A DNA stretch of 64,000 nucleotides from Parcubacteria group bacterium GW2011_GWD2_42_14 (GTDB lineage Bacteria > Patescibacteriota > Minisyncoccia > Phycocordibacterales > UBA12088), in contig LCCS01000007.1 of the NCBI GenBank assembly GCA_000998045.1, positions 5,220 to 69,219 on the forward strand, written 5' to 3'. The translations under genes and the position numbers were made by a program. How positions within the stretch are numbered: the first letter of the stretch is position 1; every line of letters begins with the position of its first letter. Positions 1 through 64,000 of this stretch are shown here, in pieces. Under the pieces are notes generated by a model. The model ran no database searches, was not told where the DNA came from, and saw only the letters and a program-made list of their open reading frames with translations.

Positions 1-3000
1 TTGTTGCCGAAGGTACACTGTTACCGAATGTACCACCAACCGCTACCGAGTTACCGCTCTCCACAGTAAATGAGCTTGCATTTGTTATTGACCAGTTTCC
101 CGTAGAAGTTGCGTTTGTTTGAATTGTCCAACCGCCTGTCGCACTATTGAACGTCACGTGTGCAAACGTATTTTGACCTGTCGAAACTGTTCTGCCCGTA
201 GCTGTGGAGTTAAAGAGTACCGTGCCACCATTACTGTTCCACGTACCCCCAGTTGTTTCAAAACTTCCTCCCACAGTAAATACCCCCGTTGGTAATGTAG
301 AGGTACCTGCTAAGAAGCGGACTGTTCCACTTGCAGTAAGGTTGGTATCGGTAAATGCAAACGAACCACCTTCACCACTTACAATCACATTAAAGAGTGC
401 TGAGCCGTTGGTGCTTATTGTTTCAATAGTTGGTGAAGTAAAGCGAAGTGTTCCACCATTTGCGTTAATTGTACCCCCTGTCGTAACAAGTGATTTCCCA
501 ATCGTGAGTGTTTCTGCTGGATAGGTCAAGGTCCCATTTTGCAGTCGCATTGAACCAGACGACGTCGCATTTTGATCGGTCCATGACCAACTTCCTGTAC
601 CATTTACAGTGACATTGAAGAAGGGTGAATTATTTTGGTACAGCGTTTTCGCACCACTTCCTATAAGCTCAACCGTTCCATTATTATGCACAAATACACC
701 GCCAGAATTTGTAATATTTCCTGAAACCGTTGTGGTGCCAACCGTTAAGGTAAGTGTTCCCGTCGCAACGGTTAGATTTCCACCAATAGTTACCTGGCTT
801 GGTACAAAAGCCCAATTACCACCCACACCGTTCGCGGTAATGTTGTACCAAGCAGATGTTCCAGAATCGATCACATGACCAGTCGTCGTCGCAGAAAAAG
901 TTACCGTACCAGAACGAGAAGAAAAGTTTCCACGATTTACAAAGTCACCAACAACTTCAAGTGCGTAGTTTGTTGCTGAAACATCGAAAGTATTTCCTAT
1001 CTCAATAGTAAGATAGGTAAGCTTTGCTGGTGCACCTAATCGTACTATTTTTGAAGAACCATTTATATGAACCTTACCAAGGTCTTGTTTTGATACCGTC
1101 GAGTCAGTGATAACTCCTACAACTGATCCGTCGAAAGTTGTGGTGCCTATACCTTTCAAGAAAGTCGTGCCATTCGAAAGCGAAAGATTACCCCCGATAT
1201 AGAGACTTGCACTGGACGCATAGAGCGTGCCGTACGCCACACTTACTGATGCTTCAACGTCAAAGATACCGCCGAGCGTAAAGAGTGCAGTACCAGACGT
1301 TTGTCCAAACGTAACCGTGTTGAACGAACTTGCTGATGCTCCTGTTGCATCTACCAACTCATTGGTCGACGTAGCCGTAAATATGACGGTTGAACCCCCA
1401 GCCGTAAAGGTGCCGTTGTTGTCCCATGATCCGGACACATAGAGTGTGTTGTTGTCAGGAGTAATGGTACCGTTTATCTCTACATCATGTGCATAGAGTG
1501 TTCCGGAGTTTGAACTGTCTGGTCGGTAAGCAAAATTACTGCGAACTATAAGCTCTACATCACCGCACGTTCCAGACGCTGATGCACAGACGTACAAATC
1601 ATTACCTATATCTACATCAAAGAACACGTCCTCATCACCTGATACTGAGTAATCGTATAGCCCAATGAGTGCATTTGTGGTAGTAGTTGCATCATCTGAA
1701 CCAAGGGTAAGATGTCGTTCGTATAAAGGAATATTCGTCACATTGCCGACTCCATCATACGCAGTAACTGCAGCAGCTTCACTCGCATCACTTGCTCCAT
1801 CAATGAAGACCATAATTGTGTCTCCAGGGAAAGCAGTAACGTTTGCTATTGACCACGTACCACCTCCGCCAATTGTCCCTGTCTTACCGCTCTGCAATAC
1901 TCCATTAACAGCGACTGCAACAGTTCCTGATGTTACGTTTGTTGTCTGGTCATACTGTTTCGCAGTACCAGATACCGTCACTCCCTCAGACCACGTTACT
2001 GTCCAATCAGAGAGTGTTGGACAATCTCCTGCACTGCACGCAAATGAAGCGTTCACTCGAATAAGGTTGTACGTTGTATATGGCATATTTTCCATAGCCA
2101 CAGGTCCCGTCGTAAACCCTGCAGAATTACCTGCGAGCACTCCATCTGGTACAAGAGTCCACGAGTCACCACTGTCCGTTGAGTACTCTATTTGATAGAG
2201 GATATCTGAAGTTCCAGGTGTTGTATCATTCCACGATAATAGATCCCAACGTGGACCTTCTCCATCATAAAAATTAATTGGGCTGGAAATGACTGAACCT
2301 GAGGTTACCGAAGGGTACTTACGTGCACTCATGTGCATCGGCACGTTTGCGGTTGCAAGTGCTGACACGTTTGTTTCAAGCGTTTGACGGGTCGCCCAAA
2401 CACTTCCATTCCAGTGCGACACATCAATATTGGTATTCGCATCATCCCAAGATGCTACGAGGACCACACCATCTCCCGCCCGTACTGTTTGTACTGCCCA
2501 TGAGTCGGTAAAAGTAGAAAGCGCTGTCTCAGGTTGCAATGTAGCAGTATCCCAATACCGGTAAAATCCTGTAATGGTATCTGTATACGGGAATAGCAAG
2601 TATCCATCACGACCTGATGTCGTCTCATACGTACAGTCAAACGAATGACCTCCGTCTTTGCTATTACTATCAATACTTATCTGCGTCACCGCTCCCCACG
2701 CACTACCAGTCCATCTCGTAAAATAAAGACCATTGTTGTTCGCCACATAACACATCGCAAGATTGTCAGAGCCAACATCTTGAACAATTTTCGGGGTTTC
2801 AAGATCGTCTGCTAACGCGACTGATGAGGTTGCGCTCCAACTTGAACCATTCCATGTACGTGAGTGGAAGTTCGCATTTGTATTGTTAGAAGTGACAAAA
2901 ACCGCGTCACCCCCTGACCCTTCATATGCAATATCCATGCCAATGTTTTCAACATCTGCTGCTTCCATGGCTCCCTGCCTTGTACTATTACCCCAACCGC

Positions 3001-6000
3001 TTCCGTTCCAGACTTGGGCTTCAAAGTCGTACGTGGCTTCAGCAGGGTTTGCTCGTGCAGTCATAATAATCTCGTCAGACTCTGGGTCACTTGCAAGTTC
3101 AATCCATTCACAGTTTTGTGTGGAAGCGAGATTGATGGTCGTTGTCGCAGACCAGCTCACACCGTTCCACACACTATATGTTGCCTCACTTCCCCAACAG
3201 GACACCGCCAAAGCATCACCCGAGTCCGTCTCATAAGCAACATCAAATCCACGTCGCACCGCACTTGCAAGGGTAGCTAAACTTACGGGAGCACTCCATG
3301 TCTGTGTAACTGCAGTGTAGACCTGTGCCTTCACCGCACCACTCACACCACCTGTTACGAGCACATACTCGTCACGAGTAGAAGCAGGTGCAGTTCGAGC
3401 CCAGTACATACGTTCTCCGATATTGCTCGCACTTTTTTCAGTACCCCAACTTGTTCCATTCCACATACGGTATCGCGGTGTCTGCAGTACGCCTTCTGCA
3501 TAAACAAGGAGCACATCTCGAACTACGCTCGTAATACGAGCGGTATCAACACCACTTGCCTCAGTACTATTTAAGGTGTCCGTATCAAGCTGCTCATCAG
3601 TTGTTTGATGCCAAGTGGAACTGGTGACAGCTGTATCAACAGTAAAACTTCGCTGTGGTGACCACACGCTCCAAACATCAGCACCACCTGGGTCACGTGC
3701 ACGCACACGCCACCAGTATGTTGAACCGTTCGTTACCGCATCCCCACTCTGTATAACAAAACGAATAGTGTCACCATCAAAGAACGGCGTTGTATCGGTA
3801 GTCGAGGAGGTATTCGTAAATCCTGCATGGGTGTCCGACGAACGTGTCGTCGAACCAGTGAGGAAGGTCGCGTCAGTTGACCAACTTATTTCATATACCA
3901 AATCATTTGTTTCAGGATCAGTTGAATAAAATGTAAATGAAGGCGTTGTGGTACCAACTTTTTCGTTATCAAACAGAGTTAGTAGAGTGGGTTGTTCCAC
4001 TGCATAACCCCAAGAAAGTGTCCAACTTTGGAGTGAAGGACTTGCACCAGCGTTTGTAAACACGGCAACAATACGCAATTCATTGTAGACCGTAGGATCA
4101 AGACCAAGAAGTGAAACTGATGAGTTATCAAAGCCTGCACTGTTACCTGCCAGAGCCCCGTCCGGAATTAGCTCCCACGTTCCTGCGTTGTTGTACTCTA
4201 GTTTGTATTTGAGATCACTTGCAGTCTCAGTATCACTCCACGAGAGTGACCCCCATGCATTGCCTTGTGTACCCCATTCGTAATCAATTGCCGAACTTGT
4301 TGTCGTACCTGTCGTATTCGGTGGTGTGAGAACAATAGAATCAGTCGAAGTCGCTTCAGTTTGTTCATGGGTGTCGGTATCAAATTGATTGAGAGTTGTT
4401 TGGAACCATGTCGTTTCAGTTACTGATGAGATAGTAAGACTGGTAGAATCTGACCACTCACCCCACTCACCACTTCCGCTTGGGTCCCGTGCACGAACTC
4501 TCCACCAGTATGTCGTACCATTCGATAGAGCTGTGGTTGGAACAAGACGCACATTTTCACCGGCATTAAACGGACTTTTGTCGGAAGGAGTTGTTAAGTT
4601 TGTAAACGCTGTAAAATCATCCGAAGAATTCATGTCAATAATAGTAGAACCAAACGTGATATCATCATCAACCTGTATTTGGTAATGCAAATCATCTAGT
4701 TTTACGTCTTCAGCCACAAACTCAAACCACGGGGTCGTCGATGCAAGTGCCTGGTTATCAAAAGGTGCTTCGTGAAGCGGTTTGGTAGGTGGCGCATTCG
4801 TGATAAGTTGCGGATAGGTGTTGTATGCACTTAATTCTGTTCCGTCTGTATGGATGGCACGGAAACAGTAGTTCGTACTAGAGGTTGCATTGTGCTCAAG
4901 TACAAAATCCCACTCACCCTCATTTCCTGTTGTAATGCCGTTTGGATTTGATACTGCAGGATTACTTTCTTCGTATGATTCTACTGTGTCCGACGTCGAT
5001 AACAAGGTTGAGCTCAAGGTTGTGCCATCTGACACTCCATTATTATGGTACCCGCGCCATGGCTCACTTGAACCAATATCACCAACATCAGTCCAAACCA
5101 TGTCACTGCTACAGGTAACCCCTTCCGCCCATTGCAACTTTACCTCTATTGAAGATGCGCTCAAGCTCACATTCGTGTCGAGGATAGAAAGACGTAATCG
5201 AAGCACTGAACCAAAACTCGGAGCAAACGTTGCCGGAATCGGCGTACTTTCATCAACTGCATCACTTCCTACTGGCCACACATCACTCGGGCTCAGTGAG
5301 TCAACATTCGTATACCAACGATATTTATTCTCACTTAAATACGGCTGTCGCTCCCACGAGAGAGACCAGTCGTCAAGGGTTGGAGTTTGTGCAACTGTTG
5401 ACGTAAGATTTGTTTTAATACAAAGCATGTTATACGTCGATGTAGAAAGGCCTGAAAGATTGAGCGGGCTAGCAGTTGCATCAAATCCTGTGGAGTTACC
5501 CGAAAGGACAGCATCAGGTACGAGCACATTACAAGCTGCTGTGGTTGTTGCGTAGTAGACTTGGAGCGTTGCATTGGTTCCTACAGGTTCAGTCGTATTC
5601 CAAATCACCTCTCCCCACGATGGTTGACCAATAACGAGGTCGAAATCAACAATAGTTGAAACGATACTTCCTACCGAAGCTTGGTATTGCTGTGCGGCGA
5701 TAGAAATAGGTTCATACCATGGCTCAGCGGTTCGTGAAGGATAGTCATCTATGGTTGTCTTTGTCGTCCAACTGCTTCCATCCCAAGCGCTAAAATCATA
5801 GCGCGTGTTTGTGTTGTCGTGAAAAACAGCAAGTATCTTTCCATCTCCGGTACGTGTGGTATTCACGGTCCATGAATCTTCGACAGAACTGATAGATGCG
5901 CCACTATTTACTAAGTACTGCCATACACTTCCTGTAAAGTAGTTGTACTCAGCATTGACTGTATTTGAATATGCCACCAGATGGTACCCATCCCTTCCTG

Positions 6001-9000
6001 CAGTTGTCTCATACTGACATGATATTGGTCTACCATGTGCATCGGCGTCGGCTACACCGACATCCCCTTCAGTATCATGCTCACGATAGGCCCCCCACGT
6101 ATTCGTGGTTCCATTCCAAAAGACCGTCCCCATATCGTCATCTTCATCTATATAACAGAGTGCCATATCATCAGTTCCGTTGTCTGAAGCTACCTGCCCC
6201 CATTCAAAGTCATCACCCAAACCTACCGTGCCACCAGTACCCCACGATGAACCATCCCATGAGTTGTAAGCAAAGTTACCATTCTGACCATTTGAAATAA
6301 CAATAACTGCATTGGTGCCACTCTCTTCATATCCTATAGCAATACCCTCGCGCGCGGCTTCGTCTCCTGCTCCTCCGGTATACGAGCTACCCCAACTTCC
6401 CGCAACCGGGTCATACACCTGCGCTTCATAGTCAGGATTAGCTTGGGCGACATTGGCTCGCGCTACCATAATGAGCTCATCGGAGGATGGGTCTGCTGCC
6501 ATAGCGAGCCACTCGCAATTTTGCGTAAACGTGAGGTCAATAGTCGACGTCGCAGACCATGCTGTTCCATTCCATACCGCGTAGCTTGGGTCTTGATTCC
6601 CATCACAGTAGGCAACCACAGCATTTCCTGATTGCGTTTGATACTGTACATCAAAAGCCTTATACGCTGGACTTCCAACTGTCGGGGTTACCTCCCATAA
6701 GTTTCCCCATGTACCCGTTGTTCCATTATAAATTTGTACATTCACGTCACCCCCCGTATCTTGTGTTGCCAAAATGTACTCATTACGAGTTGTTGCTGCA
6801 CGAAGCGTTGTCCAGCTTATTTGCCCGCCGACACTAAGTGCTGAAGATGATGCGGACCATGCGGTACCATTCCATATGCGATAGTGTGGTGAGGTGTTAG
6901 TGTTTGAACCATATGCCACCATAGCTCCTACAGGCGGTGTTGTTGCAAGACGTACTTTGTTGGCACCATAGGTTTCTGTGCCTGAAAGTGTTCCCTGGTC
7001 AAACTGTGTATCTTCTGTTTGTATCCACGCTTTTGGACTGGTGTTTTCTACATAGGTAAAGCTCAAAATATCACTCCACTCTCCATAAATACCGGATCCA
7101 ATGTCCTTTGCTCGCACGCGCCAATAGTAGGTGGTACCTGTCGTAAGCGCACTTTGCATAGTAAAGCGAATACGATTACCTTCTGTAAAGGGTGAGGTAT
7201 CCCCTCCACTTACAGTATTGGTAAAACAGTTTGGCGAACACCCAGCTTCATTGTCGGAAGTACGGTCCCCAAGTGGAGAGGTTGCGACATCTGCATCATC
7301 ATCCCATTGAATTTCATAGATGATATCGGTTGCTCCGTCTGGATCCAGTGCGCTAAATTCAAAGTATGGCGTACTGCTACCTGTTTTTTCGTTATCAAAG
7401 GGAACATTGTAGAGAATTGGCTCGTCTGCCGGGTAATTACTTGCAGACCAATATCCCGCAAGATAGAAGTTGTCTGCGGCAGTACTCTCGGTGTAGTACT
7501 CTATGGTTGAGCTTGCATCACTTCCCGCGGTAACCATCATCCTTGATGGTGTCACTCCCGTAGAACCTCCCTCAGCTTCATGGAGATCAAGTACTCGTCC
7601 CAAAGAAGAACCGTTTGTGCGAACGCCAAGTTCTATCGCACCGTTTGCATCAGCATTGTTTGCAAACACTACTTCAGCAATCCCTGTAGGGGGAACAGTG
7701 AGATTGTCGAGTCGACGATCTGTCCATGTTGTGTTTGCTGTAGGACCTCCGAGATCACTCCAACTTTCTTTATAGGTCAAACCTGTCGGCATCGTGTCCC
7801 AGTATCCGGACAAAATAAAGTCTACATCGGTACCTATTCCAGGGCCATCATCGTCACTGTATGTTTCCACCCGTGCAGTCGACGTCGTCGCTTGAACAAA
7901 CATCGTGGCATACGTATCTCCACCAGTCTCTGGCTCATGCAAACGTATGTATCTGTTTAATGCTGAACCATCGGTACGTACTCCTGCGAGAAAGTCGGTA
8001 TTAGCTTGATTGTTTACCATCACAATTTCTGCCACATCTCCTTGGGTAAGACCATACGTGTTGAGATCCCAGTTGACCCAAGCATCATCAGTCGTACTTG
8101 GATCAGTGGTATCAAAACGCTCAACATATACACCATCGGTCCAGTACCCAAGGATACGAAACGTGACGAGTGTTGCACTATCTGCGTAGTACTGTATTGA
8201 TGAGCTTGCTGAAGCGGTGACATGTACCGTTACCTCTGACATACCTTCCACACCAGTACCTGTCGTCTCCGCCTCATGGAGCAGGAAGCGTCTATCAAGC
8301 GTGGAAGAGGCATGACGTACTCCAGCATACAGTTCATTTCCATAGTCGGTGTTGATGAGTGCCATTTCAATGACAGCGTTTGCAGGAATATTGTAGGGGG
8401 CACCTGAGAGATCAATTGTAGTCCACGCTCCAGTTGTGCTCGGTGTGATTGAGATAAACTGCTCAACGTATTGTCCAAGGGCATCACTTGCTAGCTTCCA
8501 CGTACGACTCTCAATAAATGCGGTTTGTCCTCCGATACGTATTTCTGCAGGTCCGAGGAGGTAGACATACGGAGAGACATCGGGTGCATCGTACTCATAG
8601 CGAAACACCTGTGTTTCTCCAGCTTGCAATTCAACATTCCACACGAGTCTCTTTGCTCGTCCCCACATGGTCGTTTCAGCATCCCCCGTGTCAATAAGTT
8701 CAAAGTCTATCGGAATCGCTTCGACAACCTCACCGACAAAGTCTGCGGTCGCTGTTACCGCAAGCTCCATCACATATGAAGCTTTGGGCCAAATACGAGT
8801 CGCACCATGTCGTTCTATGATATACGATTGTGACTCAGCGACTTCAAAGGAGTCAGTTATCTGATGTACTACCTCACCGTCTAGGTTTACGTGAGTAAGG
8901 GTAATACCATATTTTCCCACTTCGTGTGGTCGATACCATGCAAGATAGTCAGGATCATCTGTTACATTGTTTGCTCCACAGGTCGGCTGAGGTTCCACCC

Positions 9001-12000
9001 GTATCTCTTCGGCATCCCCTTCGGGGGTGGTAAGGGTGAGTCGTAACTCGGCATCACAAATTGTGTCTCCTTTATCGTCAAGAGCAGCCATGTGGAATTT
9101 GGTCAAATCATCCATCTTATAGACAGACTGTGGTGTATTTATAACTAAAACTCCCCAATAAAAATCAAAACTATCCGAGTATGCAGTTCCTGTTTCGTCT
9201 ACCGTAAGGGCGAGCGTGTACTTTCCTGGTACCAACTCACGAGGCATTTCAAGTATGTGAATCGTCCATTCACCCTCAACGCCATACACGATTTCAAAAT
9301 GTGCGTCTTCAACAAGAGCTCCATCGCGCATAAGGTGCACCTCAGTTACTTGCGCCAACCTGTCTCTAAAAAGACCACTCCAAAAACGTGAAAATTTCCC
9401 TTTCTGGGGGCGGTACTTAAGTGAAAATGTGATGTCCTCCCCTATAGCAAAATCTTTAAGTGCCTCCCGAAAATCATGCAATTGCGGTACCTGAAGATTT
9501 CGTAGGTAGTTGATGTGGTCAAACAGATTTTTTGAAAGAAGTGATTCAAACACACCCACTGCAGGCAGAGGCAGCTCCTCGACAGCACCAAGAGTAGTTG
9601 GGACAACAACCTCTTTGTAGCGAGCCAAACGATACTCGATTCCGCCTTCTGGATATCGTACTTCCTCTACATGCATGTCAGGTGGATAAGAAAGCAACAA
9701 ATCTCGAACGCCTGCAGTCAATTCTTCACCGGAGAGTCGTACCTGCAGTGGTCCTTGTGAAGAGAGTGTTTCTTCACCTCCCTCAACAAGCAATGCTTGT
9801 GATACACCTCGTACGAGAGTGATAGGCTCGTTGTCTCTTGACTGCACACGTGCATTCTCATACTCACTTACAAGAGAGAGTACGGCGCCGTCGGAAGGTT
9901 TTGTAATACCCGCATAGGCAATAGGTTCCGGTGTCAGTTGTGGCGCGAGTAGTCGAGAAGCTGAAGTCACTTGCTCGTTTCCAAAATAGGCAAACAAGGT
10001 TCTCGTGGCGAAAGCTTCTCTCTCAAGCTCGACCATATAGGTAGCAAGCTGGTCAACATATGAGTAGTCTCCTGGCCGTGAAGGAACTTCTTTTCGCGTC
10101 GCTGGGTCATAAAAACGCACATCAGCACCATCAAGAGCAGCCCGCTCAAAAAATTCAGAATGAGTACGGTCTATACGTACCTCATATAGTCCTGGAACAT
10201 CACCGTCAAGTGATTCACCTGCCTCGAAGGTAACGGGCATACGGTAGCCGAAAGCACTGCGCCACCACATACTTCTAGTCGCATCAGCTTCATCACCTTC
10301 AACCTCTACCACAAATTCACCAGCACGTTGTACTTCAAACTCAAGATCAATTGCAAAGTACCTTGTCTCCCTTGGCATAATCCTGAAATCTCTGTCGGCT
10401 TCCTGAATGCTCGTGAGAAGTGTAGGAGTATTCTCTTCTTCGTCATTGCCAAACAGACGGTCAAAAAAACTTGTGGCACTTCTTCCACCGTCAGTGACCT
10501 CAAGTAATGGAATAGGTTCCCACCCATTTTCATACACCATTGTTTCGCTTATGTTTATTCTGTCATTCCCTACGATACAATTGGTCTTGTCTGCATTAAA
10601 TGAATTACATGTTTCTGTTTGTCCTGTTGCTCTACAGGTGTACGTACTCGTAAGTTCAACTTCTGAAGTATCCTCTACGACTTCGGTTTCTTCATTTGGA
10701 TCAGGGGTGAGTACTTCTGTCTCAAGGGTACCGGTTTCTTCTTCTACCAACATTTCATCTCCACCCTCAGGTTCTTCTCCATGTTCACCTTCAACAAGCG
10801 CTTCTGGTTCAGTGCTTGAAATCACTTCTTCCACAGGCTCAAAAGTTTCTTCTGTTTCAGAAATATTTTTGTCTTGAAAATTTTCTATGTCTGCACTATT
10901 TTGACTGAGCTCCAGGTCCCACCCCGCTTCACAAAAATATGCTACCTCGCTATACACTGGTGTGTCATTTGGAGTGGGAACGTTTTTTATTCGTTCCTCT
11001 AAGCGCATCACCTGCGCCTGATGTCCAGTACGTGTAATGAGGCGGAAATTCTCTTCTCGATTACTCATGTTGGTTACCGCAATGTATGCACGTGCGGTAG
11101 TAAGTCCGTTGTACACATCAAAATCACTTCGTAGTACCAACTCGTCCCCAGGCACATACTCCGTAGCGGTAAGCTCGATTCTTTTCTCATTTTCTATGAG
11201 CACATCTGGTCGCCCTGAATCTTCAAGCACCGCAAGCTCGTGCAGAATGTTACTTACTTCAGGCAATGTTTGGTCAACTGATTCAGCCTCATAGGTTGTG
11301 TCTATCCACACACTGTCGACAAACAGTTCAGTACGGACTTCACCCTGTCGCACGTATTCAAGTTCAACGCGAAAATCATTAAGGGCATCCCATGACTGCA
11401 CATTGGGAAGCTGAAATGCAAAGTGACCACCGTTGTCATAGTTGCTTAAAGTTTTATCTAACAATATTTCTCCAGCCACATACCATGCACCACGGTACTG
11501 GTATCGAACCAAAAGCTTGTCAGGAGTAAAACTTTCTCCAAGAGTTTGTGCTGCAAGTGAAATACGAAGCTCGTATCCTTTTACCGTAAAATCAGAAAGT
11601 ACGCTTCCAATATCAAATCCGGTAAATTGGATTGTGTGGCACTCTATTCCCAACACCTGACACACGCGCACGTCCTCCTCTGCTTGAATGATATCGTCTG
11701 TATTCCCCTCCGTATTTTGATTTTCTGAAGTTGCACCTTCTGAAACTTCACCATTTTCAGTTGAATCAACTTCCTCTACACCCTCTACTGGTTCGGTTCC
11801 CTCTTCAGCTTCTCCAGATACTTCTACTGATTCTTCCAAAACAGGTTCCTCTACCGATTCATCTTGAGAACCTACCTCAGTGGTAGACTCACCTGTGTCT
11901 TGTGCACGTGCCGTGTATCCAACAAAACCTCTTGAAACATTAAGGAGATACCTCCCCACAGAAATGTCCGGAAGGGGTAGTATTTCTTCTTCACTATTCT

Positions 12001-12394
12001 CTACCTGGTCTTCTTCAGATTCATTTAGAGGAGCATCATCAGATACTGTTTCAGTTTCTTCAGTCCCGTCTTCTTGTGTATCGTCTGCATTACCCTCTGT
12101 TATTTCTACATCTCCAGTCTCTGGTAACCCAGTATCGAGTATTCCCTCAGGGGTTACAATTACAAATGTGGAATTTGTGCGATTGAAATCATCAAAAATA
12201 GCTTGGGCACCAAGATTTTGTTCCAACGCCAAACCTTCTTTCATCCAACCATCACTTGCAACATTGGTAGGAAAAATATGTATAGTACGCTCTTCATCTG
12301 TAGCAAACACTGCTACGGTTATAGTGAAAATCACAAACAAAGCAACCGCGAGAGATAGCTTGTAACGTTTGAATATTTGAAAGGTAGCGTGCAT
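1..12394 (-). CDS. Giant secreted surface protein, 5' end in window and 3' end beyond window start (>4100 aa). Signal peptide, acidic D/E/T-rich linker, then many FN3-like beta-domains.
   Basis: ATG at 12394 is followed by MHATFQIFKRYKLSLAVALFVIFTITVAVFA-TDEER, a classic signal peptide. The ORF track reports no ORF in this minus frame over 12 kb, consistent with an ORF open to the window edge; all listed minus ORFs here are in another frame and all plus ORFs are low-complexity antisense artefacts. Hand translation of the same frame gives IVTPEGILDTGLPETGDVEITEGNADDTQEDGTEE at ~12150 (acidic linker), CDAELRLTLTTPEGDAEEI at ~9030, TYWWRVRARDPGGADVWSVW at 3662-3721 (FN3-type motif, repeated again near 4440 and 7100), and ESGNSVAVGGTFGNSVPSAT at 2-61 with no stop. 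Confidence 0.55.
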   Translation of the reverse strand, partial: MHATFQIFKRYKLSLAVALFVIFTITVAVFATDEERTIHIFPTNVASDGWMKEGLALEQNLGAQAIFDDFNRTNSTFVIVTPEGILDTGLPETGDVEITEGNADDTQEDGTEETETVSDDAPLNESEEDQVENSEEEILPLPDISVGRYLLNVSRGFVGYTARAQDTGESTTEVGSQDESVEEPVLEESVEVSGEAEEGTEPVEGVEEVDSTENGEVSEGATSENQNTEGNTDDIIQAEEDVRVCQVLGIECHTIQFTGFDIGSVLSDFTVKGYELRISLAAQTLGESFTPDKLLVRYQYRGAWYVAGEILLDKTLSNYDNGGHFAFQLPNVQSWDALNDFRVELEYVRQGEVRTELFVDSVWIDTTYEAESVDQTLPEVSNILHELAVLEDSGRPDVLIENEKRIELTATEYVPGDELVLRSDFDVYNGLTTARAYIAVTNMSNREENFRLITRTGHQAQVMRLEERIKNVPTPNDTPVYSEVAYFCEAGWDLELSQNSADIENFQDKNISETEETFEPVEEVISSTEPEALVEGEHGEEPEGGDEMLVEEETGTLETEVLTPDPNEETEVVEDTSEVELTSTYTCRATGQTETCNSFNADKTNCIVGNDRINISETMVYENGWEPIPLLEVTDGGRSATSFFDRLFGNDEEENTPTLLTSIQEADRDFRIMPRETRYFAIDLEFEVQRAGEFVVEVEGDEADATRSMWWRSAFGYRMPVTFEAGESLDGDVPGLYEVRIDRTHSEFFERAALDGADVRFYDPATRKEVPSRPGDYSYVDQLATYMVELEREAFATRTLFAYFGNEQVTSASRLLAPQLTPEPIAYAGITKPSDGAVLSLVSEYENARVQSRDNEPITLVRGVSQALLVEGGEETLSSQGPLQVRLSGEELTAGVRDLLLSYPPDMHVEEVRYPEGGIEYRLARYKEVVVPTTLGAVEELPLPAVGVFESLLSKNLFDHINYLRNLQVPQLHDFREALKDFAIGEDITFSLKYRPQKGKFSRFWSGLFRDRLAQVTEVHLMRDGALVEDAHFEIVYGVEGEWTIHILEMPRELVPGKYTLALTVDETGTAYSDSFDFYWGVLVINTPQSVYKMDDLTKFHMAALDDKGDTICDAELRLTLTTPEGDAEEIRVEPQPTCGANNVTDDPDYLAWYRPHEVGKYGITLTHVNLDGEVVHQITDSFEVAESQSYIIERHGATRIWPKASYVMELAVTATADFVGEVVEAIPIDFELIDTGDAETTMWGRAKRLVWNVELQAGETQVFRYEYDAPDVSPYVYLLGPAEIRIGGQTAFIESRTWKLASDALGQYVEQFISITPSTTGAWTTIDLSGAPYNIPANAVIEMALINTDYGNELYAGVRHASSTLDRRFLLHEAETTGTGVEGMSEVTVHVTASASSSIQYYADSATLVTFRILGYWTDGVYVERFDTTDPSTTDDAWVNWDLNTYGLTQGDVAEIVMVNNQANTDFLAGVRTDGSALNRYIRLHEPETGGDTYATMFVQATTSTARVETYSDDDGPGIGTDVDFILSGYWDTMPTGLTYKESWSDLGGPTANTTWTDRRLDNLTVPPTGIAEVVFANNADANGAIELGVRTNGSSLGRVLDLHEAEGGSTGVTPSRMMVTAGSDASSTIEYYTESTAADNFYLAGYWSASNYPADEPILYNVPFDNEKTGSSTPYFEFSALDPDGATDIIYEIQWDDDADVATSPLGDRTSDNEAGCSPNCFTNTVSGGDTSPFTEGNRIRFTMQSALTTGTTYYWRVRAKDIGSGIYGEWSDILSFTYVENTSPKAWIQTEDTQFDQGTLSGTETYGANKVRLATTPPVGAMVAYGSNTNTSPHYRIWNGTAWSASSSALSVGGQISWTTLRAATTRNEYILATQDTGGDVNVQIYNGTTGTWGNLWEVTPTVGSPAYKAFDVQYQTQSGNAVVAYCDGNQDPSYAVWNGTAWSATSTIDLTFTQNCEWLAMAADPSSDELIMVARANVAQANPDYEAQVYDPVAGSWGSSYTGGAGDEAAREGIAIGYEESGTNAVIVISNGQNGNFAYNSWDGSSWGTGGTVGLGDDFEWGQVASDNGTDDMALCYIDEDDDMGTVFWNGTTNTWGAYREHDTEGDVGVADADAHGRPISCQYETTAGRDGYHLVAYSNTVNAEYNYFTGSVWQYLVNSGASISSVEDSWTVNTTRTGDGKILAVFHDNTNTRYDFSAWDGSSWTTKTTIDDYPSRTAEPWYEPISIAAQQYQASVGSIVSTIVDFDLVIGQPSWGEVIWNTTEPVGTNATLQVYYATTTAACNVLVPDAVLSGNSTGFDATASPLNLSGLSTSTYNMLCIKTNLTSTVAQTPTLDDWSLSWERQPYLSENKYRWYTNVDSLSPSDVWPVGSDAVDESTPIPATFAPSFGSVLRLRLSILDTNVSLSASSIEVKLQWAEGVTCSSDMVWTDVGDIGSSEPWRGYHNNGVSDGTTLSSTLLSTSDTVESYEESNPAVSNPNGITTGNEGEWDFVLEHNATSSTNYCFRAIHTDGTELSAYNTYPQLITNAPPTKPLHEAPFDNQALASTTPWFEFVAEDVKLDDLHYQIQVDDDITFGSTIIDMNSSDDFTAFTNLTTPSDKSPFNAGENVRLVPTTALSNGTTYWWRVRARDPSGSGEWGEWSDSTSLTISSVTETTWFQTTLNQFDTDTHEQTEATSTDSIVLTPPNTTGTTTSSAIDYEWGTQGNAWGSLSWSDTETASDLKYKLEYNNAGTWELIPDGALAGNSAGFDNSSVSLLGLDPTVYNELRIVAVFTNAGASPSLQSWTLSWGYAVEQPTLLTLFDNEKVGTTTPSFTFYSTDPETNDLVYEISWSTDATFLTGSTTRSSDTHAGFTNTSSTTDTTPFFDGDTIRFVIQSGDAVTNGSTYWWRVRARDPGGADVWSVWSPQRSFTVDTAVTSSTWHQTTDEQLDTDTLNSTEASGVDTARITSVVRDVLLVYAEGVLQTPRYRMWNGTSWGTEKSASNIGERMYWARTAPASTRDEYVLVTGGVSGAVKAQVYTAVTQTWSAPVSLATLASAVRRGFDVAYETDSGDALAVSCWGSEATYSVWNGVSWSATTTINLASTQNCEWIELASDPESDEIIMTARANPAEATYDFEAQVWNGSGWGNSTRQGAMEAADVENIGMDIAYEGSGGDAVFVTSNNTNANFHSRTWNGSSWSATSSVALADDLETPKIVQDVGSDNLAMCYVANNNGLYFTRWTGSAWGAVTQISIDSNSKDGGHSFDCTYETTSGRDGYLLFPYTDTITGFYRYWDTATLQPETALSTFTDSWAVQTVRAGDGVVLVASWDDANTNIDVSHWNGSVWATRQTLETNVSALATANVPMHMSARKYPSVTSGSVISSPINFYDGEGPRWDLLSWNDTTPGTSDILYQIEYSTDSGDSWTLVPDGVLAGNSAGFTTGPVAMENMPYTTYNLIRVNASFACSAGDCPTLSDWTVTWSEGVTVSGTAKQYDQTTNVTSGTVAVAVNGVLQSGKTGTIGGGGTWSIANVTAFPGDTIMVFIDGASDASEAAAVTAYDGVGNVTNIPLYERHLTLGSDDATTTTNALIGLYDYSVSGDEDVFFDVDIGNDLYVCASASGTCGDVELIVRSNFAYRPDSSNSGTLYAHDVEINGTITPDNNTLYVSGSWDNNGTFTAGGSTVIFTATSTNELVDATGASASSFNTVTFGQTSGTALFTLGGIFDVEASVSVAYGTLYASSASLYIGGNLSLSNGTTFLKGIGTTTFDGSVVGVITDSTVSKQDLGKVHINGSSKIVRLGAPAKLTYLTIEIGNTFDVSATNYALEVVGDFVNRGNFSSRSGTVTFSATTTGHVIDSGTSAWYNITANGVGGNWAFVPSQVTIGGNLTVATGTLTLTVGTTTVSGNITNSGGVFVHNNGTVELIGSGAKTLYQNNSPFFNVTVNGTGSWSWTDQNATSSGSMRLQNGTLTYPAETLTIGKSLVTTGGTINANGGTLRFTSPTIETISTNGSALFNVIVSGEGGSFAFTDTNLTASGTVRFLAGTSTLPTGVFTVGGSFETTGGTWNSNGGTVLFNSTATGRTVSTGQNTFAHVTFNSATGGWTIQTNATSTGNWSITNASSFTVESGNSVAVGGTFGNSVPSAT

Positions 12395-12811
12395 CAAAAT
12401 ACCAAAAGAGCCCCAACTCATGGGAACATCTAGGTCATATACATTATTGCACAAAAATGGCTTAAAATATCTAAAAAAGTCATATATAACGCCATATACT
12501 GTGGATAGCATTTACAATTTTAAACAAAACTCACCCCGCATTTTAGGCTCTGGGTAGAAAAGCCTCTACACGTTCGTACAATCGTTTGTAGTAGAAGTAT
12601 TTTTCGATCAGCTCTCCCCCCGTGCAATAAGAGTACCCGCACTCATGACTGATACCATAGTGTGTCCAGTTTACGTAGATCCACATGTATGCAAGTTTCG
12701 CAATAGAGTATCGCAAAAAGCAAGGGTACTTTTTCTCATAACCCATAGTCTTATCACCTTACCACACACCTTGGCGTCGACGTCGGTGTATACCTGTTGT
12801 GCCGAACATTT

Positions 12812-12986
12812 GGACCCACATAAGCGGATGCAGTTCGAGGCGCACAGGCAAAATACTGCGAGGCGTACAGCAGTACGATGAGTAGTATTTTGTGTAGTGC
12901 AACAAAGAAATGCGACCAATTTTTCTTATGAGCTTTGCGAATTAGAAAAATGAAGTACTCTTGTGGTGCGCCGTTTATGTGGGTCC
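12812..12986. repeat. Structured intergenic element, copy A (long form, ~175 nt). Outer inverted repeat GGACCCACATAAGCGG / CCGTTTATGTGGGTCC. Conserved core GGATGCAGTTCGAGGCGC...CAAAATACT...AGTATTTTGTG plus a ~55-nt AT-rich insert.
   Basis: Same core as the copies at 22774, 24337, 24557 and 56816. The outer stem differs from the other copies but stays complementary within the copy. It lies 5 nt after the stop of the cohesin-like gene at 12991. Confidence 0.6.
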
Positions 12987-12990
12987 AAAC

Positions 12991-14469
12991 CTACTTGAGG
13001 AGCTTGCGAACATCCTCCACCTCCTTATCAATAAGTTCTTCAGAAATATCCAATGCGTCTTTAAGTCCTTCGAGAATTGTTCTCTCCGTATCAGTCATGT
13101 TGGGTTTGTGCGATAGCTCAAGCACCTTCTCCTCAATTTCATCTCTAAGGACTCCAAAAATATTAATAAGTCTGTCTCCAACCTCAGCTGTTTCTCTTTT
13201 AATATGATCTTTTTCTTCATGAAAACGACGTCGCTCTTGAATTAACATCGTAATAACGATTGCAAGCGCACCCATAAAGAGAAGTGATACCCAATATATA
13301 GCCCCGAAGCCACTCTCCTTAATAGCATTTGGGTCCACCTCTTCAACCTTGGTTCCCGTTACAGTAACGGGGGCCTCGGCTGAGCGTTCATTGCCAGCGA
13401 AGTCGACAGCTGTAACACCTATCGTATGGTCTCCCGGATCCAAGTTGGTAATCGTATACCCGCCTGAGACTAGCTCGTTGGGCTGAACATCGCGTGGACT
13501 TTCTCCGTCTATCACAACACGATACAGTTCTACACCCGAAAGCGAGTCTTGTGCTTCAAATCGTATTTGTGCCGTTAAGTCTCCACCTACTGCAGTTACC
13601 CCAAACTCATCTGGTGGTGTGGTGTCAATTTGCAGTTTGTACGAAGTTGAACTTCCCCACCCTCCTCGATTTAAGTATTCCGCAGTGAAGTACCACGTAC
13701 CGTCCGTTATCCCCGTTTTACTCCATTCACCTACGGGCGGTTCATGTTTCTCAGTCGACGTCGCATCAGGAACATCTCCAAACGCAAACCGAACTCCAAG
13801 AACCCCATAGGGAATATCCCACGTGAATTTCGCATCTGATTTGTTATACCACACACCCTGTTCTGGATGCGTAGGACTTGAGATATCAGGAGCATCCGGT
13901 GGTGGGATTTTGGTATTTCTTTCTTGTGTAGGGGTGGTGGGCGGAGTAACTGGATCAGGTGGCTTGGCTGAAGCAGGGGTGACAGTAAATGTCGCTCCCG
14001 CAGAACCCGAAAGTACGTCCTGCCCTGCACCCGCAAGTAGGGTGGATTTTGTAAATTCAACTTTAGCAGAACCTTCTGCTTTTGCCTTAAAGGTAATGGT
14101 TGCGACTGCTTTTGAGCCAGAAATAGCCGTTGTACCACCTCCAGAAAACGTAATAGTCCCACCACTTATTTTTGGTTCAACTACCCAAAGATTAAAAGGT
14201 GAACCCTCTTTTGATACTGATACAGCGGTAAGCTTGCTCGTGTCGTAGGTAATAGTCGCTTCACCCGTGTTGACCGCATCAGTACCCGCATTGACCATGA
14301 CCTTTACAGCAAAAGTTTTACCAACCTCGAAACTGCCGTCTGCTGGTGAGAGTAGGTAGCTTGCAGCCAGAGAAACCTGTGGCACAGTGAGGCCGACAAG
14401 CGAACACATAAAAAACAGAAAGAAGAGTTTCTGTCTAAAATTTGGTAATGTGAAAAAAGCCTCGCTCAT
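12991..14469 (-). CDS. Membrane-anchored surface protein. Signal peptide, cohesin-like domain, Pro-rich linker, Ig/FN3-like domains, C-terminal TM helix and a charged coiled-coil tail.
   Basis: Likely start is MSEAFFTLPNFRQKLFFLFFMCSLVGLTVPQVSLAAS at 14469; the track ORF extends to 14529 and overlaps the Hsp20 gene. The segment VGKTFAVKVMVNAGTDAVNTGEATITYDTSKLTAVSV...ATITFKAKAEGSAKVEFT matches the cohesin fold pattern. It is followed by PPDPVTPPTTPTQ and a C-terminal TM (GFGAIYWVSLLFMGALAIVITML) plus a K/E-rich tail. Confidence 0.5.
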   Translation of the reverse strand: MSEAFFTLPNFRQKLFFLFFMCSLVGLTVPQVSLAASYLLSPADGSFEVGKTFAVKVMVNAGTDAVNTGEATITYDTSKLTAVSVSKEGSPFNLWVVEPKISGGTITFSGGGTTAISGSKAVATITFKAKAEGSAKVEFTKSTLLAGAGQDVLSGSAGATFTVTPASAKPPDPVTPPTTPTQERNTKIPPPDAPDISSPTHPEQGVWYNKSDAKFTWDIPYGVLGVRFAFGDVPDATSTEKHEPPVGEWSKTGITDGTWYFTAEYLNRGGWGSSTSYKLQIDTTPPDEFGVTAVGGDLTAQIRFEAQDSLSGVELYRVVIDGESPRDVQPNELVSGGYTITNLDPGDHTIGVTAVDFAGNERSAEAPVTVTGTKVEEVDPNAIKESGFGAIYWVSLLFMGALAIVITMLIQERRRFHEEKDHIKRETAEVGDRLINIFGVLRDEIEEKVLELSHKPNMTDTERTILEGLKDALDISEELIDKEVEDVRKLLK

Positions 14470-14494
14470 GCTCAATGTTTGCGAGCGAGGAATC

Positions 14495-14992
14495 TTATTG
14501 TAGACCCTGCGCTCCGTGATCGTCTGCACGTACTACATTCAAACGAAGTCCTTTCCCTTGCTTACCAATGAGTGGCAAACGTAGTGCCAATACGCCATCT
14601 TTTGTTTTTGCCTCTGCTCGTTCAGGATCTATCTCATCCGGAAGAATTATTTGTCTGTAAAAATCCCCCCAATGGCATTCCTCGAGAGTAAAATCACCAT
14701 TTTGTGAGGCGTGTGATTCGTGCATGAGCTGTTCTGGACGAAGGGCCGAACCTTGAATACTTACCACGTCGTTGTCTCCTGCAATAGAAACGTCCAAGGT
14801 CTGCATATCCATACCTGCAAGTTGTGCATAGATGACTATTTCTGTATCAGATTGAAACACATCGACAGGAAGCTGAAGTGCGTGACCAGGAAGTACTGGC
14901 TGTGAACTTTTAGCTGACGCTGAGGCATCTACAAGCTGGCCTTCTTTGTCAACAAGACCTTTCCCTTTTAGTTTATCCATAAAAGTACCCAT
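14495..14992 (-). CDS. Hsp20/alpha-crystallin family small heat-shock protein
   Basis: Alpha-crystallin domain VDVFQSDTEIVIYAQLAGMDMQTLDVSIAGDNDVVSIQGS ... GDFYRQIILPDEIDPERAEAKTKDGVLALRLP. Confidence 0.8.
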   Translation of the reverse strand: MGTFMDKLKGKGLVDKEGQLVDASASAKSSQPVLPGHALQLPVDVFQSDTEIVIYAQLAGMDMQTLDVSIAGDNDVVSIQGSALRPEQLMHESHASQNGDFTLEECHWGDFYRQIILPDEIDPERAEAKTKDGVLALRLPLIGKQGKGLRLNVVRADDHGAQGLQ

Positions 14993-15140
14993 AAGAAATG
15001 AACTATGACTAATGAACTACTAATGCGATGTGATGGCGACCCCTCTTAGAGTAGCAACTGCATTCGTAAGAACAGTATACCACCACTTATGCATGAAAAA
15101 TAAAAAAGTGCTGAGGGTAAAATGGGGATAAAGAAAAAGA

Positions 15141-15200
15141 GTTACCGAGTTGCGAGTAAAGCGAGTATCGAGTTAACGAGTTACGAGTGTCGATGAAGAT
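15141..15200. repeat. CGAGT-rich short-repeat cluster (GAGTTACCGAGTTGCGAGTAAAGCGAGTATCGAGTTAACGAGTTACGAGTG) containing the GAGTAAAGCGAGT core
   Basis: Six CGAGT units spaced ~8 nt apart. The ACTCGCTTTACTC core (as its reverse complement) recurs at ~29240 and ~63507, and TTGCGAG recurs at 21290, 25280 and 52678. Confidence 0.4.
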
Positions 15201-15345
15201 AGCAAAGAAAAACATCGCACAGAACTTTTGTTTTTGAGTGAATATCGAGGCACCAAGGAGTCATGTTTACGAGTCGTATTATCTATACGATGAGAAAACT
15301 GACGACGCAGGTAACAAAGATATTCGCCAAAAACAGAAGTTCTGG

Positions 15346-17214
15346 TTAGCCTGTCCAGTAGAATAGAAGTATAGAAAAGTCCGGTAGCGAGACCGTTCCG
15401 TCTTTGTTTACATCCGCTTCAACACTTGCAGTGTTCCAGTTAAAAAGAAGTATAGAAAAGTCGATTAAGTTTACCGAATCGTCACAGTTTAAATCTCCTC
15501 GACTCAGACAATCATCATCAGCAACCGTAACACCTAACCCTATTGTTTTTCTGGCACTTTTATCGCTCTCCACAAGGCCGTTTGGCATTTTCCCTTGTGC
15601 GACAAACTCATAGGTCCCCTTAGGAAGTTTCAGAGTAGGTATAGTGATAGTCCATGCTCCACTTCCATCTGCGGTAGTTGTACTCACAATATCTGCTGTA
15701 GAAACCTCAGCAAGCTTTGGACGTAGCCATGTCGTAAGCACTGCTTGTGGTGCAGAGTATCCCGTTACAACGAGGGGTGTCCCAGGCGATATGGAAGCTT
15801 CAGCCACAGACACCGTTGGAGGCAACATAATGTTATTGAGAGAGTTAAGGGTGTTTGTTTGTAGCCATAGTGTGGTTGAGAAGGTAGCACTGCGTACACC
15901 TTTGCTGTCTACTGCATAAATGCCAAACGAGTACGATCCTCGATCAAGACCTTCTGTTTTGTCACTAAATTCTCCACCTCCTCCTGCTCCCTTCGTAGTT
16001 ATGGTGACACCGTCCCTGAGGAACGAAACGGTAGCCCCAGGGTACGCCCATCCTTCTATACTTACATCAGCTTGAGGAAGCTTGGTACCTGTACCATCGT
16101 CTCCACCCCCGCTCGAACTACCTCCACCACCATCTCCGCCAGCAGGGCTTGTACCACTCCCTGACCCCGTAGAACCGCCTCCTGTACCGACATCGTCTCC
16201 TGTCCCTGATCCACCCTGCACCGTTGTCGAAGAAACTCCCGTGCCCGTGCCCGTGCCCGTCGTCGTGGCTGTCGACGTCGCACTTCCTGGCATGAGACCT
16301 ATAGTAAACGAGAGTTCGTAATCCGGATCCATTTCGTTTTCTCGGAAGTCCACACATCGGAGAAAGTAGTCGTACGTCGTGTCGTCTTCAAGATTGCTCA
16401 CTTGTGCAAAATGCCACTTAACAAGTCCTGAGGAAGTGCCTGTGAAGGAATATGGCATCAGGTCATACGCCATACTTGAGGTTGCAAAACGACAGTAAGC
16501 AGCTTCATCGGTAGTTACAAACATTTCTACTGCTCGGGTACCAACCTGTAACAGTCCGGTAGGCACCGCCGACAAAATAACTGGGGGTATTTGGTCAGTC
16601 GTATCGACTGGTCCGGCTGTCACCTGATCAACTATAGCTATCATAGTGCGCCCATAGTCCAGCTCGACATCACTGGTATTGTATGTGTACACTGTCACGG
16701 GGTATGAGCTAGTCGCAGCACTTAACTGTGCTTGCACATCTCCAGTAGCACCATACTGAGCATTCGTGCCTATTTCTACCACTACTTCGTTATTAGCAGG
16801 TATGCCAAGGGAGGTATTTAGATCAAAACGTATCTTCCCTGCACTTCCACTCGTGACCGTCACATCATCAGTACCAGCTGTTTGTATGGAGGATAGTGGT
16901 CTCTCGGTGTACGGTCCCCCTGGAACTGCGGAGAAAGCTATATCGACGTCGGAAAAGTTCAGCGTTGCCGGCAATATAATTCCACCCTCATCAAAAACTA
17001 TTTCTATGGCGCCATTGGCAGGAACTGCTTGCGTCAGAGTAAATGTAATCTTTTGATTCGTGTACGCACTTGGGGCGCTGGTCGAGAGCAAGTCGCTAAT
17101 GCGCGTGAGGTAGCTCGTCGCATACACCCTAGAAACAAAAGTAAGTAGTACACATACAACAACCAATCCAAAAATACTTTTGTGAAATTGTGGTGTGATT
17201 TTAAAATGTTCCAT
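15346..17214 (-). CDS. Secreted surface protein with C-terminal dockerin domain (signal peptide, G/T/S-rich linker, Ig-like beta domains, tandem dockerin)
   Basis: The C-terminus DLNCDDSVNLIDFSILLFNW ... DVNKDGTVSLPDFSILLFYWTG shows two D-x-N-x-D-x-x-V-x-x-x-D-F calcium-binding segments typical of type-I dockerin. The N-terminal signal is MEHFKITPQFHKSIFGLVVVCVLLTFVSRVYA. There is a GTGTGTG/GGS low-complexity linker. Confidence 0.6.
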   Translation of the reverse strand: MEHFKITPQFHKSIFGLVVVCVLLTFVSRVYATSYLTRISDLLSTSAPSAYTNQKITFTLTQAVPANGAIEIVFDEGGIILPATLNFSDVDIAFSAVPGGPYTERPLSSIQTAGTDDVTVTSGSAGKIRFDLNTSLGIPANNEVVVEIGTNAQYGATGDVQAQLSAATSSYPVTVYTYNTSDVELDYGRTMIAIVDQVTAGPVDTTDQIPPVILSAVPTGLLQVGTRAVEMFVTTDEAAYCRFATSSMAYDLMPYSFTGTSSGLVKWHFAQVSNLEDDTTYDYFLRCVDFRENEMDPDYELSFTIGLMPGSATSTATTTGTGTGTGVSSTTVQGGSGTGDDVGTGGGSTGSGSGTSPAGGDGGGGSSSGGGDDGTGTKLPQADVSIEGWAYPGATVSFLRDGVTITTKGAGGGGEFSDKTEGLDRGSYSFGIYAVDSKGVRSATFSTTLWLQTNTLNSLNNIMLPPTVSVAEASISPGTPLVVTGYSAPQAVLTTWLRPKLAEVSTADIVSTTTADGSGAWTITIPTLKLPKGTYEFVAQGKMPNGLVESDKSARKTIGLGVTVADDDCLSRGDLNCDDSVNLIDFSILLFNWNTASVEADVNKDGTVSLPDFSILLFYWTG

Positions 17215-17222
17215 GTATCTAC

Positions 17223-18055
17223 TTATTTGCTCTCAACTGACACAACACATCTGAATCCCAATGCATCACCATTAAAGGTTTCGGGACTTGCCGCATAGGT
17301 AGCATATAACCCTGCATCATCATAGTTATTGAAATAGCCTCCACGCATAATTCCCGCCTCAATGTTTGAGTCTGTCCAAAATCTATCATTAAAATAATTT
17401 GCACTTTTTTCTGTCCCAGTCGTATATGCCAGACAAACCCTGATTCGGGAAGAATGGAGTTTTGATACATACCGAGAGCAACCGTACCTTCTACCCACTC
17501 CCACACGTTTCCTATCATATCGTATGCACCCGCAGATGAAATGCATCGCGTTCCACTGCCTGTTTCAGAAACTCCCTCTGCCCTGTTGTGTGCAACATTG
17601 CAATCTTCTTCGTTCCAGCCACTCGCCTCATCGGGTGTGCCAAACGCTGCAACAAACCATTCGTTAGGTGTCGGTAGTCGTTTACCCGCTTGTGCGCACG
17701 CGCGCTCTGCAAGCTCTCGCGTTACATGTCTCCATGGTATACGCTCTTTTCTAGCAACAGGTATACACGTAGTGTTTGAAAGGTTAAACATTGATTCATC
17801 GATATTTTTGGGATCTTGATAGAAGCACGCCTCATGTGCAGACACCTCGTACACATCAATACAGAAAGGATTAAGTGTTTTTGAGATGTACACCATATTG
17901 TCAGGACATGAACCCTGAAATGGTCGCGTAGAAAACAGCAAACCACCAAGTAACGTGTGGTACTGGTCGCGAAAGTCAAAAGCATTCACAGCAAGTGTGG
18001 CGAGAAGCGTTGAACCCACAACGACCGCTATGGTCTTTGCCAGATTTCTAAGCAT
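17223..18055 (-). pseudogene. FGE-sulfatase (SUMF1/EgtB/PvdO) family protein, frameshifted at an A6/T6 homopolymer
   Basis: ORF 17219..18055 carries a signal/TM and the hallmark GAYDMIGNVWEWVEG. The C-terminal hallmark RGGYFNN...GDALGFRCV is in the -1 frame (ORF 17223..17546). The two frames overlap around T6 at ~17405-17410 (minus-strand cagAAAAAAgtg); one extra A would give a single ~277-aa protein. Confidence 0.55.
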
Positions 18056-18136
18056 GATGTATAGGATGGAAATGCACCCTATATCAGTATTCTATCATCG
18101 AAATGGCCTATCCCTTTCCTGATGCAGTGGATAGAA

Positions 18137-18250
18137 AAGTTGAAAGTTAAATGTTTAAAGTTAAAAGTTAAATGCACCTCGCCTTCGGCGAACACAATCC
18201 CGCACATGCGGGATTGTGAACTTTCAACTTTAAACTTTCAACATTTAACT
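18137..18250. repeat. Hairpin element: tetraloop hairpin CGCCTTCGGCG plus perfect GC hairpin CAATCCCGCACATGCGGGATTG, flanked by inverted AAAGTT-type AT-rich repeats. Probable terminator for gene 18245..18610.
   Basis: The palindrome was read directly. The flanks are GAAAGTTAAATGTTTAAAGTTAAAAGTTAAATG and GAACTTTCAACTTTAAACTTTCAACATTTAAC. A similarly built element is at 58436-58545. Confidence 0.45.
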
Positions 18251-18610
18251 CACTAGTGATTTTCGTCTCTTTGAATCAAGATAAAAGTTCATTAAGATAA
18301 GTCCCAAGAGACCACTACCCATGAGCGTGATAAGAAGTAGCACTTTTCTATCGCCTGAACCTTGTGATGTGGTAAGAGCAAGCTCACGAGCATCAAGCAT
18401 CTTCTCTCTTTCATCTAACTGTGCTACAAGAGTATTCACACCATTCTCCTCTACGCCAGCATACACACCGACAGTGTTTGCGGTCAAATCAGAATCTTGT
18501 TGAAGTGCAATACTCCAACTCTGCCCGAGAAGTAGTGCAAAGGCTGAAAACAATACAAGAGTCGTATTAAGGAGAAGTTTGATTTCTCTCTTTGAGTATA
18601 ACCAAAACAT
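18245..18610 (-). CDS. Small membrane protein with coiled-coil segment (hypothetical)
   Basis: ORF with N-terminal and C-terminal hydrophobic helices; no recognisable motif. Confidence 0.45.
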   Translation of the reverse strand: MFWLYSKREIKLLLNTTLVLFSAFALLLGQSWSIALQQDSDLTANTVGVYAGVEENGVNTLVAQLDEREKMLDARELALTTSQGSGDRKVLLLITLMGSGLLGLILMNFYLDSKRRKSLVS

Positions 18611-18628
18611 ACCTCCACTGTAGAACTC

Positions 18629-19708
18629 TTAGGCAAAAAAGGCAACCATTCCTATAAACAGTAAAGCGAGTATGACAAGTATCCACGTTGTAGTTCGTAC
18701 CAATCTTTTTGCAAAGGATACATTCTGTGACTTGTGCGTACTTTGTGGTGTTTGCCCTGCTTTCTTGAGCATACTTCGTACATACCTACGTACACCCACG
18801 ATAAAGGTGAGGAGTACTATTGCAAGTGCACCGAATGCTATTCCAATTTCCTTCAATGGTAATACCCAGAAACTTACCTCTTTTGTGATAGTTCTTTTTT
18901 GTGTATCACCGAAGAGCACACTTGCTTCCGCCGTATATCTTCCGAGTGCAAAGCCGTCAAATTCCCATGTGGTATCAAACACTCGGTCGAATCGAGGAAG
19001 TATAGCCCCCCCTGTCTCATTAAACTTCACCTGCCCTACTTCATTACCAAACATATCAAAGATATTGATAATACCAAGGGGTCGTTGATGTATCGTACCA
19101 GTGTTCTCTATTTTGGTTTTAAATATTACCGACGGCGTCGTAACGATAGCCTTTTCGGTAAAAAATTCACGGAAGAGCATGTCGTCGTTTATCTCACCTC
19201 GCACTCTCAGGTTCACGAGTGACGCTACGTGGAAGCCCACTCCAGCTCCTGTCTCGGTAACCTTGTCAGCTTCTCGCGTTACGAAGAAAGCGGCAAAGTA
19301 ACTCCCCGGAGATGCATCTGTAGGTACTTCTATGCGATACGGCACTGCGACAGATTCACCTACCTCCATGGTAACAGATTCAAGAGAGGGCTTCAGCCAT
19401 GCAGCTGCTTCCAAAGGATCATTGTTATTCACTTCATCTGCAAACGAGGGCGTACCTGTCTCACTCATCCCTGTAATGTTTCGCGTACCGATATAGTATG
19501 TTTGTTTTCCCCCCTCTTCGTTTGAGACGGTAAGCACACCCTCAAGCACCTGCCCTGCATCCACCACTTCGTCTATCTGGCTCGGCTGGACCTTAACTGC
19601 AAGACCGCCCTGCGCATGTGCACATGTACTCTGGAGAGTTAGGAGCCCTATTAAAAACATACCACTACCCAGCAATTTTATACTTTTAAGTGTACTGTGT
19701 TTTACCAT
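18629..19708 (-). CDS. Cell-surface protein, paralog 1 of 3. Signal peptide, two beta-rich domains, C-terminal TM anchor and basic tail, matching the DufA/CscA (DUF916-DUF3324-like) architecture.
   Basis: Signal peptide MVKHSTLKSIKLLGSGMFLIGLLTLQSTCAHAQ. Motifs shared with 21419..22690 and 22902..24218: PGSY(F/Y)A, N(T/K)GN/T-H-x-P-x-G-I-I-N-(I/M)F, GRY(T/K)AEA, and FWVLP-KEI followed by a TM helix then RRYVRSMLKK. Confidence 0.55.
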   Translation of the reverse strand: MVKHSTLKSIKLLGSGMFLIGLLTLQSTCAHAQGGLAVKVQPSQIDEVVDAGQVLEGVLTVSNEEGGKQTYYIGTRNITGMSETGTPSFADEVNNNDPLEAAAWLKPSLESVTMEVGESVAVPYRIEVPTDASPGSYFAAFFVTREADKVTETGAGVGFHVASLVNLRVRGEINDDMLFREFFTEKAIVTTPSVIFKTKIENTGTIHQRPLGIINIFDMFGNEVGQVKFNETGGAILPRFDRVFDTTWEFDGFALGRYTAEASVLFGDTQKRTITKEVSFWVLPLKEIGIAFGALAIVLLTFIVGVRRYVRSMLKKAGQTPQSTHKSQNVSFAKRLVRTTTWILVILALLFIGMVAFFA

Positions 19709-19804
19709 AAGAAAATTAAATGATTTTTCAATCTATAAACCTCCGTACAAAAAATGTGCGGAGGTTTATAGTATAGCATTAGCGTAAAGTATACCTCGCT
19801 ACTT

Positions 19805-20260
19805 CTAGAATACTGGCGTAGCAATGTAGGTAAGTGTAGCAGTGTAATCTTTTGCAGCTTCCTGTAGATTGCTAATCTCAACTTTGTAAGCTACGGTCGT
19901 TGTACCAACTCCCATACCACCAGACTGTAATGCAGGTAGAGGGTGATAAAACACTTCTACAGGATTGTTTATGAAGTTACCAACATACGCCGCCTGTGCA
20001 TTTCCCCACAGACTCGGTACGGTACTTGAACTCACTACGTTGTCGTCAGAGGTAAGTCCCCAGTGACCATAGGTATCAATCGAACCAAGCACTGGTGTAG
20101 GACCATCCCATAAGGTACTTGAGGCAATACCTCCTGCATCTGGTCCGTTAACAAACGGATTAATCGTCGCGCCGTTTCCTGATGTAAGCGTTTGGTCTGC
20201 AAACACGGTAACGCTGAAGCCGTTAAGTGCGTTTGTGTCAACTCGAAGTTGCTGTGCCAT
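19805..20260 (-). CDS. WxL-like C-terminal domain fragment (contains HWGL and a terminal YTATLTYIATPVF motif). Likely the 3' part of a single gene together with 20371..20973.
   Basis: Upstream of the ATG the frame stays open (…FGISIKGVAGGVSVNDDVTTTF…) back to 20401. A 1-nt shift within 20374-20401 would fuse it to the upstream ORF, which ends …VTVTASVSL*. Confidence 0.45.
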   Translation of the reverse strand: MAQQLRVDTNALNGFSVTVFADQTLTSGNGATINPFVNGPDAGGIASSTLWDGPTPVLGSIDTYGHWGLTSDDNVVSSSTVPSLWGNAQAAYVGNFINNPVEVFYHPLPALQSGGMGVGTTTVAYKVEISNLQEAAKDYTATLTYIATPVF

Positions 20261-20370
20261 AAGTTTCGCTGTATCAGGAGCAATGATACCGAAAGGAACT
20301 GTAGTTGCTGTAGAAGAAGCAAAGGTGGTAGTGACGTCATCGTTGACACTAACACCTCCTGCAACTCCCT

Positions 20371-20973
20371 TTATAGAGATACCGAAGCGGTAACAGTAAC
20401 ATCATCAATAACTGCAATACGAGTATCTCCTGAATCAGTCATCGTTCCTCCAAGACGTATCACGTATGAATCGGCTGTTGCAGGGTTCGCAATGAAGTTT
20501 GTAACTCCCGCAACAATTTGTACAACGGTGCCGGCAGTAATGCTGTCAGTTGGACATACGGTAAGTTCAATAAAATCAGCAGTGTCATCTACATCACTCG
20601 CGTACATCTCACTCGCGGCTCCAGTACAGTTTCCAACAGCAGCGACTTCGGTGATAGTACCGCCTGAAACAGCTGAAATATTGATATCACCAAGAGCAAG
20701 ACCTGTCAGGTCAAACTCTTGACCATCTGGATCAAAAGTAACACGTAGTGTTTCCGATGCAGCTATGGCATTTACTAACTCAAACTGTAATGTGTGCGTG
20801 GCATCTAAACCTATATCTGAATCTGATAATGTGTCGCTAAACTCAACAACGTTGTCTGCGTTTGCGTTATGAATCATGGCAGGCAAGCCTAAACTCCATG
20901 CAAGCAATGCGACAATAGTCGCTAGAGCGATAGTTCTATAGTGCATTGGAAATGCGAATGCTATATTTTTCAT
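20371..20973 (-). CDS. Secreted protein N-terminal part (signal peptide MKNIAFAFPMHYRTIALATIVALLAWSLGLPAMIHNANA). Probable 5' part of the split WxL-like gene.
   Basis: Signal peptide followed by a beta-rich T/D/G/V domain; ends 28 nt inside the open upstream extension of 19805..20260. Confidence 0.45.
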   Translation of the reverse strand: MKNIAFAFPMHYRTIALATIVALLAWSLGLPAMIHNANADNVVEFSDTLSDSDIGLDATHTLQFELVNAIAASETLRVTFDPDGQEFDLTGLALGDINISAVSGGTITEVAAVGNCTGAASEMYASDVDDTADFIELTVCPTDSITAGTVVQIVAGVTNFIANPATADSYVIRLGGTMTDSGDTRIAVIDDVTVTASVSL

Positions 20974-21276
20974 GCGTGATTGTTAATAATAATTAATAAA
21001 AAGGGCTGACTAATGTATAGCTAAAAAACCTATACGTACGGATGTACATATAACAGCAATGGTGAAATGGTGAGCGAATACAATCCGCCAACTACATTCA
21101 ATAATGATTATACATGGTATATAGCTTTTAAATGTAATAATACTGTGGATAACACGACGTAAATTTTAAATTTACAATTTGAAATTTGAAATTTGAAAAC
21201 AGCGCTGCACTCTTCTCTACAACGAATTGAAGGAAGAGAAATATAAAACCATCCACAAATTAACCATTGAAATTTT

Positions 21277-21345
21277 TTCGTCTTTGCGAGTCGAAACGAA
21301 GCAAACCATATATGGATCGCTTTGTTGCGACTCGCGATGACAATC
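21277..21345. repeat. Repeat copy 1: CGTCTTTGCGAGTCGAAACGAAGCAAACCA...GCGACTCGC (hairpin GCGAGTCG/CGACTCGC)
   Basis: Near-identical 30-mer plus inverted partner also at 25271-25335. Confidence 0.4.
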
Positions 21346-21418
21346 CTACTGGTTAGTTGTTGCTTGTATAAGCAATACTTTCCGAGCAGTTATTTGAATC
21401 TTTTATTTCCCCAATACA

Positions 21419-22690
21419 CTACTCTTCTTGTAGTTCTATAGTGCTTCCATCAGGACGAACCTCCGTCACACTGTAGTCACGCGTAACAGTCATCACATCC
21501 TCAAAGAAAAAGCTCAGCACAAAGCCACCAAACGCCACAACCACAACAGAAACAAAAAACAACCAGTACTTGTAAAGAAATGTACCGAAGGTGAGTACCT
21601 CTGTATGTTGCTGGTGATGTGACATGTACACAGCCTGCACATCAGGCTCTATCACTTCACGCGCAGGGGTACCTACACGTCTCAAATCTATCAACCCTGC
21701 TTTAATAGGCTGTACCAGTGTGCCTAGTTTAATACGAGGAACTTCAGTAGCTACATACTTACTCTGTGGTACATGCGCTGTCTGAAAGTCACCCTGCATC
21801 TGCAAATGTGCGGTTTCGAGAGCGAGTGCACGACGAATGTAGAGTCGTAGTACCCATCCCACAAAGAACACGAGTGCGAGTAAACCTCCAACAATCTGTA
21901 ATAACGGCACTACTGGCAGTACATAGAAGTATGTCGTCGCAAGTGCTGACTGCTTGGCGTCCTTACCATACCCTATCGTTGCTTCTGCTTTATATCTCCC
22001 TATATCCCACAAGCCCGTATCTGACTCCCATGTAAAGCTAAATTTGCGCACGCTGTTTGGAAGCACGTTTCCATAATCCTTTTGCTGGTTAATAGGAATC
22101 GTTCCTCGCACCTTTCCAAACATGTTGTAGATAACAATATTTCCCTGCGGTATGAGGTGTACATTTCCTTTGTTCTCAAACCGTAGTGAGAGTTTTGCTG
22201 TTGCAGTGTCATACACCATTTCTTCCGTAGCAAAATCTCGTATCTGTCCTTTCTCAATCACATCACCGGAAACGGAAAGAAAGATGAGTGAGGCTATGGA
22301 ACTGGTAACATTCACCGTGTTGCCTTCCACCCCTCTCCCCTCTGGAGATCTGTTTCCTATCAGGATAGCTGCATAATGTCCGCCTGGGGCGGCATCATTC
22401 GGAACAGTAATAGTAAGTGGGAGTTTGTACGTCTGCTCCCGCACAATAGAAAACGCTTCTTGAGGCACAGTAATCCATCCTGCTAGTGTAGAGCTCTCCT
22501 CACTTTCAGCAGTAGGAGTAATGAAGACAGGACTTCCACTTTCACCTGATGGGCGAAAAAGTACCGGGTCTGCAAATAAAGAGAGGTCGTACTGGTTGTT
22601 GTTCACGACCGTGATATATGAAGACCATGTCTCCCCCGGTTGCAGGTTTATCTGGAAGAGAGGCGGAGCAATCGTTAAACTCAAACCCAT
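21419..22690 (-). CDS. Cell-surface protein, paralog 2 of 3 (DufA/CscA-like architecture: beta domains, C-terminal TM anchor, basic tail)
   Basis: Start taken at ATG 22690 (MGLSLTIAPPLFQ…); an alternative TTG ~22741 would add CCVSIFSPTSLLFASE. The track ORF runs on to 22972 only because repeat element B is open in this frame. The C-terminal half is a large hydrophobic and repeat-like tail. Confidence 0.5.
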   Translation of the reverse strand: MGLSLTIAPPLFQINLQPGETWSSYITVVNNNQYDLSLFADPVLFRPSGESGSPVFITPTAESEESSTLAGWITVPQEAFSIVREQTYKLPLTITVPNDAAPGGHYAAILIGNRSPEGRGVEGNTVNVTSSIASLIFLSVSGDVIEKGQIRDFATEEMVYDTATAKLSLRFENKGNVHLIPQGNIVIYNMFGKVRGTIPINQQKDYGNVLPNSVRKFSFTWESDTGLWDIGRYKAEATIGYGKDAKQSALATTYFYVLPVVPLLQIVGGLLALVFFVGWVLRLYIRRALALETAHLQMQGDFQTAHVPQSKYVATEVPRIKLGTLVQPIKAGLIDLRRVGTPAREVIEPDVQAVYMSHHQQHTEVLTFGTFLYKYWLFFVSVVVVAFGGFVLSFFFEDVMTVTRDYSVTEVRPDGSTIELQEE

Positions 22691-22773
22691 CTCAGATGCA
22701 AAGAGAAGTGAGGTGGGACTGAAAATACTGACACAGCACAAAAAGACAGTGCAGGCACGACCGATATTGTACT

Positions 22774-22899
22774 TATAGGACTTATGCAAACGAGTGGAGT
22801 TCGAGGCGAGCAAACAAAATAATACGAGGCGTATAGATAGTACGGTGAGTATTATTTTGTGTAGCACAACGAAGAAATCCGCCGCTTGCGTATGTCCTA
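22774..22899. repeat. Structured intergenic element copy B (short form, ~125 nt). Outer inverted repeat ATAGGACTTATGCAAACG / CCGCTTGCGTATGTCCTAT.
   Basis: Core GGAGTTCGAGGCGAGCAAACAAAATAATACGAGGCGTA...GAGTATTATTTTGTGTAGCACAACGAAGAAATCCGCC. It lies between the stop of 22902..24218 and the start of 21419..22690. Confidence 0.6.
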
Positions 22900-22901
22900 T
22901 C

Positions 22902-24218
22902 TTACCTTCTCGAAGATAACTGAATAACATTTCCATGTGTTTTAGTATTCCCTTTTGTATCCCTTGGCGCAAGAGTCACTGTGGCACCATACGTATGTGC
23001 TTCATTTCTGCGAGATACCTGCTCTCGTGCCTGCCTTGCGTCCGTAAGGTGCAGATGGGTTACCGATGTATGTGTCTGTGGTATACGAGCAGATACTTGT
23101 GGTATTCGACTGGTTCGTCGGACATCACTACGCTCTACGAGGTCCTCATCTACACGTGCTTCCGCGCGCTTGCGAGCACGTGCTGGTTGCGCCATGGAGC
23201 TCATATGCACAATGTATGTACCTACTACGGCAAGTACGAGAACTCCCATCAAGGCTGCCGTAATCTCTTTCCATGGGAAGACCCAGAAGTACACCGTGTC
23301 TTGTACGCTTGCAAGCTGGTTTTCTCCATACTCAAGATCAAGGAACGCTTTATACTTTCCAAACCTGCCCACAGCACTCCATGACGCCGCAAGTTGTCTT
23401 TTATTTTCAGGATTTATTTCTTCACCGTCAGCGTTTAAAGGAATACTCCCCACCTCCTCTCCTTTGCGGTTAAAGATGCGTATTGAACCCCTTGGTTCAA
23501 GCAAACGGTTCCCCACGTTTTCAAGCAAATATGAAAAAGATACTGAGTTGCCAAGCACTACACTATCTTCACTTATAAAATTTCCCAACTGTAATCGCTC
23601 TATCGCATTGTCTTCCACCTCTACATTGAGCATGAGTGCGCTTCCTTCTATACCTGCTTCTGCTTCGGTGCGACGTGCCCCTTCACGAAACTGTAGTCGC
23701 GCGTAGTAGCTTCCGGGCTTTGCACTCAAGTTGACATGTATCAAGTACGGAATTTTTCGACTCTCTCGAGGGTCAAGATCTATCACTCCTCGGGTGATTT
23801 CTACCCAGTTTGCCAAAGACGTCGATAGGTCCGATGCTCCTGGCCCCACAAACTCTTTTGCACCTTCAGTGGGGTCGATATTTTCTACTGATATGTATAC
23901 ATCTACTCGCTTGTCAGTATTGTTGGTAACAATCACCTCTTTTTTGATAATGTCCCGTGGTTTTGCTTTTTCATTTGCTACTACTGGAGAAACAGAAAAC
24001 GTACTCAACCCCATACTCGTGTCTGGTATCGAGCCATCAACTTCTGCCTCTGCTTCTACTTCTACTTCTACTGGTACAGCATCCTCTATCTCACCTTGCG
24101 GAAGTGGTTCTTCTGCAAATACTAGTACTGTAGTAGTAATTAAGGTATACGCAAAAAAACAGGCCAACATACCGAAAAGAAAGGCCTGACGTACGGCTAC
24201 CTGAGTGTTTACCCCCAT
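22902..24218 (-). CDS. Cell-surface protein, paralog 3 of 3 (DufA/CscA-like architecture). Signal peptide, acidic EVEVEAEAEV stretch, two beta domains, TM anchor and Arg-rich tail.
   Basis: MGVNTQVAVRQAFLFGMLACFFAYTLITTTVLVFA signal; SAKPGSYYARLQF, GSIRIFNRKGEEVGSIPLN, and FWVFPWKEITAALMGVLVLAVVGTYIV TM followed by ARARKRAEAR. Confidence 0.55.
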   Translation of the reverse strand: MGVNTQVAVRQAFLFGMLACFFAYTLITTTVLVFAEEPLPQGEIEDAVPVEVEVEAEAEVDGSIPDTSMGLSTFSVSPVVANEKAKPRDIIKKEVIVTNNTDKRVDVYISVENIDPTEGAKEFVGPGASDLSTSLANWVEITRGVIDLDPRESRKIPYLIHVNLSAKPGSYYARLQFREGARRTEAEAGIEGSALMLNVEVEDNAIERLQLGNFISEDSVVLGNSVSFSYLLENVGNRLLEPRGSIRIFNRKGEEVGSIPLNADGEEINPENKRQLAASWSAVGRFGKYKAFLDLEYGENQLASVQDTVYFWVFPWKEITAALMGVLVLAVVGTYIVHMSSMAQPARARKRAEARVDEDLVERSDVRRTSRIPQVSARIPQTHTSVTHLHLTDARQAREQVSRRNEAHTYGATVTLAPRDTKGNTKTHGNVIQLSSRR

Positions 24219-24336
24219 AGGTATATTGTAGCGTATCTACGCAAAAAACTAGCATTTAAAGGTGTGTATAGAGTGGGCAAATTTGAAATTTGAAATGAAT
24301 CCCGTTAAAGATCCTGCCATTTATGTAAGTTCTGAA

Positions 24337-24547
24337 GGACTTACGTAAACGGATGCAGTTCGAGGCGCGCAAACAAAATACTACGAGCCGTACAGGCAGG
24401 TACGGTGAGGAGTATTTTGTGTAGCGCAACAAAGAAATGCGACCAATTTTTCTTATGAGCCTTGCAATTAGAAAAATGAAGTACTCTTGCCTGCCCCGTA
24501 CCCATTGCGAAGCTTTGTGGTACTGGGGTGGTGCGCCATTTATGTAA
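24337..24547. repeat. Structured intergenic element copy C (long form with two inserts), in tandem with copy D
   Basis: GGACTTACGTAAACGG-ATGCAGTTCGAGGCGCGCAAACAAAATACTACGAGCCGTA...GAGTATTTTGTGTAGCGCAACAAAGAAATGCGACCAATTTTTCTTATGAGCCTTGCAATTAGAAAAATGAAGTACTCTTG...GTGCGCCATTTATGTAA. Confidence 0.6.
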
Positions 24548-24556
24548 TTTCTGAAA

Positions 24557-24678
24557 GGACTTACATAAATGGATGCAGTTCGAGGCGCCCAAACAAAATG
24601 GAACGAGTTGTATGAACAATACTACGAGAGACATTTTGTGTAGGACAACGATGAAATGCGCCGTTTCCGTAAGTCCTA
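24557..24678. repeat. Structured intergenic element copy D (short form). Outer inverted repeat GGACTTACATAAATGG / CCGTTTCCGTAAGTCCT. Its 3' end overlaps the TAG stop of gene 24676..25230.
   Basis: Core ATGCAGTTCGAGGCGCCCAAACAAAATGGAACGAG...GACATTTTGTGTAGGACAACGATGAAATGCGCCG. Confidence 0.6.
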
Positions 24679-25230
24679 CACGAAATAATGAAATAAGATG
24701 ACAGTAGCTACCGGCAAAAACAAGTTATCTGATCCTCGCAATGATACCACTTCAACAGCAGTGAGAACGACTGCCATATATAATGCTTGTACGTACTGTA
24801 CGTCAAAAAATACGAGGACACAGAAAGATGCTACGAGACAGGCAAAGGAACCTTCAAAGGAACGTTTTTCATCATATATATGATACGTGTGGGTACCGAA
24901 ACGTATACCTGCGAGCGCTGCAAATGTATCAGCAAGCGCTAATAATAGCATCGCAGTCTGGAAAAGAGGCACATTTTCGGGCAAAGCTACGTATGCGGTC
25001 ACCACTACCCCTACTACAAAGAACAGTTCACCGAAAGAAACTCGTTCGACATTGTGCACAGCAGTATGCAGACGAGCAAACCGTATAAACATAAATACAC
25101 CCAAAAGCACGAGTGCAATGAAGATAAGTACCTCTACACGCACAAGAGTAGCAAGAACAGCAAATGCCATTGCAAGCACTGCGTGCAATCCTTTTCGGAT
25201 AAATTCTTTATGTATATGCATATTTTCCAT
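24676..25230 (-). CDS. Polytopic membrane protein, possibly cytidylyltransferase/dolichol-kinase-like (LALADTFAALAGIRFG motif)
   Basis: At least 5 hydrophobic helices; D-x-x-A-A-x-x-G motif typical of the CTP-transferase family. Functional assignment is weak. Confidence 0.45.
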   Translation of the reverse strand: MENMHIHKEFIRKGLHAVLAMAFAVLATLVRVEVLIFIALVLLGVFMFIRFARLHTAVHNVERVSFGELFFVVGVVVTAYVALPENVPLFQTAMLLLALADTFAALAGIRFGTHTYHIYDEKRSFEGSFACLVASFCVLVFFDVQYVQALYMAVVLTAVEVVSLRGSDNLFLPVATVILFHYFV

Positions 25231-25270
25231 TCCAGGTAACCGTACACTTTACACAACTAACTCCAAAAAT

Positions 25271-25335
25271 ATCGTCTTTGCGAGTCGCAACGAAGCAAAC
25301 CAGGTCTTGTTTACAGGTGCGACTCGGTTAGTTAG
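25271..25335. repeat. Repeat copy 2 of the CGTCTTTGCGAGTCG(C)AACGAAGCAAACCA...GCGACTCGG element
   Basis: Matches 21277-21345. Confidence 0.4.
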
Positions 25336-25365
25336 AGATGGTATAGAAACAACAGGTCAACTCTT

Positions 25366-25719
25366 TTACACCACTGCGTCACGAAGTTGGTCACGCGTCT
25401 CACTATATGTTTTTTGTATCGCCTCAAGTTCACGAGCAACAAATTCAGGTAAATCTGTCATGTGTGCGTCTAGAAAGGCAAATACCTCCTCTTGCTTTGC
25501 ACCATCCTCGGGGTTTGCTTCACTGCTCTCAAGAAGGCTCGTAAGAATGTCACGTTTTGAACTATCAAGTTCAGCCCATGCTTTATGCAGGATTTTTTGC
25601 ATTATCACTTCACCGACATCTTCTGCAAATTCCTCGAATTCTTCTTTAGAAGCATCTTCTAAATCAAAGGAGTCTACATTTGTATTTTTTGTATCATTCA
25701 TATCTATATCGTTATGCAT
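25366..25719 (-). CDS. Small acidic protein (hypothetical), start adjacent to the stop of 25720..28650
   Basis: 117 aa, D/E-rich, no motif; tandem with the upstream gene. Confidence 0.45.
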   Translation of the reverse strand: MHNDIDMNDTKNTNVDSFDLEDASKEEFEEFAEDVGEVIMQKILHKAWAELDSSKRDILTSLLESSEANPEDGAKQEEVFAFLDAHMTDLPEFVARELEAIQKTYSETRDQLRDAVV

Positions 25720-28650
25720 TTAGAATTTTTTTGTCTCTATAACTTGTCCTTCTGGGGCGTTTGGATGCAGTTTTTTAAGCATGGCTTCGTGTTGTTCCAA
25801 CTGTAGCATTACATCTTTCGGTTTCATACCATCATAGGCACTCCAGTCAATGGAAAACTTGGCAAGTGGTGTATCGCTAGCACCTTTAAGTGCTACTGCG
25901 ATGTCAGTTAACTGCGCATGGACCATGTCCCTAAAGGTGTGGTTGTTTTCGGAGTTAAAAAATTGATGTGCGGTGAGCGAACGCCATTCAGGCTCTTCTG
26001 TAGGATACTTAATCTCTACCAGCTTTGTTATTTCAGGTGTAACTTCAATAGGCGGAAGTTTTGCAACGGCTCTCGTGCCATATACAGGATCTGTATTCCA
26101 CCCCACTTTTGGTGCCTCATACTTAGCGAGAGGTATTCGCTCAACTTCTGGAAGAGTGGTTTTACTTTCAGGAACTGCCGTATCTGGTTTACTTTCAGGT
26201 ACTGCCGTATTTTTAGGAACGGTAACTGGCTCTGGTATTGGTTCAGCTGTTGGTAGATTGTCTGGAGGGGTAGCAAGTTTAGGTCTGAAAGGTTCTACTT
26301 CTTCCAAACGCAAATGAAGTTTGTTGATAAGCTCTCCAAGCGTATCGTTATTTTTTACACTTTGTTCAATAATATCAGCAACATTTGGTATCTTCGGTTG
26401 TAGGGAATGCTCAAGCTTGTCCACAAGATTATATGTTAAAGCTTCAACCCCCGCACCCATCGTTACAGGGGGCTTATTATCAATGGTATACGTCAATGAT
26501 TTGCTTTTATCAAAAATATCCTCCATACGCACATGACTCATTGGTCCCCAGTAACTCATAATCAAGCTCCTTTGACCTTGAAGGACGGAACCTTGAAAGT
26601 ACCCCTCTTTGAATAAATCTGCTAATGCCGGTCGTGTAGCTGCACCATGGTAGTCAGGACCAATTTGCTCTTTAGCATGGGCTAGATCTTCCTTAATAGT
26701 CATCGGTGGTGCTTCTTTCGTAGGTTCAGGGACATCTTTAACCTCCGGTTTGGTAGCGTCTTCCAGTGGAAGAGATACTGGTGGTTTTTCTACAGGAGGA
26801 GTAACCTCAACCGGAACACTTTTGTGTCCGTGAATTTTTTCGATTTCAGTACTGAGCAAATCTTTATCAAGTGTAGCCTCATAAACGCCATTTACTTTTA
26901 CCTTATGCCAATCTTCGCCCTTGATATTGAAATCCCTCATCATATTAGGATCCTTTTCAATTTCTTGCTGAATCAAGTGGGCTATTTTACCCCGTTCAAC
27001 ATCAGTGAGATTTGGGTAGGTCTTCTTCACCCATGTATCGTTCTCAAGAAAATCTTGCAGTTCACCCTCTACACTTGAGCCTGCCTCATAGACACCTTTG
27101 AGCGTAACGCCTTTTTCAGAAATTATTTTAGATACGTCTGGGGTTGGTTCTAAAGGTGCCTCATTGAGATTTTTTGGTATTTCATAAGGTGGAACATCTT
27201 TCAGAGGTGGGGTTTGTGTATCTGTAGAAGCTTCTTCTCCAATACCAAGTTTTTGAAGTAGCTCTGCGATATCAGGCTTAGCTGAATATGCGTCCACCGC
27301 AGACTTTGGAATGACAAGTGACGCCTCTTCTGCAGAGGAGTACTTTTTTATTTCATCTTCAGGAAGAGTAGCAATGTCACCAGACTCGGGCTCTGGAACC
27401 TTAATGTCTACACCGCCGAAGTGAACGTCCTCTTGAGAACCTTCTGGTACTTTGATATCTACACCACCGAAGTGAACGTCCTCTTGAGAACCTTCTGGTA
27501 CTTTGATATCTACACCACCAAAGTGTATGTCTTTTTCAGAGAAAGTCGCAACATCCCCAGACTCAGGCATGTGCGTATCTACAGTTCCTGGTTTAGGTAT
27601 TTTTCCTTCTATAGGCTCTGGGGATTTTTCTTTGAAATCTTGAGGAATTCCAGATGATGAAGAATTCCCAAATACCGCTTCATACGCTTCTCCTCCCGCA
27701 ATTGATCCCACCCCACCAGCTGCCATTGCAGCTCCGACAGCAGCAACTGAAGACACCTTCTTTTTTAAGCGAACATCTCTCTGAATCGCTCGACGGTCTT
27801 CTCGGCTCTGACGAAGTGACGTTTCTTTAAATGATTCGTGCTGTTTTTTTAAAGCGCGTTCACCAAACTCTTCAGACTTTTTATCCCCATATCGTTTTGT
27901 CTCCAAAGCCGCAAAACCACCAAAAAACGTCCCAAATCCTTTACGTGCAGCCATGGCTCCCCCTGTAGCAAGTGCCCCTGCTGTAGCCCAACCTAATGCA
28001 CCCGCCCCCAAACCTGCAAGACCTGCCAGGCCGGCTCCATACAATGCCCGTTTTTTTAATGGAAGCTTTCTATACCACAACAAGAAAGCCTTCGATCCTC
28101 GAACAAGCTTATACCGCGATTCACCTTTTTCGTTTTCTTGGTAGCGTAGTCCCTCAAGCAGTTGTACCTCGTTGTCTATGTGGTGCTCGAGCATAGTCTC
28201 GTGACGCGCAACATACTCTGTAAGCGCATCATCTTTACTTTTTTTGGAAAGTTGCTCTTTTACAAAGTATTCCATTCGCTCTTGTCGATGTCCACGCAAC
28301 CCCTCAAGTAAGTTGTCGTAGGTATACTGTGCCTGAAGCATTTCTTGTTTTGCATTATCAAGTTCAGGTGTTGCGATAAACCGACGGAGCATTCCGGCAC
28401 CTCTTCGCTCTTCCTCATATTTTTTACTCGCTTCAAGGAATACTGCTTCTGCGTCTTTGACCTGAGCTCGATACGCTTTATAGTTTTCGCGAATTTCTTT
28501 CCACGCTTCATCTCTATTCCTCACTCTCTTGCAAACCTTCCGTGGTTGCACCACTCGCACTTGTTTCTTCAAACTCGGGGCTTGCACTGTCCTGTCGTTC
28601 AGGCTCTTCCAGCCCTTCGGGAAGTGTAAGGTCTGTTTCTGTACTTTCAT
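25720..28650 (-). CDS. Large coiled-coil / glycine-zipper membrane protein with a 3x tandem 17-aa repeat (hypothetical)
   Basis: 976-aa ORF. Gly-zipper segments LYGAGLAGLAGLGAGALGWATAGALATGGAMAA and AAVGAAMAAGGVGSIAGG. Repeats DVHFGGVDIKVPEGSQE. Start uncertain: ATG 28650 overlaps the upstream gene by 137 nt, with an alternative in-frame GTG near 28520. Confidence 0.55.
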   Translation of the reverse strand: MKVQKQTLHFPKGWKSLNDRTVQAPSLKKQVRVVQPRKVCKRVRNRDEAWKEIRENYKAYRAQVKDAEAVFLEASKKYEEERRGAGMLRRFIATPELDNAKQEMLQAQYTYDNLLEGLRGHRQERMEYFVKEQLSKKSKDDALTEYVARHETMLEHHIDNEVQLLEGLRYQENEKGESRYKLVRGSKAFLLWYRKLPLKKRALYGAGLAGLAGLGAGALGWATAGALATGGAMAARKGFGTFFGGFAALETKRYGDKKSEEFGERALKKQHESFKETSLRQSREDRRAIQRDVRLKKKVSSVAAVGAAMAAGGVGSIAGGEAYEAVFGNSSSSGIPQDFKEKSPEPIEGKIPKPGTVDTHMPESGDVATFSEKDIHFGGVDIKVPEGSQEDVHFGGVDIKVPEGSQEDVHFGGVDIKVPEPESGDIATLPEDEIKKYSSAEEASLVIPKSAVDAYSAKPDIAELLQKLGIGEEASTDTQTPPLKDVPPYEIPKNLNEAPLEPTPDVSKIISEKGVTLKGVYEAGSSVEGELQDFLENDTWVKKTYPNLTDVERGKIAHLIQQEIEKDPNMMRDFNIKGEDWHKVKVNGVYEATLDKDLLSTEIEKIHGHKSVPVEVTPPVEKPPVSLPLEDATKPEVKDVPEPTKEAPPMTIKEDLAHAKEQIGPDYHGAATRPALADLFKEGYFQGSVLQGQRSLIMSYWGPMSHVRMEDIFDKSKSLTYTIDNKPPVTMGAGVEALTYNLVDKLEHSLQPKIPNVADIIEQSVKNNDTLGELINKLHLRLEEVEPFRPKLATPPDNLPTAEPIPEPVTVPKNTAVPESKPDTAVPESKTTLPEVERIPLAKYEAPKVGWNTDPVYGTRAVAKLPPIEVTPEITKLVEIKYPTEEPEWRSLTAHQFFNSENNHTFRDMVHAQLTDIAVALKGASDTPLAKFSIDWSAYDGMKPKDVMLQLEQHEAMLKKLHPNAPEGQVIETKKF
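27400..27555 (-). repeat. 51-bp coding tandem repeat, ~3 copies (CACCGCCGAAGTGAACGTCCTCTTGAGAACCTTCTGGTACTTTGATATCTA)
   Basis: Direct read; encodes DVHFGGVDIKVPEGSQE x3 inside gene 25720..28650. Confidence 0.6.
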
Positions 28651-29062
28651 TTTCTATTTCCTTCTCAGCTTTTATTTTTTTAGCTTCCTCACGTGCTTGA
28701 TCTATAAGTTCTTCTGGAAGAGGTTCTTCATTCACTTCTTCTACTTCAGCAGTAACATTTTCTTTCTCCTCTACCGACTCACCTCCTCCAGTATTTCCTT
28801 GAAATATCTGTTCTTCTATAGGCAATCGCTCAGGCTCCATCATAACCTCATCGGAAGTAGGTTCTTCTGTCGCATCAAGTCCGCGCTCTAAATCCTTCCC
28901 TACGAAAAAATCTTTAACCCAGCTTTGTTTCTCCACCGTTGTTGGCTTTGGTTTCCTTACTTGCGCCCTTGATCCTGCCCGCACCGCATCAATAGACTTC
29001 GGAACAACTTCTGATAAAGGTTTAGGTGGTTGTATACCATCGAAGCTTTTTGGTCCTTCCAT
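28514..29062 (-). CDS. Acidic, E/K-rich low-complexity protein (hypothetical)
   Basis: 182 aa, no motif; immediately upstream of and overlapping the 976-aa ORF. Confidence 0.45.
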   Translation of the reverse strand: MEGPKSFDGIQPPKPLSEVVPKSIDAVRAGSRAQVRKPKPTTVEKQSWVKDFFVGKDLERGLDATEEPTSDEVMMEPERLPIEEQIFQGNTGGGESVEEKENVTAEVEEVNEEPLPEELIDQAREEAKKIKAEKEIENESTETDLTLPEGLEEPERQDSASPEFEETSASGATTEGLQESEE

Positions 29063-29221
29063 ATGTATAAAGTGTACCCTTCCTAGTACATTAAGTACAA
29101 GGGAAAGTGTTTATAAACTCTAGATTCTCATTTCAAAAACCTTAACTACTCTAAATTAACCATCGGAATTATATAATTAATACTAGTATACATACTAGTT
29201 ATAATTCTAGTATTTTTTCGC

Positions 29222-29270
29222 GTATTAACTCAGAACTCGTCACTCGTCACTCGCTTTACTCTTATTTAGA
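29222..29270. repeat. ACTCG-repeat cluster (GAACTCGTCACTCGTCACTCGCTTTACTC) just 3' of the giant gene stop. Preceded by an ACTAGTA-repeat/near-palindrome ACTAGTATACATACTAGT (~29185-29215).
   Basis: Shares the ACTCGCTTTACTC core with 15141-15200 (reverse complement) and 63497-63523. Confidence 0.35.
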
Positions 29271-32200
29271 ACACTGGCAATACAATATATACAATCTTAC
29301 TCTCATATATACCTGCAGGCTGACCTTCACCTGCGCCTATTCTATATATAATGTCTGTTGTTTCATCATGTACAGGCCCCGAGCTATAGGCTATTTCTTC
29401 AAGTGTCTCCGTAAGTGGCGCAAACGTGTCATTAAGTAAGAATCTTGTTGAACCTCCTGTAAGGGTATTATCACCAGCATGATACCCATAGCAACTTTGT
29501 GCTGTTACCAAACATCCCGTCGTCCACGGTACCGGCGAGCTGTTTGAACCTGCAATATCCTCAATTCCTACCCCTCCACTACTCATAAGGTTTTGGCGTT
29601 CATACGCCACCACCTGATACCCTTCGGTCGCGTTTGTGGTAACAGTTAACCGTTGCACTGCTTCCTTCGGTACACCAAGCTCAAGTACCCCAAACGGTAT
29701 CGAAGTTGCCGAAGTTTCCACATCAGCAACATATCCTTCGGTTGAAAATCCAGCGGTGACACCTTGAATTGAGAAACTTAACGTTGCACCCTCGGTTGAA
29801 AGCGAAGGATAACTTGTGAGTGTTGTGGAAGCAGTAACCGGGGTATCACGTTCTACATCATATAGTCTAAAGAAGTACGTCATATTATTTCGTGCGTTGT
29901 TGTGCTGTAGGGTAAATTCAAACTCCTTTTTTGTGACGTTGGTGAATACGAAGCCTGAGTCGCCTGCACGATACAATACACCTCCTGTAGCATGTGCAAG
30001 ATATGCAATTACTTCAGAGGTGTGGGTGAGCTCTCCATCGTCACGCTCATCAATAGCAAACTGAGCCGAATCTGCATCAACATTGCCATAACGTACCCAT
30101 CCCCCTTCGGCACCATTGCGCGTCTGCTTATGTGCAATAATCCCGGGAATACCGATAAACAACTGTGTAAACGCTTGTTCGTACCATGGAATATCTGCCC
30201 ATCCAGTAATGGACTCCGTTGTGGTCGTCGCCTCAAATGCAATGCCGTTGTTGGTAAATACACCTCCTTCAATGGCGATCCAGCCTATGGTCTCTGTATT
30301 TGTGGGTTCCGCCGTTTCACCGTCAGGTACCTCTATTGAACAAGCAAAAGTATTCGCATTTGGCAAGGCGATAGAAGTAGTCAAGAAATCAGGTGAATTT
30401 GTGTTGTTGTTGGTCTGCAATGAGGTGAGTATGACCGGCGTACTCGAAAATGTCTGTGTAAACGTACACGTATCATCTGAGGCGCCACTCACCGCATTAC
30501 CATAGTAGTGATTAGTATCAAGTGTATTTACATCTACTTTTCTTCCATCAGGAAGGGTATACGACCCACGCTCCATAACTATGTATGACAACAATTCCTC
30601 CCCGTGAGTGTCGGGCTCATTGTCCGGCTCTTGTATACGGACCGTAAAACTTGAGGTGGTGGTACCCGTGATAATCGCCACTGCCGGTCTATTCAGTGCA
30701 CCACCTCCCGTATCTCCAGAAATCGCTTCAACAATAAAGACAGGATCGATGTAGGTATGTGCAAGAGTTACTGTTGTTCCTACACTGTCCGCAGTCGTCG
30801 TTCCTACTTCACCAACGACTTCCGGAGTATATGAGTACTCATTGTATGTTCCACATCCGTCCCCTACTCCTCCTACGCAACTATCGGAAGTGGCGAGTAC
30901 TGCTTCGTCAATAAACTCTCCTTCCGCACCTGCTCCATCCGCATAGCACCACGGGGAGCTTGTAGTACAACTATCTCTATCGGTCACATCAGTCACCACA
31001 CTAAAGTCAGAAAATTCTGACCACTGAAGTTTAAATTTCGTATTACCTCCATCACGACCTGCAATCTCTTCCACCAGCACCCGTAGCTTGAGAACTTCCG
31101 CTTGTGGAATATTGGACGGCGCAGTATTAGTGGCTGCTAGTGATGAAACGGGCGTGACTGCGGTCTCATCGTCATACCATCGCCAGTCTTTTTGTTCTGT
31201 ATCAAATCCTGCTATGGTGATAGTGGGGTAGTAGAGGTACTCATCAAGTTCACTACCATCTGACTCAACCATACGGAAACAGTAGCTCGAAAAATCTACC
31301 ACCCCATTTGCCTCAAGTATCCAATCATACTCAACATCATCCCCGAAATATATTTTGTAAGGATTGAGTGCTGTTGGGTTCGCTTCTTCATATGTTCCAG
31401 CACGACTTGAAACAGAAAGATTTAAATCACCTACTGTTGGAGGATTTGTTGAGAGAGTCGAACCACTGAGCGGAGTAGCATTATATCCACGCCACAGTAC
31501 GGTTGTTGAAGCAGAATCTCCCGTGTCTAGCCATGTACTTATTGCGGAACATGCCGTATCACGAGTACCGTACTGTAGCTTGTACTGTTTTGTTCCTTGA
31601 GAGATGTTTGCACCAGAAACAGAAAGCGACATGCGTACGCGCACCCTATCTCCATCGGAAGGTGCCATATCAAGTCCTGTAATCGTGGTGTTTTCACCCA
31701 AATCAGCCACACCTAACGGCCATGGATCGGTTGGGTCAAGAGTGTCATTGTCAACGTAAAATCGGAAATAGTTTTGACTCACCTTCAGTACCGCTGTCGG
31801 CCAATCCACGACTTCTGTGCGGTATGCACGGCCAGTACCAGTGTCTGATATCCAGAGTTGGTAGAACGTGGTAGAGGTGATACCCGCCCCCATAATTGCT
31901 CGAGGATGCACCGTGTCAGTACCAAGTCCCCACATGTTCATAAAAATGGAACCATTTGAGAGTGATGAAAGTGTTCTACCTATCGCAATCGAATACGTTG
32001 ATGGCTCAACACCTCCAGCGTTTTGTGTCGCATTTGACCGTGCAACTACCATCGGGCTACCAGTAATTTGTGTGTTTTCAATAACCCACGCTACCGAAGT
32101 ATGAGAACTAGCAGTCCTCACGGTCCCTGGAACACTATATGCAACTTGCCCAACACTGGAGAGCCAAACCTGATGCCCGTACTCATCAACACGGTTATCT

Positions 32201-35200
32201 ATCACTCGTTTTTGCGTATGCAAAAAAGCACGTGACAAATCATTAACTGGTGTAATATTTTCAACCTCGGTCGCTCCCGGGGTGTTATACGTATGTTCAC
32301 TGCGCTGAGTCTTCCAGTTATCTCCAGTAAACTCTACAATTGCATAACTTACCACCGAAGCAACTGAGCCAGTTATACCTCGGGTAAAGGTTGCATCATC
32401 TGATCCACTATTCCATACAGCAGTTGAAAGACCTGCAGGATAGCCAGTCGAGTTAGCCGAAGGGTTCTGCTGACCTGTGATAAACACAACAACATCATTG
32501 TCGTTCGCCACATCTTCTATAGTCGGCGTTGTCACCGTCGTGTTCGCTGAACCATATATTGCATTTTCTTGCGCTCGTACAATCATTTCATTATCTCCTC
32601 CTGCAGGTCCTGTATACTCGATAATTTCCCAGTAAATACGAGTCGAATTTGTTATACCGGTACGTTGGAACGTGACACTGTTTGTAATGTTACTTGGATT
32701 TTGGATACTTGTGGTTACATTACTTGCATTTTGGGTTCCACCTCCCGACGTCGCTCCTGCGCCGGTATGCGAAGCATTTGTGATACGTATAAATGCACTC
32801 GTACTCGCTTTCGGTGCAACATACTCGACACCTGCAGTGATAGTGACCGAGGAAGTGGTGTTTGCAATGTCGCTCACCCCACGTTGAATGTAAAAGTCCT
32901 GATTGGTACTCACCACAGCTTCTGCATATGTCTCGTAGGCCAGTGCCCCCTCCTCGTCTCTCACTCTAAAACAGTATGTCGTACCTGCTGTCGCGTCTAT
33001 GTTTGGCTCAATAACGTACTCAAGTTCCATAAACTCATCCGGTTCGAGTGTAAGGATATCGCTCACTGCAGTGTTTTCAATAACACCGCTGTTTGGTGTC
33101 AAGAAAATCGCGTTTTCGTCAGACACCCCACCAAGTGCAGCTGCAATGTTAGTAGTATCACTGCCTGCAGTCACCTCTTCAGACTCCGAAGGACTCCAGA
33201 CAGCGCCCGTTGAACCCACAGTCGCCCACTCTGAGATTGCACTACACGTCGTCACTCGTTCTGCGTATTCAAGAGTAAACACAGAAGGGTCAGAGCTCGT
33301 TGCACCTTTGTTACTTACTGCAAATCGAAGTCTTTCGACGACACCTGATAACGCTCCCGTAATCGGGACATCCTCAACTCCACCAGTTTTTGATGTTGCG
33401 AGCGACTCACTGCCATCGTCATTCCTAAAATGGTAGTGCTCCAAAACCAATAGCGATTTTTCAATAGTCGTTGAACCAGTGGGACCAACAGGATAGCTTG
33501 GGTTTATCGTACCAGTGGACACCGAGACATCAGTACTTGGATTCGCAATTGATATTTGAATGGTTTCGAGGTTCCCTGCATCAGAATCAACGTCCATTAC
33601 GGCATACACACATATAGCAAACGAATCTGTAATACCCACAGTTTCAGTGAAGGTTATAGTACCATTAGCACTTGAGAAACCATTCACAGCAGTCGATCCA
33701 TACTGTTCTTCATTTCCATCATAACTTTCACTTGCGCACGTATACGGACTTGATGAATCAAGCTCGTACAGCAATTTTATGTTTTTGAGATTGTTTTGTG
33801 CATCTACGGTTCCTGTTTCGCTAAGTATGATGGAGTTCACATCACGAGGGCCAGAGAAATCTTGCAACACCAACGTACCTCCGAGGTAGTTGTTTGTTGA
33901 ACTTGCTTGTACCGCTTCAACATGTGCGCCTTGAGCTGAGACAAACACATCAGACATCATGGCCACTTCAGGAAAAGTATTGTAAACCGGAAGTGCAGTG
34001 CCACTGTCTGTAACACGAAAACAGTAGCTACCTCCATCGACAGCGCCAGCAAGTGCCACAACAGAATACTCAAGTTCTACAAACTCATCCGGTTCGAGAA
34101 TAAGCGCACCTGTCTCGCTCGTTGTGTCACGCACACCACCGTTTGGAGTGAGAAATACTGCATTTTCATCAGTCACTCCACCCGTAGCTTCTCCTATGTT
34201 GGTCGTCGAATTTCCTTCAGTAAGGTTTAACGAGTTATACATATCCCACGCACCATCCACGGAGGCTACGTTCGTCCACCCTTCTGTCGTTGCGGAACAA
34301 GTCCCATTGAGTAGAGCATACTCAAGACGAAACGTGGTAGCAGTCGACGCCGAAATACCTTCGTTTGACACCTGCACACGTATACGTTGCGGTGACGCTT
34401 CAGGGAAGTTAGTCAACACCGTATCTTCATTGCCCTCTGTCGCACTTCCCGCTCCCGACTCACTCCCGTTGTCTAAACGCCAATGATAGTGTGTCTGTGT
34501 GAGAAGTGGTGCGGTGAGTGTTGTTGTATCTGGAATTTCAAGTGGTTCAGATTGGATAAGCAACAAATCTCCTCCACCAAGCACCACATCATTACCCGAG
34601 GTAATTTGAAGCTCAATCGTTTCTCCAGAAAGAGCGTTTGTGGTGACATCCATGATGGGATAGAGACACACTGCTTGTGTACTTGAAGCGGAGACTGCTC
34701 CTGCAAACGATGCGGTGCCGTTTGCACCACTGAAACCATCCGCATCGGTCACCCCATACTGCAGTTCACTGCCTCCGTAGCTTTCACTTGCACAGTCATA
34801 GGGTGCGGTTGTATCAAACTCATAGAGTAGTGTAATGTTATCAAGACTATTTTGTGCATCTACAGTTCCTGTTTCAGTGATGGTAACATCAGTTACCGTA
34901 TGGGTTTCTACACTACCATTATCTACTATAACAAAAGCCCCACCAACATGTTGGCTCACGCTCGGAATCGTCATTTCCGCAACCTGTGCTCCTGTTGTTG
35001 TCGCAAACGCATGTATCCTATAGGTAGCCTCTGGGTACCGAGGGTACTCGGACAGTGGTGCGCCTTGGTCGGAAACACGGAAACAATACTGCGTTGTGTC
35101 GATAGCAAATGAGGTTGGACTAATGGCATACTCTAGTTCAAGAAAATCTGCTCCATTAACAGTCAGCATCCCTGTCTCATCTCCCGTATCAAGTACGGCT

Positions 35201-38200
35201 CCATTGGGGGTAAGAAAATGTGTGTTCTCATCAGGTACACCACCCTCCGCACTCGCAATGTTCGTCGTATTTTCCCCATGGGTAAGGTTCAATGAGTCGT
35301 ACATATCCCACGCACCACCGGCTTCACCGACTCGCGTCCACGTCGACACATCACCACAACTCGTTACTTTTTCACCGTACTCAAGACGAAAAGCTTTCGC
35401 GTTGGTGTTGACCTCTCCTTCGTTTGAAACTTCCAGACGGAGTCGGTACGGTCTTCCCATTTTCGTACTCGACAACGGGGTATCCTCTACTCCACCTGTT
35501 GCCGAAGTCGCCTCGGCTTCATTCCCATTGTTTTCCCGCCAGTGGTAGTGAACCTGGTGCAAGATACTTTTCTGCCACGCTACATATCGGTAGTTGTTGA
35601 TGCCGTTTGCGTTCGTCTCAGCAGCACTTCCCAGAGAAAAACCATTAAAAGTTGTTCCTGTAATTGCGCCGGCAACAGAGCCACTATTGATAAAGGGAAG
35701 TGCTCCATCTCCAACTATGTCAGAAAATCGCCATACACCTTGTGTTGCAGTCGTGCGTTTTATCCAAAGATGAAATGGTTGAAAACCAACAGTGATGTCT
35801 TGACTGGTGCCGTTACCGCTGTATGTTCCAAGTGCAAACGTACTTGATGTTGCAAATCCAAAATACCAATACATGTTTGCAGTAGCATTTACGTTTGAGG
35901 CGTTACCAACCTGAAAACCATCTGTGTTTAAAGTCTGAATTAAATTCACTCCATCAAGTGTCGCGGTAAAGTAACTTGAAAGATCTCCCGTGTGTTCTGT
36001 TGAACGCCACACACCGCCACTCACCCCATTATTCTTTATGGTGAGCATGTCTGGACTGAAAGGTAAATGTGTAATACTGCGATTATCAATTCCATTGCCG
36101 TAGTACGCACCAATAACAAAATCCGCTGCGCCAGAGTTGGTATCCGGATTCCATGCATTTCCAAACGCCGTCCAGTAGTACGTGACCCCGGGGGTATTAA
36201 CCGTTGCGTCGGTACCAATAGAGAAACTTTCCGATTGTAAGGAGGTAATACCTTCTGCGAAGTTTGCGTTTGGTGAATCAAGGTACGCGGTTGAATTTCC
36301 ACCCATAATCCTTGTTGAAAATACTCCTGCTTGTGTAGTGTTTCCTTTAATTATTACCAGATCTGGTTCAAAGCCAAGATCAGAAAATACGAGCGTGTTC
36401 CCTGTACCAACATATGAACCCGAATTCATCTGGTACGTGCCGTTTGCAACGTGAGGAGTAGCTCCACCAAAGGCAGCGTAGTAGTGCGTATTCCCGTTTC
36501 CGTTTGCTGTGTTGCTCGTTCCTACTTGGAAGCCGTCAGATTCCAGAGCCTGTACTGCATTTATCAAGTTCGCCGTATCGGCAAAATAGCTTGAACTGTC
36601 TCCATAGGATTCATTGAGCGAGTGGACTGCACCCACTGCAACATTTGCGTTTTTAGTAAATAACCAATCAGGGCGGAAACCGACACTTCCGATGCTTCTG
36701 TTATCGCTCGTATTTCCGGCATACGTACCTACATCCACTTCTCCTACCGATTCTTTAAACGTGGCAAAGTAATATATACCTGCATTCACGTTGTGCGTCG
36801 TCCCAACTGTAAAACCATTTGCATCTAGGGTCGTAAAGAATGTCCCTGTGGTATCTTCTACTGTTGCGGAAAAATACTGGGCATAGTTGACTGGCATCAC
36901 ACTTGAGCGCCACGTGGGGAGAACAGCGGTAGAGCGCTTCACCCACACCAAATCTGGCTGAAATCCAGAAGGGATGGCCTTCGTCGCACCACCGTCTCCT
37001 GTGTAGCGCCCTACACAAAAGGTCCCTCCCGAAGAACACTCAGATCCACTAAATGCAACCCATGTAAAACGATTGTTTAAATCATTAATTCCTGTTCCTG
37101 CTACACGAAATCCATCATTGGTTAACACGATGAGTCCTGCCGCATTGTCAGCGGTCGCACTCCCGAGGTAGGCAGTGTTGTTTTGGGGCATGGCCACGGT
37201 TTTCCAAACAGCACCCGTTCCGGCTGTGGTGTTCGCTTTAACAATTACCATGTCAGGAGTAAAGCCAAGTCCGCTTATCTCCTTCACTCCTCCATCTCCA
37301 ACGTAATATCCTGTTTGCGTTTTGTATGTTGCGGTACCACGGCTTGTAGTATCAGCCCACACTACATATCGGTAGTTATTAACCCCAAGTGTGTTTGCTT
37401 CCACCCCCGTCCCCACTGAAAAACCGTTCGCATAAAAACCAGTGAGGGCGTCCTGCACCAACGCAGTGTTTAAAAAAGGAAACGACGTCGCTCCTGTGGT
37501 ACTCGCCGTACGCAGAACCCCTTGTACTGCACCAGTTTGCTTCACCCATGCATGGTCTGGCGCGAAGCTTGTATCGACATTGTGTGCCACGCCGGTACCG
37601 CTGTAGGTACCTACTGCAAAGTTTGTCCCTGTTGCAAACCCGAAGTACCAATATAAGCTGGCTGCAGTATTCACGTTCGCAAGAGTACCTATTTGAAAAC
37701 CATCAACGGTTAAACTTTGAATTTGATTTGCACCATCGGCTAATGCATGAAAATAACTTGATACGTCACCAACATGCTCGCTTGAACGCCACACAGCTTG
37801 CGTAGCACCACTTGTCTTTACTGTTAGAAAATCAGGACTGAACGGTAAACGAGTAATACTTCTGTTGTCTAACCCATTTCCATAGTAGGCACCAATAACA
37901 AAATCTTGCGACCCAGTATTTGTCTTGGGGTTCCAGGCATTGCCGTACGCAGTCCACACATACTCGACACCATTTGTGTTGACGGTTGCATGACTACCAA
38001 TCGTAAAGCCGTTAGGTGAGAGCGTTGTGATACCTCCCGCAAAGTTCGCGGTTGCAACACCGAGGTATGCTGTGGAATCACCCCCCATCATACTTGTTGA
38101 GAACACCGCTTGTTCCGTAGAGCTTGCTTTCACAATGACTAAGTCTGGTGCAAAACCAAGATTCGATATAACTCGTGCATTACCATCTCCAACATAGGTA

Positions 38201-39267
38201 CCCGAAACTGCTGTAAACGTCCCTTGAGCACTATGGTCAACAGCACCACCAAAGGCAGCGTAGTAGTGCGTATTCCCGTTTCCGTTTGCGGTATTACTAG
38301 TCCCTACTTGAAACCCGTCAGATTCCAGAGCCTGTACTGCATTTATTAAGTTCGCCGTATCGGCAAAGTAGCTTGAGCTGTCACCGTAGGATTCGTTGAG
38401 CGAGTACACAGCACCCACCGTAGCATTGGCGTTCTTGGTAAACAGCCAGTCGGGACGAAAGCCAACATCAGGAATGCTTCTGTTGTCACTTGTATTTCCA
38501 GTATAGGTACCAACATCGATAACACCCGCCACTTCTTTAAATGCCATGTAGGAGTAAATACCCCCAACAGCATTGTTCGTCGCACCTACACTAAACCCTG
38601 TTGCGTCAAGTGTCGTAAAATATGCACCGGTGCTGTTTTCGAGAGTCGCTGAGAAAAATTGAGCGTAATTGTCTGGCATACTACTTGAGCGCCAGTTTGC
38701 CAAAACAGCTGTTGATTGCTTCACGATGACCAAGTCGGGGTCAAACCCTGTCGGTACCGCCTGAGTCGCGTTACCGTCACCTGTATATCTCCCCACACAT
38801 AGTTGTCCACCAGCACTACAATCAGAACCAGAAAACGCCACCCATGTGTAACGGTTGTTAACCGTATCGGAAAGTGTACCTGTTACGATAAAACCGTTTG
38901 GAGTAAATTGTATTTGAGCCGTGGTATTGTCTGCTGTTGCAACACCCAAGTACGCCACATTATTTTTTGGCATACCAATAGTTTTCATAATAGCGCCCGT
39001 ACCCCCTGCGGTGTCAGCTTTCAGTATTACCACCTCGGGGGTAAACCCAAGCCCGGAAATCTCATTTGAAGATCCGCTTCCCACATAATAACCCGTCTGC
39101 ATCTGGTAGGTAGCAGCTACTACGCGAGTGATGCCGAGGAACCGTGCTATTGGATTATGGAAAACAATTATAAGCACAAGCAGAAGTACCCCCAAGAGAA
39201 GCACAAAACGCCTCACAAAGAGGTGTTGCCATATACGGGATAGTTTGTGAACAATAAACTCCTTCAT
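29266..39267 (-). CDS. Giant repeat-rich surface protein (3333 aa). N-terminal TM/signal, ~95-aa G-x-Y-x-G-x-G...GF-x-PD...W(R/K)SS modules with a recent internal duplication, three ~350-aa HYHWR-type repeats, and a C-terminal beta-rich region.
   Basis: Continuous ORF with N-terminus MKEFIVHKLSRIWQHLFVRRFVLLLGVLLLVLIIVF. The stretch VGFRPDWLFTKNAN..VG.AV.SLNESYGDSSSYFADTANLINAVQALESDGFQVGTSNTANGNGNTHYYAAFGGA occurs twice (near-identical DNA at ~36460 and ~38260). The HYHWR(E/L/N)..G.E ... FRLEY ... AWDMY.SLNLT.G..TTNI ... DEN..FLTPN ... YCFRV block occurs 3 times. Confidence 0.75.
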   Translation of the reverse strand: MKEFIVHKLSRIWQHLFVRRFVLLLGVLLLVLIIVFHNPIARFLGITRVVAATYQMQTGYYVGSGSSNEISGLGFTPEVVILKADTAGGTGAIMKTIGMPKNNVAYLGVATADNTTAQIQFTPNGFIVTGTLSDTVNNRYTWVAFSGSDCSAGGQLCVGRYTGDGNATQAVPTGFDPDLVIVKQSTAVLANWRSSSMPDNYAQFFSATLENSTGAYFTTLDATGFSVGATNNAVGGIYSYMAFKEVAGVIDVGTYTGNTSDNRSIPDVGFRPDWLFTKNANATVGAVYSLNESYGDSSSYFADTANLINAVQALESDGFQVGTSNTANGNGNTHYYAAFGGAVDHSAQGTFTAVSGTYVGDGNARVISNLGFAPDLVIVKASSTEQAVFSTSMMGGDSTAYLGVATANFAGGITTLSPNGFTIGSHATVNTNGVEYVWTAYGNAWNPKTNTGSQDFVIGAYYGNGLDNRSITRLPFSPDFLTVKTSGATQAVWRSSEHVGDVSSYFHALADGANQIQSLTVDGFQIGTLANVNTAASLYWYFGFATGTNFAVGTYSGTGVAHNVDTSFAPDHAWVKQTGAVQGVLRTASTTGATSFPFLNTALVQDALTGFYANGFSVGTGVEANTLGVNNYRYVVWADTTSRGTATYKTQTGYYVGDGGVKEISGLGFTPDMVIVKANTTAGTGAVWKTVAMPQNNTAYLGSATADNAAGLIVLTNDGFRVAGTGINDLNNRFTWVAFSGSECSSGGTFCVGRYTGDGGATKAIPSGFQPDLVWVKRSTAVLPTWRSSVMPVNYAQYFSATVEDTTGTFFTTLDANGFTVGTTHNVNAGIYYFATFKESVGEVDVGTYAGNTSDNRSIGSVGFRPDWLFTKNANVAVGAVHSLNESYGDSSSYFADTANLINAVQALESDGFQVGTSNTANGNGNTHYYAAFGGATPHVANGTYQMNSGSYVGTGNTLVFSDLGFEPDLVIIKGNTTQAGVFSTRIMGGNSTAYLDSPNANFAEGITSLQSESFSIGTDATVNTPGVTYYWTAFGNAWNPDTNSGAADFVIGAYYGNGIDNRSITHLPFSPDMLTIKNNGVSGGVWRSTEHTGDLSSYFTATLDGVNLIQTLNTDGFQVGNASNVNATANMYWYFGFATSSTFALGTYSGNGTSQDITVGFQPFHLWIKRTTATQGVWRFSDIVGDGALPFINSGSVAGAITGTTFNGFSLGSAAETNANGINNYRYVAWQKSILHQVHYHWRENNGNEAEATSATGGVEDTPLSSTKMGRPYRLRLEVSNEGEVNTNAKAFRLEYGEKVTSCGDVSTWTRVGEAGGAWDMYDSLNLTHGENTTNIASAEGGVPDENTHFLTPNGAVLDTGDETGMLTVNGADFLELEYAISPTSFAIDTTQYCFRVSDQGAPLSEYPRYPEATYRIHAFATTTGAQVAEMTIPSVSQHVGGAFVIVDNGSVETHTVTDVTITETGTVDAQNSLDNITLLYEFDTTAPYDCASESYGGSELQYGVTDADGFSGANGTASFAGAVSASSTQAVCLYPIMDVTTNALSGETIELQITSGNDVVLGGGDLLLIQSEPLEIPDTTTLTAPLLTQTHYHWRLDNGSESGAGSATEGNEDTVLTNFPEASPQRIRVQVSNEGISASTATTFRLEYALLNGTCSATTEGWTNVASVDGAWDMYNSLNLTEGNSTTNIGEATGGVTDENAVFLTPNGGVRDTTSETGALILEPDEFVELEYSVVALAGAVDGGSYCFRVTDSGTALPVYNTFPEVAMMSDVFVSAQGAHVEAVQASSTNNYLGGTLVLQDFSGPRDVNSIILSETGTVDAQNNLKNIKLLYELDSSSPYTCASESYDGNEEQYGSTAVNGFSSANGTITFTETVGITDSFAICVYAVMDVDSDAGNLETIQISIANPSTDVSVSTGTINPSYPVGPTGSTTIEKSLLVLEHYHFRNDDGSESLATSKTGGVEDVPITGALSGVVERLRFAVSNKGATSSDPSVFTLEYAERVTTCSAISEWATVGSTGAVWSPSESEEVTAGSDTTNIAAALGGVSDENAIFLTPNSGVIENTAVSDILTLEPDEFMELEYVIEPNIDATAGTTYCFRVRDEEGALAYETYAEAVVSTNQDFYIQRGVSDIANTTSSVTITAGVEYVAPKASTSAFIRITNASHTGAGATSGGGTQNASNVTTSIQNPSNITNSVTFQRTGITNSTRIYWEIIEYTGPAGGDNEMIVRAQENAIYGSANTTVTTPTIEDVANDNDVVVFITGQQNPSANSTGYPAGLSTAVWNSGSDDATFTRGITGSVASVVSYAIVEFTGDNWKTQRSEHTYNTPGATEVENITPVNDLSRAFLHTQKRVIDNRVDEYGHQVWLSSVGQVAYSVPGTVRTASSHTSVAWVIENTQITGSPMVVARSNATQNAGGVEPSTYSIAIGRTLSSLSNGSIFMNMWGLGTDTVHPRAIMGAGITSTTFYQLWISDTGTGRAYRTEVVDWPTAVLKVSQNYFRFYVDNDTLDPTDPWPLGVADLGENTTITGLDMAPSDGDRVRVRMSLSVSGANISQGTKQYKLQYGTRDTACSAISTWLDTGDSASTTVLWRGYNATPLSGSTLSTNPPTVGDLNLSVSSRAGTYEEANPTALNPYKIYFGDDVEYDWILEANGVVDFSSYCFRMVESDGSELDEYLYYPTITIAGFDTEQKDWRWYDDETAVTPVSSLAATNTAPSNIPQAEVLKLRVLVEEIAGRDGGNTKFKLQWSEFSDFSVVTDVTDRDSCTTSSPWCYADGAGAEGEFIDEAVLATSDSCVGGVGDGCGTYNEYSYTPEVVGEVGTTTADSVGTTVTLAHTYIDPVFIVEAISGDTGGGALNRPAVAIITGTTTSSFTVRIQEPDNEPDTHGEELLSYIVMERGSYTLPDGRKVDVNTLDTNHYYGNAVSGASDDTCTFTQTFSSTPVILTSLQTNNNTNSPDFLTTSIALPNANTFACSIEVPDGETAEPTNTETIGWIAIEGGVFTNNGIAFEATTTTESITGWADIPWYEQAFTQLFIGIPGIIAHKQTRNGAEGGWVRYGNVDADSAQFAIDERDDGELTHTSEVIAYLAHATGGVLYRAGDSGFVFTNVTKKEFEFTLQHNNARNNMTYFFRLYDVERDTPVTASTTLTSYPSLSTEGATLSFSIQGVTAGFSTEGYVADVETSATSIPFGVLELGVPKEAVQRLTVTTNATEGYQVVAYERQNLMSSGGVGIEDIAGSNSSPVPWTTGCLVTAQSCYGYHAGDNTLTGGSTRFLLNDTFAPLTETLEEIAYSSGPVHDETTDIIYRIGAGEGQPAGIYESKIVYIVLPVF

Positions 39268-39276
39268 ACTACTGCA

Positions 39277-40689
39277 CTATTCAATTACAGGATCTGCATC
39301 AGAATCGGTATCTTCTTTCGTACTGGTGCTTATCGAATTCGTTCCTTGCGGTATAGCTTCCGGTACTTCATCTCTCGGAGTTTTTGGTACAAACGGCTGT
39401 GGGTTTGCCTTGGTGCCAAGCTCAGTCATTTCTCCCGTGTCGAGATCGTACCCAATAGTTTCTACATCACCATTGTCGTGCTTTGAATCAAACAGAAGAG
39501 CAAAGCGTGGGTTTTCATACTTTGTCCCCTCATTTTTTTCAAGTGTATGTTTTTTTTCGGTACGCATGTCGTACACCACAACCTCCCACGAAGAGCCTCG
39601 TTCGCTTTGCCAGGTGATAAGTCCGTCATACGCAGCTGGAAACATATCATGCACCACGTTGTCGGTAAGCTGTTCTATGTCAAACTCTTGCCCAATATCA
39701 TCTATGTCGGTCATCATGATTTCCCAGTTGGTATCCATCCATTCCTGCCAAACAATGGTGTCTCCCGCAATACTTGGGTTCGTGCTGTTTTGCCTGTTTT
39801 TCGTAACTTGGCGCGTCGTCTTGGTAGGTATCTCATGTATCATAATTTGTAGACGATCGTTCAACATTGCTTGCCAAACAATGCGCAAGGTTTCATCGTC
39901 AAACACTGGAGCAAAATCATCGTAGCTATTGTTCGTAATACGATGAATCTCAATACCATCAAAGTAAAATATTTCTTTGTCACCTTCCCTGTCCTTTTCT
40001 GCATACACGCGAGGATCTTCACTCGACACCTGCCGTTCTGGACCTGCAGCAACACAGTAGAATTCCCCATCAGACACCAAGGTACAATCTCCCTCGCCAA
40101 AAACATACTTATTCTCCATGTTGTGCACCACAGGTACCTCTCCATCAAAAACTTCATCAGTCGTTGTCGCGCTATCTTCTAAAGACTCATCGTCGACGTC
40201 GGTAACGACGTCGTTTTCATCAGTACCTGCAGTATTAGCACCCACATCACCTGTGACTTCGTTTTCGGTAGCACCTTCGTCTTCAAAACCGTCGTCAGAC
40301 GGAGGTGTTTCCTCATCTGTAACGGTCACATTTTCCTCAGTGTCATGAACATCGACTACTGCATCTTCTTCTGGCGAATCAGTCACCCCTTCGCCAGTTT
40401 CAGAAACAGCGTCTATATCGTCGTTACTAGTTTGGGTCACCTCTTCTCCATTGGTAACTACCTCTTCAGTCTCTGGGGTAGAATCTTCTTCTGCATCATA
40501 CACGTCCGCTTCAGGCACTATCGAGTCAGCTATTTCAGCACCTGAATCATCTACCACCTCACTAGAATCATTCCCCACATCTTCCGTTGTTTGAGAAAGA
40601 GGAGTACTTGGGGTATCTTCAAGCTCCATACCCATCGCTACGTAGACGGGTTGAAAAAGTATGAGCAAAATCAATATTTGTGTCACCAT
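39277..40689 (-). CDS. Secreted protein with signal peptide, long acidic D/E/T-rich N-terminal region and C-terminal beta-propeller-like repeats (IVWQ/ITWQ blades)
   Basis: Start taken at ATG 40689 (MVTQILILLILFQPVYVAMG); the 106 codons upstream in the track ORF lack signal features. Repeats LRIVWQAMLNDRLQIMIHEI, DTIVWQEWMDTNWEIMMTDI and GLITWQSERGSSWEVVVYDM. Confidence 0.55.
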   Translation of the reverse strand: MVTQILILLILFQPVYVAMGMELEDTPSTPLSQTTEDVGNDSSEVVDDSGAEIADSIVPEADVYDAEEDSTPETEEVVTNGEEVTQTSNDDIDAVSETGEGVTDSPEEDAVVDVHDTEENVTVTDEETPPSDDGFEDEGATENEVTGDVGANTAGTDENDVVTDVDDESLEDSATTTDEVFDGEVPVVHNMENKYVFGEGDCTLVSDGEFYCVAAGPERQVSSEDPRVYAEKDREGDKEIFYFDGIEIHRITNNSYDDFAPVFDDETLRIVWQAMLNDRLQIMIHEIPTKTTRQVTKNRQNSTNPSIAGDTIVWQEWMDTNWEIMMTDIDDIGQEFDIEQLTDNVVHDMFPAAYDGLITWQSERGSSWEVVVYDMRTEKKHTLEKNEGTKYENPRFALLFDSKHDNGDVETIGYDLDTGEMTELGTKANPQPFVPKTPRDEVPEAIPQGTNSISTSTKEDTDSDADPVIE

Positions 40690-41113
40690 ACGACCAAGGT
40701 AGCTGTCAATACCAAAACGAACCAACAAACTACTTGCAGGTGACCTGTCATGAGAAAAAATTTCTGATGATACTCGTCTTTGGGGAGAATCCCTTGAGGA
40801 CGCCAAGTAAAGTTTTTGAGGAATGTTTGGTGGAGGCTTAGGTTTTGAATGTAGAGCAATGTTACTATAGCTTGATACTGAGCCATTTTTTTGGCATGAC
40901 GGCGCATACACACCCCTAGGTTTGAGTATAACCGTATGGTTTTTTGTGTGATTTGACCGTGATGACATTGACATATACCAGCTAAAAAACGCAGAGAAAT
41001 TGCGCAATTTATCACATATATTGTATCACTACGTCACAGAGGTACTTCTACCTATTTTCCACATTGCAAATCCTAGGTTTTATGTCAAAAAAATTATGCA
41101 AAAAAGACAGCGT

Positions 41114-41163
41114 AATTCAGAAAAAAAAGATAAAAAAGTCACAAGATTTCTCTTGCGACTTTT
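41114..41163 (-). terminator. Rho-independent terminator for 41190..41756
   Basis: On the minus strand, AAAAGTCGCAAG-AGAAAT-CTTGTGACTTTT (12-bp stem) is followed by TTATCTTTTTTTTCTG. Confidence 0.55.
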
Positions 41164-41189
41164 CTAAAAATTATTTGTAAACCCTTTAA

Positions 41190-41756
41190 TTACTCTTGAA
41201 AATCTGCTCGCATCATTCCTCGATGTAGCCCTCGTTGAAATCCTTGACCTACACGATTTGGCATTTCAAGTCCTAATTCTTCGCGGAGCTCATTTGCACG
41301 TACTATATCACCTGCCTCCATTGCCTCATGCATTGCAACAAACGTAGGGAAATTTTCTTCTGTTACCACTTCACGTATTTTTCCTCTTCCCCAATCTTCT
41401 GATTCAGATATAAAATCAGACCATGCCTCAAAATCGTTTTCTTCCAAAACTTTCGCAAGTTCCTCATGTCGCTCCATCTGCTCATTGTGTCGTTGTGACA
41501 TTGCTGTAAAACGTTCTTCAGTGAGTCCTTGTTTACACTGAGTAGACGCTATTTCTAACCATGATTCGTAATCACCCTCTTCAAGAGCTTGGTTGAACGC
41601 TTCACGTGTTTCTGCGCTTACCTGACCACGAAATCCTATGGTGTTTGTGTCATAAAATGCAGACACTCCTACCGCTCCTGCAAGTCCTGCTCCTATAATA
41701 GCTGCTACTGCGGAAAAACTAAGTAGTCGCGCATCTAGTGTTGTAATTTTTTTCAT
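41190..41756 (-). CDS. Secreted/membrane-anchored hypothetical protein (N-terminal TM, helical E/R-rich domain)
   Basis: MKKITTLDARLLSFSAVAAIIGAGLAGAVGVSA signal/TM; no motif. Confidence 0.5.
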   Translation of the reverse strand: MKKITTLDARLLSFSAVAAIIGAGLAGAVGVSAFYDTNTIGFRGQVSAETREAFNQALEEGDYESWLEIASTQCKQGLTEERFTAMSQRHNEQMERHEELAKVLEENDFEAWSDFISESEDWGRGKIREVVTEENFPTFVAMHEAMEAGDIVRANELREELGLEMPNRVGQGFQRGLHRGMMRADFQE

Positions 41757-41808
41757 ATAAGTTAAATGAATTATTAATTGATTCTACTTGCTTACTACGT
41801 TCGTTTTT

Positions 41809-42603
41809 CTATCTTTCTTTCATTTCAGAAGGTTGGGATATTCGTACATGATTAGTCAAAGGACCACCACGTCCATGAAACGGCTGAACCAGTGTGGATT
41901 TAAACACATTTTCTCCTCCCTCTATGGTTGTTGTACCGACTACTCGTACCCGCATGCCCTCATGTGGCATTCTGAACGGGTGGTTATCATTTTCAGTGAT
42001 AATCACAACCTTGAGTACTTCACCATCCAATTTTTGTAACGTAAATGTTTCTTTTTCAACATTCGTGACCGTCCCCGCGATAACACCCTGATCTGTATCC
42101 ATCCACATTTTCGGTTGAAAATTCGTAAGGGGTCTATACATTGGCATTTCGGTGAGTAAGTAGCGGTCAATTGCTTCACCTACCCCTAATGCATGTGCAC
42201 TTGACCCTATCAAAATACTTACACCGACAGCAAGCGCCACGAGCCACGAGGAACTCCATCGGTATCCACGACGAGTCTCACGAAGCGCATAGACCGTATA
42301 AAAAATTGCTATACACAAGAGAAACAACCATAGAAACGGCACCAAACGAAAAAGAAACAACAGGTCAGAAAAGAGTATGTGGTGTTCCATAAAACGTGAT
42401 GCGTTTCCAATGTATATCGTAAGTGCTGTTGCCAAGCTTCCTATGAGCAGTGCCACACACACCATTCCCCACACTACCCACTCACGAACAAAAAAGTGCC
42501 ACTTTGGTTTTGGGTTCAAGCCTTTTTGTTCAATCAGATCCAAAATCTTTTTGCTCAAGTGTGGCGCCTCTGTTTTGTTTTGCTCGTCAATCATGTTGTT
42601 CAT
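41809..42603 (-). CDS. Putative anti-sigma factor / membrane protein partner of the ECF sigma factor
   Basis: Directly downstream of, and overlapping or abutting, the ECF sigma gene. It has TM helices and a C-terminal extracytoplasmic domain. First ATG at 42603; the track ORF starts at GTG 42630. Confidence 0.45.
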   Translation of the reverse strand: MNNMIDEQNKTEAPHLSKKILDLIEQKGLNPKPKWHFFVREWVVWGMVCVALLIGSLATALTIYIGNASRFMEHHILFSDLLFLFRLVPFLWLFLLCIAIFYTVYALRETRRGYRWSSSWLVALAVGVSILIGSSAHALGVGEAIDRYLLTEMPMYRPLTNFQPKMWMDTDQGVIAGTVTNVEKETFTLQKLDGEVLKVVIITENDNHPFRMPHEGMRVRVVGTTTIEGGENVFKSTLVQPFHGRGGPLTNHVRISQPSEMKER

Positions 42604-43150
42604 GCATACTGCTAAATTGTTTTTTCGCACGATGTATAAGTGTCGCTACTGTTCCACTTGGTGTGGTAAGAATGTCACTTATTTCCTCATAGCTTTTCCC
42701 CTCAAGAAAGTGTAGAACGAGAACGGTGTAATATTTTTCAGGCATATGCGAGAGAGTTCGTGCAACCGCGTCTTTGGTGAGCGTATACTCATGCGTACCA
42801 CGTGACACTTCCATACTATGTGCAAATGTTTGAAAGTCATCATCTCCCAGTGCTACTGTGTCCGGACGGACTTTTTTCTTACGGAGCCAATTTATTGCTT
42901 CGTTATGGGCTATGCGGTATATCCATGAGGAAAAGGAAAGTGCTGTATCGAACCCCTGCACATTGACATACGCTTTTATGAAAACTTCCTGCAAGACATC
43001 ATGGGCTTCTTCACCTAGTCCCGGCATTATACGCTTGAGATAGCGAAGTAACTTTTCTTCATACCTATCAACAAGGCACGCAAAGGCTTCGCGCTCAGTG
43101 CTCACGCGAATCATTATTTCCTCGTCGGTCTGTCCGGTACAATCTGCCAC
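42587..43150 (-). CDS. ECF-family RNA polymerase sigma factor (sigma-70 regions 2 and 4)
   Basis: EAFACLVDRYEEKLLRYLKRI, DVLQEVFIKAYVNVQGF (region 2), and YYTVLVLHFLEGKSYEEISDILTTPSGTVATLIHRAKKQF (region 4 HTH). Confidence 0.75.
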   Translation of the reverse strand: MADCTGQTDEEIMIRVSTEREAFACLVDRYEEKLLRYLKRIMPGLGEEAHDVLQEVFIKAYVNVQGFDTALSFSSWIYRIAHNEAINWLRKKKVRPDTVALGDDDFQTFAHSMEVSRGTHEYTLTKDAVARTLSHMPEKYYTVLVLHFLEGKSYEEISDILTTPSGTVATLIHRAKKQFSSMHEQHD

Positions 43151-43287
43151 GATATCATCAGTGTACTACGTTAACGGGTTGCTGTTTCTTTCAAAATAGT
43201 GTGAAAATGTTTTGAGTTTACATACACAATATAGTCCATGGCAGACCTGGAACTAAACTCAGAAAGTACAAGTTGAAAAGGAGATAT

Positions 43288-43755
43288 TTACTTTTTTGTT
43301 GAAAGTAAATCGCGAATTTCAGTAAGCAACTGTTCCTGTTTTGACAGTATAGCTTTTTCTTCTTCTTCAGATTCTTTCTTCAGATTCTCCTCTTCTTTTT
43401 GAGCTTTTTTAAGAGTTTTAGCAATAACCAAATCTTTTTGTTTTTGAATTTCATTCATACCTTTCACAACGAGAAAAATGACAAAAGCCACTATGAGAAA
43501 GGTAATAATTGAGTTTATAAAAAATCCATACTGTACCGTTACCGCAGGAGCATCATTCACCGATTCTTTCAACGTCCATCGTAAATCACTAAAATCAATT
43601 CCTCCTGTAATATACCCAATCACGGGCATGATAATGTCATTCGTGAGCGAAGTGACAATCTTACCAAAAGCACCGCCCACCACCACAGCAACTGCCAAAT
43701 CAACCACATTGCCTCGCATGGCAAACTGCTTAAATTCTTCTAGAAAGTTTTTCAT
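43288..43755 (-). CDS. mscL: Large-conductance mechanosensitive channel MscL
   Basis: MKNFLEEFKQFAMRGNVVDLAVAVVVGGAFGKIVTSLTNDIIMPVIGYITGGIDF closely matches the MscL N-terminus; second TM and charged C-terminal helix present. Confidence 0.85.
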   Translation of the reverse strand: MKNFLEEFKQFAMRGNVVDLAVAVVVGGAFGKIVTSLTNDIIMPVIGYITGGIDFSDLRWTLKESVNDAPAVTVQYGFFINSIITFLIVAFVIFLVVKGMNEIQKQKDLVIAKTLKKAQKEEENLKKESEEEEKAILSKQEQLLTEIRDLLSTKK

Positions 43756-43873
43756 CCCGTTAGAGACAGGTCACGAAGTGACCGTCGGTTAGTCTAATAA
43801 ATATCATGTATATTCTGTTTTTCCTTTCAGTACACATTACTCTGTTTATTACATATGTATCGTCTCTACGGGA
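43756..43873 (-). repeat. ~118-bp MITE-like / conserved 5'-leader element copy 1. 12-bp terminal inverted repeat TCCCGTTAGAGA...TCTCTACGGGA, internal palindrome GGTCACGAAGTGACC. The left end abuts the mscL ATG.
   Basis: The conserved block CATCCCGTTAGAGACAGGTCACGAAGTGACCGTCGGTTA is shared with 51127-51165 and 52474-52512. AT-rich interior with TATCATATTCT / CTTTCAG.ACATTAC similar to copy 2. Confidence 0.55.
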
Positions 43874-44090
43874 TAATTTTTAATTTGAAATTTTTAATTT
43901 TTAGTGAATGACACAATGTTTTAATTTTTTTCTCGATTCTTAAAACACTTTTTAATTTTAAACATTAAAAATTCATTACGAATTGTAAATTAAAAATTTT
44001 AAATTATCTGTCGGTATTTTCATTATATACACTATCTCATAGTGGCTTACATGACAAATTAGGTTACACTGCTCTATAAGATCTATCCAT

Positions 44091-44951
44091 ATGAATATTT
44101 CACTCATACTGATTTCAGCAATCTTTATTATGCTCGCTTCACTCAGTGGGGCTATTTTTGCTTGGAAAACTATTGGTGACTGGCTTGCGCCACGCTTACG
44201 ATACTTGATTGCTCTTGCAGCAGGAGTGTTCGTGGTAATTATTTTTGGACTACTCACTGAAGTATTCCATGAGGGTGGGATGACGTACACTACAGTATTT
44301 GCGTTTTTTCTTGGAGCAGTACTCCTAGAAGGCGTTATACGACTACTGCCGGAAAACACCCACCACCACCACGAGGTAGATTGTGATCATCCGCACGGCA
44401 TCCTTGATGCTCGAAGAATGATGATGGTAGATGCGGTACACAACATACACGATGGACTCACCCTCGTACCCGCATTTTTAGTTTCCCCTGTTGTCGGCTA
44501 TGGTACCGCAGCAGGTATTTTTCTACATGAAATAGTGCAGGAGATATCAGAATTTTTCATTTTAAAAGAAGCTGGGTACACTGCACGCAAAGCGCTTCTA
44601 TGGAACTTTGCCGTATCATCCACTATTCTTGTTGGTGTACTTCTTGCAGCGACACTTGTGGCAACTGAACGTTTTTCTGGTCCGCTTATTGCCTTTTCTG
44701 CTGGCGGTTTTTTGTACGTACTTTTTCGTGATCTTGGTCCCAGTATTATTTTCCACGCTCGTAAAGAAAAGAAATACCTGCAGTATGGTATTTCTTTTTG
44801 TATCGGCTTCTTACTGATGCTCAGCGTGAGCTTGCTTGTTCCTCATGAACTCGAACTTGAGGAGGAGCTTCCTCTGCCAGAAGGATTTGGACTTGCCCGC
44901 ACACCAAGTCTCCTACTGTGCTACGGCACGCACAGTGAAACTGTGCAGTAG
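44091..44951 (+). CDS. ZIP-family metal (zinc) transporter
   Basis: VHNIHDGLTLV and HEIVQEISEFFILKEAGY (HEIPQE-type signature), multiple TM helices, a His-rich loop HHHHEVDCDHPHG. The last ~20 codons are read out of a long inverted repeat, so the true C-terminus may be earlier. Confidence 0.75.
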   Translation: MNISLILISAIFIMLASLSGAIFAWKTIGDWLAPRLRYLIALAAGVFVVIIFGLLTEVFHEGGMTYTTVFAFFLGAVLLEGVIRLLPENTHHHHEVDCDHPHGILDARRMMMVDAVHNIHDGLTLVPAFLVSPVVGYGTAAGIFLHEIVQEISEFFILKEAGYTARKALLWNFAVSSTILVGVLLAATLVATERFSGPLIAFSAGGFLYVLFRDLGPSIIFHARKEKKYLQYGISFCIGFLLMLSVSLLVPHELELEEELPLPEGFGLARTPSLLLCYGTHSETVQ

Positions 44952-44974
44952 GAGACTTGGTGTGCGGGCTTGCC
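44891..44974. repeat. Long inverted repeat (28-bp arms ACTTGCCCGCACACCAAGTCTCCTACTG / CAGTAGGAGACTTGGTGTGCGGGCTTGCC) spanning the stop of the ZIP gene. The 16-mer GTGTGCGGGCTTGCCC recurs at ~45066.
   Basis: Direct read; the loop itself contains CACAGTGAAACTGTG. Confidence 0.55.
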
Positions 44975-45117
44975 CATCGGTAATCAAAAATGTACCAAGT
45001 TCATGTCTTTGTTAATATATAAACATCACTTTTAAAAAATGATGTTTTACATACAAGACCTTTGTATGTGTGCGGGCTTGCCCTGTAGTTCAACTAAAAT
45101 GATTTGCTTGTATATTG

Positions 45118-45699
45118 CTAGTCTACAAGTATTTCTGTAGACTCTGGAAGTCGCTCACGAATTATTTCAATATCATTTTTTGAAACAGCGCTATTACCTC
45201 GAAGATCAAGCTGTGTGAGATTTTGAAGATTACCAATTTCGTAGGGCAAACCGGTAAGATTGTTATGGGAAAGATTCAAAACTTTTAGGTTATTCAATTG
45301 ACCTATCTCTGCAGGTACTCCGGTAAACGCATTATACGAGAGGTCAAGCACTACCAATTCTGAAAGAAATCGAATCTCTGCTTGAAGCGCTCCCTCAAGT
45401 GTATTGTGAGACAGATCAAGCTTTTCTATACCGAGGCGTTCAAATACATACGGTGGCACCTCTTGCAGGTTTTGGTCACGCAGACTAAGTGTTGCTCCAG
45501 CACGAATAGCATCCTCTACGAATGGTTTTTCTTCTAATTCATCAGGTAGATTTTGAACATCTGGTGGAGAAGTGGTTATAGGTGTACTTTTTACTTCCTG
45601 TTGAGGAACAGTTTGAGTATTCGCAATATACACCATCCCTATAATCCCCACGAGTGCAATTCCGCTTGCTACTGCTAGTGTTACGTGTGTGACTCTCAT
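45118..45699 (-). CDS. Leucine-rich-repeat protein with N-terminal membrane anchor
   Basis: LxxLxLxxNxL repeats (LDLSHNTLEG, LDLSYNAFTG, LNLSHNNLTG, LDLRGNS); N-terminal TM. Confidence 0.6.
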   Translation of the reverse strand: MRVTHVTLAVASGIALVGIIGMVYIANTQTVPQQEVKSTPITTSPPDVQNLPDELEEKPFVEDAIRAGATLSLRDQNLQEVPPYVFERLGIEKLDLSHNTLEGALQAEIRFLSELVVLDLSYNAFTGVPAEIGQLNNLKVLNLSHNNLTGLPYEIGNLQNLTQLDLRGNSAVSKNDIEIIRERLPESTEILVD

Positions 45700-45741
45700 C
45701 TTGTAATTCTACCACGTATGTCATTTTGCTGATACGTGCTT

Positions 45742-47076
45742 TTATGAAGCGAGAAAGTCAATAGCTGCATCCACCCAAGGATCGCTTGATGTTGCTGATT
45801 TTGGATCAACTTGTATATCAGGTGTTAGTCCCCCATTTGAGATAGAAACACCATTCGGTGTATACCATCGAGCAACGGTCACCTTAAGCGACAGCTCGTC
45901 AGTAATACTTACAAGTTCTTGCACGGAACCTTTTCCAAAAGTATTGGTTCCGACTAGTGTTGCAACACCATGCTCTTGTAATGCTCCCGCAAGAATTTCA
46001 GAAGCAGAAGCACTTCCTTGGTCAACTAATATCGCTACACGCGGAACCGACTCTTTAAACAACATCCTTCCGTGCGAAGTATGTACAATCTCTTTCTTTT
46101 CTGGACCACTATACTCACGCACCACGACTGCACCCTCGGGTAAAAACCAACTCGCTATCTGTATGGCTGATTCAATATATCCACCAGGATTTCCCCGCAA
46201 ATCAAGAATAAGTGATGATGCGCCACTTTCTACAAAAGACGTAAGTTCTCGTTCAAAAGAAGCGATTGATGTTTGAGAAAAACTAAAAAGTTGCAGAAGA
46301 TAAAAATCTTGGACTTCTGTTTCAGCTGGTTCAGGAGATGGTTCTGTAGAAGCTGGAGTACCTGGCGTGTCATTATTTGAAGCTACCGCAATTACAGGCA
46401 CTTCACGTTCTATCACCGTATGGGCTGTAGAAGGTATCTCAATCGTTCCTCGAATTATGGAGACATCACGAGGTTCTTGCCCTTCACTCTGTATAGAGAG
46501 CACCACTTCGGTACCACCTTCCCCACGGATAAGCTTAACCGCATCGTCAACAAGCATGCCACCTGTCTCCACTCCATCTATCTTGAGTATTTTGTCCCCC
46601 GAGACAAGTCCCGCAGACTCGGCGGGCGATCCTGTAAGTGGTCCCACCACCACGAGTCCGCCATCCCGCTCACCTATAACTGCACCGATGCCTTCGAGTG
46701 AACCCTTTGTTGCGATCTTAAAATCTTCTGAAACTTGAGGACGCATAAAAACTGTGTATGGGTCATTGTAGCTCGCTACCAAACCCTCTATAGATCGATA
46801 GACCCTATCCTCTGCGGGAATTTCTTCCGCAGTGCTCGTTCCGAAAGGAATAAACTTTCGCTCAAGCGTATTCCATACTCTCCAGTACGGTGTAAAGTCA
46901 AACTTTTCACCTGCACCACCTATTTGCGCAGTCAGCACATCTCCTTGAATATTATCAAGGGTTGAAACTTTTTCTGACTCGGCGAGTTGGTTCTGTCCCA
47001 CATATATTCCACCTACAAAAACTGCTCCGAGCACAACAACATAAACACCGAGTAAGCTAGCTTTGTTCGCATTCAT
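45742..47076 (-). CDS. ctpA: Carboxyl-terminal processing protease (S41 family, PDZ domain)
   Basis: PDZ GSPAESAGLVSGDKILKIDG; LILDLRGNPGGY; ILVDQGSASASEILAG; TFGKGSVQ. Start at ATG 47076 (MNANKASLLGVYVVVLG TM). Confidence 0.8.
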   Translation of the reverse strand: MNANKASLLGVYVVVLGAVFVGGIYVGQNQLAESEKVSTLDNIQGDVLTAQIGGAGEKFDFTPYWRVWNTLERKFIPFGTSTAEEIPAEDRVYRSIEGLVASYNDPYTVFMRPQVSEDFKIATKGSLEGIGAVIGERDGGLVVVGPLTGSPAESAGLVSGDKILKIDGVETGGMLVDDAVKLIRGEGGTEVVLSIQSEGQEPRDVSIIRGTIEIPSTAHTVIEREVPVIAVASNNDTPGTPASTEPSPEPAETEVQDFYLLQLFSFSQTSIASFERELTSFVESGASSLILDLRGNPGGYIESAIQIASWFLPEGAVVVREYSGPEKKEIVHTSHGRMLFKESVPRVAILVDQGSASASEILAGALQEHGVATLVGTNTFGKGSVQELVSITDELSLKVTVARWYTPNGVSISNGGLTPDIQVDPKSATSSDPWVDAAIDFLAS

Positions 47077-47159
47077 GGGTAACAGTATACACGTGTACTC
47101 CATTAAAACCCATACATGTCTACCATGGAAACACTGATATATCATGGTAGTATTAGCAC

Positions 47160-48626
47160 ATGGGACAATGCGTCACAATTAAAAATGCAACCGCATTTAT
47201 CCTGCTTGGCGCAACAGGTGATTTGGCTCAAAAGAAACTTTTACCGGCTCTTATTGATTTATTTGAGAAAGGCGTCCTTCCAAAACGTTTTTACATACTC
47301 GCTTTCTCAAGAAGTTCTCTTGATACGGCAGGATATCGAGAATTCGTAAGAAAACATATAGAAGCAAAAGGCAAGCAGTACACACAAAAAAGTATTGAGG
47401 ATTTTCTAAGTATTATTGAATACACACAAGGAAATTTTGATGAACCTGCAGCATTTGAGCGCACAAAAAAAATTCTAGAAGCCTACGATGAACGTATAGG
47501 CACCTGCTCAAGCAAACTTTTTTATCTCGCAGTCCCTCCACAGTTTTATGATGCTATTTTTGAACAGTTAGCCAACGTTAAACTGGAGCAACCGTGTATG
47601 GTTGGAGATGGATGGACACGCATCTTGGTTGAAAAGCCTTTCGGTAGCAACCTCGAAAACGCCCAGCACCTTGATGAAAAACTGAGTAAACTTTTTCACG
47701 AGGAACAAATTTATCGTATTGACCACTATCTTGCTAAAAGCGCACTCCAAAATATCATTGCATTCCGTTTTTCAAATGTGCTCTTTGAGGATAAGTGGAA
47801 CAATGAAAACATAGAGTCTGTTTACATTACCCTTTATGAAACCATCGACGTCACTACCCGAGGAGCTTTTTTTGACAAAGTTGGTGCACTCAGAGATATG
47901 GGACAAAATCACATTCTTCAAATGCTCACCCTCATAGCCATGGATCATCCCGAAAAACTTGAAGCTTCTAATCTGCGCCAAAAACGTGCAGAGATTTTAG
48001 AGGCGTTGCGCATACCAACACACCGTGAGAGTTTGACCGATATTGTGAAGGGACAATACGAAGGGTATCAATACGTGAAAGATGTAGAAAAAGGCTCAAA
48101 AACTGAAACATACTTTTTGGTGAAAGCGTTCCTTGATACCCCACGATGGCAAGGAGTTCCCTTCTATTTAGAACACGGCAAATCATTATCAAAAAGTGAA
48201 ACGGCAATAACGGTACGATTTCGCTCTGCAAAAAACTGTGTTTGTAACGAGGGAGAAAAACATAACCATCAAAATATTGTTCGCTTCACCATCTCACCAG
48301 AACAAAAAATTTCTGTGCAATTCTGGGTTCGCAAGCAGGGCCTTAAGTACGAACTACAACCAAGAGAATTACTCTTTGACCGTACAACGACACCTCCAGA
48401 AGATCGAAAACTTATTTCAGACCCGTATGAAGAAGTACTTTTTGATGCACTCTGTGGCGACCAAACCTTGTTTGTGAGCAACAAAGAGCAACATGCAGCG
48501 TGGAAATACATCACTGCCATACTTGAGTTATGGGAGGACGTTGTACCACTTTCTTACGCTTCTGGAAGTTTCGGACCAGAATCAAAACTTAAAAAAGAGA
48601 TTGAGGAATCATTATTGTTACAGTAA
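47160..48626 (+). CDS. zwf: Glucose-6-phosphate 1-dehydrogenase
   Basis: ILLGATGDLAQKKLLPAL NADP-binding motif and active-site RIDHYLAK. Confidence 0.85.
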   Translation: MGQCVTIKNATAFILLGATGDLAQKKLLPALIDLFEKGVLPKRFYILAFSRSSLDTAGYREFVRKHIEAKGKQYTQKSIEDFLSIIEYTQGNFDEPAAFERTKKILEAYDERIGTCSSKLFYLAVPPQFYDAIFEQLANVKLEQPCMVGDGWTRILVEKPFGSNLENAQHLDEKLSKLFHEEQIYRIDHYLAKSALQNIIAFRFSNVLFEDKWNNENIESVYITLYETIDVTTRGAFFDKVGALRDMGQNHILQMLTLIAMDHPEKLEASNLRQKRAEILEALRIPTHRESLTDIVKGQYEGYQYVKDVEKGSKTETYFLVKAFLDTPRWQGVPFYLEHGKSLSKSETAITVRFRSAKNCVCNEGEKHNHQNIVRFTISPEQKISVQFWVRKQGLKYELQPRELLFDRTTTPPEDRKLISDPYEEVLFDALCGDQTLFVSNKEQHAAWKYITAILELWEDVVPLSYASGSFGPESKLKKEIEESLLLQ

Positions 48627-48640
48627 TATAAGATGGCACT

Positions 48641-49561
48641 ATGAACATTGCATACATAGGACTCGGCAAAATGGGACGAAATATGGTAGAACGACTTATT
48701 AGTCGAGGGCATACCGTCACTGCGTATGACAGTAATCCTGAAGCACGAGTAGTAGCAGAAAAATTGGGTGCAACCGTAGTGAATACCTTAGATGCACTTA
48801 TAGAAAACACCCCTGCACCTAGGACCGTATGGCTCATGGTGCCTCATCATGTCGTTGAAACGGTGCTTGAAGAATTAAAGCTACACCTTGAAAAAGGCGA
48901 TACTATTATTGAAGGCGGTAACTCACCATTTAGAGAGACGATACGTCGTCACAAAGAGTTTGAAGCTATGGGTATTGCTTTTTTAGACGCGGGAGTAAGT
49001 GGCGGACCTGGTGGTGCAAAAGATGGCGCATGTATCATGGTAGGTGGAAAACAAGAGCACTACAATAACTACGAATCTCTTTTTAAAGATCTTGCAGTCC
49101 GTAATGGCTACGCCTACATTGGAAGTACCGGTTCAGGACATTTTGTAAAAATGGTACACAACGGTATCGAGTACGGAATGATGCAAGCACTTGCGGAAGG
49201 TTTTGATATGTTACAGCAAGCCCACTTTGAAAAGCCGCTTCCACTTACTGCGATTGCAAATCTTTACAACCATGGCAGTGTCATAGAATCACGTCTTGTG
49301 GGGTGGCTCTTGAAAGGATTTGAGATGTACGGAGAAGACTTGGAAGCGATTACCGGAAGTGCACAAGCAAGCGGAGAGGGTCTCTGGACTGTCGAGACAG
49401 CGAAAGATATGAGAATTCCGGTTGACGTCATTGAAGGAGCACTTACCGCCCGAACAAAAAGTTGTACAAATCCAAATTATCAGGGTCAACTTATCTCGGT
49501 TATGCGTAACCAGTTTGGAGGACACGAGTGTACCCTGCCAGAAGATAAAAAACAATCATAA
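48641..49561 (+). CDS. gnd: 6-phosphogluconate dehydrogenase (short ~300-aa form), NAD(P)-binding
   Basis: IAYIGLGKMGRNMVERL Rossmann motif, and the position between zwf and pgl. Confidence 0.7.
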   Translation: MNIAYIGLGKMGRNMVERLISRGHTVTAYDSNPEARVVAEKLGATVVNTLDALIENTPAPRTVWLMVPHHVVETVLEELKLHLEKGDTIIEGGNSPFRETIRRHKEFEAMGIAFLDAGVSGGPGGAKDGACIMVGGKQEHYNNYESLFKDLAVRNGYAYIGSTGSGHFVKMVHNGIEYGMMQALAEGFDMLQQAHFEKPLPLTAIANLYNHGSVIESRLVGWLLKGFEMYGEDLEAITGSAQASGEGLWTVETAKDMRIPVDVIEGALTARTKSCTNPNYQGQLISVMRNQFGGHECTLPEDKKQS

Positions 49562-49562
49562 T

Positions 49563-50279
49563 ATGTTGAAACTACATGTGAGTGAGTCGCCAATGGACGA
49601 AGCGGGAGACGCGCTTGAGAAAGCTCTTGAGGAACAAAAAGATAAACACATTTTGCTTCTTTTTTCTGGAGGTAGCGCGATAACGCTTGTGAACTACCTG
49701 CATGCAAAAATTCTTTCTTCACACCACACCATTTCTGTACTTGATGAAAGGTATACCTTTGATCAAGACGAAAGTAATTTTTCAATACTGGAACGAACTT
49801 CTTTTTTTTCACAAGTAGCGGAGCTTGGTGTCCCTGTTCTTGATCCTCGTCCTCGTGCAAACGAAACACTTGAAGAAACAGCAAAACGTTTCGATCTTGC
49901 GCTTAAACATTGGCATATTAGTCATAGAGACGGGGTCGTACTTGCCACTATGGGTATTGGACCTGATGGCCATACATCAGGGATTCTTCCTATGCCTGAA
50001 AATACCAAAGATTTTGAAAAACTGTTCCTTGATGAAAAAAAATGTGCAGTTGGATATGAGTCATCACCAGAGAAAAACCCATATACAAAAAGAATTACTA
50101 CAACAGTTACGTACCTTACGCGACATGTCGAACAAGCAATCGTCTTTGCGTCAGGTGTGCCGAAAAGAGAGGTCCTTCAAAAAATAGTTGCAGGAGAAGG
50201 AGATATTGCGTCCATACCCGCTATGGTTCTGCAACAAATGAAGCATGTTGATTTGTATACTGACCTGTCACTGGCATAA
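49563..50279 (+). CDS. pgl: 6-phosphogluconolactonase
   Basis: LLLFSGGSA and MGIGPDGHTSGILP (6PGL/NagB-family motif). Start at ATG 49563 right after the gnd stop; the upstream part of the track ORF overlaps gnd. Confidence 0.7.
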   Translation: MLKLHVSESPMDEAGDALEKALEEQKDKHILLLFSGGSAITLVNYLHAKILSSHHTISVLDERYTFDQDESNFSILERTSFFSQVAELGVPVLDPRPRANETLEETAKRFDLALKHWHISHRDGVVLATMGIGPDGHTSGILPMPENTKDFEKLFLDEKKCAVGYESSPEKNPYTKRITTTVTYLTRHVEQAIVFASGVPKREVLQKIVAGEGDIASIPAMVLQQMKHVDLYTDLSLA

Positions 50280-51129
50280 AGTGCTGTTGATATTTTCTTT
50301 GTAGCATCTCACAAATTGCACCTGCCACATTAATCTGTGTCACCCTTTCAAAAGTGCGAAATTGCGGTGACATGTTTACCTCTATGCGATAGTACGTGCC
50401 TTCGTGCTCCAGTAAATCAACTCCAGCGACGGAGAGTCCTGCTACCTGTGTCGCGTGTACGGCTAGGTCGATAGCTTGCTCTGGAAGCTCTACACATTCT
50501 CGCCTCCCTCCAGCTCGCACGGTAAGAAAATCTTCACCTTCGTTGTATCGCTTCATTACTCCAAGAGCAACCCCATCTATAACTATCACTCGATAGTCAA
50601 ATTGGATGGGGATATATTTCTGTAGAAGTATAGGAAAATTAAAAGTCTGAATAAAATCATCCAGCCCACTTCTGTTGTGCAACAACCGCACCTTTATACC
50701 CATACTACCCTCAAGACTTTTTGCAATGATAGGGTACTCTAGGGCATTGAGTACATTGCGGTGAGAAGAAAAAATAAGCCGATAGTCAAGTACTGGTATC
50801 CCATCATCCACCATAGTCGGTAAGAACTTATCAAAATAGGTTGCGCGGGTTGCAAATACATCTTCAACGATCACCTTGTTGTGCTTACGTAGATAATTTG
50901 CAATAACTGCCATTTCACTCGCAAGTTCGCCCAAACCACGAAAAAAATACACATCGTACTCAAGAATATTTCTACCATCATTTGCGGTTACCGAAGTTTG
51001 GTTATTAGTTACGGAAAAAATAACATCAGTCGGTGATACCATTTCAAATTGCAAACCTCTCTTAAAAAATTCTTCTTGCAGTCTTGTTGCTGCATGACAT
51101 TTGGTATTACCAACAAGGAGCGTTTTCAT
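50221..51129 (-). CDS. ATP-grasp family protein (RimK/glutathione-synthetase-like)
   Basis: ATP-grasp fold features (…IIAKSLEGSMGIKVRLL…, DYRVIVIDGVALGVMKR, GVDLLEHEGTYYRIEVN). Confidence 0.55.
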   Translation of the reverse strand: MKTLLVGNTKCHAATRLQEEFFKRGLQFEMVSPTDVIFSVTNNQTSVTANDGRNILEYDVYFFRGLGELASEMAVIANYLRKHNKVIVEDVFATRATYFDKFLPTMVDDGIPVLDYRLIFSSHRNVLNALEYPIIAKSLEGSMGIKVRLLHNRSGLDDFIQTFNFPILLQKYIPIQFDYRVIVIDGVALGVMKRYNEGEDFLTVRAGGRRECVELPEQAIDLAVHATQVAGLSVAGVDLLEHEGTYYRIEVNMSPQFRTFERVTQINVAGAICEMLQRKYQQHFMPVTGQYTNQHASFVAEP

Positions 51130-51247
51130 CCCGTTAGAGACAGGTCACAACGTGACCGTCGGTTAAATTAGTAATTTTTGGCATATGTATCATATTCTAT
51201 ATTTGAAACTACTTTCAGAAACATTACAGTTTTGGTCTCTAACGGGA
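51130..51247 (-). repeat. ~118-bp MITE-like / 5'-leader element copy 2. TIR TCCCGTTAGAGA...TCTCTAACGGGA, palindrome GGTCACAACGTGACC. It abuts the ATG of the ATP-grasp gene, and its right TIR contains the TAG stop of gene 51239..51643.
   Basis: Direct read. Confidence 0.55.
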
Positions 51248-51643
51248 CTCATAACAACTGCGTGACGCAAACACTTCTTGAGGCGTGGGACTTACACCTC
51301 CTTTGATTTCAGCTACTCGGGCAGAACCAAGTGTCGCAACAAAACAAGCTTCCATTTCAGGAGTGAGGGTACTTGGAAGTGATTCAGGGTTAATACCTAT
51401 TGCCCTAAGAGCAGATTCTTGCTCTGGGGAAAGCTTTGAATTTTTCTCAAGTGAAGAAGTTTCTGTATTGTCACCAGTAGGCCGAGCTTGCTGCTCCCCG
51501 GAAAATTCCGAGTCTGAAGTCATGAGTGAGATAAGCGGGCGAACATTAAACGGGTCTGCAAACCAAAGGTACGCAAGTACACAGAGAAGTATAAAAAAGA
51601 TAACTCCAAGCGTGGTAAAAAAATAATTGAAAAATTTCTTCAT
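51239..51643 (-). CDS. Small membrane-anchored hypothetical protein
   Basis: N-terminal TM FFTTLGVIFFILLCVLAYLWF; no motif. Confidence 0.45.
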   Translation of the reverse strand: MKKFFNYFFTTLGVIFFILLCVLAYLWFADPFNVRPLISLMTSDSEFSGEQQARPTGDNTETSSLEKNSKLSPEQESALRAIGINPESLPSTLTPEMEACFVATLGSARVAEIKGGVSPTPQEVFASRSCYESR

Positions 51644-51717
51644 TTTGACAGAGACAGATTATATGTATAAAAAGCTTGTCTAAGCAGTAGTAGTACTACC
51701 AAAAACACATGTGCGTA

Positions 51718-52476
51718 CTATACACTTTTTTTACCTTTCGTGTGGTACGATTTCCACGCATAGAACACCACCGCAGAACTTGAAGCAACGTTCAAAGATT
51801 CCACTTCTTTCTCAATAGGTATGGAGAGTCGGAAGTCACACACATCTTCAGTTTTTTCACGAAGGCCTTTGCCCTCATTCCCAAGCACAAATACTGATGG
51901 TTTTGTAAAGTTTTCATCAGGAATACTTGTATCACCATCTCCAGCAAGTCCATATATCCAGAAACCTCGTTCCTTCAAATCACGCAATGTTGTGTTAACG
52001 TTTCCTATCGTCACCAAAGGTAATGCAAACGCCATGCCAGCAGACACTTTCACGACCGTGCCAGTGACGGGTGCTTGTCGGTACTCAGGTATCAAAACGC
52101 CTGAAATGCCGAACGCTGCAGCGTTACGTATCACTGCTCCGACATTATGAGGATCAGTAAGCTCGTTAAGTACGACAAGTGCAGTAGTATCCGTAATAGT
52201 AAGACCCTCAATAAAAGGTTTATATGGTTTGAGTATTTTGTTGGGAGAAACACGAGCCACCACACCTTGATGTACTGCATCCTTACCCACATCCCGAGGA
52301 AGGTGATCTTCATCACATCGGTCAAAAGTAACGGACAGTTCTTCAACTTTCGCTCTAATTTTTTCTGCCTCACGTCCACCGACAAAATAGACATGCTGTA
52401 CAGTCTCTGGTGCTCGGGTAAGTGCCTCAAAAACAGCATGCGTACCGAATATGTAGGTTTGATCTCTATTTTTCAT
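51718..52476 (-). CDS. rlmB: SpoU/TrmH-family RNA 2'-O-methyltransferase (RlmB-like)
   Basis: SpoU motifs LVVLNELTDPHNVGAVIRNAAAFG, VFVLGNEGKGL, LNVASSSAVVFY. Confidence 0.7.
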   Translation of the reverse strand: MKNRDQTYIFGTHAVFEALTRAPETVQHVYFVGGREAEKIRAKVEELSVTFDRCDEDHLPRDVGKDAVHQGVVARVSPNKILKPYKPFIEGLTITDTTALVVLNELTDPHNVGAVIRNAAAFGISGVLIPEYRQAPVTGTVVKVSAGMAFALPLVTIGNVNTTLRDLKERGFWIYGLAGDGDTSIPDENFTKPSVFVLGNEGKGLREKTEDVCDFRLSIPIEKEVESLNVASSSAVVFYAWKSYHTKGKKSV

Positions 52477-52595
52477 CCCGTTAGAGACAGGTCACGAAGT
52501 GACCGTCGGTTAAACTGATAATATTTGTTTCCTGTACGTTATTCATGATACTTTCTGTAGGTGTGTTCTTCTACGCTTTCTCGTCTCTAACGGGA
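52477..52595 (-). repeat. ~119-bp MITE-like / 5'-leader element copy 3. TIR TCCCGTTAGAGA...TCTCTAACGGGA, palindrome GGTCACGAAGTGACC. It abuts the rlmB ATG.
   Basis: Direct read. The adjacent 52600-52770 spacer carries TACCGAGTTTGCGAG / TTACCGAGTCGCGG repeats, a CCCGCCGTGGCGGG hairpin and an 18-bp perfect palindrome GTTTAAGTGCACTTAAAC (~52748). Confidence 0.55.
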
Positions 52596-52768
52596 TTCAT
52601 GATTGTATAGGTAATCCCAGGACACCTGTAATACCATACAAACGAGTACAACGCAATCAAAACCGTAGTACCGAGTTTGCGAGCCTGCCCGCCGTGGCGG
52701 GTAAAAGTTACCGAGTCGCGGAAAATCTGCATAGATATGCGACAGCATACGTTTGAGTTTAAGTGCAC

Positions 52769-53917
52769 TTAAAACTTTCCGGATGAAGCTGGAATTAGTG
52801 TGCTTCTAAAGCTAACTTCTTCTTGATAACAAGTTCTTCCAGTATCATGGGTATACCATTTTGAACCCGCATCCATATATCGCGTAGTTTGTTGTGTTTC
52901 TGACGGAAGTGCAAATGTTGCACAAAGTTCAAATCCTCCGGTACTCAACCCTTCTCTCGTCTCAAGTGGCCTAACCACGCGATACTCGTATTGAGCACCT
53001 GTCTCAGGATCACGTCTGTTTGCACAGTACGAGAGCGAGCTATTTTTCTCCAATTCCGAGAGATTTGATGGTAGACGCTCAAACTGATTTGCAAAGCCGT
53101 TAACACACATCGCCAGTTCATCAAGGTCACTTGATCGTCGAGCGTCAAATGTTCGATCTCGTTCACTTGCGGGTGAGCCGGTCGCAACAAACCCAAGAAT
53201 AATTCCCAAGAGTGTAATACCCACGAGGCCCCAGCCAAACATTTGGAATGACGTGCGTTGTATGTCACCTCGATATTGTATTTTCTTTCGTTCAAGGAAA
53301 TAAAAGCCAAAGATAGAGCTAGCGAGTACCAATACTGTGATACCCTTAAGGAAGAAGCGAATACTTATTTCTCCTTGCAAGAACGTGTACAAAATGGTGA
53401 TGAGGTCACCCACAATAACTACCGCAGCTACAAGGAGTACGAGGTACGTAACCCATTTTGTGAGATTTGACTCAACCTTATTCTCCTCTTCCCGAAACTT
53501 CTTAAACCACATACGAATAGCCATCACAAACAACGGTACTCCTATGATGAGTCCTGCCATTGCGTAGTGTATCGCATTACTTGCTCCACCGTAGTAGTAC
53601 ACAGACTGGAGTGGGTCTGGGAAAAAGTGCTCAATTATTTTAAAGTAGAGTGTTCCAAGCGCAGTTGTAATAATACCAAGCAGTATGAAAGAAAAAAGGT
53701 TTAACACCACTTCTACCGTACTTGATTTTTTTGCAAAGAGTCCGCGTGTTCCTTTCTGTGGCACGGGCACTCCTCCATCCACAAGTGCTTGTGCATATGC
53801 TGTACTAGCCTCATCTTCAGACCAACCAACCGCAACAAGCTGTTCTAGAATGTCTTTCTTTGAAACTCTTTGTTCGATTTGTTTGGCAATATATGCCGAT
53901 AATGTTTGAGGTTCCAT
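52769..53917 (-). CDS. Polytopic membrane protein (hypothetical)
   Basis: Multiple TM helices in the central part, soluble N- and C-terminal domains, no motif. Confidence 0.5.
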   Translation of the reverse strand: MEPQTLSAYIAKQIEQRVSKKDILEQLVAVGWSEDEASTAYAQALVDGGVPVPQKGTRGLFAKKSSTVEVVLNLFSFILLGIITTALGTLYFKIIEHFFPDPLQSVYYYGGASNAIHYAMAGLIIGVPLFVMAIRMWFKKFREEENKVESNLTKWVTYLVLLVAAVVIVGDLITILYTFLQGEISIRFFLKGITVLVLASSIFGFYFLERKKIQYRGDIQRTSFQMFGWGLVGITLLGIILGFVATGSPASERDRTFDARRSSDLDELAMCVNGFANQFERLPSNLSELEKNSSLSYCANRRDPETGAQYEYRVVRPLETREGLSTGGFELCATFALPSETQQTTRYMDAGSKWYTHDTGRTCYQEEVSFRSTLIPASSGKF

Positions 53918-54034
53918 AAGTATATGAGTGAGTACTAATATATAAACTGTAGCACGCGTGGGTAGTTATGCAATCAGTAAACAAGCAAGGTCATGTGTTA
54001 CCACATGACCTTGTAAAAATAACCGGCATCCTGG

Positions 54035-55891
54035 TTATTTCCCGTAATACTGAGCAATCCGTGCAGCGAGTCTCCCACGTTCAACCGTCCGAAGCGTTAT
54101 GAGGTTCATCAAATCGGTACCACGTGTTGCATCAATCAGTTTCGCAACACCAGAATCCCGGAAAGATATACCAACATCATCCTGCTCCACATTTCCCGTA
54201 AGGACTAACTGCCCACCTTCCTGTACACGCGAGCCAAGCATTTTACCTTGATTTGTTTTCGTGTGCTGTGCTTCGTCGATCAAAGCGATGTTAGAGATAT
54301 TTGCACCTCGAAGAAGACTCACGCTTTCAAAACTCGTGCCTTCCCCTTGAAGATGCACCCACAAGGCTTCCAGTCTAGCTATCTCGTCACTTACATAGCC
54401 TCCACCTTTTACTTGCTGACCGGCTTTTTTGGTTGCCACCCTATCTCTCCGGTACTGTCGTCGCTTGGATTTAGGTAGAGTCTTTATATCGACAGCCAGT
54501 GTATCTTCCTCCGCCACTTTTTTTTCATTTGCACAAAACTTCTTTTTCTCCTTAATATCTTTTGAGAGTAAACGCAGGAGGGTATCTCTACCTCCCAATA
54601 CTCCAGGAAGAAAGTTTTTGATTTTCGATTCCACACTGCCAGGAAGAAAACCAATCGATTCCCCAGATTCAACAGCATCACGAGAAACCTGAACTATTTT
54701 ATGCACACCATTTTTGATTTGTTGGTATGCACAAGCAAGGGTTATAAAAGTCTTACCTGTACCAGCTCCACCCTCTGCAATAACCAAGGGCGTCCTGTAG
54801 TCCAAAATTGCATTGACAAGGCAATTTTGTTCTGCATTCATAGCATGAACGTAGAAAACTTTTTCTTGGTACTGATAATCTTTCAGTTCCCGTACATGAA
54901 CGGTTTGTGCGTTTACTTTCTCAAGCACAATGTACTGCCGCTCTGTCTCAGGCTCCAGTTGCCGACGCGTTTCAGAATCCAGAGGTCGCCCAAAAATAAG
55001 AAATTCATACATCACCACGTTTTCAAATTCTTTCCCTTTAAAAACGTACTCCCTTTTTCCGTCCTGCTGTGGTATTGGGTGTGGCATTTCTCCATCTTCG
55101 GTCTTTTGCCTTCGCAATAACTCCAAAGGGAAGTAATGTACGCCCTTTGAACGAAAACTCTCTTCACTTGGAGTTTCATTCAGGTACGTTTCGACACGTA
55201 AACCCACGAGTAACCCAACGATACGCATGATGTTGTCAAAAGAAACGAGTAAAAAGTCATGACTTTTTCCTTCGGGTAACACAGCATCCTCTTTTCTCTT
55301 CTTGAGACAAGAGCGTAGAATTTCATGATCAGAATTATCCGGATCAAGAAATTTTTCCAACTCATTTTCTTTGGGCATTTCGAAAAACAGTTTCGCCTTG
55401 AAATGCTTCCTGCTTCTACCATTGGGAATTTTCTCCCCCGGCTTTATCAAAGGAATCCCATTTTTTATTTGGCTCATTGGAACACTTTCTGTAAGGTATA
55501 AAAGCATTTTCGCAGCTGTGCGAGCATTCCTTGTTTGCTTCTCATCCCCTCCTTTCTTTGGAACTTTTTTTCTATCAAGCTCCAGTAATACCTTTAGTGG
55601 TATAAAAATATCATTGTCGTCATCTTTAGGGTCCTTACCGTTGAAGTGAAACATGGCCAAAGGATCTGTCATAAGAATATTCGTATCAAGGGCAATGAGT
55701 TTCCTTTTTTTTGCTCCCTTGTACATACAAGAACTACCAAAAGGGGTTTGTTTTTTTTGTACCCTCTTTTTGTTGTTTGATTTCTTTACTGGTCTTGTAG
55801 TCCCACCGGTGATTGTTGGCATGGGTAGCCTCCTTGGTAGATTGTTTGTATTTCTTCTGTAAAGGTCCAGAAACCTACTTCCACTGTACAT
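54035..55891 (-). CDS. PhoH2-type protein: N-terminal PIN domain fused to a PhoH-like P-loop ATPase, with a long basic N-terminal extension and insertions
   Basis: PIN: IALDTNILMTDPLAMFHF…IPLKVLLELD…LVSFDNIMRIVGLLVGLRVETY. PhoH: NCLVNAILDYRTPLVIAEGGAGTGKTFITLA…ALIDEAQH. Confidence 0.7.
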   Translation of the reverse strand: MYSGSRFLDLYRRNTNNLPRRLPMPTITGGTTRPVKKSNNKKRVQKKQTPFGSSCMYKGAKKRKLIALDTNILMTDPLAMFHFNGKDPKDDDNDIFIPLKVLLELDRKKVPKKGGDEKQTRNARTAAKMLLYLTESVPMSQIKNGIPLIKPGEKIPNGRSRKHFKAKLFFEMPKENELEKFLDPDNSDHEILRSCLKKRKEDAVLPEGKSHDFLLVSFDNIMRIVGLLVGLRVETYLNETPSEESFRSKGVHYFPLELLRRQKTEDGEMPHPIPQQDGKREYVFKGKEFENVVMYEFLIFGRPLDSETRRQLEPETERQYIVLEKVNAQTVHVRELKDYQYQEKVFYVHAMNAEQNCLVNAILDYRTPLVIAEGGAGTGKTFITLACAYQQIKNGVHKIVQVSRDAVESGESIGFLPGSVESKIKNFLPGVLGGRDTLLRLLSKDIKEKKKFCANEKKVAEEDTLAVDIKTLPKSKRRQYRRDRVATKKAGQQVKGGGYVSDEIARLEALWVHLQGEGTSFESVSLLRGANISNIALIDEAQHTKTNQGKMLGSRVQEGGQLVLTGNVEQDDVGISFRDSGVAKLIDATRGTDLMNLITLRTVERGRLAARIAQYYGK

Positions 55892-55913
55892 TTTTTACCC
55901 ATTTTGTCTATGA

Positions 55914-55948
55914 CGCAAAAATCCCCGAACGTCAAGACGTCGGGGATT
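55914..55948 (-). terminator. Rho-independent terminator downstream of the GGDEF gene
   Basis: Minus strand AATCCCCGACGTCTTGACGTTCGGGGATT followed by TTTTGCG. Confidence 0.5.
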
Positions 55949-55962
55949 AAAGAACGAAAGAA

Positions 55963-56571
55963 CTACAATTCTGATGGGTTATATCGCGACCCACCTGGCA
56001 ATTCTTTCCTTGCATTACAGTCCATGTCGGCCCTGTGGTAGATGGTACCAAACGTCTCGTCACAAGAAATTGTGGAGGCTGTCCCATAAGTGAAATTGGT
56101 ATTCACCTTATCACCCTCCGCAAAAGAAAAATGGTACTGTGCAAATTTTTTCTGAGCACGTTTCATAATTTCGCGTATTACTTCATCCGAAGTATCGGTA
56201 AAAATAATAACAAACTCATCTCCATAGAGGTGCCCAACGACTTCATCGGGACGAGTGGAGTGGAGCAATATTTCTCCTGCCACCTTCAACACTTTGTCAC
56301 CATTTTTGTGCCCGTAACGATTATTAACTAGGCCAAAATGATCAAGGTCTATGGCAACAACCGTGATTTTTTGAAACAAACCGCGGTGAAAATGACCAAA
56401 GATTGACCGCACTACCGCTTCCAGTCCACGCTCGTTGGGAAGACCTGAAATAGAACTTGCATATGCTTGGATTTTTGTGTACTCAAGCTTACGATATAGG
56501 TACCACAGTGCGAGGAATTGTATAAAAATTAAAAACCACGCGAGCCACTCAGAATGTCCCATAACCTTCAC
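55963..56571 (-). CDS. GGDEF-domain protein with N-terminal TM; A-site motif reads YGDEF
   Basis: GGDEF-domain features ITVVAIDLDHFGLVNNRYGHKNGDKVL and HLYGDEFVIIF; the first Gly of GG(D/E)EF is replaced by Tyr. Confidence 0.7.
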   Translation of the reverse strand: MKVMGHSEWLAWFLIFIQFLALWYLYRKLEYTKIQAYASSISGLPNERGLEAVVRSIFGHFHRGLFQKITVVAIDLDHFGLVNNRYGHKNGDKVLKVAGEILLHSTRPDEVVGHLYGDEFVIIFTDTSDEVIREIMKRAQKKFAQYHFSFAEGDKVNTNFTYGTASTISCDETFGTIYHRADMDCNARKELPGGSRYNPSEL

Positions 56572-56815
56572 CCTTTGTTAATTTTCCTTATTTCTAGAAC
56601 GTACCCATCCTGTCTGTATTATATCACTATATATAGCATTATGTCAATGCATTTTGGGTAAAATACCCATATATGTAGAGCTAAATTATGAAGTGTAAAG
56701 TCAAAAGTAGTAAGCTCATATAATACAAGTTTTTGTTTTTTGCTCACGGCTCTCGGCTCAAGGCTAATACCCCGCCATAGCGAGACAAGCTTTCAACTTT
56801 CAAGTCTTTGTATAA

Positions 56816-56937
56816 AGGACCTACGCAAGCGGATGCAGTTCGAGGCGCGCAAACAAAATACTACGAGGCGTATTAGGTATACGATGAGGAGTATTTTGTG
56901 CAGCGCAACGATGAAATGCGCCGTTTGCGTAGGACCT
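56816..56937. repeat. Structured intergenic element copy E (short form). Outer inverted repeat AGGACCTACGCAAGCGG / CCGTTTGCGTAGGACCT. Its 3' arm overlaps the TAG stop of the ABC-F gene.
   Basis: Core ATGCAGTTCGAGGCGCGCAAACAAAATACTACGAGGCGTATTAGGTATACGATGAGGAGTATTTTGTGCAGCGCAACGATGAAATGCGCCG; inner stem ACAAAATACT/AGTATTTTGT. Confidence 0.6.
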
Positions 56938-58414
56938 ATTTCTTTTTTTTATCGAGGTCGATAGTATCGTCGATACGAATTTGCGCCACAAACTCAGGGA
57001 CGTGAGACACAAGGAGCATAGCCCCTTCATACGAGTCGAGTGCCTTTGCTATCACAGGAATATGTCGGAAGTTGATATGATTGGTTGGCTCATCAAGAAT
57101 AATAAGTCCGGGTTTAAGCAAAACGAGTCGAGCAAACGCCACCAATCCTTTTTGCCCTTCAGAGAGAAGTCCAATCTTCGTGTTAATGATATCACTCGTT
57201 ATTAAAAACCCCGCTGCTGTTGCGCGCATGTCTTCTTGGAATTTTTCCTCCATTACCGACATAAGACAATCATAGACGGTCTGATCAAAATCGAGGTTTG
57301 AAAAATCTTGTCGGTAGTACCCTATCTTTACACCCTGCGCCACCATTTCCCCCTTTGCATGTCCTTTGGCAAGCGACTCGAGAAGTGTCGTTTTCCCTAT
57401 ACCGTTCGGTCCTACGATTTGAAAGTGTTGCCCCCTTTTCAAGACTACATCACATTTGACCTCTTTAGGAGTGTGGTCGCGAATAACGGTATACGACGTA
57501 AGCCGTAAAATCTCTGAGGGTATGTCCTGTTGGACCGGTATTGTAAATCGTCGAATCGCTCGGTCTTCTTTTCGCACCTCTACCTTGTTCTCCTCATGTT
57601 CTTCCACTTTCTCTCGCATCCGTTTGGCAACGAGACGCATCCCCCCACCTTTATGTGCAAAGAAGTTTGCTTTATCTTTGTTTGCCTGAATCTCCTTTTC
57701 CAATTGCGCATTCTTCCTTTTTTCTTTGAGTACGCGAGCAGCTATTTCCTCGACAACGTCATGATAATCGCCTTCGTACCGTTCGATGGTGTGCATTTGT
57801 TCATTCAAGTACAACACGCCGTGAGTAAAAGCATTCAAAAAGTCGGCATCGTGTGAAATGACAATCACGGTCTTTGTGTATGTCTTCAAAAACTCAGTGA
57901 GATGTTCTATCCCAGCGCTGTCTAGGTTGTTGGTTGGTTCATCGAGCAATAGCACATCTGGATTTTGGATAAGCGCGGAAGCCAATAGGAGACGTGCTTG
58001 TTGTCCTCCGGAAAAACTCCCAACTATTCTATCTTTGAACGAGTCACGTACTTTAGGATTCTTGGGTAAAAGATTCACTACCTCAAGTATCTCGTCAATT
58101 TTTGGATCAATGTTGTACACTTTTTCAGGAAAGCATGCTTCAAAAAATTCTCGCACTGAGAGGAGAAGCTCGTCTCGTGGTATCACTTGCCGTGAGATCG
58201 CAATACTGGTATGTGGCATAACATTTACCTTTCCTTCATCGGGCTTATATAGCCCTCCTATTAGGCCAAAGAGCGTGCTCTTACCTGCACCGTTTTGCCC
58301 CATGAGAGTAAGCTTCGCTCCACGTCGAATAGAAAAACTTGTCTCAACAAGAATTGGTTTATGCACACTATGTTCGAATGACACGGTGTCAAACGATATA
58401 AGTCCTCGAGGCAC
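56936..58414 (-). CDS. ABC-F family ATPase (two ABC domains, no TMD), EttA/Uup-like
   Basis: Domain 1: MGQNGAGKSTLF, LSGGQQARL, LLLDEPTNNLD. Domain 2: IVGPNGIGKTTLL, LSEGQKGLVAFARL, IILDEPTNHI. GTG start at 58414. Confidence 0.8.
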   Translation of the reverse strand: MPRGLISFDTVSFEHSVHKPILVETSFSIRRGAKLTLMGQNGAGKSTLFGLIGGLYKPDEGKVNVMPHTSIAISRQVIPRDELLLSVREFFEACFPEKVYNIDPKIDEILEVVNLLPKNPKVRDSFKDRIVGSFSGGQQARLLLASALIQNPDVLLLDEPTNNLDSAGIEHLTEFLKTYTKTVIVISHDADFLNAFTHGVLYLNEQMHTIERYEGDYHDVVEEIAARVLKEKRKNAQLEKEIQANKDKANFFAHKGGGMRLVAKRMREKVEEHEENKVEVRKEDRAIRRFTIPVQQDIPSEILRLTSYTVIRDHTPKEVKCDVVLKRGQHFQIVGPNGIGKTTLLESLAKGHAKGEMVAQGVKIGYYRQDFSNLDFDQTVYDCLMSVMEEKFQEDMRATAAGFLITSDIINTKIGLLSEGQKGLVAFARLVLLKPGLIILDEPTNHINFRHIPVIAKALDSYEGAMLLVSHVPEFVAQIRIDDTIDLDKKKK

Positions 58415-58435
58415 ACTCTATCAACGGTGTGCCAA

Positions 58436-58545
58436 AGTTGAATGTTAAAAGTTGAAAGTTGAAAGCACTTTTTACGCAAGCCCGCATATGCGGGCTTGCG
58501 AACTTTTAACTTAGTACTTTCAACTTTTAACTTGGTGAGAGTTGC
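58436..58545. repeat. Hairpin element: perfect GC hairpin GCAAGCCCGCATATGCGGGCTTGC flanked by inverted AAAGTTGAA-type repeats, in the divergent spacer between the ABC-F and Nudix genes
   Basis: Same build as 18137-18250. Confidence 0.45.
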
Positions 58546-58609
58546 GATATTTTTATCTATCTGTAGTATCTACCACAGAATCAACAAACCAATATAATAG
58601 GAGAACAGT

Positions 58610-59125
58610 ATGGATAACCCTCAAGAAGAAAAGAAACTATCCTTAGCAGCAGTGTGTTTACTTTATAAAGAAGGGAAAATCCTTCTTGCTTGGAAAACTG
58701 ACAAAATCGGTAAAGATACATGGAATGGATACGGTGGTGGTGTTGAACAAGGTGAGACGATTGAAGAATGTGCTCTTCGAGAATTGGAAGAGGAAACAGA
58801 TGGTGTTATAGCACTGCAACGGAATCTCGAAAAAATAGCAATCGTACATTTTCATAACACCATGACCACAGGAGAAACTTTTGTCTGCGTCGTTCATTTT
58901 TTCTTGGTAGATAAATGGTTGGGTGAAGTACACGAAACAAAGGAAATGATACATCCGCGATGGTTCCCCATTGACGCACTACCGTTCCATGAAATGATGC
59001 CTTCAGACAAAGACTGGCTTCCTATCGCCCTTGGAGGAAGTAAGATTATTGTCCACGCACACCTTGGACCATTTCAGAAAGAGTTACTCCGTCCAACAGA
59101 AATCGAGTACGTAACTGAGTTTTAA
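58610..59125 (+). CDS. Nudix hydrolase
   Basis: Nudix box GGGVEQGETIEECALRELEEETDGV. Confidence 0.75.
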   Translation: MDNPQEEKKLSLAAVCLLYKEGKILLAWKTDKIGKDTWNGYGGGVEQGETIEECALRELEEETDGVIALQRNLEKIAIVHFHNTMTTGETFVCVVHFFLVDKWLGEVHETKEMIHPRWFPIDALPFHEMMPSDKDWLPIALGGSKIIVHAHLGPFQKELLRPTEIEYVTEF

Positions 59126-59274
59126 CCTATTTTCCTACACAAAAACGCTTCCTCGTCCTAAGACTTGGGAGCGTTTAAGATTTAAAAAACCACACATTGA
59201 CAACACCTGCGTGAACCTGTACAACGGAGCAAGAATTCACCACCATACATGTTCACTTTTTTAGGGAGATTGCC

Positions 59275-59448
59275 ATGGCAAAATTTAGAAGTAAATACGG
59301 AAGAAAGTGGAGAAGCAAACGCGTCTGCAAGAAATCTGTACCTACAGTCCCTGGTACGTCCGGTAGTGAAAAACGGAAACTTGCCACAGTCGTCAAAATT
59401 CTTTCTGTCTTTACTTGCGTATGTCTCGCGATCGTCTTCCTTTTGTAG
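59275..59448 (+). CDS. Small (57-aa) basic protein with C-terminal hydrophobic helix, preceded by a strong SD (AGGGAG-6nt-ATG). Speculative.
   Basis: MAKFRSKYGRKWRSKRVCKKSVPTVPGTSGSEKRKLATVVKILSVFTCVCLAIVFLL; an SD-like purine tract is rare among the other starts in this window. It competes with the track ORF 59249..59557, which runs through the terminator hairpin. Confidence 0.3.
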   Translation: MAKFRSKYGRKWRSKRVCKKSVPTVPGTSGSEKRKLATVVKILSVFTCVCLAIVFLL

Positions 59449-59494
59449 AGATTCCGCAACTTCATTTTCCTGTACCATTTTATATCGGAACTTC

Positions 59495-59531
59495 AAAACC
59501 CTTTTCGAGTTTGAAAAGGGTTTTGCTTTTA
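59495..59531. terminator. Perfect 12-bp hairpin AAAACCCTTTTC-GAGTT-GAAAAGGGTTTT followed by GCTTTTATT, between convergent genes
   Basis: Direct read; T-run on the plus side. Confidence 0.5.
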
Positions 59532-59558
59532 TTCACTTTCCTCTTGTGTATGACTAGA

Positions 59559-59783
59559 TTACACAACACATGAACACTTCTCTTCTGCCTGAGAACACTT
59601 CTGACACTGTGCTTGCATCTTTCTTCCAGAACTACAGGTACGCCAATGCATAGGATCATACACTTTGGAACTCATGCCACACCCTGGACACTTCCAGTCC
59701 GGCGCAGGACTCCCGCAAACACTGCACGTTGAACTCGATATATGTGCAACAATTTGTGTACTAATTTTTCCGTTATTTTCCAT
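59559..59783 (-). CDS. Small Cys-rich zinc-ribbon protein (hypothetical)
   Basis: CSVCGSPAPDWKCPGCG … CQKCSQAEEKCSC, at least 11 Cys in 74 aa. Confidence 0.4.
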   Translation of the reverse strand: MENNGKISTQIVAHISSSTCSVCGSPAPDWKCPGCGMSSKVYDPMHWRTCSSGRKMQAQCQKCSQAEEKCSCVV

Positions 59784-60149
59784 ATATATACAACCTTAAA
59801 CACTGGGTAAGTAATGCGACTGTAAAACTTCTACAGGATTTTATTTTAAGACTTAAGCAAATGGATGTAGTTCTAGGAAAACAAACAAAATGGAGTAAGC
59901 TGTACTCGTTGTACAGTGAACGACATTTTGTGCCACTATGCTTTTTTGTCTTTCTTTGGTTTCTTTTTCTCTTTTCGCGCGTCTTTTCCTTTAGCCATAC
60001 TTGTTATTACATTACTGGTACACGTATATTCTACATTCTACCTCACATCACCAGTGAAGAACTAGTGGAGAATATCTCCTCAGTGTTCATTCTCGCCCTC
60101 GTCTGCAACTCTTACTCGAAACTTCATACTTCTTTGCTACAGTCAAAGC

Positions 60150-60788
60150 ATGAAGCTAACAAGACACTCTGTTTCCTCTCTACTCATCTTTTCCGTTAAT
60201 GGTTTATTTGTGGTAGCTACCGGCTACGCACTCATGTACGCACAGTGGTCAACATTGTTTATTGTGGCACAAGGAACCTTGCTCAATTACACCCCCTTTC
60301 TTCTTGAAAAAAAGTATGCAATACATACCCCTCGTGAAATTCATGCAAGTATTTCTCTGTTTGTATTTGGCTCCTTTATTCTCGGCGAGGTGCAGAATTT
60401 TTATAATACGATATGGTGGTGGGACGCTTTGCTCCATTTTAGTGCTGGGTACATGCTCACTGTTATTGCCCTCATCATGCTTTCTGTTGTGTTTACCGGC
60501 AAGAATATCACTACCACACCATTTGTAATGACACTATTTGCAGGTTCGTTTGCAATAGCAGGAAGTAGTGTGTGGGAAGTGTATGAGTTTCTTATTGACC
60601 CGTTCACCGAAACGGTCATGCAACCCTCACTCACTGACACCATGTGGGATATAATGCTGGCAAGTATTGCTTCCCTACTCGCATCATTTCACGGGTGGAG
60701 TTACTTCAAAAAGAAGAAAACAAAACCAACCGCATTGATAGAAAAAATAATTAGAGATGGTGTTCAAAAAAACCAGATGTACTCTTAA
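60150..60788 (+). CDS. Polytopic membrane protein (hypothetical)
   Basis: 5-6 TM helices, WWWDALLHFSAGYML, C-terminal KKKK tail. Confidence 0.45.
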   Translation: MKLTRHSVSSLLIFSVNGLFVVATGYALMYAQWSTLFIVAQGTLLNYTPFLLEKKYAIHTPREIHASISLFVFGSFILGEVQNFYNTIWWWDALLHFSAGYMLTVIALIMLSVVFTGKNITTTPFVMTLFAGSFAIAGSSVWEVYEFLIDPFTETVMQPSLTDTMWDIMLASIASLLASFHGWSYFKKKKTKPTALIEKIIRDGVQKNQMYS

Positions 60789-60791
60789 AAT

Positions 60792-62090
60792 TTATTTCCA
60801 CAAATTACTACTATCATCACTTACAGAAGTGGTCGATACTGAAGAAGTAAACCAGTCAATATTTCGAGTGAGGTACATGACACCGGCGATAAGCAAGAAA
60901 ATGAGAGCCGAACCAAAAAGAAGGGCGTAATCTTCAAGCTTGAGCACGACATACATAAAACCATAGAGCACACAAAGAAGCATGGCAACATACCCTGCCC
61001 GCGCCCTTTCTTTAAGAATACTCATACTATATGTGGTGATGAGCACTATAGTTAGCACTGTTGCGAGCATGTAGGAGTACAAGAAGCCAATATGTTCTGT
61101 GAGTGACAAAAGAAGAAGATAGAACAATGCAAGAGACGCACCAATGAGTAAGTACTGTACGGGGTGAAGGCGAATCTTCGTTAATGTTTCAAAAAGGAAA
61201 AAAGCAGTAAACGTGATTAGTATGAAAAGTACCGCATACTTAACACTTCTGAAGACTTGTGTATACCGCCCTACTCCTTCATACAACCCTACCCCAAACT
61301 GCGAGTTCATAAGCATGTCTATGTTTACTCCCCCATCACTTTGCCAGTGTTGCGGATAACTCCTTCCAAAAGAAGATACATTCCACGTTGCCTCAAATCC
61401 TTCTTGTGTAACCGTACGTTCGGTCGGCAAATACGCACCTACAAACTCAGGACTATCCCACACTGAAGATGCTCGTACCACCGTCTCACTTCCCACAGGC
61501 ACAAAAAGAGCACGGTCACTTCCCCTTACTTCAACTTCAAAAGAGAAAGGATACTCAGTGGCGCTTTTCGACAACGGGACAAACGCATGGACACCGGAAC
61601 CTTGAAAAAAATCAACCGTGGTCCCTGGGTAAAATGGCGTATCGTTCATGTTCCAAGAAAGAGACAACTGTTTTTCAATACTCCGTGTATCTGATAAAGA
61701 GACGACCAACCTTGGTTGCACGGCTAACAAATTTTTCGGAATGTCTGAAGCAGAAAATGATCCATGAACGGTAATTTTTTCTGTGTATACTACAGAATCA
61801 AAAATACCTCTGCTTCGAATCTCAGGTACTAACGTGCTTTCGATTTCCAAACGTTGTGGGAGCACGTATGAAAAAACAGACTCCTTGTCCTTTTGTGGAA
61901 TCTCAAACACGAGAACCGGCCCAAGCACTGTTTGAGCGCTCCCCCAACTCTCTGCAATCTCTTGTTGCACTTGTGTATAGCGGTGTTCACGCTCCATTAC
62001 CAAACCCAACACAAGATAACTTGCAATTAGACAAATGACGGCAATAAAGCCAACACCAAATAATTTCTTTGAGACACTGTGTGTATTCAT
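60792..62090 (-). CDS. CreD-like inner-membrane protein (N-terminal TM, large extracytoplasmic domain, C-terminal cluster of TM helices)
   Basis: Topology and size (432 aa) match the CreD family; no sharp motif, so low confidence. Confidence 0.45.
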   Translation of the reverse strand: MNTHSVSKKLFGVGFIAVICLIASYLVLGLVMEREHRYTQVQQEIAESWGSAQTVLGPVLVFEIPQKDKESVFSYVLPQRLEIESTLVPEIRSRGIFDSVVYTEKITVHGSFSASDIPKNLLAVQPRLVVSLSDTRSIEKQLSLSWNMNDTPFYPGTTVDFFQGSGVHAFVPLSKSATEYPFSFEVEVRGSDRALFVPVGSETVVRASSVWDSPEFVGAYLPTERTVTQEGFEATWNVSSFGRSYPQHWQSDGGVNIDMLMNSQFGVGLYEGVGRYTQVFRSVKYAVLFILITFTAFFLFETLTKIRLHPVQYLLIGASLALFYLLLLSLTEHIGFLYSYMLATVLTIVLITTYSMSILKERARAGYVAMLLCVLYGFMYVVLKLEDYALLFGSALIFLLIAGVMYLTRNIDWFTSSVSTTSVSDDSSNLWK

Positions 62091-62265
62091 ACTATTGTTA
62101 TATAAATCATGTGTACAGAATGTAACCGTGGTACAAGTACGAAAGTTGCATATTGCACATGCCTAAAATACCACAAATTTCTCACCATGGTACACAACGT
62201 GGCAATTACAACACGAGTTTTACAAAAAGCGCACCGTATACTACGGTGCGCTTATACCAAACATG

Positions 62266-62769
62266 TTAGTTGGTTAAGAGTCGAATCATTTTTTTGATTC
62301 GATGTACATACTCATTTTTTGTTGGTTTTCGAGAAAATCTCTTTCCCTTGATTGGTCCACTCGAAAAGCTAACCGCAAGCGCGTCGTGATTTTTTATTTC
62401 ATACTCCTCTACTAGATAGGTTAAGTACGCCACTCCAACCTTGATATTATTATCAGGGTTAAAAAGATTATTACTAAACCTCTCGTGAGGGTATGCCTCT
62501 CGAACTTGTTCAAGAGCAATTTGCCTTATCTGCATAAGACCTGCTGCTCTAGACTTTTCGTTGAAGGCTCGCGGTTTTCCACTTGATTCAACAAGAATCG
62601 TTGCGGACACAAATATCGGTTCTACCTTTCCACCGAAGCGTTATACATAGAAATCGATTAATTCACCATACCTTTCTGATATCTCACGCACCTCATGATG
62701 TGCATGAACTGTAGTGTATGAGACACCAATAAAAATGAGACCTACTAAAAGAACAATTAGAACTTTCAC
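62266..62769 (-). pseudogene. Small lytic transglycosylase (SLT domain) with signal peptide, interrupted by an in-frame TAA at 62641-62643
   Basis: GGAGGAAGG SD then GTG 62769. MKVLIVLLVGLIFIGVSYTTVHAHHEVREISERYGELIDFYV-TAA-RFGGKVEPIF-VSATILVESSGKPRAFNEKSRAAGLMQI, i.e. the ES…S.AGA.GLMQ SLT catalytic motif, with the E in VESSG. Both parts are in the same frame. Confidence 0.5.
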
Positions 62770-62891
62770 TGTACCTTCCTCCGTTAAGTTTAACTTCAGT
62801 AGTATTGTGACCTATCTAACTCCTCCCATAGTATACCAAACAAGAAAGAGTACGCAAATTTTAGGGCTTAAAATATACGTAATTTAGGAAA

Positions 62892-63395
62892 TCATTTTTG
62901 AGAATCAAGAAGTCGATTCTGTCCGTTAGGACCAAAGAACTCTCGTTTGGCTTTTTTATACTCCTCTAGAGACTTGCCTTCAAATTGACTTTTGAGGCTG
63001 TTGTATTTTTCAAGCATACCTTTATCTTTTCTCAATAAATCCCGAGTTTTATAAAACTCATCAAATTTCGTATCCATGACCGTAACCATGATACTCATCG
63101 GCATTTCAGAGTGATCTTTTTTATGAAAAAGTGCTAATTCATTTGTCCAAAGATGCGGGTGATTCTCATGATATAAACTCTTTAACTTCTCGCATGTAGA
63201 ATGAAAATCTTGTTTGGTAACTCGAATTTGAATATCCAAATCACCCACAGTAAGAGAGCCTGGGACAGAGGTCGCGCCTACATGCTCAACGAGGGCGTTT
63301 GGGCACAAGGTTAGGATATGTTCTTTCTCTTCTTTGAAGAGACCTTTTGCGATAGGCAACAACTCCTCTGTTTTGTAAAAATGTATTGGTGTCAT
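62892..63395 (-). CDS. GrpB/UPF0157 family protein
   Basis: EHVGATSVPGSLTVGDLDIQIRV matches the GrpB HVGSTSVPGL…IDI motif. Confidence 0.65.
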   Translation of the reverse strand: MTPIHFYKTEELLPIAKGLFKEEKEHILTLCPNALVEHVGATSVPGSLTVGDLDIQIRVTKQDFHSTCEKLKSLYHENHPHLWTNELALFHKKDHSEMPMSIMVTVMDTKFDEFYKTRDLLRKDKGMLEKYNSLKSQFEGKSLEEYKKAKREFFGPNGQNRLLDSQK

Positions 63396-63460
63396 TGTGA
63401 AATAGTACCCTATCTTGTAAATCTGAAAAGCTTAAGGTCGAACTATTATCTCGCCACAGC

Positions 63461-63540
63461 GTCAGGCTCGTTACCTGCCTGCGCAGGCAGGCTCAGAACT
63501 CGTTACTCGCTTTACTCGTTACTCTTTCTCGTTGCCAATT
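63461..63540. repeat. Perfect 18-bp palindrome CCTGCCTGCGCAGGCAGG followed by the ACTCGTTACTCGCTTTACTCGTTACTC repeat; overlaps the 3' end of rlmN
   Basis: Direct read; third occurrence of the ACTCGCTTTACTC core. Confidence 0.4.
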
Positions 63541-64000
63541 GCCCACATGCACCTTCAATATCTCTACCGAAACGATAGCGAATAGCTACATCGACCCCTG
63601 CTCTCTCGAGAAGTGACTTGAAATGATTGATTTGCTTTTCACTCGTTGCCGTATATTTTCCTGTCGGATTATATGAGATAAGGTTTACCATACACAATTT
63701 ACCTTTGAGAATTTTTCCAAGCTCTATGGCGTGGTCATCAGTATCATTCACACCATCGACGAGCAGGTACTCAAACATCACCTTACGCTTGGTCACGCGT
63801 ACGTATTCGTCAATAACCTCCATAAGTTTCTCTATGGAGTACGTGCGCCCGATAGGCATTATCTCTCCACGCACTACATCGTTACTTGCATGGAGTGATA
63901 CTGCGAGGTTAACGGGCAAGTCTTCATTCGCAAGCCTTTGTATACCCTCAAGGATACCACACGTGGAAATTGAAATATGCCGAGCACCGATACCGAACAT
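63512..64000 (-). CDS. rlmN: 23S rRNA (adenine2503-C2) methyltransferase RlmN/Cfr family, C-terminal part (gene start beyond window end)
   Basis: ISISTCG, LAVSLHASNDVVRGEIMPI, FEYLLVDGVNDTDDHA, CMVNLISYNP, and a C-terminal GRDIEGACGQLA with the second catalytic Cys. Confidence 0.7.
   Translation of the reverse strand: MFGIGARHISISTCGILEGIQRLANEDLPVNLAVSLHASNDVVRGEIMPIGRTYSIEKLMEVIDEYVRVTKRKVMFEYLLVDGVNDTDDHAIELGKILKGKLCMVNLISYNPTGKYTATSEKQINHFKSLLERAGVDVAIRYRFGRDIEGACGQLATRKSNE

Follow-up and report, generated by a model that had tools for sequence, protein, structure and literature searches.

We analysed a window of 64,000 nucleotides from contig LCCS01000007.1 of Parcubacteria group bacterium GW2011_GWD2_42_14. 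A giant ORF lies on its minus strand, with an ATG at position 12394 and a frame that stays open down to nucleotide 2, followed upstream by three further genes on the same strand:

2..12394, minus strand: giant ORF, N-terminal 4131 codons, collinear with the L003 ortholog and continuing beyond base 1 of the window
12991..14529, minus strand: type I membrane protein of 512 aa, bearing a cohesin domain at aa 68-175 (PF00963, E 9e-11), a hydrophobic segment at aa 406-424 and a charged tail
14495..14992, minus strand: HSP20 small heat-shock protein (PF00011) without a signal sequence, syntenic in 43 loci
15346..17214, minus strand: secreted protein of 622 aa whose C-terminus bears a type I dockerin (PF00404), syntenic in 27 loci

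The first-pass annotation had claimed an ORF of more than 4100 aa running off the window, and our count, in which in-frame stops were looked for specifically, bears this out with 0 stops in 4131 codons. The composition-based chance of such a stop-free frame is ~1e-105, and the five other frames of the same stretch contain 107-359 stops. The longest alternative ORF there has only 221 aa, so the plus-strand 'antisense ORFs' that had been taken as a sign of repetition are shadows of the repeated modules. The repetition itself is confirmed by self-matches. A promoter and terminator scan of the 596-nt gap upstream of the giant ORF gave nothing above shuffle expectation. Judging from the relatives L028, L030, L046, L052 and P0045, ~2600 residues are expected past the equivalent of the window end, which gives an estimated full length of ~6700 aa; the window would thus hold roughly the N-terminal ~60% of the protein.

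The N-terminal part of the giant protein alternates conserved segments and acidic linkers:

12299..12394, minus strand: Sec-type signal peptide or signal anchor (aa 1-32), the sole hydropathy peak
12140..12298, minus strand: conserved, non-acidic, membrane-adjacent segment N1 (aa 33-85), 60% identical to L003, against 25-33% in the next linker
11660..12139, minus strand: acidic low-complexity linker 1 (aa 86-245), 32% D+E and net charge -47, poorly conserved and gapped in comparison with the orthologs
10883..11659, minus strand: globular domain N2 (aa 246-504), without a Pfam match, present in P0001, P0002, P0008 and P0020 and 59% identical to L003
10625..10882, minus strand: acidic linker 2 (aa 505-590), 34% D+E

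The hydropathy profile has just one hydrophobic stretch, aa 10-32 (KLSLAVALFVIFTITVAVFA), with K/R/K before it and VFA/TDEE after it, and no second one across the 4131 aa; in the complete relatives, the N-terminal segment is also the only hydrophobic one. Its n-region (K9/R10/K12), 19-aa core and V-F-A/T boundary fit a signal peptide, but a core of 19 aa could equally be an uncleaved anchor. P0001, L003, L005 and P0045 share this start, and in each of them a [SVA]FA motif precedes acidic residues. The proposal of an exported protein with an N-terminal signal at the ATG is therefore upheld, and from these features we predict a Sec-type segment that is either cleaved at VFA/T or retained as the only membrane anchor. 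A pilin-type N-terminus was also considered and rejected, as the giant protein lacks a G/F-x-x-x-E motif of the kind present in the Saccharimonadales protein P0016. In the case of a cleaved signal, no sequence feature explains the retention of the giant protein on the cell. Regarding the acidic stretch, which had been placed directly after the signal, a linker does exist, but it begins only at aa 86, behind the non-acidic aa 33-85; a stretch of 19 non-acidic residues interrupts it, and the protein has a second linker of this kind.

The remainder of the window portion is made of globular modules and repeats:

8477..10624, minus strand: domains N3-N6 (aa 591-1306), with phmmer links to the DUF2341-bearing P0002 and P0026 and sub-threshold Filamin and MG2 matches
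7442..8476, minus strand: T block (aa 1307-1651), three tandem ~115-aa repeats with self-matches of E 5e-16 and 6e-11, found in many library proteins
6998..7441, minus strand: FN3-like module F1 (aa 1652-1799), YYWRVRA at nt 7129, a self-repeat predicted as a beta-sandwich in model 1 (pLDDT 77-95), with sub-threshold PF16656 and PF25788
5675..6997, minus strand: 8-bladed beta-propeller P1 (aa 1800-2240), eight W/Y-x-G-x-x-W motifs ~50 aa apart
5297..5674, minus strand: small beta-sandwich X1 (aa 2241-2366), a self-repeat with pLDDT 88-97 in model 1
4808..5296, minus strand: module Y (aa 2367-2529), shared with the window's second giant ORF
4325..4807, minus strand: FN3-like module F2 (aa 2530-2690), YWWRVRA at nt 4510, with PF25788, pLDDT ~90 and tandem-FN3 fold matches
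4007..4324, minus strand: beta-sandwich X2 (aa 2691-2796), from self-repeats, model 2 and Foldseek
3578..4006, minus strand: FN3-like module F3 (aa 2797-2939), YWWRVRA at nt 3718 followed by WSVWS, from self-repeats and matches to gp130 and leptin-receptor FN3 profiles
2315..3577, minus strand: beta-propeller P2 (aa 2940-3360), 49% identical to P1 over 162 aa, with seven clear blade motifs and one degenerate
1928..2314, minus strand: beta-sandwich X3 (aa 3361-3489), from self-repeats and phmmer
2..1927, minus strand: domain Z, after which a G/T/S-rich array of ~76-aa repeats begins (aa 3490-4131), with self-repeats of E 6e-23 and homologs P0034-P0043

We counted exactly three copies of the Y[YW]WRVRA motif, at aa 1756, 2629 and 2893 (nt 7129, 4510 and 3718). 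Two of the sites given previously, ~7100 and ~3700, agree with these positions, while the one near 4440 was misplaced by ~70 nt. The three ~140-aa modules around the motif match each other with E values of 2.6e-30, 6.5e-28 and 7.5e-31 and 38-44% identity, so the repeat is real and not due to chance. As to their FN3 character, PF00041, the Pfam FN3 family, gave no match, neither with the whole protein at E<=1 nor with F1 alone at E<=10. On F2, in contrast, PF25788 (Ig_Rha78A_N) covers aa 2570-2653 with 39.9 bits over a cut-off of 27.4, and it also matches the orthologs L003 and L046. In model 2, which was built from the shallow alignment A5 and consequently renders module Y poorly, F2 and X2 reach a pLDDT of ~90. 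The top 30 Foldseek matches for F2-X2 comprise EpoR, IL-4R alpha, contactin FN1-FN3, the leptin receptor and gp130 (E 5e-7 to 1e-4), with TM-scores that are low (0.2-0.36) because whole multi-domain chains were compared. A family profile compared with the gp130 and leptin-receptor FN3 domains gave weak matches on the YWWRVRA..WSxWS stretch (E 0.005-0.5, gp130 at 0.005); F3 carries YWWRVRA...VWSVWS, and F1 and F2 only GEWS. Since PF25788 passes its cut-off and the modelled structure matches tandem FN3 domains, the FN3-type assignment holds at the level of the predicted fold, without membership of PF00041. At ~140 aa against ~100 for FN3, the modules carry an insertion. Together they make up only ~450 of the 4131 residues (~10%), and the earlier view of a body with repeated FN3-like domains, right about the repeats, missed the dominant parts: the two propellers, the three X sandwiches, the triple repeat and the beta-helix-like array.

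Model 1 (pLDDT 84.7) consists of a sandwich, a propeller and a sandwich. Conservation is lower in the propellers (46-52%) than in the flanking F modules (60-71%). The propeller hit no Pfam family at E<=10, and the whole giant protein had no match among PDB sequences at E<=1. NCBIfam likewise gave no matches, and most of the protein is without a Pfam, NCBIfam or PDB sequence match; with single modules, Pfam at E<=10 returned only sub-threshold Filamin, PF16656 and PF25788, and the T block found no Pfam family, nor did the T block of its relatives. Within N3-N6 we distinguished a DUF2341-like stretch at ~aa 700-830 and an MG/Ig-like block at aa 1001-1306. The ~76-aa array, which continues in the complete relatives, looks beta-helix-like by sequence pattern only. 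Besides, we asked whether the second giant ORF of the window is a paralog, and discarded this, as the two have only module Y in common.

Homolog searches were run on three sub-regions of the giant protein, and a profile scan with alignment A2 yielded 75 related loci, nearly all from Patescibacteria. Collinear giant ORFs are present in more than 45 Patescibacteria genomes, the closest match being Parcubacteria GW2011_GWA2_43_11, and complete relatives have ORFs of 4481-6241 aa, P0045 reaching 7456 aa. Residues 1-4131 align with aa 13-4186 of L003 in one alignment at 53% identity, and P0045 aligns in three collinear blocks. By these alignments, the giant protein belongs to a widespread, unnamed Patescibacteria family, defined here by L003, L005, L028, L030, L046, L052 and P0045, and not to a new kind of system. 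The C-terminal dockerin or sorting signal that had been suggested for the missing end does not fit this family. No dockerin (PF00404) was found in the 4131 aa, in the C-terminal 2700 aa of L028, L030 and L046, in L003 or in the N-terminal part of L046, and the complete relatives show no C-terminal membrane segment, LPXTG or other C-terminal wall anchor, nor RTX repeats or similar in their C-terminal 2700 aa. Instead, nine complete relatives and P0045 end in a conserved domain of ~150 aa (...QKYATSTFTYSGC...YWGI.VP.G...).

Cohesin and dockerin are encoded near the giant gene, but as separate upstream genes, the cohesin gene lying directly upstream on the same strand in 45 loci. Our literature searches found no paper combining Parcubacteria with cohesin and dockerin, and nothing relevant on dockerin or DUF2341 together with CPR.

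The architecture is that of two disordered acidic linkers, followed by beta-sandwich spacers (three of them FN3-like) and two 8-bladed propellers, and then a repeat array. We consider it probable that the giant protein is an exported, modular, beta-rich surface protein of Parcubacteria/Paceibacteria (CPR) that serves as a host-attachment adhesin. It would project from the small cell as a fibril, in which the conserved FN3-like and X sandwiches would provide rigid spacing and the acidic linkers would serve as extended tethers that repel the cell. The propellers would bind structures of the host-cell surface, probably glycans, and so would the DUF2341/LamG-type and conserved terminal domains of the missing C-terminal part. 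The co-encoded cohesin protein, dockerin protein and HSP20 probably assist surface display or folding. This agrees with an earlier description of Parcubacteria (OD1) genomes, in which unique large beta-rich repeat proteins were called 'indicative of adhesins' (Nelson & Stegen 2015, PMC4508563). A link to adhesion is also suggested by the Saccharimonadales protein P0016, where the same propeller is joined to a type IV pilin-like N-terminus, and by the weaker conservation of the propellers relative to the flanking F modules.

One could argue that the neighbouring genes do more than assist. The order dockerin protein, HSP20, membrane cohesin protein and giant protein, kept in 27-45 Patescibacteria genomes, might constitute one undescribed surface-display machine, in which the cohesin membrane protein would tether the giant protein, anchorless if its signal is cleaved, to the cell, with either conserved N1 or the conserved C-terminal domain of the giant protein as the contact site. 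The role of HSP20 would be to maintain the 6700-aa chain in an export-competent state, and these episymbionts would recognise their hosts with the two propellers as heads. We regard such a machine as doubtful. Another reading takes the product for a structural envelope protein, which as part of an S-layer or sheath would cover the cell instead of binding a partner. The protein is indeed exported, beta-rich, acidic and highly repetitive, and its gene shows a phylum-wide conservation of the kind known from housekeeping envelope genes; however, lattice-forming S-layer proteins are far smaller than ~6700 aa, neither the window part nor the complete relatives contain an SLH or other wall-binding module, and the module order is mosaic among close relatives, a pattern better matched by variable surface adhesins. 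A structural role of this kind is therefore unlikely.

We judge it very unlikely that the product is a secreted or contact-dependent attack protein with toxic or lytic activity, comparable to CdiA, polymorphic toxins or the cell-wall-degrading giants proposed for Omnitrophota. Its size, N-terminal signal and long beta-helix-like array towards the C-terminus would suit such a role, as would the reported link of Omnitrophota giant genes to predation (bioRxiv 10.1101/2023.11.21.568195). Yet families of hydrolases, peptidases, nucleases or toxins were detected neither in the 4131 aa nor in the rest of the complete relatives, and the C-terminal ~150 aa are conserved in distant relatives and not polymorphic, the opposite of CdiA/Rhs-type toxins. 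Finally, that the gene is decaying or misassembled, and its long frame not expressed as one protein, seems extremely improbable. The closest relatives do show breaks, L001 with a ~57-aa deletion and a frame change at aa 1240-1296 and L038 with an internal stop as well as two frame changes. The breaks may reflect misassembly or genuine decay, and they lie in repeat-rich sequence on short-read MAG contigs. In the window copy, on the other hand, the frame runs through 12.4 kb without a stop or shift, unbroken frames of 3400-6800 codons are present in more than 30 other genomes, and identity to the orthologs is spread over all modules.

Parcubacteria and other CPR account for much of bacterial diversity. 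Their presumed way of life is attachment to other cells, and to our knowledge the mechanism has been described for only a minority of them. A gene of 20 kb takes ~2% of a ~1-Mb genome, and dozens of genomes preserve its collinearity; we therefore see it as a strong candidate for an attachment or host-recognition apparatus. The present analysis supplies a domain map of the family, an expected full length and a conserved gene neighbourhood. As giant beta-rich adhesin-like proteins of Parcubacteria were already noted in 2015, the finding extends known biology and does not change it.

The nearest precedent for a host-attachment adhesin of this kind is the set of Parcubacteria proteins in PMC4508563, from the same phylum-level group, with beta-sheet domains and internal repeats, and read as ectosymbiont adhesins. 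That description takes one line (>1500 aa), without a domain map, family definition or synteny, and the giant protein is ~4 times that size. The Omnitrophota giants (bioRxiv 10.1101/2023.11.21.568195) are likewise encoded by giant genes in ultra-small, host-dependent uncultivated bacteria, and the ~76-aa array has relatives in the Omnitrophica protein P0040; they belong, however, to another phylum, and no cell-wall-degrading domains were detected in the giant protein. Giant1-5 of Apilactobacillus kunkeei (PMC12863079) also combine an N-terminal signal with thousands of residues of tandem beta-sandwich spacers. The giant protein resembles the fibrillar giant adhesins of monoderm bacteria in holding its presumed binding domains off the cell, but we detected no sequence relationship, its relatives lack LPXTG, and its candidate binding domains (8-bladed propellers and DUF2341/LamG-type) are different. 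Ebh and SasG-type proteins are fibrillar giant adhesins of monoderm bacteria. In contrast to the RTX/type I-secreted giant adhesins of the LapA and SiiE type, the giant protein has an N-terminal Sec-type signal and its relatives are without RTX.

At the level of single domains, the best fold matches for F2-X2 are the cytokine-receptor FN3 domains (EpoR, IL-4R alpha, gp130 and leptin receptor) and contactins, the Y-W-W-R-V-R-A...W-S-x-W-S stretch aligning with the F-G strand region of gp130 and the leptin receptor; the likeness to class I cytokine receptors and contactins is one of fold, and not of family membership or function. The lectins PLL/PHL (Photorhabdus) and BP39L/CV39L have, judging by their chain lengths, seven blades and share only 10-13% identity with the giant-protein propeller in structural alignments, while that propeller has eight motifs and 8-bladed propellers as its best structural match. 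P0016 of Saccharimonadales (562 aa, named 'type II secretion system protein' in its source) has a propeller of the same WNGxxW family, with 30% identity and a phmmer E of 2.5e-29. In P0016 it is mounted on an N-terminus resembling a type IV pilin, whereas the giant Sec-exported protein embeds two propeller copies.

A minus-strand translation of window 1-12394 runs from the ATG at nt 12394 to window base 2 through 4131 codons and not a single stop, and the remaining five frames of this stretch present 107-359 stops each. From base composition, the chance of so long a stop-free frame is ~1e-105. This bears out the claim of the first-pass annotation that the frame stays open to the window edge. 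The plus-strand ORFs that had served it as a guide are antisense shadows, since no alternative ORF in the stretch exceeds 221 aa. A hydropathy scan found a single hydrophobic segment (aa 10-32), with K/R/K before it and VFA|TDEE after it. An acidic stretch had been placed right after the signal, and an acidic linker is indeed present, but aa 33-85 are conserved and non-acidic, and the acidity lies in two linkers, at aa 86-245 (D+E 32%, net charge -47) and aa 505-590 (D+E 34%).

By chunked self-comparison and module-by-module phmmer, we obtained the following order of modules on the minus strand (aa from the ATG; F, FN3-like modules; P, beta-propellers; X, small beta-sandwiches; Y, a further module):

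aa 1-32: signal or anchor
aa 33-85: N1, conserved
aa 86-245: acidic linker 1
aa 246-504: N2
aa 505-590: acidic linker 2
aa 591-1306: N3-N6
aa 1307-1651: T, three ~115-aa repeats
aa 1652-2366: F1, P1, X1
aa 2367-2529: Y
aa 2530-2796: F2, X2
aa 2797-3489: F3, P2, X3
aa 3821-4131+: G/T/S-rich array of ~76-aa repeats

There are three copies of the motif Y[YW]WRVRA (nt 7129, 4510 and 3718), and the ~140-aa modules around it match one another with E-values of 1e-28 to 1e-31 in self-comparison, so the repeated YWWRVRA modules noticed earlier are confirmed. The sole Pfam match in the 4131 aa is PF25788 (Ig_Rha78A_N) on F2, with 39.9 bits versus a cut-off of 27.4; the window part of the protein gave no NCBIfam match and no match in a PDB sequence search.

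An AlphaFold2 model of aa 1650-2370, built on an alignment of 27 rows (mean pLDDT 84.7, pTM 0.71), comprises two beta-sandwiches with a large, ~31-stranded all-beta domain between them. Foldseek against the PDB placed Photorhabdus PLL/PHL lectins on top (E ~1e-10, target-normalised TM 0.69), followed by Kelch domains, fucose lectins and sialidases. With eight W/Y-x-G-x-x-W motifs spaced ~50 aa apart in P1, P1 and P2 are 8-bladed beta-propellers, a fold that does not by itself give the function. In a second model (aa 2367-2799), F2 and X2 were good (pLDDT ~90) and Y poor, and the top PDB matches were tandem FN3 modules (EpoR, IL-4R alpha, contactin FN1-FN3, leptin receptor and gp130; E 5e-7 to 1e-4). 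A profile built from 45 orthologous Y-F-X-F blocks gave weak matches (E 0.005-0.5) to FN3 domains of these same types of receptor, falling precisely on the YWWRVRA...WSxWS stretch; a literal WSVWS is present in F3. The label 'FN3-type' is thus correct at the level of fold, although PF00041 itself is not matched. What is shown is a real and conserved giant protein, Sec-targeted, modular and built of beta domains, among them FN3-like spacers and a pair of 8-bladed propellers.

A pattern scan with F-P-X alignment, using one genome per species, identified 75 loci, nearly all from Patescibacteria (Parcubacteria, Paceibacteria, Kaiserbacteria, Minisyncoccia and others). In these loci, the frame that matches forms a giant ORF, complete in the fetched DNA in ten cases (4481-6241 aa), and more than 30 others leave their locus after 3000-6800 codons. 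The L003 frame aligns collinearly, at 53% identity, with the whole 4131-aa window part and extends past 6076 aa. An exhaustive search of cluster representatives gave 1826 matches with E<=1e-3, of which 375 also reached E<=1e-30; the matches include full-length proteins of 6513-7456 aa. As ~2600 residues follow the equivalent of the window end in five relatives (L028, L030, L046, L052 and P0045), the full protein is expected to measure ~6700 aa. It belongs to an unnamed family, present but unannotated in many public genomes.

Complete relatives have only the N-terminal hydrophobic segment, save for one weak internal peak in L052. In their C-terminal part, the sole Pfam match is DUF2341, ~700 aa from the end; Pfam detected neither dockerin, RTX or SLH modules nor any enzyme family. 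The last ~150 aa form a conserved cysteine-containing domain, common to distant relatives and P0045. These features disfavour the C-terminal dockerin or sorting signal initially guessed and argue against a polymorphic-toxin tip. Overall, the initial observation is confirmed and its interpretation supported in part.

Directly upstream of the giant gene lies a cluster of three genes (window 12991-17214):

minus strand, directly upstream: 512-aa type I membrane protein with a cohesin domain
minus strand: HSP20, 165 aa, without signal sequence
minus strand: 622-aa secreted protein with a type I dockerin at its C-terminus

The order dockerin protein, HSP20, membrane-anchored cohesin protein, giant gene is found in the window and in loci L003-L056 (27-45 Patescibacteria genomes). 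In the same order and strand, cohesin was present in 45 fetched loci, HSP20 in 43 and dockerin in 27, the last count being partly lowered by the 10-kb flank limit. In the closest relative, Parcubacteria group bacterium GW2011_GWA2_43_11 (L038; cassette identity 84%), the cohesin protein and HSP20 are 93% and 96% identical to those of the window. We found no description of this cluster in the open-access papers searched; such a phylum-wide neighbourhood might define a display system. An FGE-sulfatase-like gene (window 17219-18055) precedes the cluster in about 10 of these genomes. In L021, a further candidate surface protein of the cluster is encoded downstream of the complete homolog (20258-21796; 512 aa); its N-terminus is hydrophobic, and it contains several FN3-like repeats, with motifs such as TTYHFRVLSSDASGN.

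The 596-nt gap between cohesin and giant genes holds a 181-nt element (window 12809-12989), edged by 19-nt inverted repeats (95% complementary), right after the cohesin stop and ~415 nt upstream of the giant ATG. No Rfam family matches it, and its minus-strand RNA folds at -60.3 kcal/mol (z = -5.5). Its inverted-repeat motif appears in 0/77 related loci, and the nucleotide match to the closest relative breaks off precisely at the edge of the element. A MITE-like insertion is one candidate identity; a structured RNA or terminator specific to this lineage is another. A putative ORF of ~67 aa (MGYEKKYPCFLRYS...), read by eye, lies in the same gap (about 12543-12746, minus). Elsewhere, a second giant ORF (29266-39267, minus, 3333 aa) carries a hydrophobic segment at its N-terminus, DUF7483 in seven stretches and one DUF7361; module Y is all that it has in common with the first (32% identity over 227 aa). 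A 55-nt stretch at a distant position of the window (24582-24636), 96% identical to L038 2143-2197 in an intergenic region, may be a short dispersed repeat.

Regarding function, we infer an adhesin or host-recognition fibre, with a predicted binding role, from pilin-fused propellers, propeller conservation, mosaic relatives and the presumed lifestyle of Parcubacteria: they are regarded as ectosymbionts, and an earlier paper already read large beta-rich repeat proteins of this group as adhesins (PMC4508563). In P0016 and similar proteins of Saccharimonadales, a propeller of the P1/P2 family is fused to an N-terminus resembling that of type IV pilins. Such ~560-aa proteins of Saccharimonadales and relatives (P0016, P0010 and P0015), with a pilin-like N-terminus (G|FSPVE...) and a WNGxxW propeller, would be candidate pilus-borne adhesins. 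Between orthologs, propellers are 46-52% identical versus 60-71% for the flanking FN3-like modules, with linkers lowest (25-33%). L038 keeps ~80% identity to aa 2451, where a DUF2341 insertion follows and identity falls to 54%; P0045 carries two DUF2341/LamG insertions at similar kinds of junction (aa 2506-2845 and 4405-4747). These insertions, including L038 9978-10932, occupy module junctions and are absent from the window protein; together with the identity drop, they suggest that this family undergoes recombination or shuffling of modules.

An S-layer-like coat and an attack protein are less well supported than an adhesin, as is a decaying gene. In the two closest relatives, the gene carries frame changes or a ~57-aa deletion (L001 4204-4273; L038 3838-3854 and 10221), which may reflect real decay or faulty assembly of short-read contigs rich in repeats. 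The giant protein joins a kind already known from CPR bacteria, giant surface proteins that resemble adhesins.

Follow-up and report, generated by a model that had tools for sequence, protein, structure and literature searches.

A probable Pam-type pilus operon core with WxLIP-related membrane proteins in a Paceibacteria/Parcubacteria-like CPR bacterium

The region described here, located within a 64,000-nucleotide stretch (the window) from the MAG of an ultrasmall Patescibacteria (CPR) bacterium of a Paceibacteria/Parcubacteria-type lineage, is probably the core of an operon for a Pam-type pilus. It is a distant branch of the Pam systems and not an orthologous Pam operon, since no score obtained with the NCBIfam Pam models reaches its curated cut-off. 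The Pam pilus was described in Ca. Mycosynbacter amalyticus, in which PamA and PamB are pilins, and PamC and PamD are membrane-anchored chaperones proposed to build a thin adhesive fibre from donor-strand-exchange pilins (PamA–D accessions WP_260763287.1, WP_260763280.1, WP_260763277.1, and WP_260763284.1; 10.64898/2026.03.03.709456).

The two-domain Pam-type pilin gene (19805..20973, minus strand; 394 aa when intact) was recognized from a fused query, its intact relatives, and NCBIfam model NF058581 (CPR_Pam_pilin_C). In the protein, a signal peptide and an N-terminal β-sandwich are followed by the linker strand VTVTAxVDTIFTFSING, which leads to a C-terminal Ig-like domain that ends in YTATLTYIATPVF. 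The conserved linker strand and the last strand rank among the most conserved segments of the pilin; likewise, the donated linker and its binding site are reported to be among the most conserved in the Pam preprint (10.64898/2026.03.03.709456). A search with the fused 388-aa query retrieves over 764 intact, full-length relatives of about 390 aa each, and the family comprises 2475 clusters at 50% identity. The AF2 model of an ortholog (P0120; pLDDT 91) contains two blocks of strands, at residues 42–188 and 202–390, and a linker (191–200) modeled with low confidence (pLDDT 65). In the window, the gene appears as two ORFs, 20371..20973 and 19805..20260, which the earlier note took for a split WxL-like gene. 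Both ORFs, the string HWGL, and the terminal string given above are indeed present; the split itself is an assembly artefact. Two assemblies made independently from the same population show no other sequence difference but have 16 additional bases, GATACAATATTCACCT, between window positions 20380 and 20379, and in them the 394-aa gene is intact; at this site, ‘CNNC’ stands in the NCBI record, another assembly has a 22-nt gap, and four contigs end. Another small frame error of this type affects the FGE-sulfatase gene (17219..18055).

The C-terminal domain of the pilin is homologous to that of the Pam pilin model. NF058581 is matched by the intact pilin of the same organism (E 1.1e-6), by 21 of 53 pilin relatives (best E 4.2e-7), and by a 445-aa neighbour protein in a related locus (L002; E 2.1e-7). 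These scores of 28–31 bits, significant by E-value yet below the curated cut-off of 55 bits, indicate a homologous domain that would belong to a distant subfamily. The same domain forms the last ~170 residues (window 29269..29775) of a giant surface protein of 3333 aa (29266..39267, minus strand), in which it is preceded by the linker-like strand ATLSFSIQGV. The giant C-terminus matches the pilin family by BLASTP (E 2e-10), by hhalign (98.6% probability, E 1.3e-15), and by hmmsearch --max (E 2e-19; residues 3165–3336 of the 3336-residue stop-to-stop ORF, i.e., 3162–3333 of the 3333-aa protein), and it also matches NF058581 (E 2.2e-6), within the same 28–31 bits. A large protein with the pilin C-terminal domain is encoded directly upstream of the chaperone-like genes in many related loci. 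We propose that the giant protein is an adhesin subunit of the fibre.

Three genes of the minus strand encode WxLIP/PamC-D-like proteins, and the earlier proposal that these genes (then delimited as 18629..19708, 21419..22690, and 22902..24218) are paralogs is borne out by their alignment, which has ~28% identity and 45 invariant columns. The motifs listed at that time are recovered as PGSY.A, EN.GN..L.P.G.I.I.N, GRY.AE, and FWV.P.KEI, and each of the three proteins matches an HMM built from 57 relatives. In paralog 1 (22902..24218; 438 aa), the signal peptide is followed by an acidic spacer, two β-sandwich domains, a single TM helix, and then a long basic tail, with hydrophobic segments at residues 13–31 and 318–336; its orthologs in two related loci (L001 and L002) occupy the identical operon position. 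Paralog 2 (21419..22789; ~456 aa) has two C-terminal TM segments, and its reading frame is open up to 22972. Its most likely start is the in-frame TTG at 22789, predicted to provide the signal peptide HKSYKYNIGRACTVFLCCVSIFSPTSLLFA, and its orthologs start at the equivalent position. With the previously assigned start, ATG at 22690, no signal peptide would be encoded; paralog 2 has one only if the start is moved to this TTG. Paralog 3 (18629..19708; 359 aa) comprises a signal peptide, two β-sandwich domains (approximately residues 38–170 and 177–282), and two TM helices; its AF2 model (pLDDT 89) reproduces the two domains and places the C-terminal helices at 285–316 and 332–358. An N-terminal hydrophobic segment, predicted from hydropathy to be a signal peptide, is present in all three paralogs; that of paralog 3 is slightly under the hydropathy cut-off and is seen as helix 7–24 in the AF2 model. 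C-terminal hydrophobic 19-mers are found in all three as well.

At the level of family profile and structure, the evidence supports the membership of the paralogs in the DUF916-DUF3324-TM (DufA/CscA/WxLIP) superfamily, a likeness first suspected in the earlier note. PF06030 is matched by 38 of 57 members of the paralog family (best E 1.1e-9), and the family profile matches the solved E. faecium WxLIP1 (EfmWxLIP1; 9i25_C, 9i1y_A) with E 1.2e-8. When compared by hhalign with four Firmicutes ‘DUF916 and DUF3324’ proteins, the family aligns over 238 columns covering both domains (98.5% probability, E 1.7e-15). Searched directly by hmmscan, the three window paralogs match none of DUF916, DUF3324, and WxL (PF06030, PF11797, and PF13731) at E≤1, so that the assignment holds at the family-profile and structure level only. 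The fold is at the same time chaperone-like: two-domain superpositions of the paralogs on pilus chaperones extend over 143–188 residues.

The last conserved component is a 121-aa membrane protein (18245..18610, minus strand), recognized by its conserved position, alignment (29 invariant columns), and hydrophobic segments. Its N-terminal hydrophobic segment is followed by a conserved VGVxAGVEEN strand and a helix, and it ends in a C-terminal TM segment with a basic tail; its gene follows the last chaperone-like gene in loci L001, L002, and L090–L099. Speculatively, it may be a fibre anchor or terminator. In the window, neither a CTD-only PamT nor a clear RbmA-like PamR gene was recognized, and NF058579 (CPR_pilus_PamT) is unmatched by the window proteins; candidates that may serve in place of PamT/PamR are the giant and the 121-aa TM protein.

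The operon is conserved. Chaperone-like genes lie within 10 kb of the pilin gene and on the same strand in 71 of 80 GTDB loci, all 80 of which are from Patescibacteria; in about half of the loci the order is pilin, chaperone, chaperone, pilin, chaperone. An indirect link to PamA–D is provided by the NCBIfam models together with the pam-like operons of L007 and L009, whose chaperones belong to the same family. P0112 and P0114, two remote homologs of the paralogs that form part of the family alignment, adjoin NF058579 matches (E 8e-13 and 1.3e-6; 28–48 bits vs a cut-off of 240). Moreover, a Peptidase_S74 tail-fibre-like gene is present in both L007 and L009, the L009 operon adjoins ATP synthase genes too, and the gene surroundings of both loci match the Pam neighbourhood of the preprint (10.64898/2026.03.03.709456). 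ATP synthase genes are absent from the examined parts of the window. A broader profile of the C-terminal domain matches small PamT-like proteins (hhalign 71% probability, E 3.7e-5).

These features suggest a mechanism of fibre assembly. In each secreted pilin, the N-terminal β-sandwich is followed by the conserved linker strand and by an Ig-like C-terminal domain that is incomplete. Polymerisation would proceed by donor-strand exchange, each subunit inserting its linker strand into the groove in the C-terminal domain of its neighbour. The three paralogs would be membrane-anchored counterparts of the PapD/FimC chaperones, as proposed for PamC/PamD. After Sec export, they would remain tethered via their C-terminal TM helices, cap the pilin groove with a strand of their own, and pass subunits to the growing fibre. 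The 3333-aa protein would enter the fibre as a giant adhesive subunit via its pilin C-terminal domain. There is no usher because there is no outer membrane; the Gram-positive-type envelope anticipated in the earlier note agrees with this organism being a Patescibacterium, for which a monoderm-type envelope fits.

According to a different and, in our opinion, unlikely reading, the locus is the CPR counterpart of the WxL/csc surface-display cluster known from Firmicutes, in which membrane WxLIP-like proteins hold non-covalent small and giant partners at the cell wall as an adhesion platform, not a polymerised fibre. Solid WxLIP homology, apparently across both domains and the TM helix, favours this reading, as does the presence, within four genes of WxLIP-like genes, of two proteins that share their C-terminal domain, one small and one very large. 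So do two colinear motifs of that domain, FG...V.(D/T)...G(F/W)x(V/L)xV and YTxTLT(Y/W)x(A/L)xxP, the second at the very C-terminus. A WxL domain is defined by two Trp-x-Leu motifs, situated on conserved stretches of 18 and 13 residues. The small and large pair mirrors the published description of WxL clusters (PMC10599100, PMC9772566), which calls for at least one WxLIP and at least two WxL proteins within four genes (PMC10599100); among the window ORFs, two Pfam WxL proteins (PF13731) are not found.

Other observations speak against this reading. None of the window ORFs and none of the 53 pilin relatives match Pfam WxL (PF13731) at E≤1, and hhalign of the pilin family against real WxL proteins aligns the two WxL motif regions colinearly but stays at the level of a control domain (P 0.022, probability 2%, vs P 0.015). 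The view of the middle gene as a WxL gene is not supported. Our own WxL HMM has no match at E≤1e-3 among 4978 ORFs of 81 loci; enrichment is marginal at most, with 2 pilin proteins in the top 50 (~1 expected) and 7 in the top 100 (~2 expected), none of them individually significant. At the aligned positions the WxL tripeptide is missing and the pilin family has instead NGF(S/A)V(T/S)V and TLTYIATPVF; the HWGL string, once regarded as resembling a WxL motif, does not align with the first WxL motif. Furthermore, Firmicutes WxL proteins match no Pam model, no LPXTG partner gene was found, and the NQIDKxxxYFDLK motif (PMC10599100) is missing from the paralogs, the CPR family being gapped in hhalign opposite the Firmicutes nQ.d.n..YF.L. 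The partner domain matches, on the other hand, a pilin model that goes back to filaments seen by cryo-EM in a different CPR bacterium. A cohesin-dockerin (cellulosome-like) scaffold, in which the paralogs are generic Ig-like spacers or anchors devoid of chaperone or assembly function, is very improbable, since the WxLIP-specific homology and the two-domain superpositions exceed generic Ig similarity and the tight coupling, in 71 of 80 loci, is with the pilin family, cohesin and dockerin genes being present only in the closest relatives.

The proposed Pam-type pilus operon can be compared with four known systems. The pond-water fibrils TLP-1a/b, which assemble by donor-strand exchange (CryoSeek, PMC11494351; PDB 9ikk), show only 14% identity and differ in that the TLP-1 protomer is single-domain with an N-terminal donor strand (PMC11494351); its closest predicted relative is from a Flavobacteriales MAG. 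Chaperone-usher pili (PapD/FimC/CfaA/CsuC, Pap/Fim) have an outer-membrane usher, which is lacking here; their chaperones are periplasmic, whereas those of this locus would be membrane-tethered, and their donor strand is an N-terminal extension rather than an inter-domain linker. Sequence similarity to PapD-like chaperones was not detected, as no PapD-like chain is listed among the family profile matches.

The WxLIPs are the closest demonstrated homologs of the paralogs, which counts against the fibre-assembly reading. The homology apparently spans both β domains; the parts follow in the same order (signal peptide, two β-sandwich domains, TM helix, basic tail), the sizes are similar (337–365 aa in Firmicutes vs 359 aa for paralog 3), and both are clustered with small and large secreted proteins sharing a C-terminal domain. 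In contrast, identity to WxLIPs (PF06030, PF11797; PDB 9i1y, 9i25) is only 11–14%, the window proteins are individually below every Pfam threshold, a second TM segment occurs in paralogs 2 and 3, no WxL domain is detectable in the partner proteins, and the locus has no LPXTG or sortase partner. The role proposed for WxLIPs is scaffolding of WxL proteins on peptidoglycan, as opposed to the fibre assembly proposed here.

From the Pam pilus operon, the locus differs in its HMM scores, about half the curated cut-off, as befits a distant subfamily, and in its Paceibacteria/Parcubacteria-type host, Pam being reported mostly from Saccharimonadia and Microgenomatia (10.64898/2026.03.03.709456). It also has three chaperone-like paralogs instead of two, a 3333-aa protein bearing the pilin C-terminal domain, and cohesin, dockerin, HSP20, and FGE-sulfatase genes attached to the operon. 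Both systems combine, in one operon, pilins with several PapD/FimC-like two-domain proteins that have a C-terminal TM helix; in both, all components have signal peptides, there is no usher, and the occurrence is CPR-only, and the C-terminal domain here is found by the Pam pilin HMM (E 1e-6 to 4e-7). The sequence link between WxLIPs and Pam-type chaperones, which connects the last two of these systems, appears to be unreported so far.

Most probably, the locus represents a distant Pam pilus variant and not the csc/WxL-type cluster, with three DufA/CscA-like paralogs around a split WxL-like gene, that the earlier note had proposed. From 12991 to 41007, every gene lies on the minus strand. Transcription proceeds from a 576-aa protein to a 3333-aa protein (29266..39267), four small or medium-sized genes, paralog 1 (22902..24218), paralog 2 (21419..~22789), the "split" or middle gene (20973..19805), paralog 3 (18629..19708), a 121-aa membrane protein, an FGE-sulfatase-domain gene (17219..18055), a dockerin-domain protein (15346..17214), an HSP20 gene (14495..14992), and a cohesin-domain protein with a TM segment (12991..14529). 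The last element is a giant minus-strand ORF of more than 4170 aa (2..12511), cut by the left end of the window. The locus is also found in groundwater metagenome assemblies and in GCA_003518505.1, and the 359-aa product of paralog 3 is 100% identical to an NCBI hypothetical protein labeled "Patescibacteria group bacterium".

The three paralogs share ~28% identity and 45 invariant columns, and the motifs that the earlier note quoted for them are present in their alignment. An in-frame TTG at 22789 is the most likely start of paralog 2; with it, a signal peptide is gained, and orthologs begin at the matching place. Direct Pfam and NCBIfam scans of the paralogs gave nothing usable (DUF916, DUF3324, and WxL were all without a match in hmmscan at E ≤ 1), and the link to known proteins came only through their relatives. 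The suggested DUF916/DUF3324 comparison was negative for the window proteins themselves and positive, for DUF916, among the relatives, 38 of 57 of which matched PF06030 (WxLIP_PGBD, formerly DUF916; best E 1.1e-9). The paralog family profile also found the solved WxLIP1 of E. faecium (9i25_C, 9i1y_A; E 1.2e-8). Alignment of the family by hhalign with four plasmid-encoded Firmicutes "DUF916 and DUF3324 domain-containing proteins" gave 98.5% probability and E 1.7e-15 over 238 columns that cover both domains. The AF2 model of a paralog (pLDDT 89) consists of a signal helix, two β-sandwich domains, and two C-terminal helices. Since these results from family profiles and predicted structure agree, the DufA/CscA-like assignment holds as a statement about the superfamily. 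At a finer level, no match to PF11797 was obtained, and the conserved WxLIP motif NQIDKxxxYFDLK is absent from the paralog family.

The WxL character of the middle gene was not demonstrated. Its family was compared with genuine WxL proteins encoded on plasmids of Lactococcus, Lactiplantibacillus, and Enterococcus and with 13 database WxL proteins. The comparison used hhalign (local, greedy, and global), a broader profile of the C-terminal domain, and HMM rank enrichment; all of these homology tests remained at noise level. None of 53 relatives matched Pfam WxL at E ≤ 1, and hhalign against WxL gave P 0.022 (probability 2%), compared with P 0.015 for an unrelated control domain. Among 4978 ORFs ranked by the WxL HMM, the family was not clearly enriched, with 2 members in the top 50 (~1 expected) and 7 in the top 100 (~2 expected). 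By eye, two colinear motifs can be matched: FG ... V.D.RG..GWxLxV of WxL with FG ... V.T.A.NGFxVxV of the middle-gene family, and YTTTLTWxLxxxP with YTATLTYIATPVF. The first WxL motif had previously been placed at HWGL; this position is rejected, the colinear candidate being NGFSVTV. A WxL profile search of the PDB returned no solved WxL chain, and an LPXTG partner gene was looked for, with none found.

NCBIfam supplied the decisive match, which ties the middle gene and the C-terminus of the 3333-aa protein to Pam-type pilins. Of 53 members of the 390-aa pilin family, 21 match NF058581 ("CPR_Pam_pilin_C, Pam pilus system pilin subunit"; best E 4.2e-7), as do the intact pilin of the window organism (E 1.1e-6), a 445-aa neighbor in locus L002 (E 2.1e-7), and the C-terminal 147 residues of the 3333-aa protein (E 2.2e-6), every match scoring below the curated cut-off of 55 bits. 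BLASTP (E 2e-10), hmmsearch (E 2e-19), and hhalign (98.6% probability) all show homology between the last ~170 residues of this protein and the C-terminal domain of the pilins. The NCBIfam match is the sole exception to the lack of Pfam domains in the last 1500 residues of the protein. Large internal duplications are also present, namely two N-terminal repeats of ~640 aa each, starting TYQMQTGYYVG, and three repeats of "HYHWR..NG.E" modules. In the AF2 model of P0120, an intact ortholog of the middle gene (pLDDT 91), two β domains are joined by a low-confidence yet highly conserved linker. Foldseek of the pilin model against the PDB yielded only generic tandem-Ig matches (ClfB, integrins; TM-scores ~0.2), and the pilin profile found nothing among PDB sequences.

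Another line of evidence comes from two distant pam-like operons, L007 and L009, which encode distant homologs of the window paralogs (P0112 and P0114, E ~1e-13 to 1e-15). Each operon has a Peptidase_S74 tail-fibre-like gene, and that of L009 adjoins ATP synthase genes. Small proteins of both, one per pair, match NF058579 (CPR_pilus_PamT; E 8e-13 and 1.3e-6), and the broad C-terminal-domain profile aligns with the small proteins at 71% probability (hhalign, E 3.7e-5). It should be noted that these pairs of ~240–255 aa flank a chaperone-like gene (L007:7270-9893 and L009:7266-9872) and carry SGYSLTI-type and ...GLYTATTTITALPL-type motifs, which look intermediate between the window pilin C-terminal domain and the WxL motifs. 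By hhalign, their similarity to WxL is not significant.

The split of the middle gene is, judging from sequence comparison, an assembly artefact, because independent assemblies of the same population carry the gene intact. Its two ORFs lie in different frames, the second being open upstream to ~20398. The fused 388-aa query retrieved more than 764 relatives, the best of which are full-length intact proteins of ~390 aa with up to 72% identity, in which the junction is longer by some five to six residues (xVDTIF). The 200-aa N-terminal ORF, looked up as an exact sequence, gave no match. Loci L090 and L092, from two such independent assemblies, contain the gene intact (394 aa; L090:1720-2901) with an extra GATACAATATTCACCT, and the window is short by 16 nt there. 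At the break, the NCBI record reads "CNNC", a gap of 22 nt interrupts another locus (L093), and four contigs terminate. Comparison with the independent assemblies led to the rejection of a real or programmed frameshift. Analogously, the FGE-sulfatase gene is frame-broken relative to L090 around 17420-17440: it agrees with the intact 284-aa version over residues 1-208, and an overlapping ORF in another frame (17223..17546) encodes the final 69 residues. This is a second small assembly error. The split and at least one neighboring frameshift being assembly errors, neither a pseudogene nor a programmed frameshift should be inferred.

Relatives of the pilin are encoded by at least 244 loci in GTDB species genomes, and the family comprises 2475 clusters at 50% identity (E ≤ 1e-3). 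The best 80 of these 244 loci are all from Patescibacteria (with labels such as Parcubacteria, Paceibacterota, and Kaiser-, Lloyd- or Nomurabacteria), and 71 of the 80 have one to three chaperone-like genes less than 10 kb away on the same strand as the pilin. About half repeat the order of the window, in which a pilin-domain protein that is large or 450 aa long is followed by two chaperones, the 390-aa pilin, and a third chaperone. Loci L001 and L002 share further operon genes with the window (121-aa, FGE-sulfatase, and dockerin). In L001 these are joined by the HSP20 and cohesin genes, and the order FGE-sulfatase, 605-aa gene at the dockerin position, HSP20, cohesin is that of the window; L002 keeps the order in part (FGE-sulfatase and dockerin). 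The genes of 12991..17214 may form a cohesin-dockerin surface module that is coupled to the pilus operon.

Several neighboring genes deserve mention. The L001 counterpart of the giant ORF 2..12511 is 5857 aa long with a DUF2341 match; the C-terminus of the window ORF falls outside the window. Between the 3333-aa protein and the paralogs, a 976-aa protein (25720..28650, minus strand) without a Pfam or NCBIfam family match contains three tandem ~17-residue copies (EDVHFGGVDIKVPEGSQ) and a Gly/Ala-rich hydrophobic stretch, and L001 has a 1288-aa gene at the equivalent position. Just upstream of the surface-protein operon lie an ECF-type sigma factor (42587..43150, minus strand; Sigma70_r2 and r4_2 domains) and a membrane protein with a weak BrkB match (in 41809..43150, minus strand), which may form its regulator pair.

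A mechanism can be proposed for the locus. Pilins and paralogs would be exported via Sec, in keeping with the signal peptides seen (for paralog 2, inferred), and the paralogs, whose TM helices are seen, would remain tethered in the membrane. Their fold, together with AlphaFold predictions for Pam and WxLIP in two papers, suggests that the open groove in the C-terminal domain of the pilin is capped by the paralogs. On the model of PamA and PamB, an arriving pilin would push out the chaperone strand with its own linker strand, and a linear fibre would grow. The 3333-aa protein, which shares this C-terminal domain and has a linker-like strand, would presumably be built in as an adhesive subunit, and the conserved 121-aa protein (TM-strand-helix-TM) is, speculatively, a candidate anchor.

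The literature search returned no paper connecting WxL or DUF916 with Patescibacteria. Three points appear to be absent from the literature searched: the homology by sequence of Pam-type membrane-anchored chaperone-like proteins to Firmicutes WxLIP, the wide presence of Pam-type operons in Paceibacteria-type CPR, and giant proteins bearing the pilin domain. With its pilin domain, the 3333-aa protein is a candidate for the adhesin by which an uncultured episymbiont binds its host. The locus provides a statistically solid sequence bridge from the chaperone-like proteins to WxLIP/DufA of enterococci, listeriae, and lactobacilli; the WxLIP mechanism is still debated, and the bridge suggests chaperone-like strand complementation as a testable idea for WxL clusters. 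A broader and rather doubtful reading is that Firmicutes WxL/WxLIP clusters and CPR Pam pili are two branches of one ancient usher-less monoderm system of membrane-anchored chaperone and subunits. WxLIP would then serve, while tethered, as a PapD-like chaperone or anchor and complete the incomplete Ig-like fold of its partners; strand complementation, and not peptidoglycan binding alone, would hold the WxL proteins or even polymerise them. That WxL domains are highly diverged pilin-type acceptor domains is, taken by itself, likewise a tentative idea that we consider somewhat improbable.

Pam pili, first described in 2026 from a single cultured parasite of the Saccharimonadia, are presumed to establish the first contact with the host cell; the filaments of Ca. 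Mycosynbacter amalyticus were solved, with pilins assembled by donor-strand exchange via a linker (10.64898/2026.03.03.709456). The chaperones PamC and PamD resemble FimC/PapD and keep a TM helix at the C-terminus, the tip subunit PamT has just the C-terminal domain, and the RbmA-like PamR serves as the membrane anchor; ATP synthase and tail-fibre-like genes adjoin the loci, which are reported mainly from Saccharimonadia and Microgenomatia (10.64898/2026.03.03.709456). This preprint makes no mention of WxL, DUF916, or Paceibacteria. The window locus shares the Pam anatomy and differs from the described system in its three chaperone paralogs, its 3333-aa protein bearing a pilin domain, and its host, a CPR bacterium of the Paceibacteria/Parcubacteria type, the pilin family being present at at least 244 GTDB species loci.

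Follow-up and report, generated by a model that had tools for sequence, protein, structure and literature searches.

A hairpin-forming repeat family at gene ends in Parcubacteria, probably a MITE-type non-autonomous mobile element

The 64-kb stretch of DNA analysed here (hereafter the window) carries seven copies and one end-fragment of a non-coding repeat, all in one orientation (+ strand), which we consider to be, with good probability, a non-autonomous mobile element of the MITE type whose family is found in related Parcubacteria (Paceibacteria-type CPR bacteria). Three independent lines of observation, namely the duplication of target sites, empty orthologous sites and the comparison of the ABC-F locus among relatives, show the element to be mobile. 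The family is new, but it belongs to an already known type of element and does not represent a novel sort of RNA gene. It is distinguished by its host group and its habit of occupying stop codons, and by the conflict between its 5-bp duplication and its structure-type conservation.

CPR bacteria, whose genomes are very small, are believed to harbour few mobile elements. Full-text literature searches returned no description of MITEs or REP-like repeats in these bacteria. Insertions of the element constitute a strain-level marker, as they differ between genomes whose ABC-F proteins share 94% amino-acid identity; they likely cause breaks in assemblies, and they offer a natural experiment on the effect of a long hairpin at the stop codon on gene expression. 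Moreover, two puzzles raised by the family, a strand-specific fold that is kept while the copies decay and variable ends surrounding a fixed interior, could lead to an unrecognised transposase or mechanism.

Copies of the element in the window

The following copies were recognised in the window with a repeat scan and with R1, a covariance model built from 14 short copies.

12810..12988, + strand: copy A, long form (R1 match)
15219..15346, + strand: diverged full copy (R1, 69.4 bits; DNA fold of −26.4 kcal/mol, z −5.7)
22776..22899, + strand: copy B, short form of 124 nt (R1 match)
24317..24334, + strand: solitary right-end fragment CCATTTATGTAAGTTCTG, read from the sequence and equal to the right end of copy C (24536-24553)
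24335..24553, + strand: copy C, long form, in tandem with copy D (R1 match)
24555..24678, + strand: copy D, short form, subfamily with GGAACGAGTTGTATGAACAATAC apex (R1 match)
56815..56938, + strand: copy E, short form (R1 match)
59847..59932, + strand: truncated copy, AGTTCTAGGAAAAC subfamily (R1, 49 bits)

The original prediction listed five copies sharing a core and an orientation. All five (A to E) are present on the + strand with this core, their limits being refined here, and the common orientation holds for all seven copies; the count of five was too low, as it missed the diverged copy at 15219-15346, the truncated copy at 59847-59932 and the fragment at 24317-24334. The core 18-mer is matched four times in the window, against 0.01 in shuffled sequences. 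Located directly before copy C, the fragment is the remnant of a third tandem copy. The long form, predicted to carry an AT-rich hairpin insert, is likewise real: copy A, the termini of which are degenerate (TT…AA), contains a 53-nt AT-rich hairpin (module X) at 12918-12970, the same module occurs with a further insert at 24442-24535 in copy C, and module X with covarying stems is also present in other genomes. The diverged copy at 15219-15346 displays a terminal stem CAGAACTTTTGTTTTTG / CAAAAACAGAAGTTCTG and retains the internal motifs TCGAGGC, AACAAAGA and ACGAG…GATGAG. The truncated copy, located among + strand genes, comprises the left arm and the apical hairpin without the right arm, and its sequence recurs in locus L099.

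The predicted relationship with gene ends was recovered for copies A, B, D and E and for the copy at 15219, whose GTCC(TA) end lies within 5 nt of a minus-strand stop codon or supplies it. The right end of copy A is 2 nt from the stop codon (12991-12993) of a cohesin-domain gene (12991..14529, −), and the stop codon of a dockerin-domain gene (15346..17214, −) abuts the right end of the diverged copy. Copy B is flanked by ACTTA (22771-22775) and TCTTA (22900-22904), a target-site duplication with one mismatch, and the right flanking 5-mer contains the stop codon of the gene 22902..24218 (−). In the two remaining cases the terminal CTA of the element is itself the TAG stop codon of the gene, which is 24676..25230 (−) for copy D (CTA at 24676-24678) and the ABC-F ATPase gene 56936..58414 (−) for copy E (CTA at 56936-56938).

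Architecture, fold and covariation

The basic unit is 124 nt long, reads TAGGAC…GTCCTA and is an imperfect palindrome along its entire length. Its fold comprises a terminal stem of 17 bp, three internal helices and an apical hairpin, the internal helices being set apart by conserved asymmetric loops in which AGTTC.AGG lies opposite CAAC..GAAAT. The fold also contains a conserved box, CGAG/[CT]GAG, which would correspond to a tandem G·A motif; the stability of 5'-GA/5'-GA mismatches is established. Length variants range from 81 to 276 nt (mode 124), always within a single pair of ends. Some bear module X on the right arm; in others an X-like module is present in mirrored form on the left arm, or a module Z follows CAGTTCGA, and further variants include a nested 110-nt palindrome (one copy) and an 81-nt mini form devoid of the core. 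The element is non-coding; a coding role of module X, considered on account of an SD-like GGAG and an ATG, was rejected because its reading frame shifts between copies through a 1-nt indel.

The RNA folds of three copies have energies between −42 and −60 kcal/mol and z-scores between −6 and −10. Covariation was assessed on an alignment of 52 distinct short copies, with 500 shuffles and slid partners as controls. Standard pairs are formed in 96% of the cells, vs 90% in the shuffles and 32-43% with slid partners, changes on both sides are seen in 24 of the 43 pairs, and not one of the 500 shuffles matches any of the five covariation measures. The 17-bp ends (TAGGACTTACGCAAACG / CGTTTGCGTAAGTCCTA) are 92% paired over the 52 copies. 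The covariation check proposed with the original prediction thus places the stems, outer ones included, far above both shuffled and slid controls, and the claim that the outer stems differ between copies yet remain complementary is borne out by double changes in 10 of the 17 pairs of the terminal stem (helix 1). At the level of the family, the hairpin is maintained by compensatory changes.

Evidence for mobility

Of 108 flank-distinct copies, 15 have the same 5-mer on either side just beyond TA…TA (0.5 expected), and in 9 the two 5-mers show one mismatch (3.6 expected). The excess of direct repeats is gone when the boundary is moved by 1 or 2 nt. Since it falls solely outside TA…TA, the TA is part of the element, and we rejected on this ground the reading of TA as the target duplication. 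The sequences that are duplicated are AT-rich, with A as the final base in 16 of 18.

Empty orthologous sites, with the flanks joined, were identified by comparing L044 with L056 (ACTCA) and L067 with L039 (AAACA), and further ones by comparing L112 with L103 and L082 with L008. The window itself contains one:

48626..48634, no strand assigned: empty site in the spacer between the G6PD (47160..48626, +) and 6PGD (48641..49561, +) genes

A 154-nt copy is present in the orthologous spacer of GW2011_GWA2_43_11 (L123:235-388). The situation is reversed at the ABC-F locus. Its synteny (ABC-F / GGDEF / PIN-PhoH) is kept in four relatives, and the element is found in the window alone. In three of these relatives, the ABC-F orthologues (94%, 91% and 86% amino-acid identity) end with a TAA stop codon without element, and read …AAGAAATAAG… or a close variant, where the window reads …AAGAAATAG followed directly by GTCC…. 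It follows from this comparison that the insertion sits on the stop codon, and that the frame is closed by the element's own TAG. The closest relative (97%) has a short sequence at this site, which may be a remnant. The window and GW2011_GWA2_43_11, the ABC-F proteins of which are 94% identical in amino acids, are therefore reciprocal, the ABC-F 3' end being occupied in the former and the G6PD/6PGD spacer in the latter.

A different relationship is observed at the site of copy B, where GW2011_GWA2_43_11 (L053:7659-7869 / L107:1449-1659) carries a copy of 211 nt that belongs to another subfamily and includes modules Z and X. This copy and copy B share the same 5-bp flank and the same unusual CGAGTG in the left arm, which suggests that the interior was replaced by conversion between copies.

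The covarying outer stems had initially been taken as an argument against a transposon. This argument is not supported in view of the 5-bp duplications, the empty orthologous sites and the neutral pattern of private mutations described below.

Distribution and copy number

A search of the window and 90 loci with R1 retrieved about 122 locations, representing about 100 distinct copies. An exact-pattern scan, with one genome per species, gave matches in CPR genomes only: GW2011_GWA2_43_11, two Kaiserbacteria, one Azambacteria and two records labelled Saccharibacteria. A spread to Saccharibacteria, based on the labels of the latter two (L002, CAYWWH01, and L004, CAZRNH01), was not retained: TypA of L004 shares 86% identity with an Azambacteria protein and its named top matches are without exception Parcubacteria. 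The label or the binning of these records is doubtful. Using an independent right-arm pattern, a scan of metagenomes revealed at least 115 loci, mostly from groundwater and aquifer samples. Some genomes are rich in copies, with seven in the 64-kb window and at least 24 end-bounded ones in the approximately 150 kb of GW2011_GWA2_43_11 examined, vs a single pattern match in a 649-kb contig of another metagenome; copy number therefore appears to vary between genomes.

No match to Rfam 15 was obtained in the window at gathering thresholds, and at permissive thresholds the best sub-threshold match was IMPDH RNA (15.7 bits for a threshold of 95.4); the known RNA family that was named at the outset as a possible refutation was thus not encountered. 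Blastn searches against 5,426 E. coli genomes (28 Gb) and against plasmids and phages gave no match, nor did IMG/VR yield any when scanned for the core pattern and for the end pattern.

Probable assignment to MITEs and search for a transposase

Four of the five features by which MITEs are defined were found: the element is short (below the limit of about 300 bp) and non-coding, has terminal inverted repeats, is accompanied by a duplication of fixed length and shows presence/absence differences between genomes. Copies are inserted with a 5-bp duplication of an AT-rich target usually ending in A, and according to this assignment a transposase supplied in trans would cut with a 5-bp stagger. Transposase families that leave 5-bp duplications include those of the Tn7/Mu/Tn402 type, the IS2 group of the IS3 family, IS21, IS1634 and IS1202. 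Insertion at a stop codon would be tolerated as the upstream frame stays closed and the downstream promoter remains intact. A folded single strand, of DNA or RNA, would matter for the propagation or the persistence of the lineage and, after insertion, individual copies would decay neutrally.

Some characteristics of the family fit less easily. Diverged subfamilies vary their terminal stems and bases and keep their internal motifs, and this combination of variable ends and fixed interior is the reverse of what is predicted for a DDE transposase binding conserved ends. Double-stranded cut-and-paste transposition has no use for a strand bias of the fold or for the conserved GA/GA motif. Nor does the MITE assignment account for the orientation bias at stop codons.

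No autonomous copy was found, either in the 0.9 Mb examined, where the ends of a pair are never separated by more than 340 nt, or in IMG/VR; likewise, no transposase was found among the 40 window ORFs scanned against Pfam. Two genes adjacent to copies in other genomes were considered as partners and rejected. The first, an IS4-like transposase beside a copy in L046, is bordered by unrelated ends (CACTAGTGTCCGATAAACATTC) and a 10-bp duplication (ACATCGCTAC). This IS4-like element (L046:~2551-3840), 22 nt from the copy, is absent from the otherwise identical L033, indicating that a second transposon is active in these genomes. The second, on LCFC01000047 (L001:275-1303, −), truncates a copy at its apical loop; we take it to be IS110-like from its N-terminus (MKTNHIGIDLHK…), assigned by eye. 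The other half of the truncated copy was not found downstream of this gene. The interruption of the copy at its apical loop resembles the behaviour of those IS110/IS1111 elements that target REP or attC hairpins.

Strand preference and possible recognition of a folded strand

The + strand, as oriented in the window, folds better than its complement in 51 of the 52 copies (mean of −55.1 vs −46.5 kcal/mol) and displays 141 G:U cells vs 18 A:C cells. This excess consists of states common to subfamilies, at about nine positions, and A:C occurs at intermediate frequency at no position. Conversely, low-frequency, private variants comprise 26 G:U and 28 A:C, an equality expected of inserted copies that decay neutrally. 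One strand is thus favoured at the level of the family, as shown by the G:U pairs and the conserved GA/GA motif, and we read this as selection acting on the multiplying lineages, the inserted copies decaying neutrally. A mutation bias is an unlikely source of the G:U excess, as the + strand has a C>G skew and the excess resides in shared and not in private states. Most neighbouring genes are in antisense orientation to the better-folding strand, which in the window is also the one with the C>G skew. The favoured strand is explained neither by the transcript of the adjacent gene nor by the IS608 rule.

These properties bear on another reading, in which the mobile element is recognised as a folded single strand, as are REP/REPIN with RAYT, derivatives of IS200/IS605 and attC sites, a protein reading the shape of the hairpin and a few unpaired or G·A bases and not the terminal sequence. 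We regard it as unlikely, and it is kept alive mainly by the variation of the terminal stems around constant internal motifs. Both the fold and these motifs are indeed kept, with different yet complementary terminal stems, in the window copy at 15219-15346 and in L045:1463-1589, L038:896-1023, L028, L047, L051 and L045:6394; AGTTC.AGG, CAAC..GAAAT and CGAG…[GT]GAG persist in such subfamilies. The covariation extending along the full length, ends included, and the preference for one strand described above also favour this reading. Exact direct repeats of 5 bp accompany two of the copies whose ends diverge (ATTCT at L045:6394 and CTATA in L047), a weak indication with 2 cases for 0.5 expected; the automatic search for duplications at the hairpin bases of divergent copies is unreliable, having recovered only three of the known canonical cases.

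On the other hand, target sites are not duplicated by the HUH (Y1) transposases known so far or by integron integrases, and the 5-bp duplication is clear here. The arms are not palindromes themselves, so that the unit is not a REP doublet, the GTAG head is absent and so are the attC core sites, the right end reading GTTTGCG and not GTTRRRY. Moreover, the copies are scattered and do not form an array beside an integrase, and in the window the favoured strand, by its C>G skew, is the template of the leading strand, contrary to the IS608 rule. It is doubtful that the family depends on a machinery which reads a folded single strand and yet integrates with a 5-bp staggered cut. Such a machinery would read stems that covary freely even at the ends, together with fixed internal motifs and the G·A tandem of one strand. 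If real, this combination would fit neither DDE transposons, with their conserved double-stranded ends, nor HUH or tyrosine systems, which leave no duplication, and would point to an undescribed transposition route in CPR bacteria, possibly via an RNA or single-stranded DNA intermediate.

Position at gene ends

Over all copies, stop codons of ORFs of at least 230 amino acids were counted within 12 nt of the ends of the element, with 23 cases at the right arm and 3 at the left arm. This asymmetry is not explained by the terminal stop codon of the element because both ends read TAG inward. Many insertions are exactly at the stop codon, which the terminal TAG of the element can replace. A strict rule of antisense orientation relative to genes was weakened when long ORFs only were considered, 73 of the long flanking ORFs being antisense and 47 sense to the element.

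The copies do not have the build of an intrinsic terminator. On the mRNA side, the hairpin is followed by A-rich sequence and not by a U-tract, the left flank being T-rich on the + strand, no site was flagged at the copies by a terminator scan, and a T-run is present at copy E alone, on the + strand. In addition, two copies are located within an atp operon in antisense orientation, so that termination cannot be obligatory in this orientation. A perfect sigma-70-type promoter (TTGACA, 18 nt, TG-TATAAT) precedes the GGDEF gene at 56647-56618 (−) of the window and is conserved in the orthologous spacers of relatives. As it lies between copy E and the next gene, the insertion of copy E leaves the promoter of the downstream gene untouched.

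A host-functional structured RNA at gene 3' ends, whether an mRNA stabiliser, a terminator, an RNase target or a small antisense RNA, would be kept by selection, its mobility being incidental or ancient. Such a function could account for the position at stop codons or within 5 nt of them with a fixed arm toward the gene, for the strong conserved fold with its compensatory changes, and for the retention of copy B (22776-22899) at the orthologous site of L053/L107 despite flanks at 74-89% identity. Nevertheless, the same gene ends lack the element in close relatives and vice versa, and private mutations show no preference for changes that keep the structure. The strand transcribed with the adjacent gene is the one that folds worse, and it offers no U-tract on the mRNA side of the hairpin. 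Together with the two copies inside the atp operon and the 39% of long flanking ORFs in the other orientation, these observations make a host RNA improbable.

A segmental duplication of the element together with neighbouring genes, the copies being identical by descent within the genome, is very hard to sustain: copies B and C/D do flank tandem paralogues (21419..22972 and 22902..24218) and one pair could have been co-duplicated, but the other copies lie in unrelated surroundings, each insertion can be accompanied by a 5-bp duplication of its own and the family adjoins unrelated genes in many genomes. Such descent, which had been put forward as a possible refutation of a conserved hairpin family, is itself refuted family-wide by the spread of the copies, their own duplications and the empty sites.

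Comparison with known repeat families

As a MITE-type element, the family can be compared with the ERIC/IRU sequences of enterobacteria and the Correia elements of Neisseria, which are long-hairpin MITEs located in transcribed spacers. Like them, it is a non-coding, multi-copy unit of about 100-150 bp whose halves pair into a long imperfect hairpin, it occupies spacers near gene ends, its insertions differ between strains and its size variants result from internal indels. It differs from ERIC/IRU by the lack of any sequence similarity, blastn being blank in the 5,426 E. coli genomes, and from Correia elements, which duplicate TA, by a 5-bp duplication of variable sequence, TA belonging here to the element. 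Unlike both, it resides in a CPR host with a very small genome and its terminal stems vary between subfamilies.

The original prediction had included a REP/BOX-like family among its options. This designation is the closest of those listed, but the defining features of REP/REPIN are lacking. BOX of Streptococcus pneumoniae and BIMEs of E. coli are mosaic repeats, and the element shares with them a modular construction, with a core and optional hairpin modules in varying number, on either arm and in mirrored forms. In contrast to BOX and BIMEs, its modules are contained inside one pair of terminal inverted repeats and the unit carries a target-site duplication; the comparison with BOX concerns the description of their build and not their sequence. 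The likeness to REP/REPIN resides in a hairpin of about 100 nt that multiplies, in a structure conserved over sequence and in a location just after stop codons. REP are palindromes of 20-40 nt with a GTAG head and do not produce target-site duplications, whereas the arms of the element are not self-complementary, a single hairpin spans the unit and 5 bp are duplicated. No match to Y1_Tnp (RAYT) was found among the 40 window ORFs scanned.

With the attC sites of integrons, the element has in common its location at gene 3' ends, a fixed orientation, a single-strand fold and covarying stems with few conserved bases. Its ends, however, are CGCAAAC / GTTTGCG and not RYYYAAC / GTTRRRY, and a target duplication is present; unlike attC, it does not form arrays, copies being 1.5-32 kb apart beside ABC-F, the atp operon or G6PD. 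No integrase was found in the window. Finally, derivatives of IS200/IS605 have separate subterminal hairpins, no terminal inverted repeats and no duplication, whereas the ends of the element pair with each other and a duplication is present.

Other features of the window

Two giant ORFs are present on the minus strand. The first (1-12511) exceeds 4170 amino acids, continues beyond the left edge of the window and accounts for its initial 12.5 kb, which had seemed devoid of ORFs; the second (29266-39267) encodes 3333 amino acids and contains internal 300-nt repeats (36435-36734 vs 38217-38516) that are 81% identical. The cohesin- and dockerin-domain genes 12991..14529 and 15346..17214 are located near giant ORFs. 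Three 51-nt tandem repeats (27392-27544) lie inside a 976-aa ORF (25720..28650, −) that has no Pfam match.

A leader of about 44 nt, including the start codon, is common to three unrelated minus-strand genes (43749-43823, 51123-51197 and 52470-52544), which encode MscL, a RimK-like ATP-grasp protein and a SpoU methylase. Within this leader, a GGTCAC-N4-GTGACC hairpin closely precedes ATGAAAA; the leader may represent a second small repeat family or a common translation signal.

A 31-nt repeat, 97% identical between its two occurrences, is located inside small spacer hairpins at 21278-21308 and 25272-25302. At the site orthologous to the latter, GW2011_GWA2_43_11 (L053:5618-5698) has instead an 81-nt mini copy of the element.

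Follow-up and report, generated by a model that had tools for sequence, protein, structure and literature searches.

Inverted repeats abutting start codons in Parcubacteria are probably miniature derivatives related to a GIY-YIG element

Results

Three copies of a short inverted-repeat element abut start codons

We analyzed a 64,000-nucleotide stretch of the genome of Parcubacteria group bacterium GW2011_GWD2_42_14 (contig LCCS01000007.1, positions 5,220 to 69,219), which we refer to as the window. Three copies of a short repeat are present in it, all on the minus strand and each directly upstream of a gene on that strand. Copy 1 (43755..43873) precedes a gene for MscL (43288-43755), copy 2 (51129..51247) precedes a gene for a RimK-like ATP-grasp protein (50221-51129), and copy 3 (52476..52595) precedes a gene for an rlmB-type SpoU methylase (51718-52476). 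A preliminary description had placed the three copies at these positions and named the genes mscL, RimK-like ATP-grasp and rlmB; the positions were confirmed, and Pfam agreed for all three genes. An nhmmer profile of the family matched exactly three copies in the window (E = 5e-31, 2e-28 and 1e-23). Moreover, the 19-mer CCCGTTAGAGACAGGTCAC and the palindrome GGTCAC-N3-GTGACC each occur three times in the window, against 0.03 and 0.12 occurrences, respectively, expected from shuffled sequences.

Read on the gene strand, each element starts with a distal terminal inverted repeat (TIR), TCCCGTTAGAGAC, followed by about 65 variable, AT-rich nucleotides and the conserved arm ATTAnYARnnT-AACCGACG; then come the hairpin GGTCAC-N3-GTGACC, the dinucleotide CT and the proximal TIR, GTCTCTAACGGGA. 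The distal TIRs are located at 43862..43873 (copy 1, TCCCG(T)TAGAGAC), 51235-51247 (copy 2) and 52583-52595 (copy 3), the hairpins at 43769..43783, 51143-51157 and 52490-52504, and the proximal TIRs at 43755..43767, 51129-51141 and 52476-52488, all on the minus strand. The far end of copies 2 and 3 carries a perfect inverted partner; that of copy 1 has a 1-nt deletion. Inverted repeats of 12 bp had been proposed; the repeats are there, and their length is 13 nt, the final base of the proximal TIR being the A of the host start codon, as in the ATG of mscL. The conserved block indeed adjoins the ATG in all three copies, and identity runs on through ATGAAAA. The interior motifs said to be common to copies 1 and 2 turned out to be approximate matches only, not identical to those quoted. 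The distal TIR of copy 2 also contains the TAG stop codon of an upstream 134-aa ORF. No Rfam family matched at gathering score in the whole window, none matched the elements when region 51050-52700 was searched with E values up to 10, and a scan for tRNA and tmRNA genes found none.

The element family is found before unrelated genes

The copies in the window are part of a larger family. The MscL protein of the window is encoded, in identical form, on GCA_003518505.1 and on metagenome scaffolds from the Rifle aquifer. A scan of species-representative genomes yielded seven further copies of the element, all in Parcubacteria group bacterium GW2011_GWA2_43_11, and the assembly of this organism contains at least 15 copies. 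Using a looser pattern that allowed any hairpin, we obtained 41 metagenome loci, which belong to the same aquifer lineages except for three chance matches. Matches in loci L039, L045 and L050 proved to be a CRISPR array of an unrelated organism, and those in L041 and L049 were GC-rich chance matches; none of these are copies of the element. Searches of viral contigs with the element pattern, with CRISPR-spacer-like sequence and with the GIY-YIG profile described below gave nothing usable.

After removal of duplicates, 35 non-identical full copies from related Rifle-aquifer Parcubacteria were retained, so that the genome-wide count that had been called for goes far beyond three, with at least 15 copies in one metagenome-assembled genome. 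The elements are 117-146 bp long and their 13-bp TIRs are perfect in nearly all copies. The 45 gene-proximal nucleotides are almost invariant, and the core is far more diverged. In every copy (35/35) the conserved arm adjoins an ORF starting with ATG. Where completely read, these ORFs have 37 to 861 codons; some leave the contig end. The lack of a functional relationship between the downstream genes, remarked upon for the three genes of the window, extends to 24 unrelated genes. Judging by their N-termini, we take their products to include SecD, the ATP synthase delta subunit (AtpH), ABC ATPases and permeases, a class I aldolase, UvrA, RNase HI, methionine aminopeptidase, an IscU-like protein, RuvC, ribulose-phosphate epimerase and ribosomal protein L36.

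Flanking sequences and empty sites point to mobility

The preliminary description had left two readings open, that of a MITE-like mobile element and that of a conserved leader or operator, and had proposed looking for target-site duplications and comparing orthologous loci. Taking one representative per gene, we found that the 4-nt flanks, of the form TGNN, are identical on both sides at 12 of 24 independent sites, where shuffling of the left flanks gave an expectation of 4.8 (P~1e-5). Four different sequences make up the matching flanks (TGAA, TGGA, TGAG and TGCG). In the window, copy 3 is bordered by perfect direct repeats TGAA (52596-52599 and 52472-52475). Perfect duplications are absent at the other 12 sites, among them window copies 1, with flanks ATTA and TGAA, and 2, with TGAG at 51248-51251 and TGAA at 51125-51128. 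Several more sites match once the first T of the TIR is assigned to the duplication. At the gene side, the last base of the element, A, together with the flanking TG restores the host ATG.

Orthologous loci with and without the element were also found. A gene for an ABC ATPase is preceded by the element in loci L023 and L042 and lacks it in L035, the boundary lying exactly at the TIRs. In L057 and L059, whose MscL proteins are 85% and 76% identical to that of the window, the synteny DUF5671-rlmB-...-RimK-...-ZIP-mscL is kept, except that the RimK-like gene is missing in L059. The mscL genes of both loci are free of the element and start at the same ATG (MKN(F/L)LEEFKQF), as does the RimK-like gene of L057 (MKTLLVGNTKCH). 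The rlmB gene of L059 is also free of the element; it does not represent a precise empty site because the N-terminus of the protein differs.

The sites that are occupied show turnover. In GWA2_43_11 two tandem copies are present at the ATG of rlmB, and the copy at the start codon of the RimK-like gene comes from another subfamily and has a different hairpin. Orthologous ATGs are thus occupied by different subfamilies. In the same genome, a copy sharing about 90% identity with window copy 1 precedes a different gene, atpH. Directly upstream of 9 of the 35 copies there is another copy or a decayed remnant, which suggests that fresh copies repeatedly insert on the ATG-proximal side. The combination of near-perfect ends and a diverged core could reflect selection in situ for host gene expression instead of recent mobility.

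A conserved mini-ORF ends four nucleotides before the host gene

A mini-ORF of 18-22 codons runs through the element. Its ATG, found in 33 of 35 copies, lies 64-73 nt before the host start codon; from there the frame passes through the conserved arm and the hairpin to a TAA within the proximal TIR, with 4 nt left between this stop and the host ATG (CTC TAA CGGG ATG). In the window, the mini-ORFs are located, on the minus strand, at 52481..52546 in copy 3 (encoding MNNVQETNIISLTDGHFVTCL, stop before rlmB), 51134..51193 in copy 2 (MIHMPKITNLTDGHVVTCL, stop before the RimK-like gene) and 43760..43837 in copy 1 (MCTERKNRIYMIFIRLTDGHFVTCL, stop before mscL), in each case with the 4-nt spacing. In copy 1, an internal ATG at 43807 would give MIFIRLTDGHFVTCL, and the peptide can be written M(CTERKNRIYM)IFIRLTDGHFVTCL.

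In the variable 36 nt before AACCGACG, the mini-ORF frame contains 6 stop codons in the set of copies; the two alternative frames contain 50 and 44. Hairpin segments of 15, 18 and 42 nt occur, every length being a multiple of 3. Its sequence is swapped for unrelated stems in 10 of 35 copies (TCCCGC-CAAG-GCGGGG, GGAAACG-TTAA-CGTTTCC or a 19-bp stem), and compensatory changes occur at five pairs (e.g., GGACAC/GTGTCC). The G-U pairs of the hairpin fit the sense strand only. In the predicted RNA fold (z = -4.3) the TIRs form a closing stem of 13 bp, to which the A of the host AUG belongs, and the interior of the element is unpaired. We consider it rather probable that the mini-ORF couples its translation to that of the host gene.

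The observation that no Shine-Dalgarno sequence precedes the three genes is correct; it is unremarkable because such sequences are almost absent from this genome as a whole, and it is not peculiar to these genes. A TANNNT box ending 7 nt before the ATG is present at 25 of 202 crude ORF calls in this genome, which suggests that many of its mRNAs are leaderless. The contexts of the mini-ORF ATGs (TAGTATC-ATG-A, GAAT-ATG-A) resemble native start contexts of this genome. We also looked for a promoter inside the element. A TANNNT-like hexamer lies directly 5' of AACCGACG in 21 of 32 copies; a -35 element at a consistent distance was not found across copies, and a promoter scan gave a single match, CTGAAA-18-TATGAT in copy 2, the number of matches not being above that in shuffled sequences. 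A leaderless promoter for the restored ATG was ruled out, as the TIR has no -10 box at -12..-7 of the host ATG.

A related element of 280 bp encodes a GIY-YIG protein

In loci L055 and L056, a scaffold resembling GWA2_43_11, the mscL ATG is occupied by a 280-bp element that has its TIRs in common with the short elements and is flanked by TGAA/TGAA (TGAA-TCCCGTTAGAGACCAAAAG...ORF...CCTGTCTCTAACGGGA-TGAA). Its only gene encodes an 86-aa GIY-YIG protein (PF01541, E=4e-12). The final codons of this gene, CTG TCT CTA ACG GGA TGA (LSLTG and stop), are themselves the right TIR, and the stop codon overlaps the ATG of mscL (ATGA). The short and the 280-bp elements share about 21 nt at the left end and 16 nt at the right end, as well as a homologous subterminal arm (TAT ATT ACA AAT CGC in the full-length and TAT CAA TCT AAC CGA in the short form). 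The Parcubacteria lineage carrying the short elements yielded a single full-length copy, and the window contains none. Besides this 280-bp form, 434 kb of related loci contained no longer autonomous element with the same TIRs. With regard to the proposed search for a transposase, an enzyme gene does lie inside the same ends; the enzyme is a GIY-YIG nuclease and not a known transposase.

The protein belongs to a large and uniform family. There are 2920 matches in several phyla, with about 70% identity among members from Parcubacteria, Nomurabacteria, Omnitrophica, Planctomycetes, WOR-3 and others, and the C-terminus FLSLTG followed by the stop is found in 96 of the best 120 of these 2920 matches. 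A search among 50%-identity representatives (3484 matches at E<=1e-10) gave little extra because the family is too uniform. Plasmid collections gave no match to the protein, and phage collections gave one weak match only. MNPVRD, MIPVRD or MVPLEIT stands at the start of more than 10 gene calls, and these peptides are translations, in two frames, of ATGAA-TCCCGTTAGAGAC; hence, the left TIR is conserved at the DNA level too. In DNA from six lineages the same TIRs bound the GIY-YIG gene. The tips of the TIRs co-vary (GAGAC/GTCTC, GAGAT/ATCTC, GAGAG/CTCTC; T...A versus C...G), and therefore the left end, which is non-coding, varies in concert with the synonymous third positions of Leu82 and Gly86.

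In the CPR, the flanks match in all full-length copies (4/4), and each copy overlaps the gene that follows in an ATGA. Beyond the Parcubacteria lineage, the insertion sites are not limited to start codons. In non-CPR lineages, genes for ORF6N-domain proteins are interrupted at at least three positions, and one Fic gene is also interrupted. A comparison of intact with interrupted ORF6N alleles, which can be 93% identical, identified these as independent insertions. In one exact pair, the empty site GAACT|AATGACT in one locus corresponds to GAACT[TTACCTCG...CGGGGTG]AATGACT in the other (L100 vs L090), with no clean 4-nt duplication; this suggests, from the two sequences compared, that the junction differs here. 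A clean 4-nt duplication was likewise not seen for the non-CPR full-length copies in L060, L082 and L088. L072 contains an 88-bp derivative without ORF, located inside an ORF and flanked by TTGA/TTGA.

The active-site residues Y3, Y5, Y16, G18, R24, H30, E62 and N76 are invariant. An AF2 model of the protein, of high confidence (pLDDT 92.7), most resembles the UPF0213 protein BH0048 (1zg2), the structure-specific nuclease Slx1 and the catalytic domain of I-TevI. The protein thus has the motifs, the catalytic Arg, His/Tyr, Glu and Asn residues and the fold of the GIY-YIG superfamily, and it has no DNA-binding domain.

Discussion

The three repeats in the window are, in our judgment, probably non-autonomous, MITE-like derivatives of a mobile element related to the GIY-YIG element. 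The copy number, the non-random flank duplications, the empty orthologous sites and the existence of an enzyme-bearing element with the same ends all support the MITE reading of the preliminary description, and its tests for duplications (12/24 sites, as given above) and for presence or absence at orthologous loci (L035 versus L023/L042; L057 and L059 at mscL; L057 at the RimK-like gene) both came out in favor of it.

We weighed four other explanations. The one that survives best, although we regard it as unlikely, is that the repeat is a translation-initiation cassette that evolved in the host and spread by gene conversion or recombination, with the GIY-YIG gene being a passenger at one site. 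All copies keep the ends and the mini-ORF around a diverged core, the presence of different subfamilies at orthologous ATGs fits cassette replacement, and a portable start module could be useful because the genome lacks Shine-Dalgarno sequences. However, matching 4-nt duplications of four different sequences are a mark of insertion at a staggered cut and not of conversion. In addition, the same TIRs bound the GIY-YIG gene, and interrupt ORF6N and Fic genes, in several phyla where the short cassette was not seen, and it is established that a homology as short as the 13 nt on the left does not suffice for RecA-dependent conversion.

Far less probable is a conserved 5' leader or operator in which GGTCAC-N3-GTGACC is bound by the dimeric regulator of a regulon. 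The 15-bp palindrome is perfect in the three window copies and lies beside the start codon, and the gene-proximal 45 nt hardly vary. Yet the palindrome lies within an ORF and gives way to unrelated stems in 10 of 35 copies, while other copies carry compensatory changes or G-U pairs; the genes downstream are unrelated housekeeping genes (UvrA, SecD, AtpH, RuvC, RNase H, aldolase); syntenic relatives have mscL, the RimK-like gene and rlmB without the element; and neither the flank duplications nor the nuclease-bearing relative would be expected. This second reading of the preliminary description is thus not supported.

An inverton, in which an invertase flips a promoter segment lying between inverted repeats, would account for 13-bp inverted repeats around some 90 bp of AT-rich DNA beside a gene start and for the promoter-like match in copy 2, but we consider it highly improbable: the element has one orientation relative to the gene in 35/35 copies from many metagenomes, an invertase gene was not found nearby, and promoter-like matches are no commoner than in shuffled sequences. 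Weakest of all is the possibility of an integron attC-like recombination site or gene-cassette boundary, since the core-like sites (CTCTAAC and GTTAGAG, which match RYYYAAC and GTTRRRY, respectively, at 6/7 positions each) stand in the reverse of the attC order, the interior does not form an imperfect hairpin, the elements lie 5' of housekeeping genes in conserved synteny and an integrase gene was seen in no locus, even though the length of 118 bp is within the attC range and the abutted ends of tandem copies make a 30-nt palindrome. A homing endonuclease gene was also considered and rejected: there are 24 unrelated host genes, and the flanks have only 4 nt in common.

Returning to mobile derivatives related to the GIY-YIG element, we put it forward, at somewhat less than even odds, that the GIY-YIG protein itself is the mobilizing enzyme. 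It would act in trans on the common ends, i.e., the TIR and the subterminal ATTA..AACCGACG-hairpin, and so mobilize the short elements, and insertion would proceed via a 4-nt staggered break at A^TGNN. Translational coupling would then keep the insertion harmless to the host gene. It is textbook knowledge that a ribosome terminating next to an AUG can re-initiate there, which is the classical form of such coupling. In the full-length element, the overlap of the TGA of the nuclease ORF with the host ATG would be the coupling point, and in the short element the mini-ORF of about 20 codons would take over the role of the nuclease ORF. Ribosomes on the mini-ORF may melt the 13-bp TIR stem, which would otherwise pair with the A of the AUG, stop beside the host start codon and initiate anew on the host gene.

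To our knowledge, no GIY-YIG protein is known to catalyze transposition. The known systems that come closest each differ in essential points. The Correia/NEMIS elements of Neisseria are likewise about 100-150 bp long, have TIRs and a short target duplication, occur in many copies beside genes and are co-transcribed with them, forming an RNA hairpin through the TIRs, so that expression of the adjacent gene can change. In contrast, the present element inserts precisely on the start codon and restores the ATG, its duplication is a 4-nt TGNN instead of TA, it has a conserved mini-ORF that stops 4 nt short of the host ATG, and its full-length relative has a GIY-YIG nuclease and not a DDE transposase. 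Rickettsia palindromic elements are also small palindromic repeats in or near coding sequences, tolerated because the frame is kept, and the 88-bp relative inside an ORF in L072 is a comparable case; they have neither a known enzyme-bearing parent nor specificity for start codons. Elements of the IS200/IS605 family and PATEs are similarly minimal, with one small enzyme gene, subterminal hairpin structures on one strand and short non-autonomous derivatives, but IS200/IS605 elements use an HUH Y1 transposase and have no TIRs or target duplication, unlike the element described here with its TIRs, duplication and GIY-YIG protein.

As for the enzyme, the GIY-YIG homing endonucleases such as I-TevI and the phage T4 Seg proteins share the catalytic fold, in line with the fold match, and all catalytic residues, and they too are selfish genes located between host genes. 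The present protein differs in having 86 aa only, without a DNA-binding domain, and its gene is intron-free, bounded by 13-bp TIRs, accompanied by flank duplications, found at non-homologous loci and related to ORF-less miniature derivatives. UPF0213/YhbQ-like proteins (PDB 1zg2, BH0048; 1ywl, EF2693) are closest by sequence (E=1.6e-9) and by fold and have a similar size; the present proteins form a tight subfamily, with about 70% identity across phyla and an invariant C-terminus, KRFLSLTG, encoded by the element's own TIR. A mobile-element context for UPF0213 proteins was not described in the literature that we searched. GIY-YIG ORFs have been reported in insertions in CPR rRNA genes; these insertions resemble no group I or group II intron and are unlike classical homing (PMC11270868). 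Going by their description, these insertions may be the same kind of element, although they were described without TIRs, duplications, miniature derivatives or start-codon targeting. A GIY-YIG gene has also been listed among genes transferred from Patescibacteria (PMC12455944). Our literature search, which covered only a minority of subscription journals, returned no description of TIR-bounded GIY-YIG elements, their miniature derivatives or MITEs targeted to start codons, and the widespread GIY-YIG element of about 280 bp is apparently undescribed.

We propose, as a hypothesis for which we claim somewhat less than even confidence, that the 86-aa GIY-YIG gene bounded by TIRs of the TCCCGTTAGAGAC type represents a new class of prokaryotic transposable element. 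At about 280 bp it would be the smallest autonomous DNA element known, having a bare nuclease domain as its sole protein, inserting by an ATG with a 4-nt duplication and passing ribosomes on to the host gene from its ORF or mini-ORF, with the right TIR doubling as the last five codons and the stop. If this is true, GIY-YIG proteins would join the few kinds of enzyme that mobilize DNA elements in prokaryotes, and a very small self-contained mobile unit would be defined. It would also explain the thousands of near-identical 86-aa "GIY-YIG nuclease family proteins" in CPR, Omnitrophica, Planctomycetes, Nitrospirota and other uncultivated lineages, as well as the odd N-terminal extensions produced by gene callers (MNPVRD...) and the split ORF6N and Fic genes. 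For annotation, the repeat displaces the apparent promoters and 5' ends of Parcubacteria housekeeping genes. For the organisms themselves, hitting a start codon, restoring its ATG and coupling host translation to a small frame would be a parasite's strategy for a streamlined genome in which intergenic space is scarce.

Insertion of GIY-YIG elements into genes

The GIY-YIG element, a full-length relative of about 280 bp whose ends are those of the ~118-bp start-codon elements, interrupts genes with an ORF6N domain in Nitrospirota-like bacteria and in others (L060, L088-L093 and L100; proteins P0391-P0460). The insertion points occupy at least three different positions, all of them in the C-terminal tail, and the N-terminal parts of the interrupted genes run on into the terminal inverted repeat (TIR), reading ...YLVRD, ...YPVRD or ...DPVRD. 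In locus L082, a Fic gene is split by a GIY-YIG element inside its active-site motif. An ORF-less derivative of 88 bp, with the ends CCCCGTTAGAGA...TCTCTAACGGGG and the flanks TTGA/TTGA, is present in L072 (389-477). It is located 12 nt into a called YgjP-like ORF, and the reading frame continues across the derivative without a stop, similar to what is found with Rickettsia palindromic elements.

Possible relics and other repeats

The non-coding stretch of 173 nt upstream of copy 3 (52596-52768) is conserved in the related genome. Within it lies the alternative hairpin known from the ~118-bp family, CCCGCCACGGCGGG, and after this comes a sequence with a loose likeness to the proximal TIR; the stretch may be a decayed older copy. 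Two further sequences may also be relics: the orphan TIR-like TGAATCCCGTTAAAGAT (24296-24312, plus strand), and TATAATCTGTCTCTGTCAAAATG (51644-51666, minus strand), which resembles the proximal TIR and precedes the 134-aa gene upstream of copy 2.

A second family of intergenic repeats, of ~110-130 nt, has six copies in the window (12810-12949, 22774-22916, 24335-24476, 24553-24679, 56813-56939 and 59847-59904) that are 69-93% alike. These repeats are internally palindromic (CTACACAAAATACT...AGTATTTTGTTTG, then CCTCGAACTGCATCC) and are unrelated to the ~118-bp elements. AT-rich inverted repeats with the units AGTTGAAAGTT / AACTTTCAACTT are found between genes at 18135-18250, 58434-58533 and 43950-43999; one of them lies a short way upstream of copy 1. 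Long internal repeats (for example, 36435-36734 versus 38217-38516) characterize an ORF of 3333 aa on the minus strand (29266-39267), which is followed by more large repetitive ORFs, probably for surface proteins.

A CRISPR array (repeat CTTGCAACCGACGATCCGCAGGATAGGATACTGAAAG) of an unrelated, GC-richer organism is present in L039 (about 2800-3100), L045 and L050. One of its spacers starts with GTCTCTAACGGGATGCG, which matches, over 17 nt, the end of the element together with a TGCG flank. Since no protospacer for this spacer was found in viral contigs, the match is probably due to chance.

Translation initiation

Shine-Dalgarno sequences are almost absent from the genome, as judged from the whole window and the related loci, and in the same sequences T is favoured at position -1 of start codons. 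Moreover, 25 of 202 ORFs have a TANNNT box ending 7 nt before the ATG. Together, these sequence features suggest that leaderless or Shine-Dalgarno-independent initiation is widespread in this Parcubacteria lineage.
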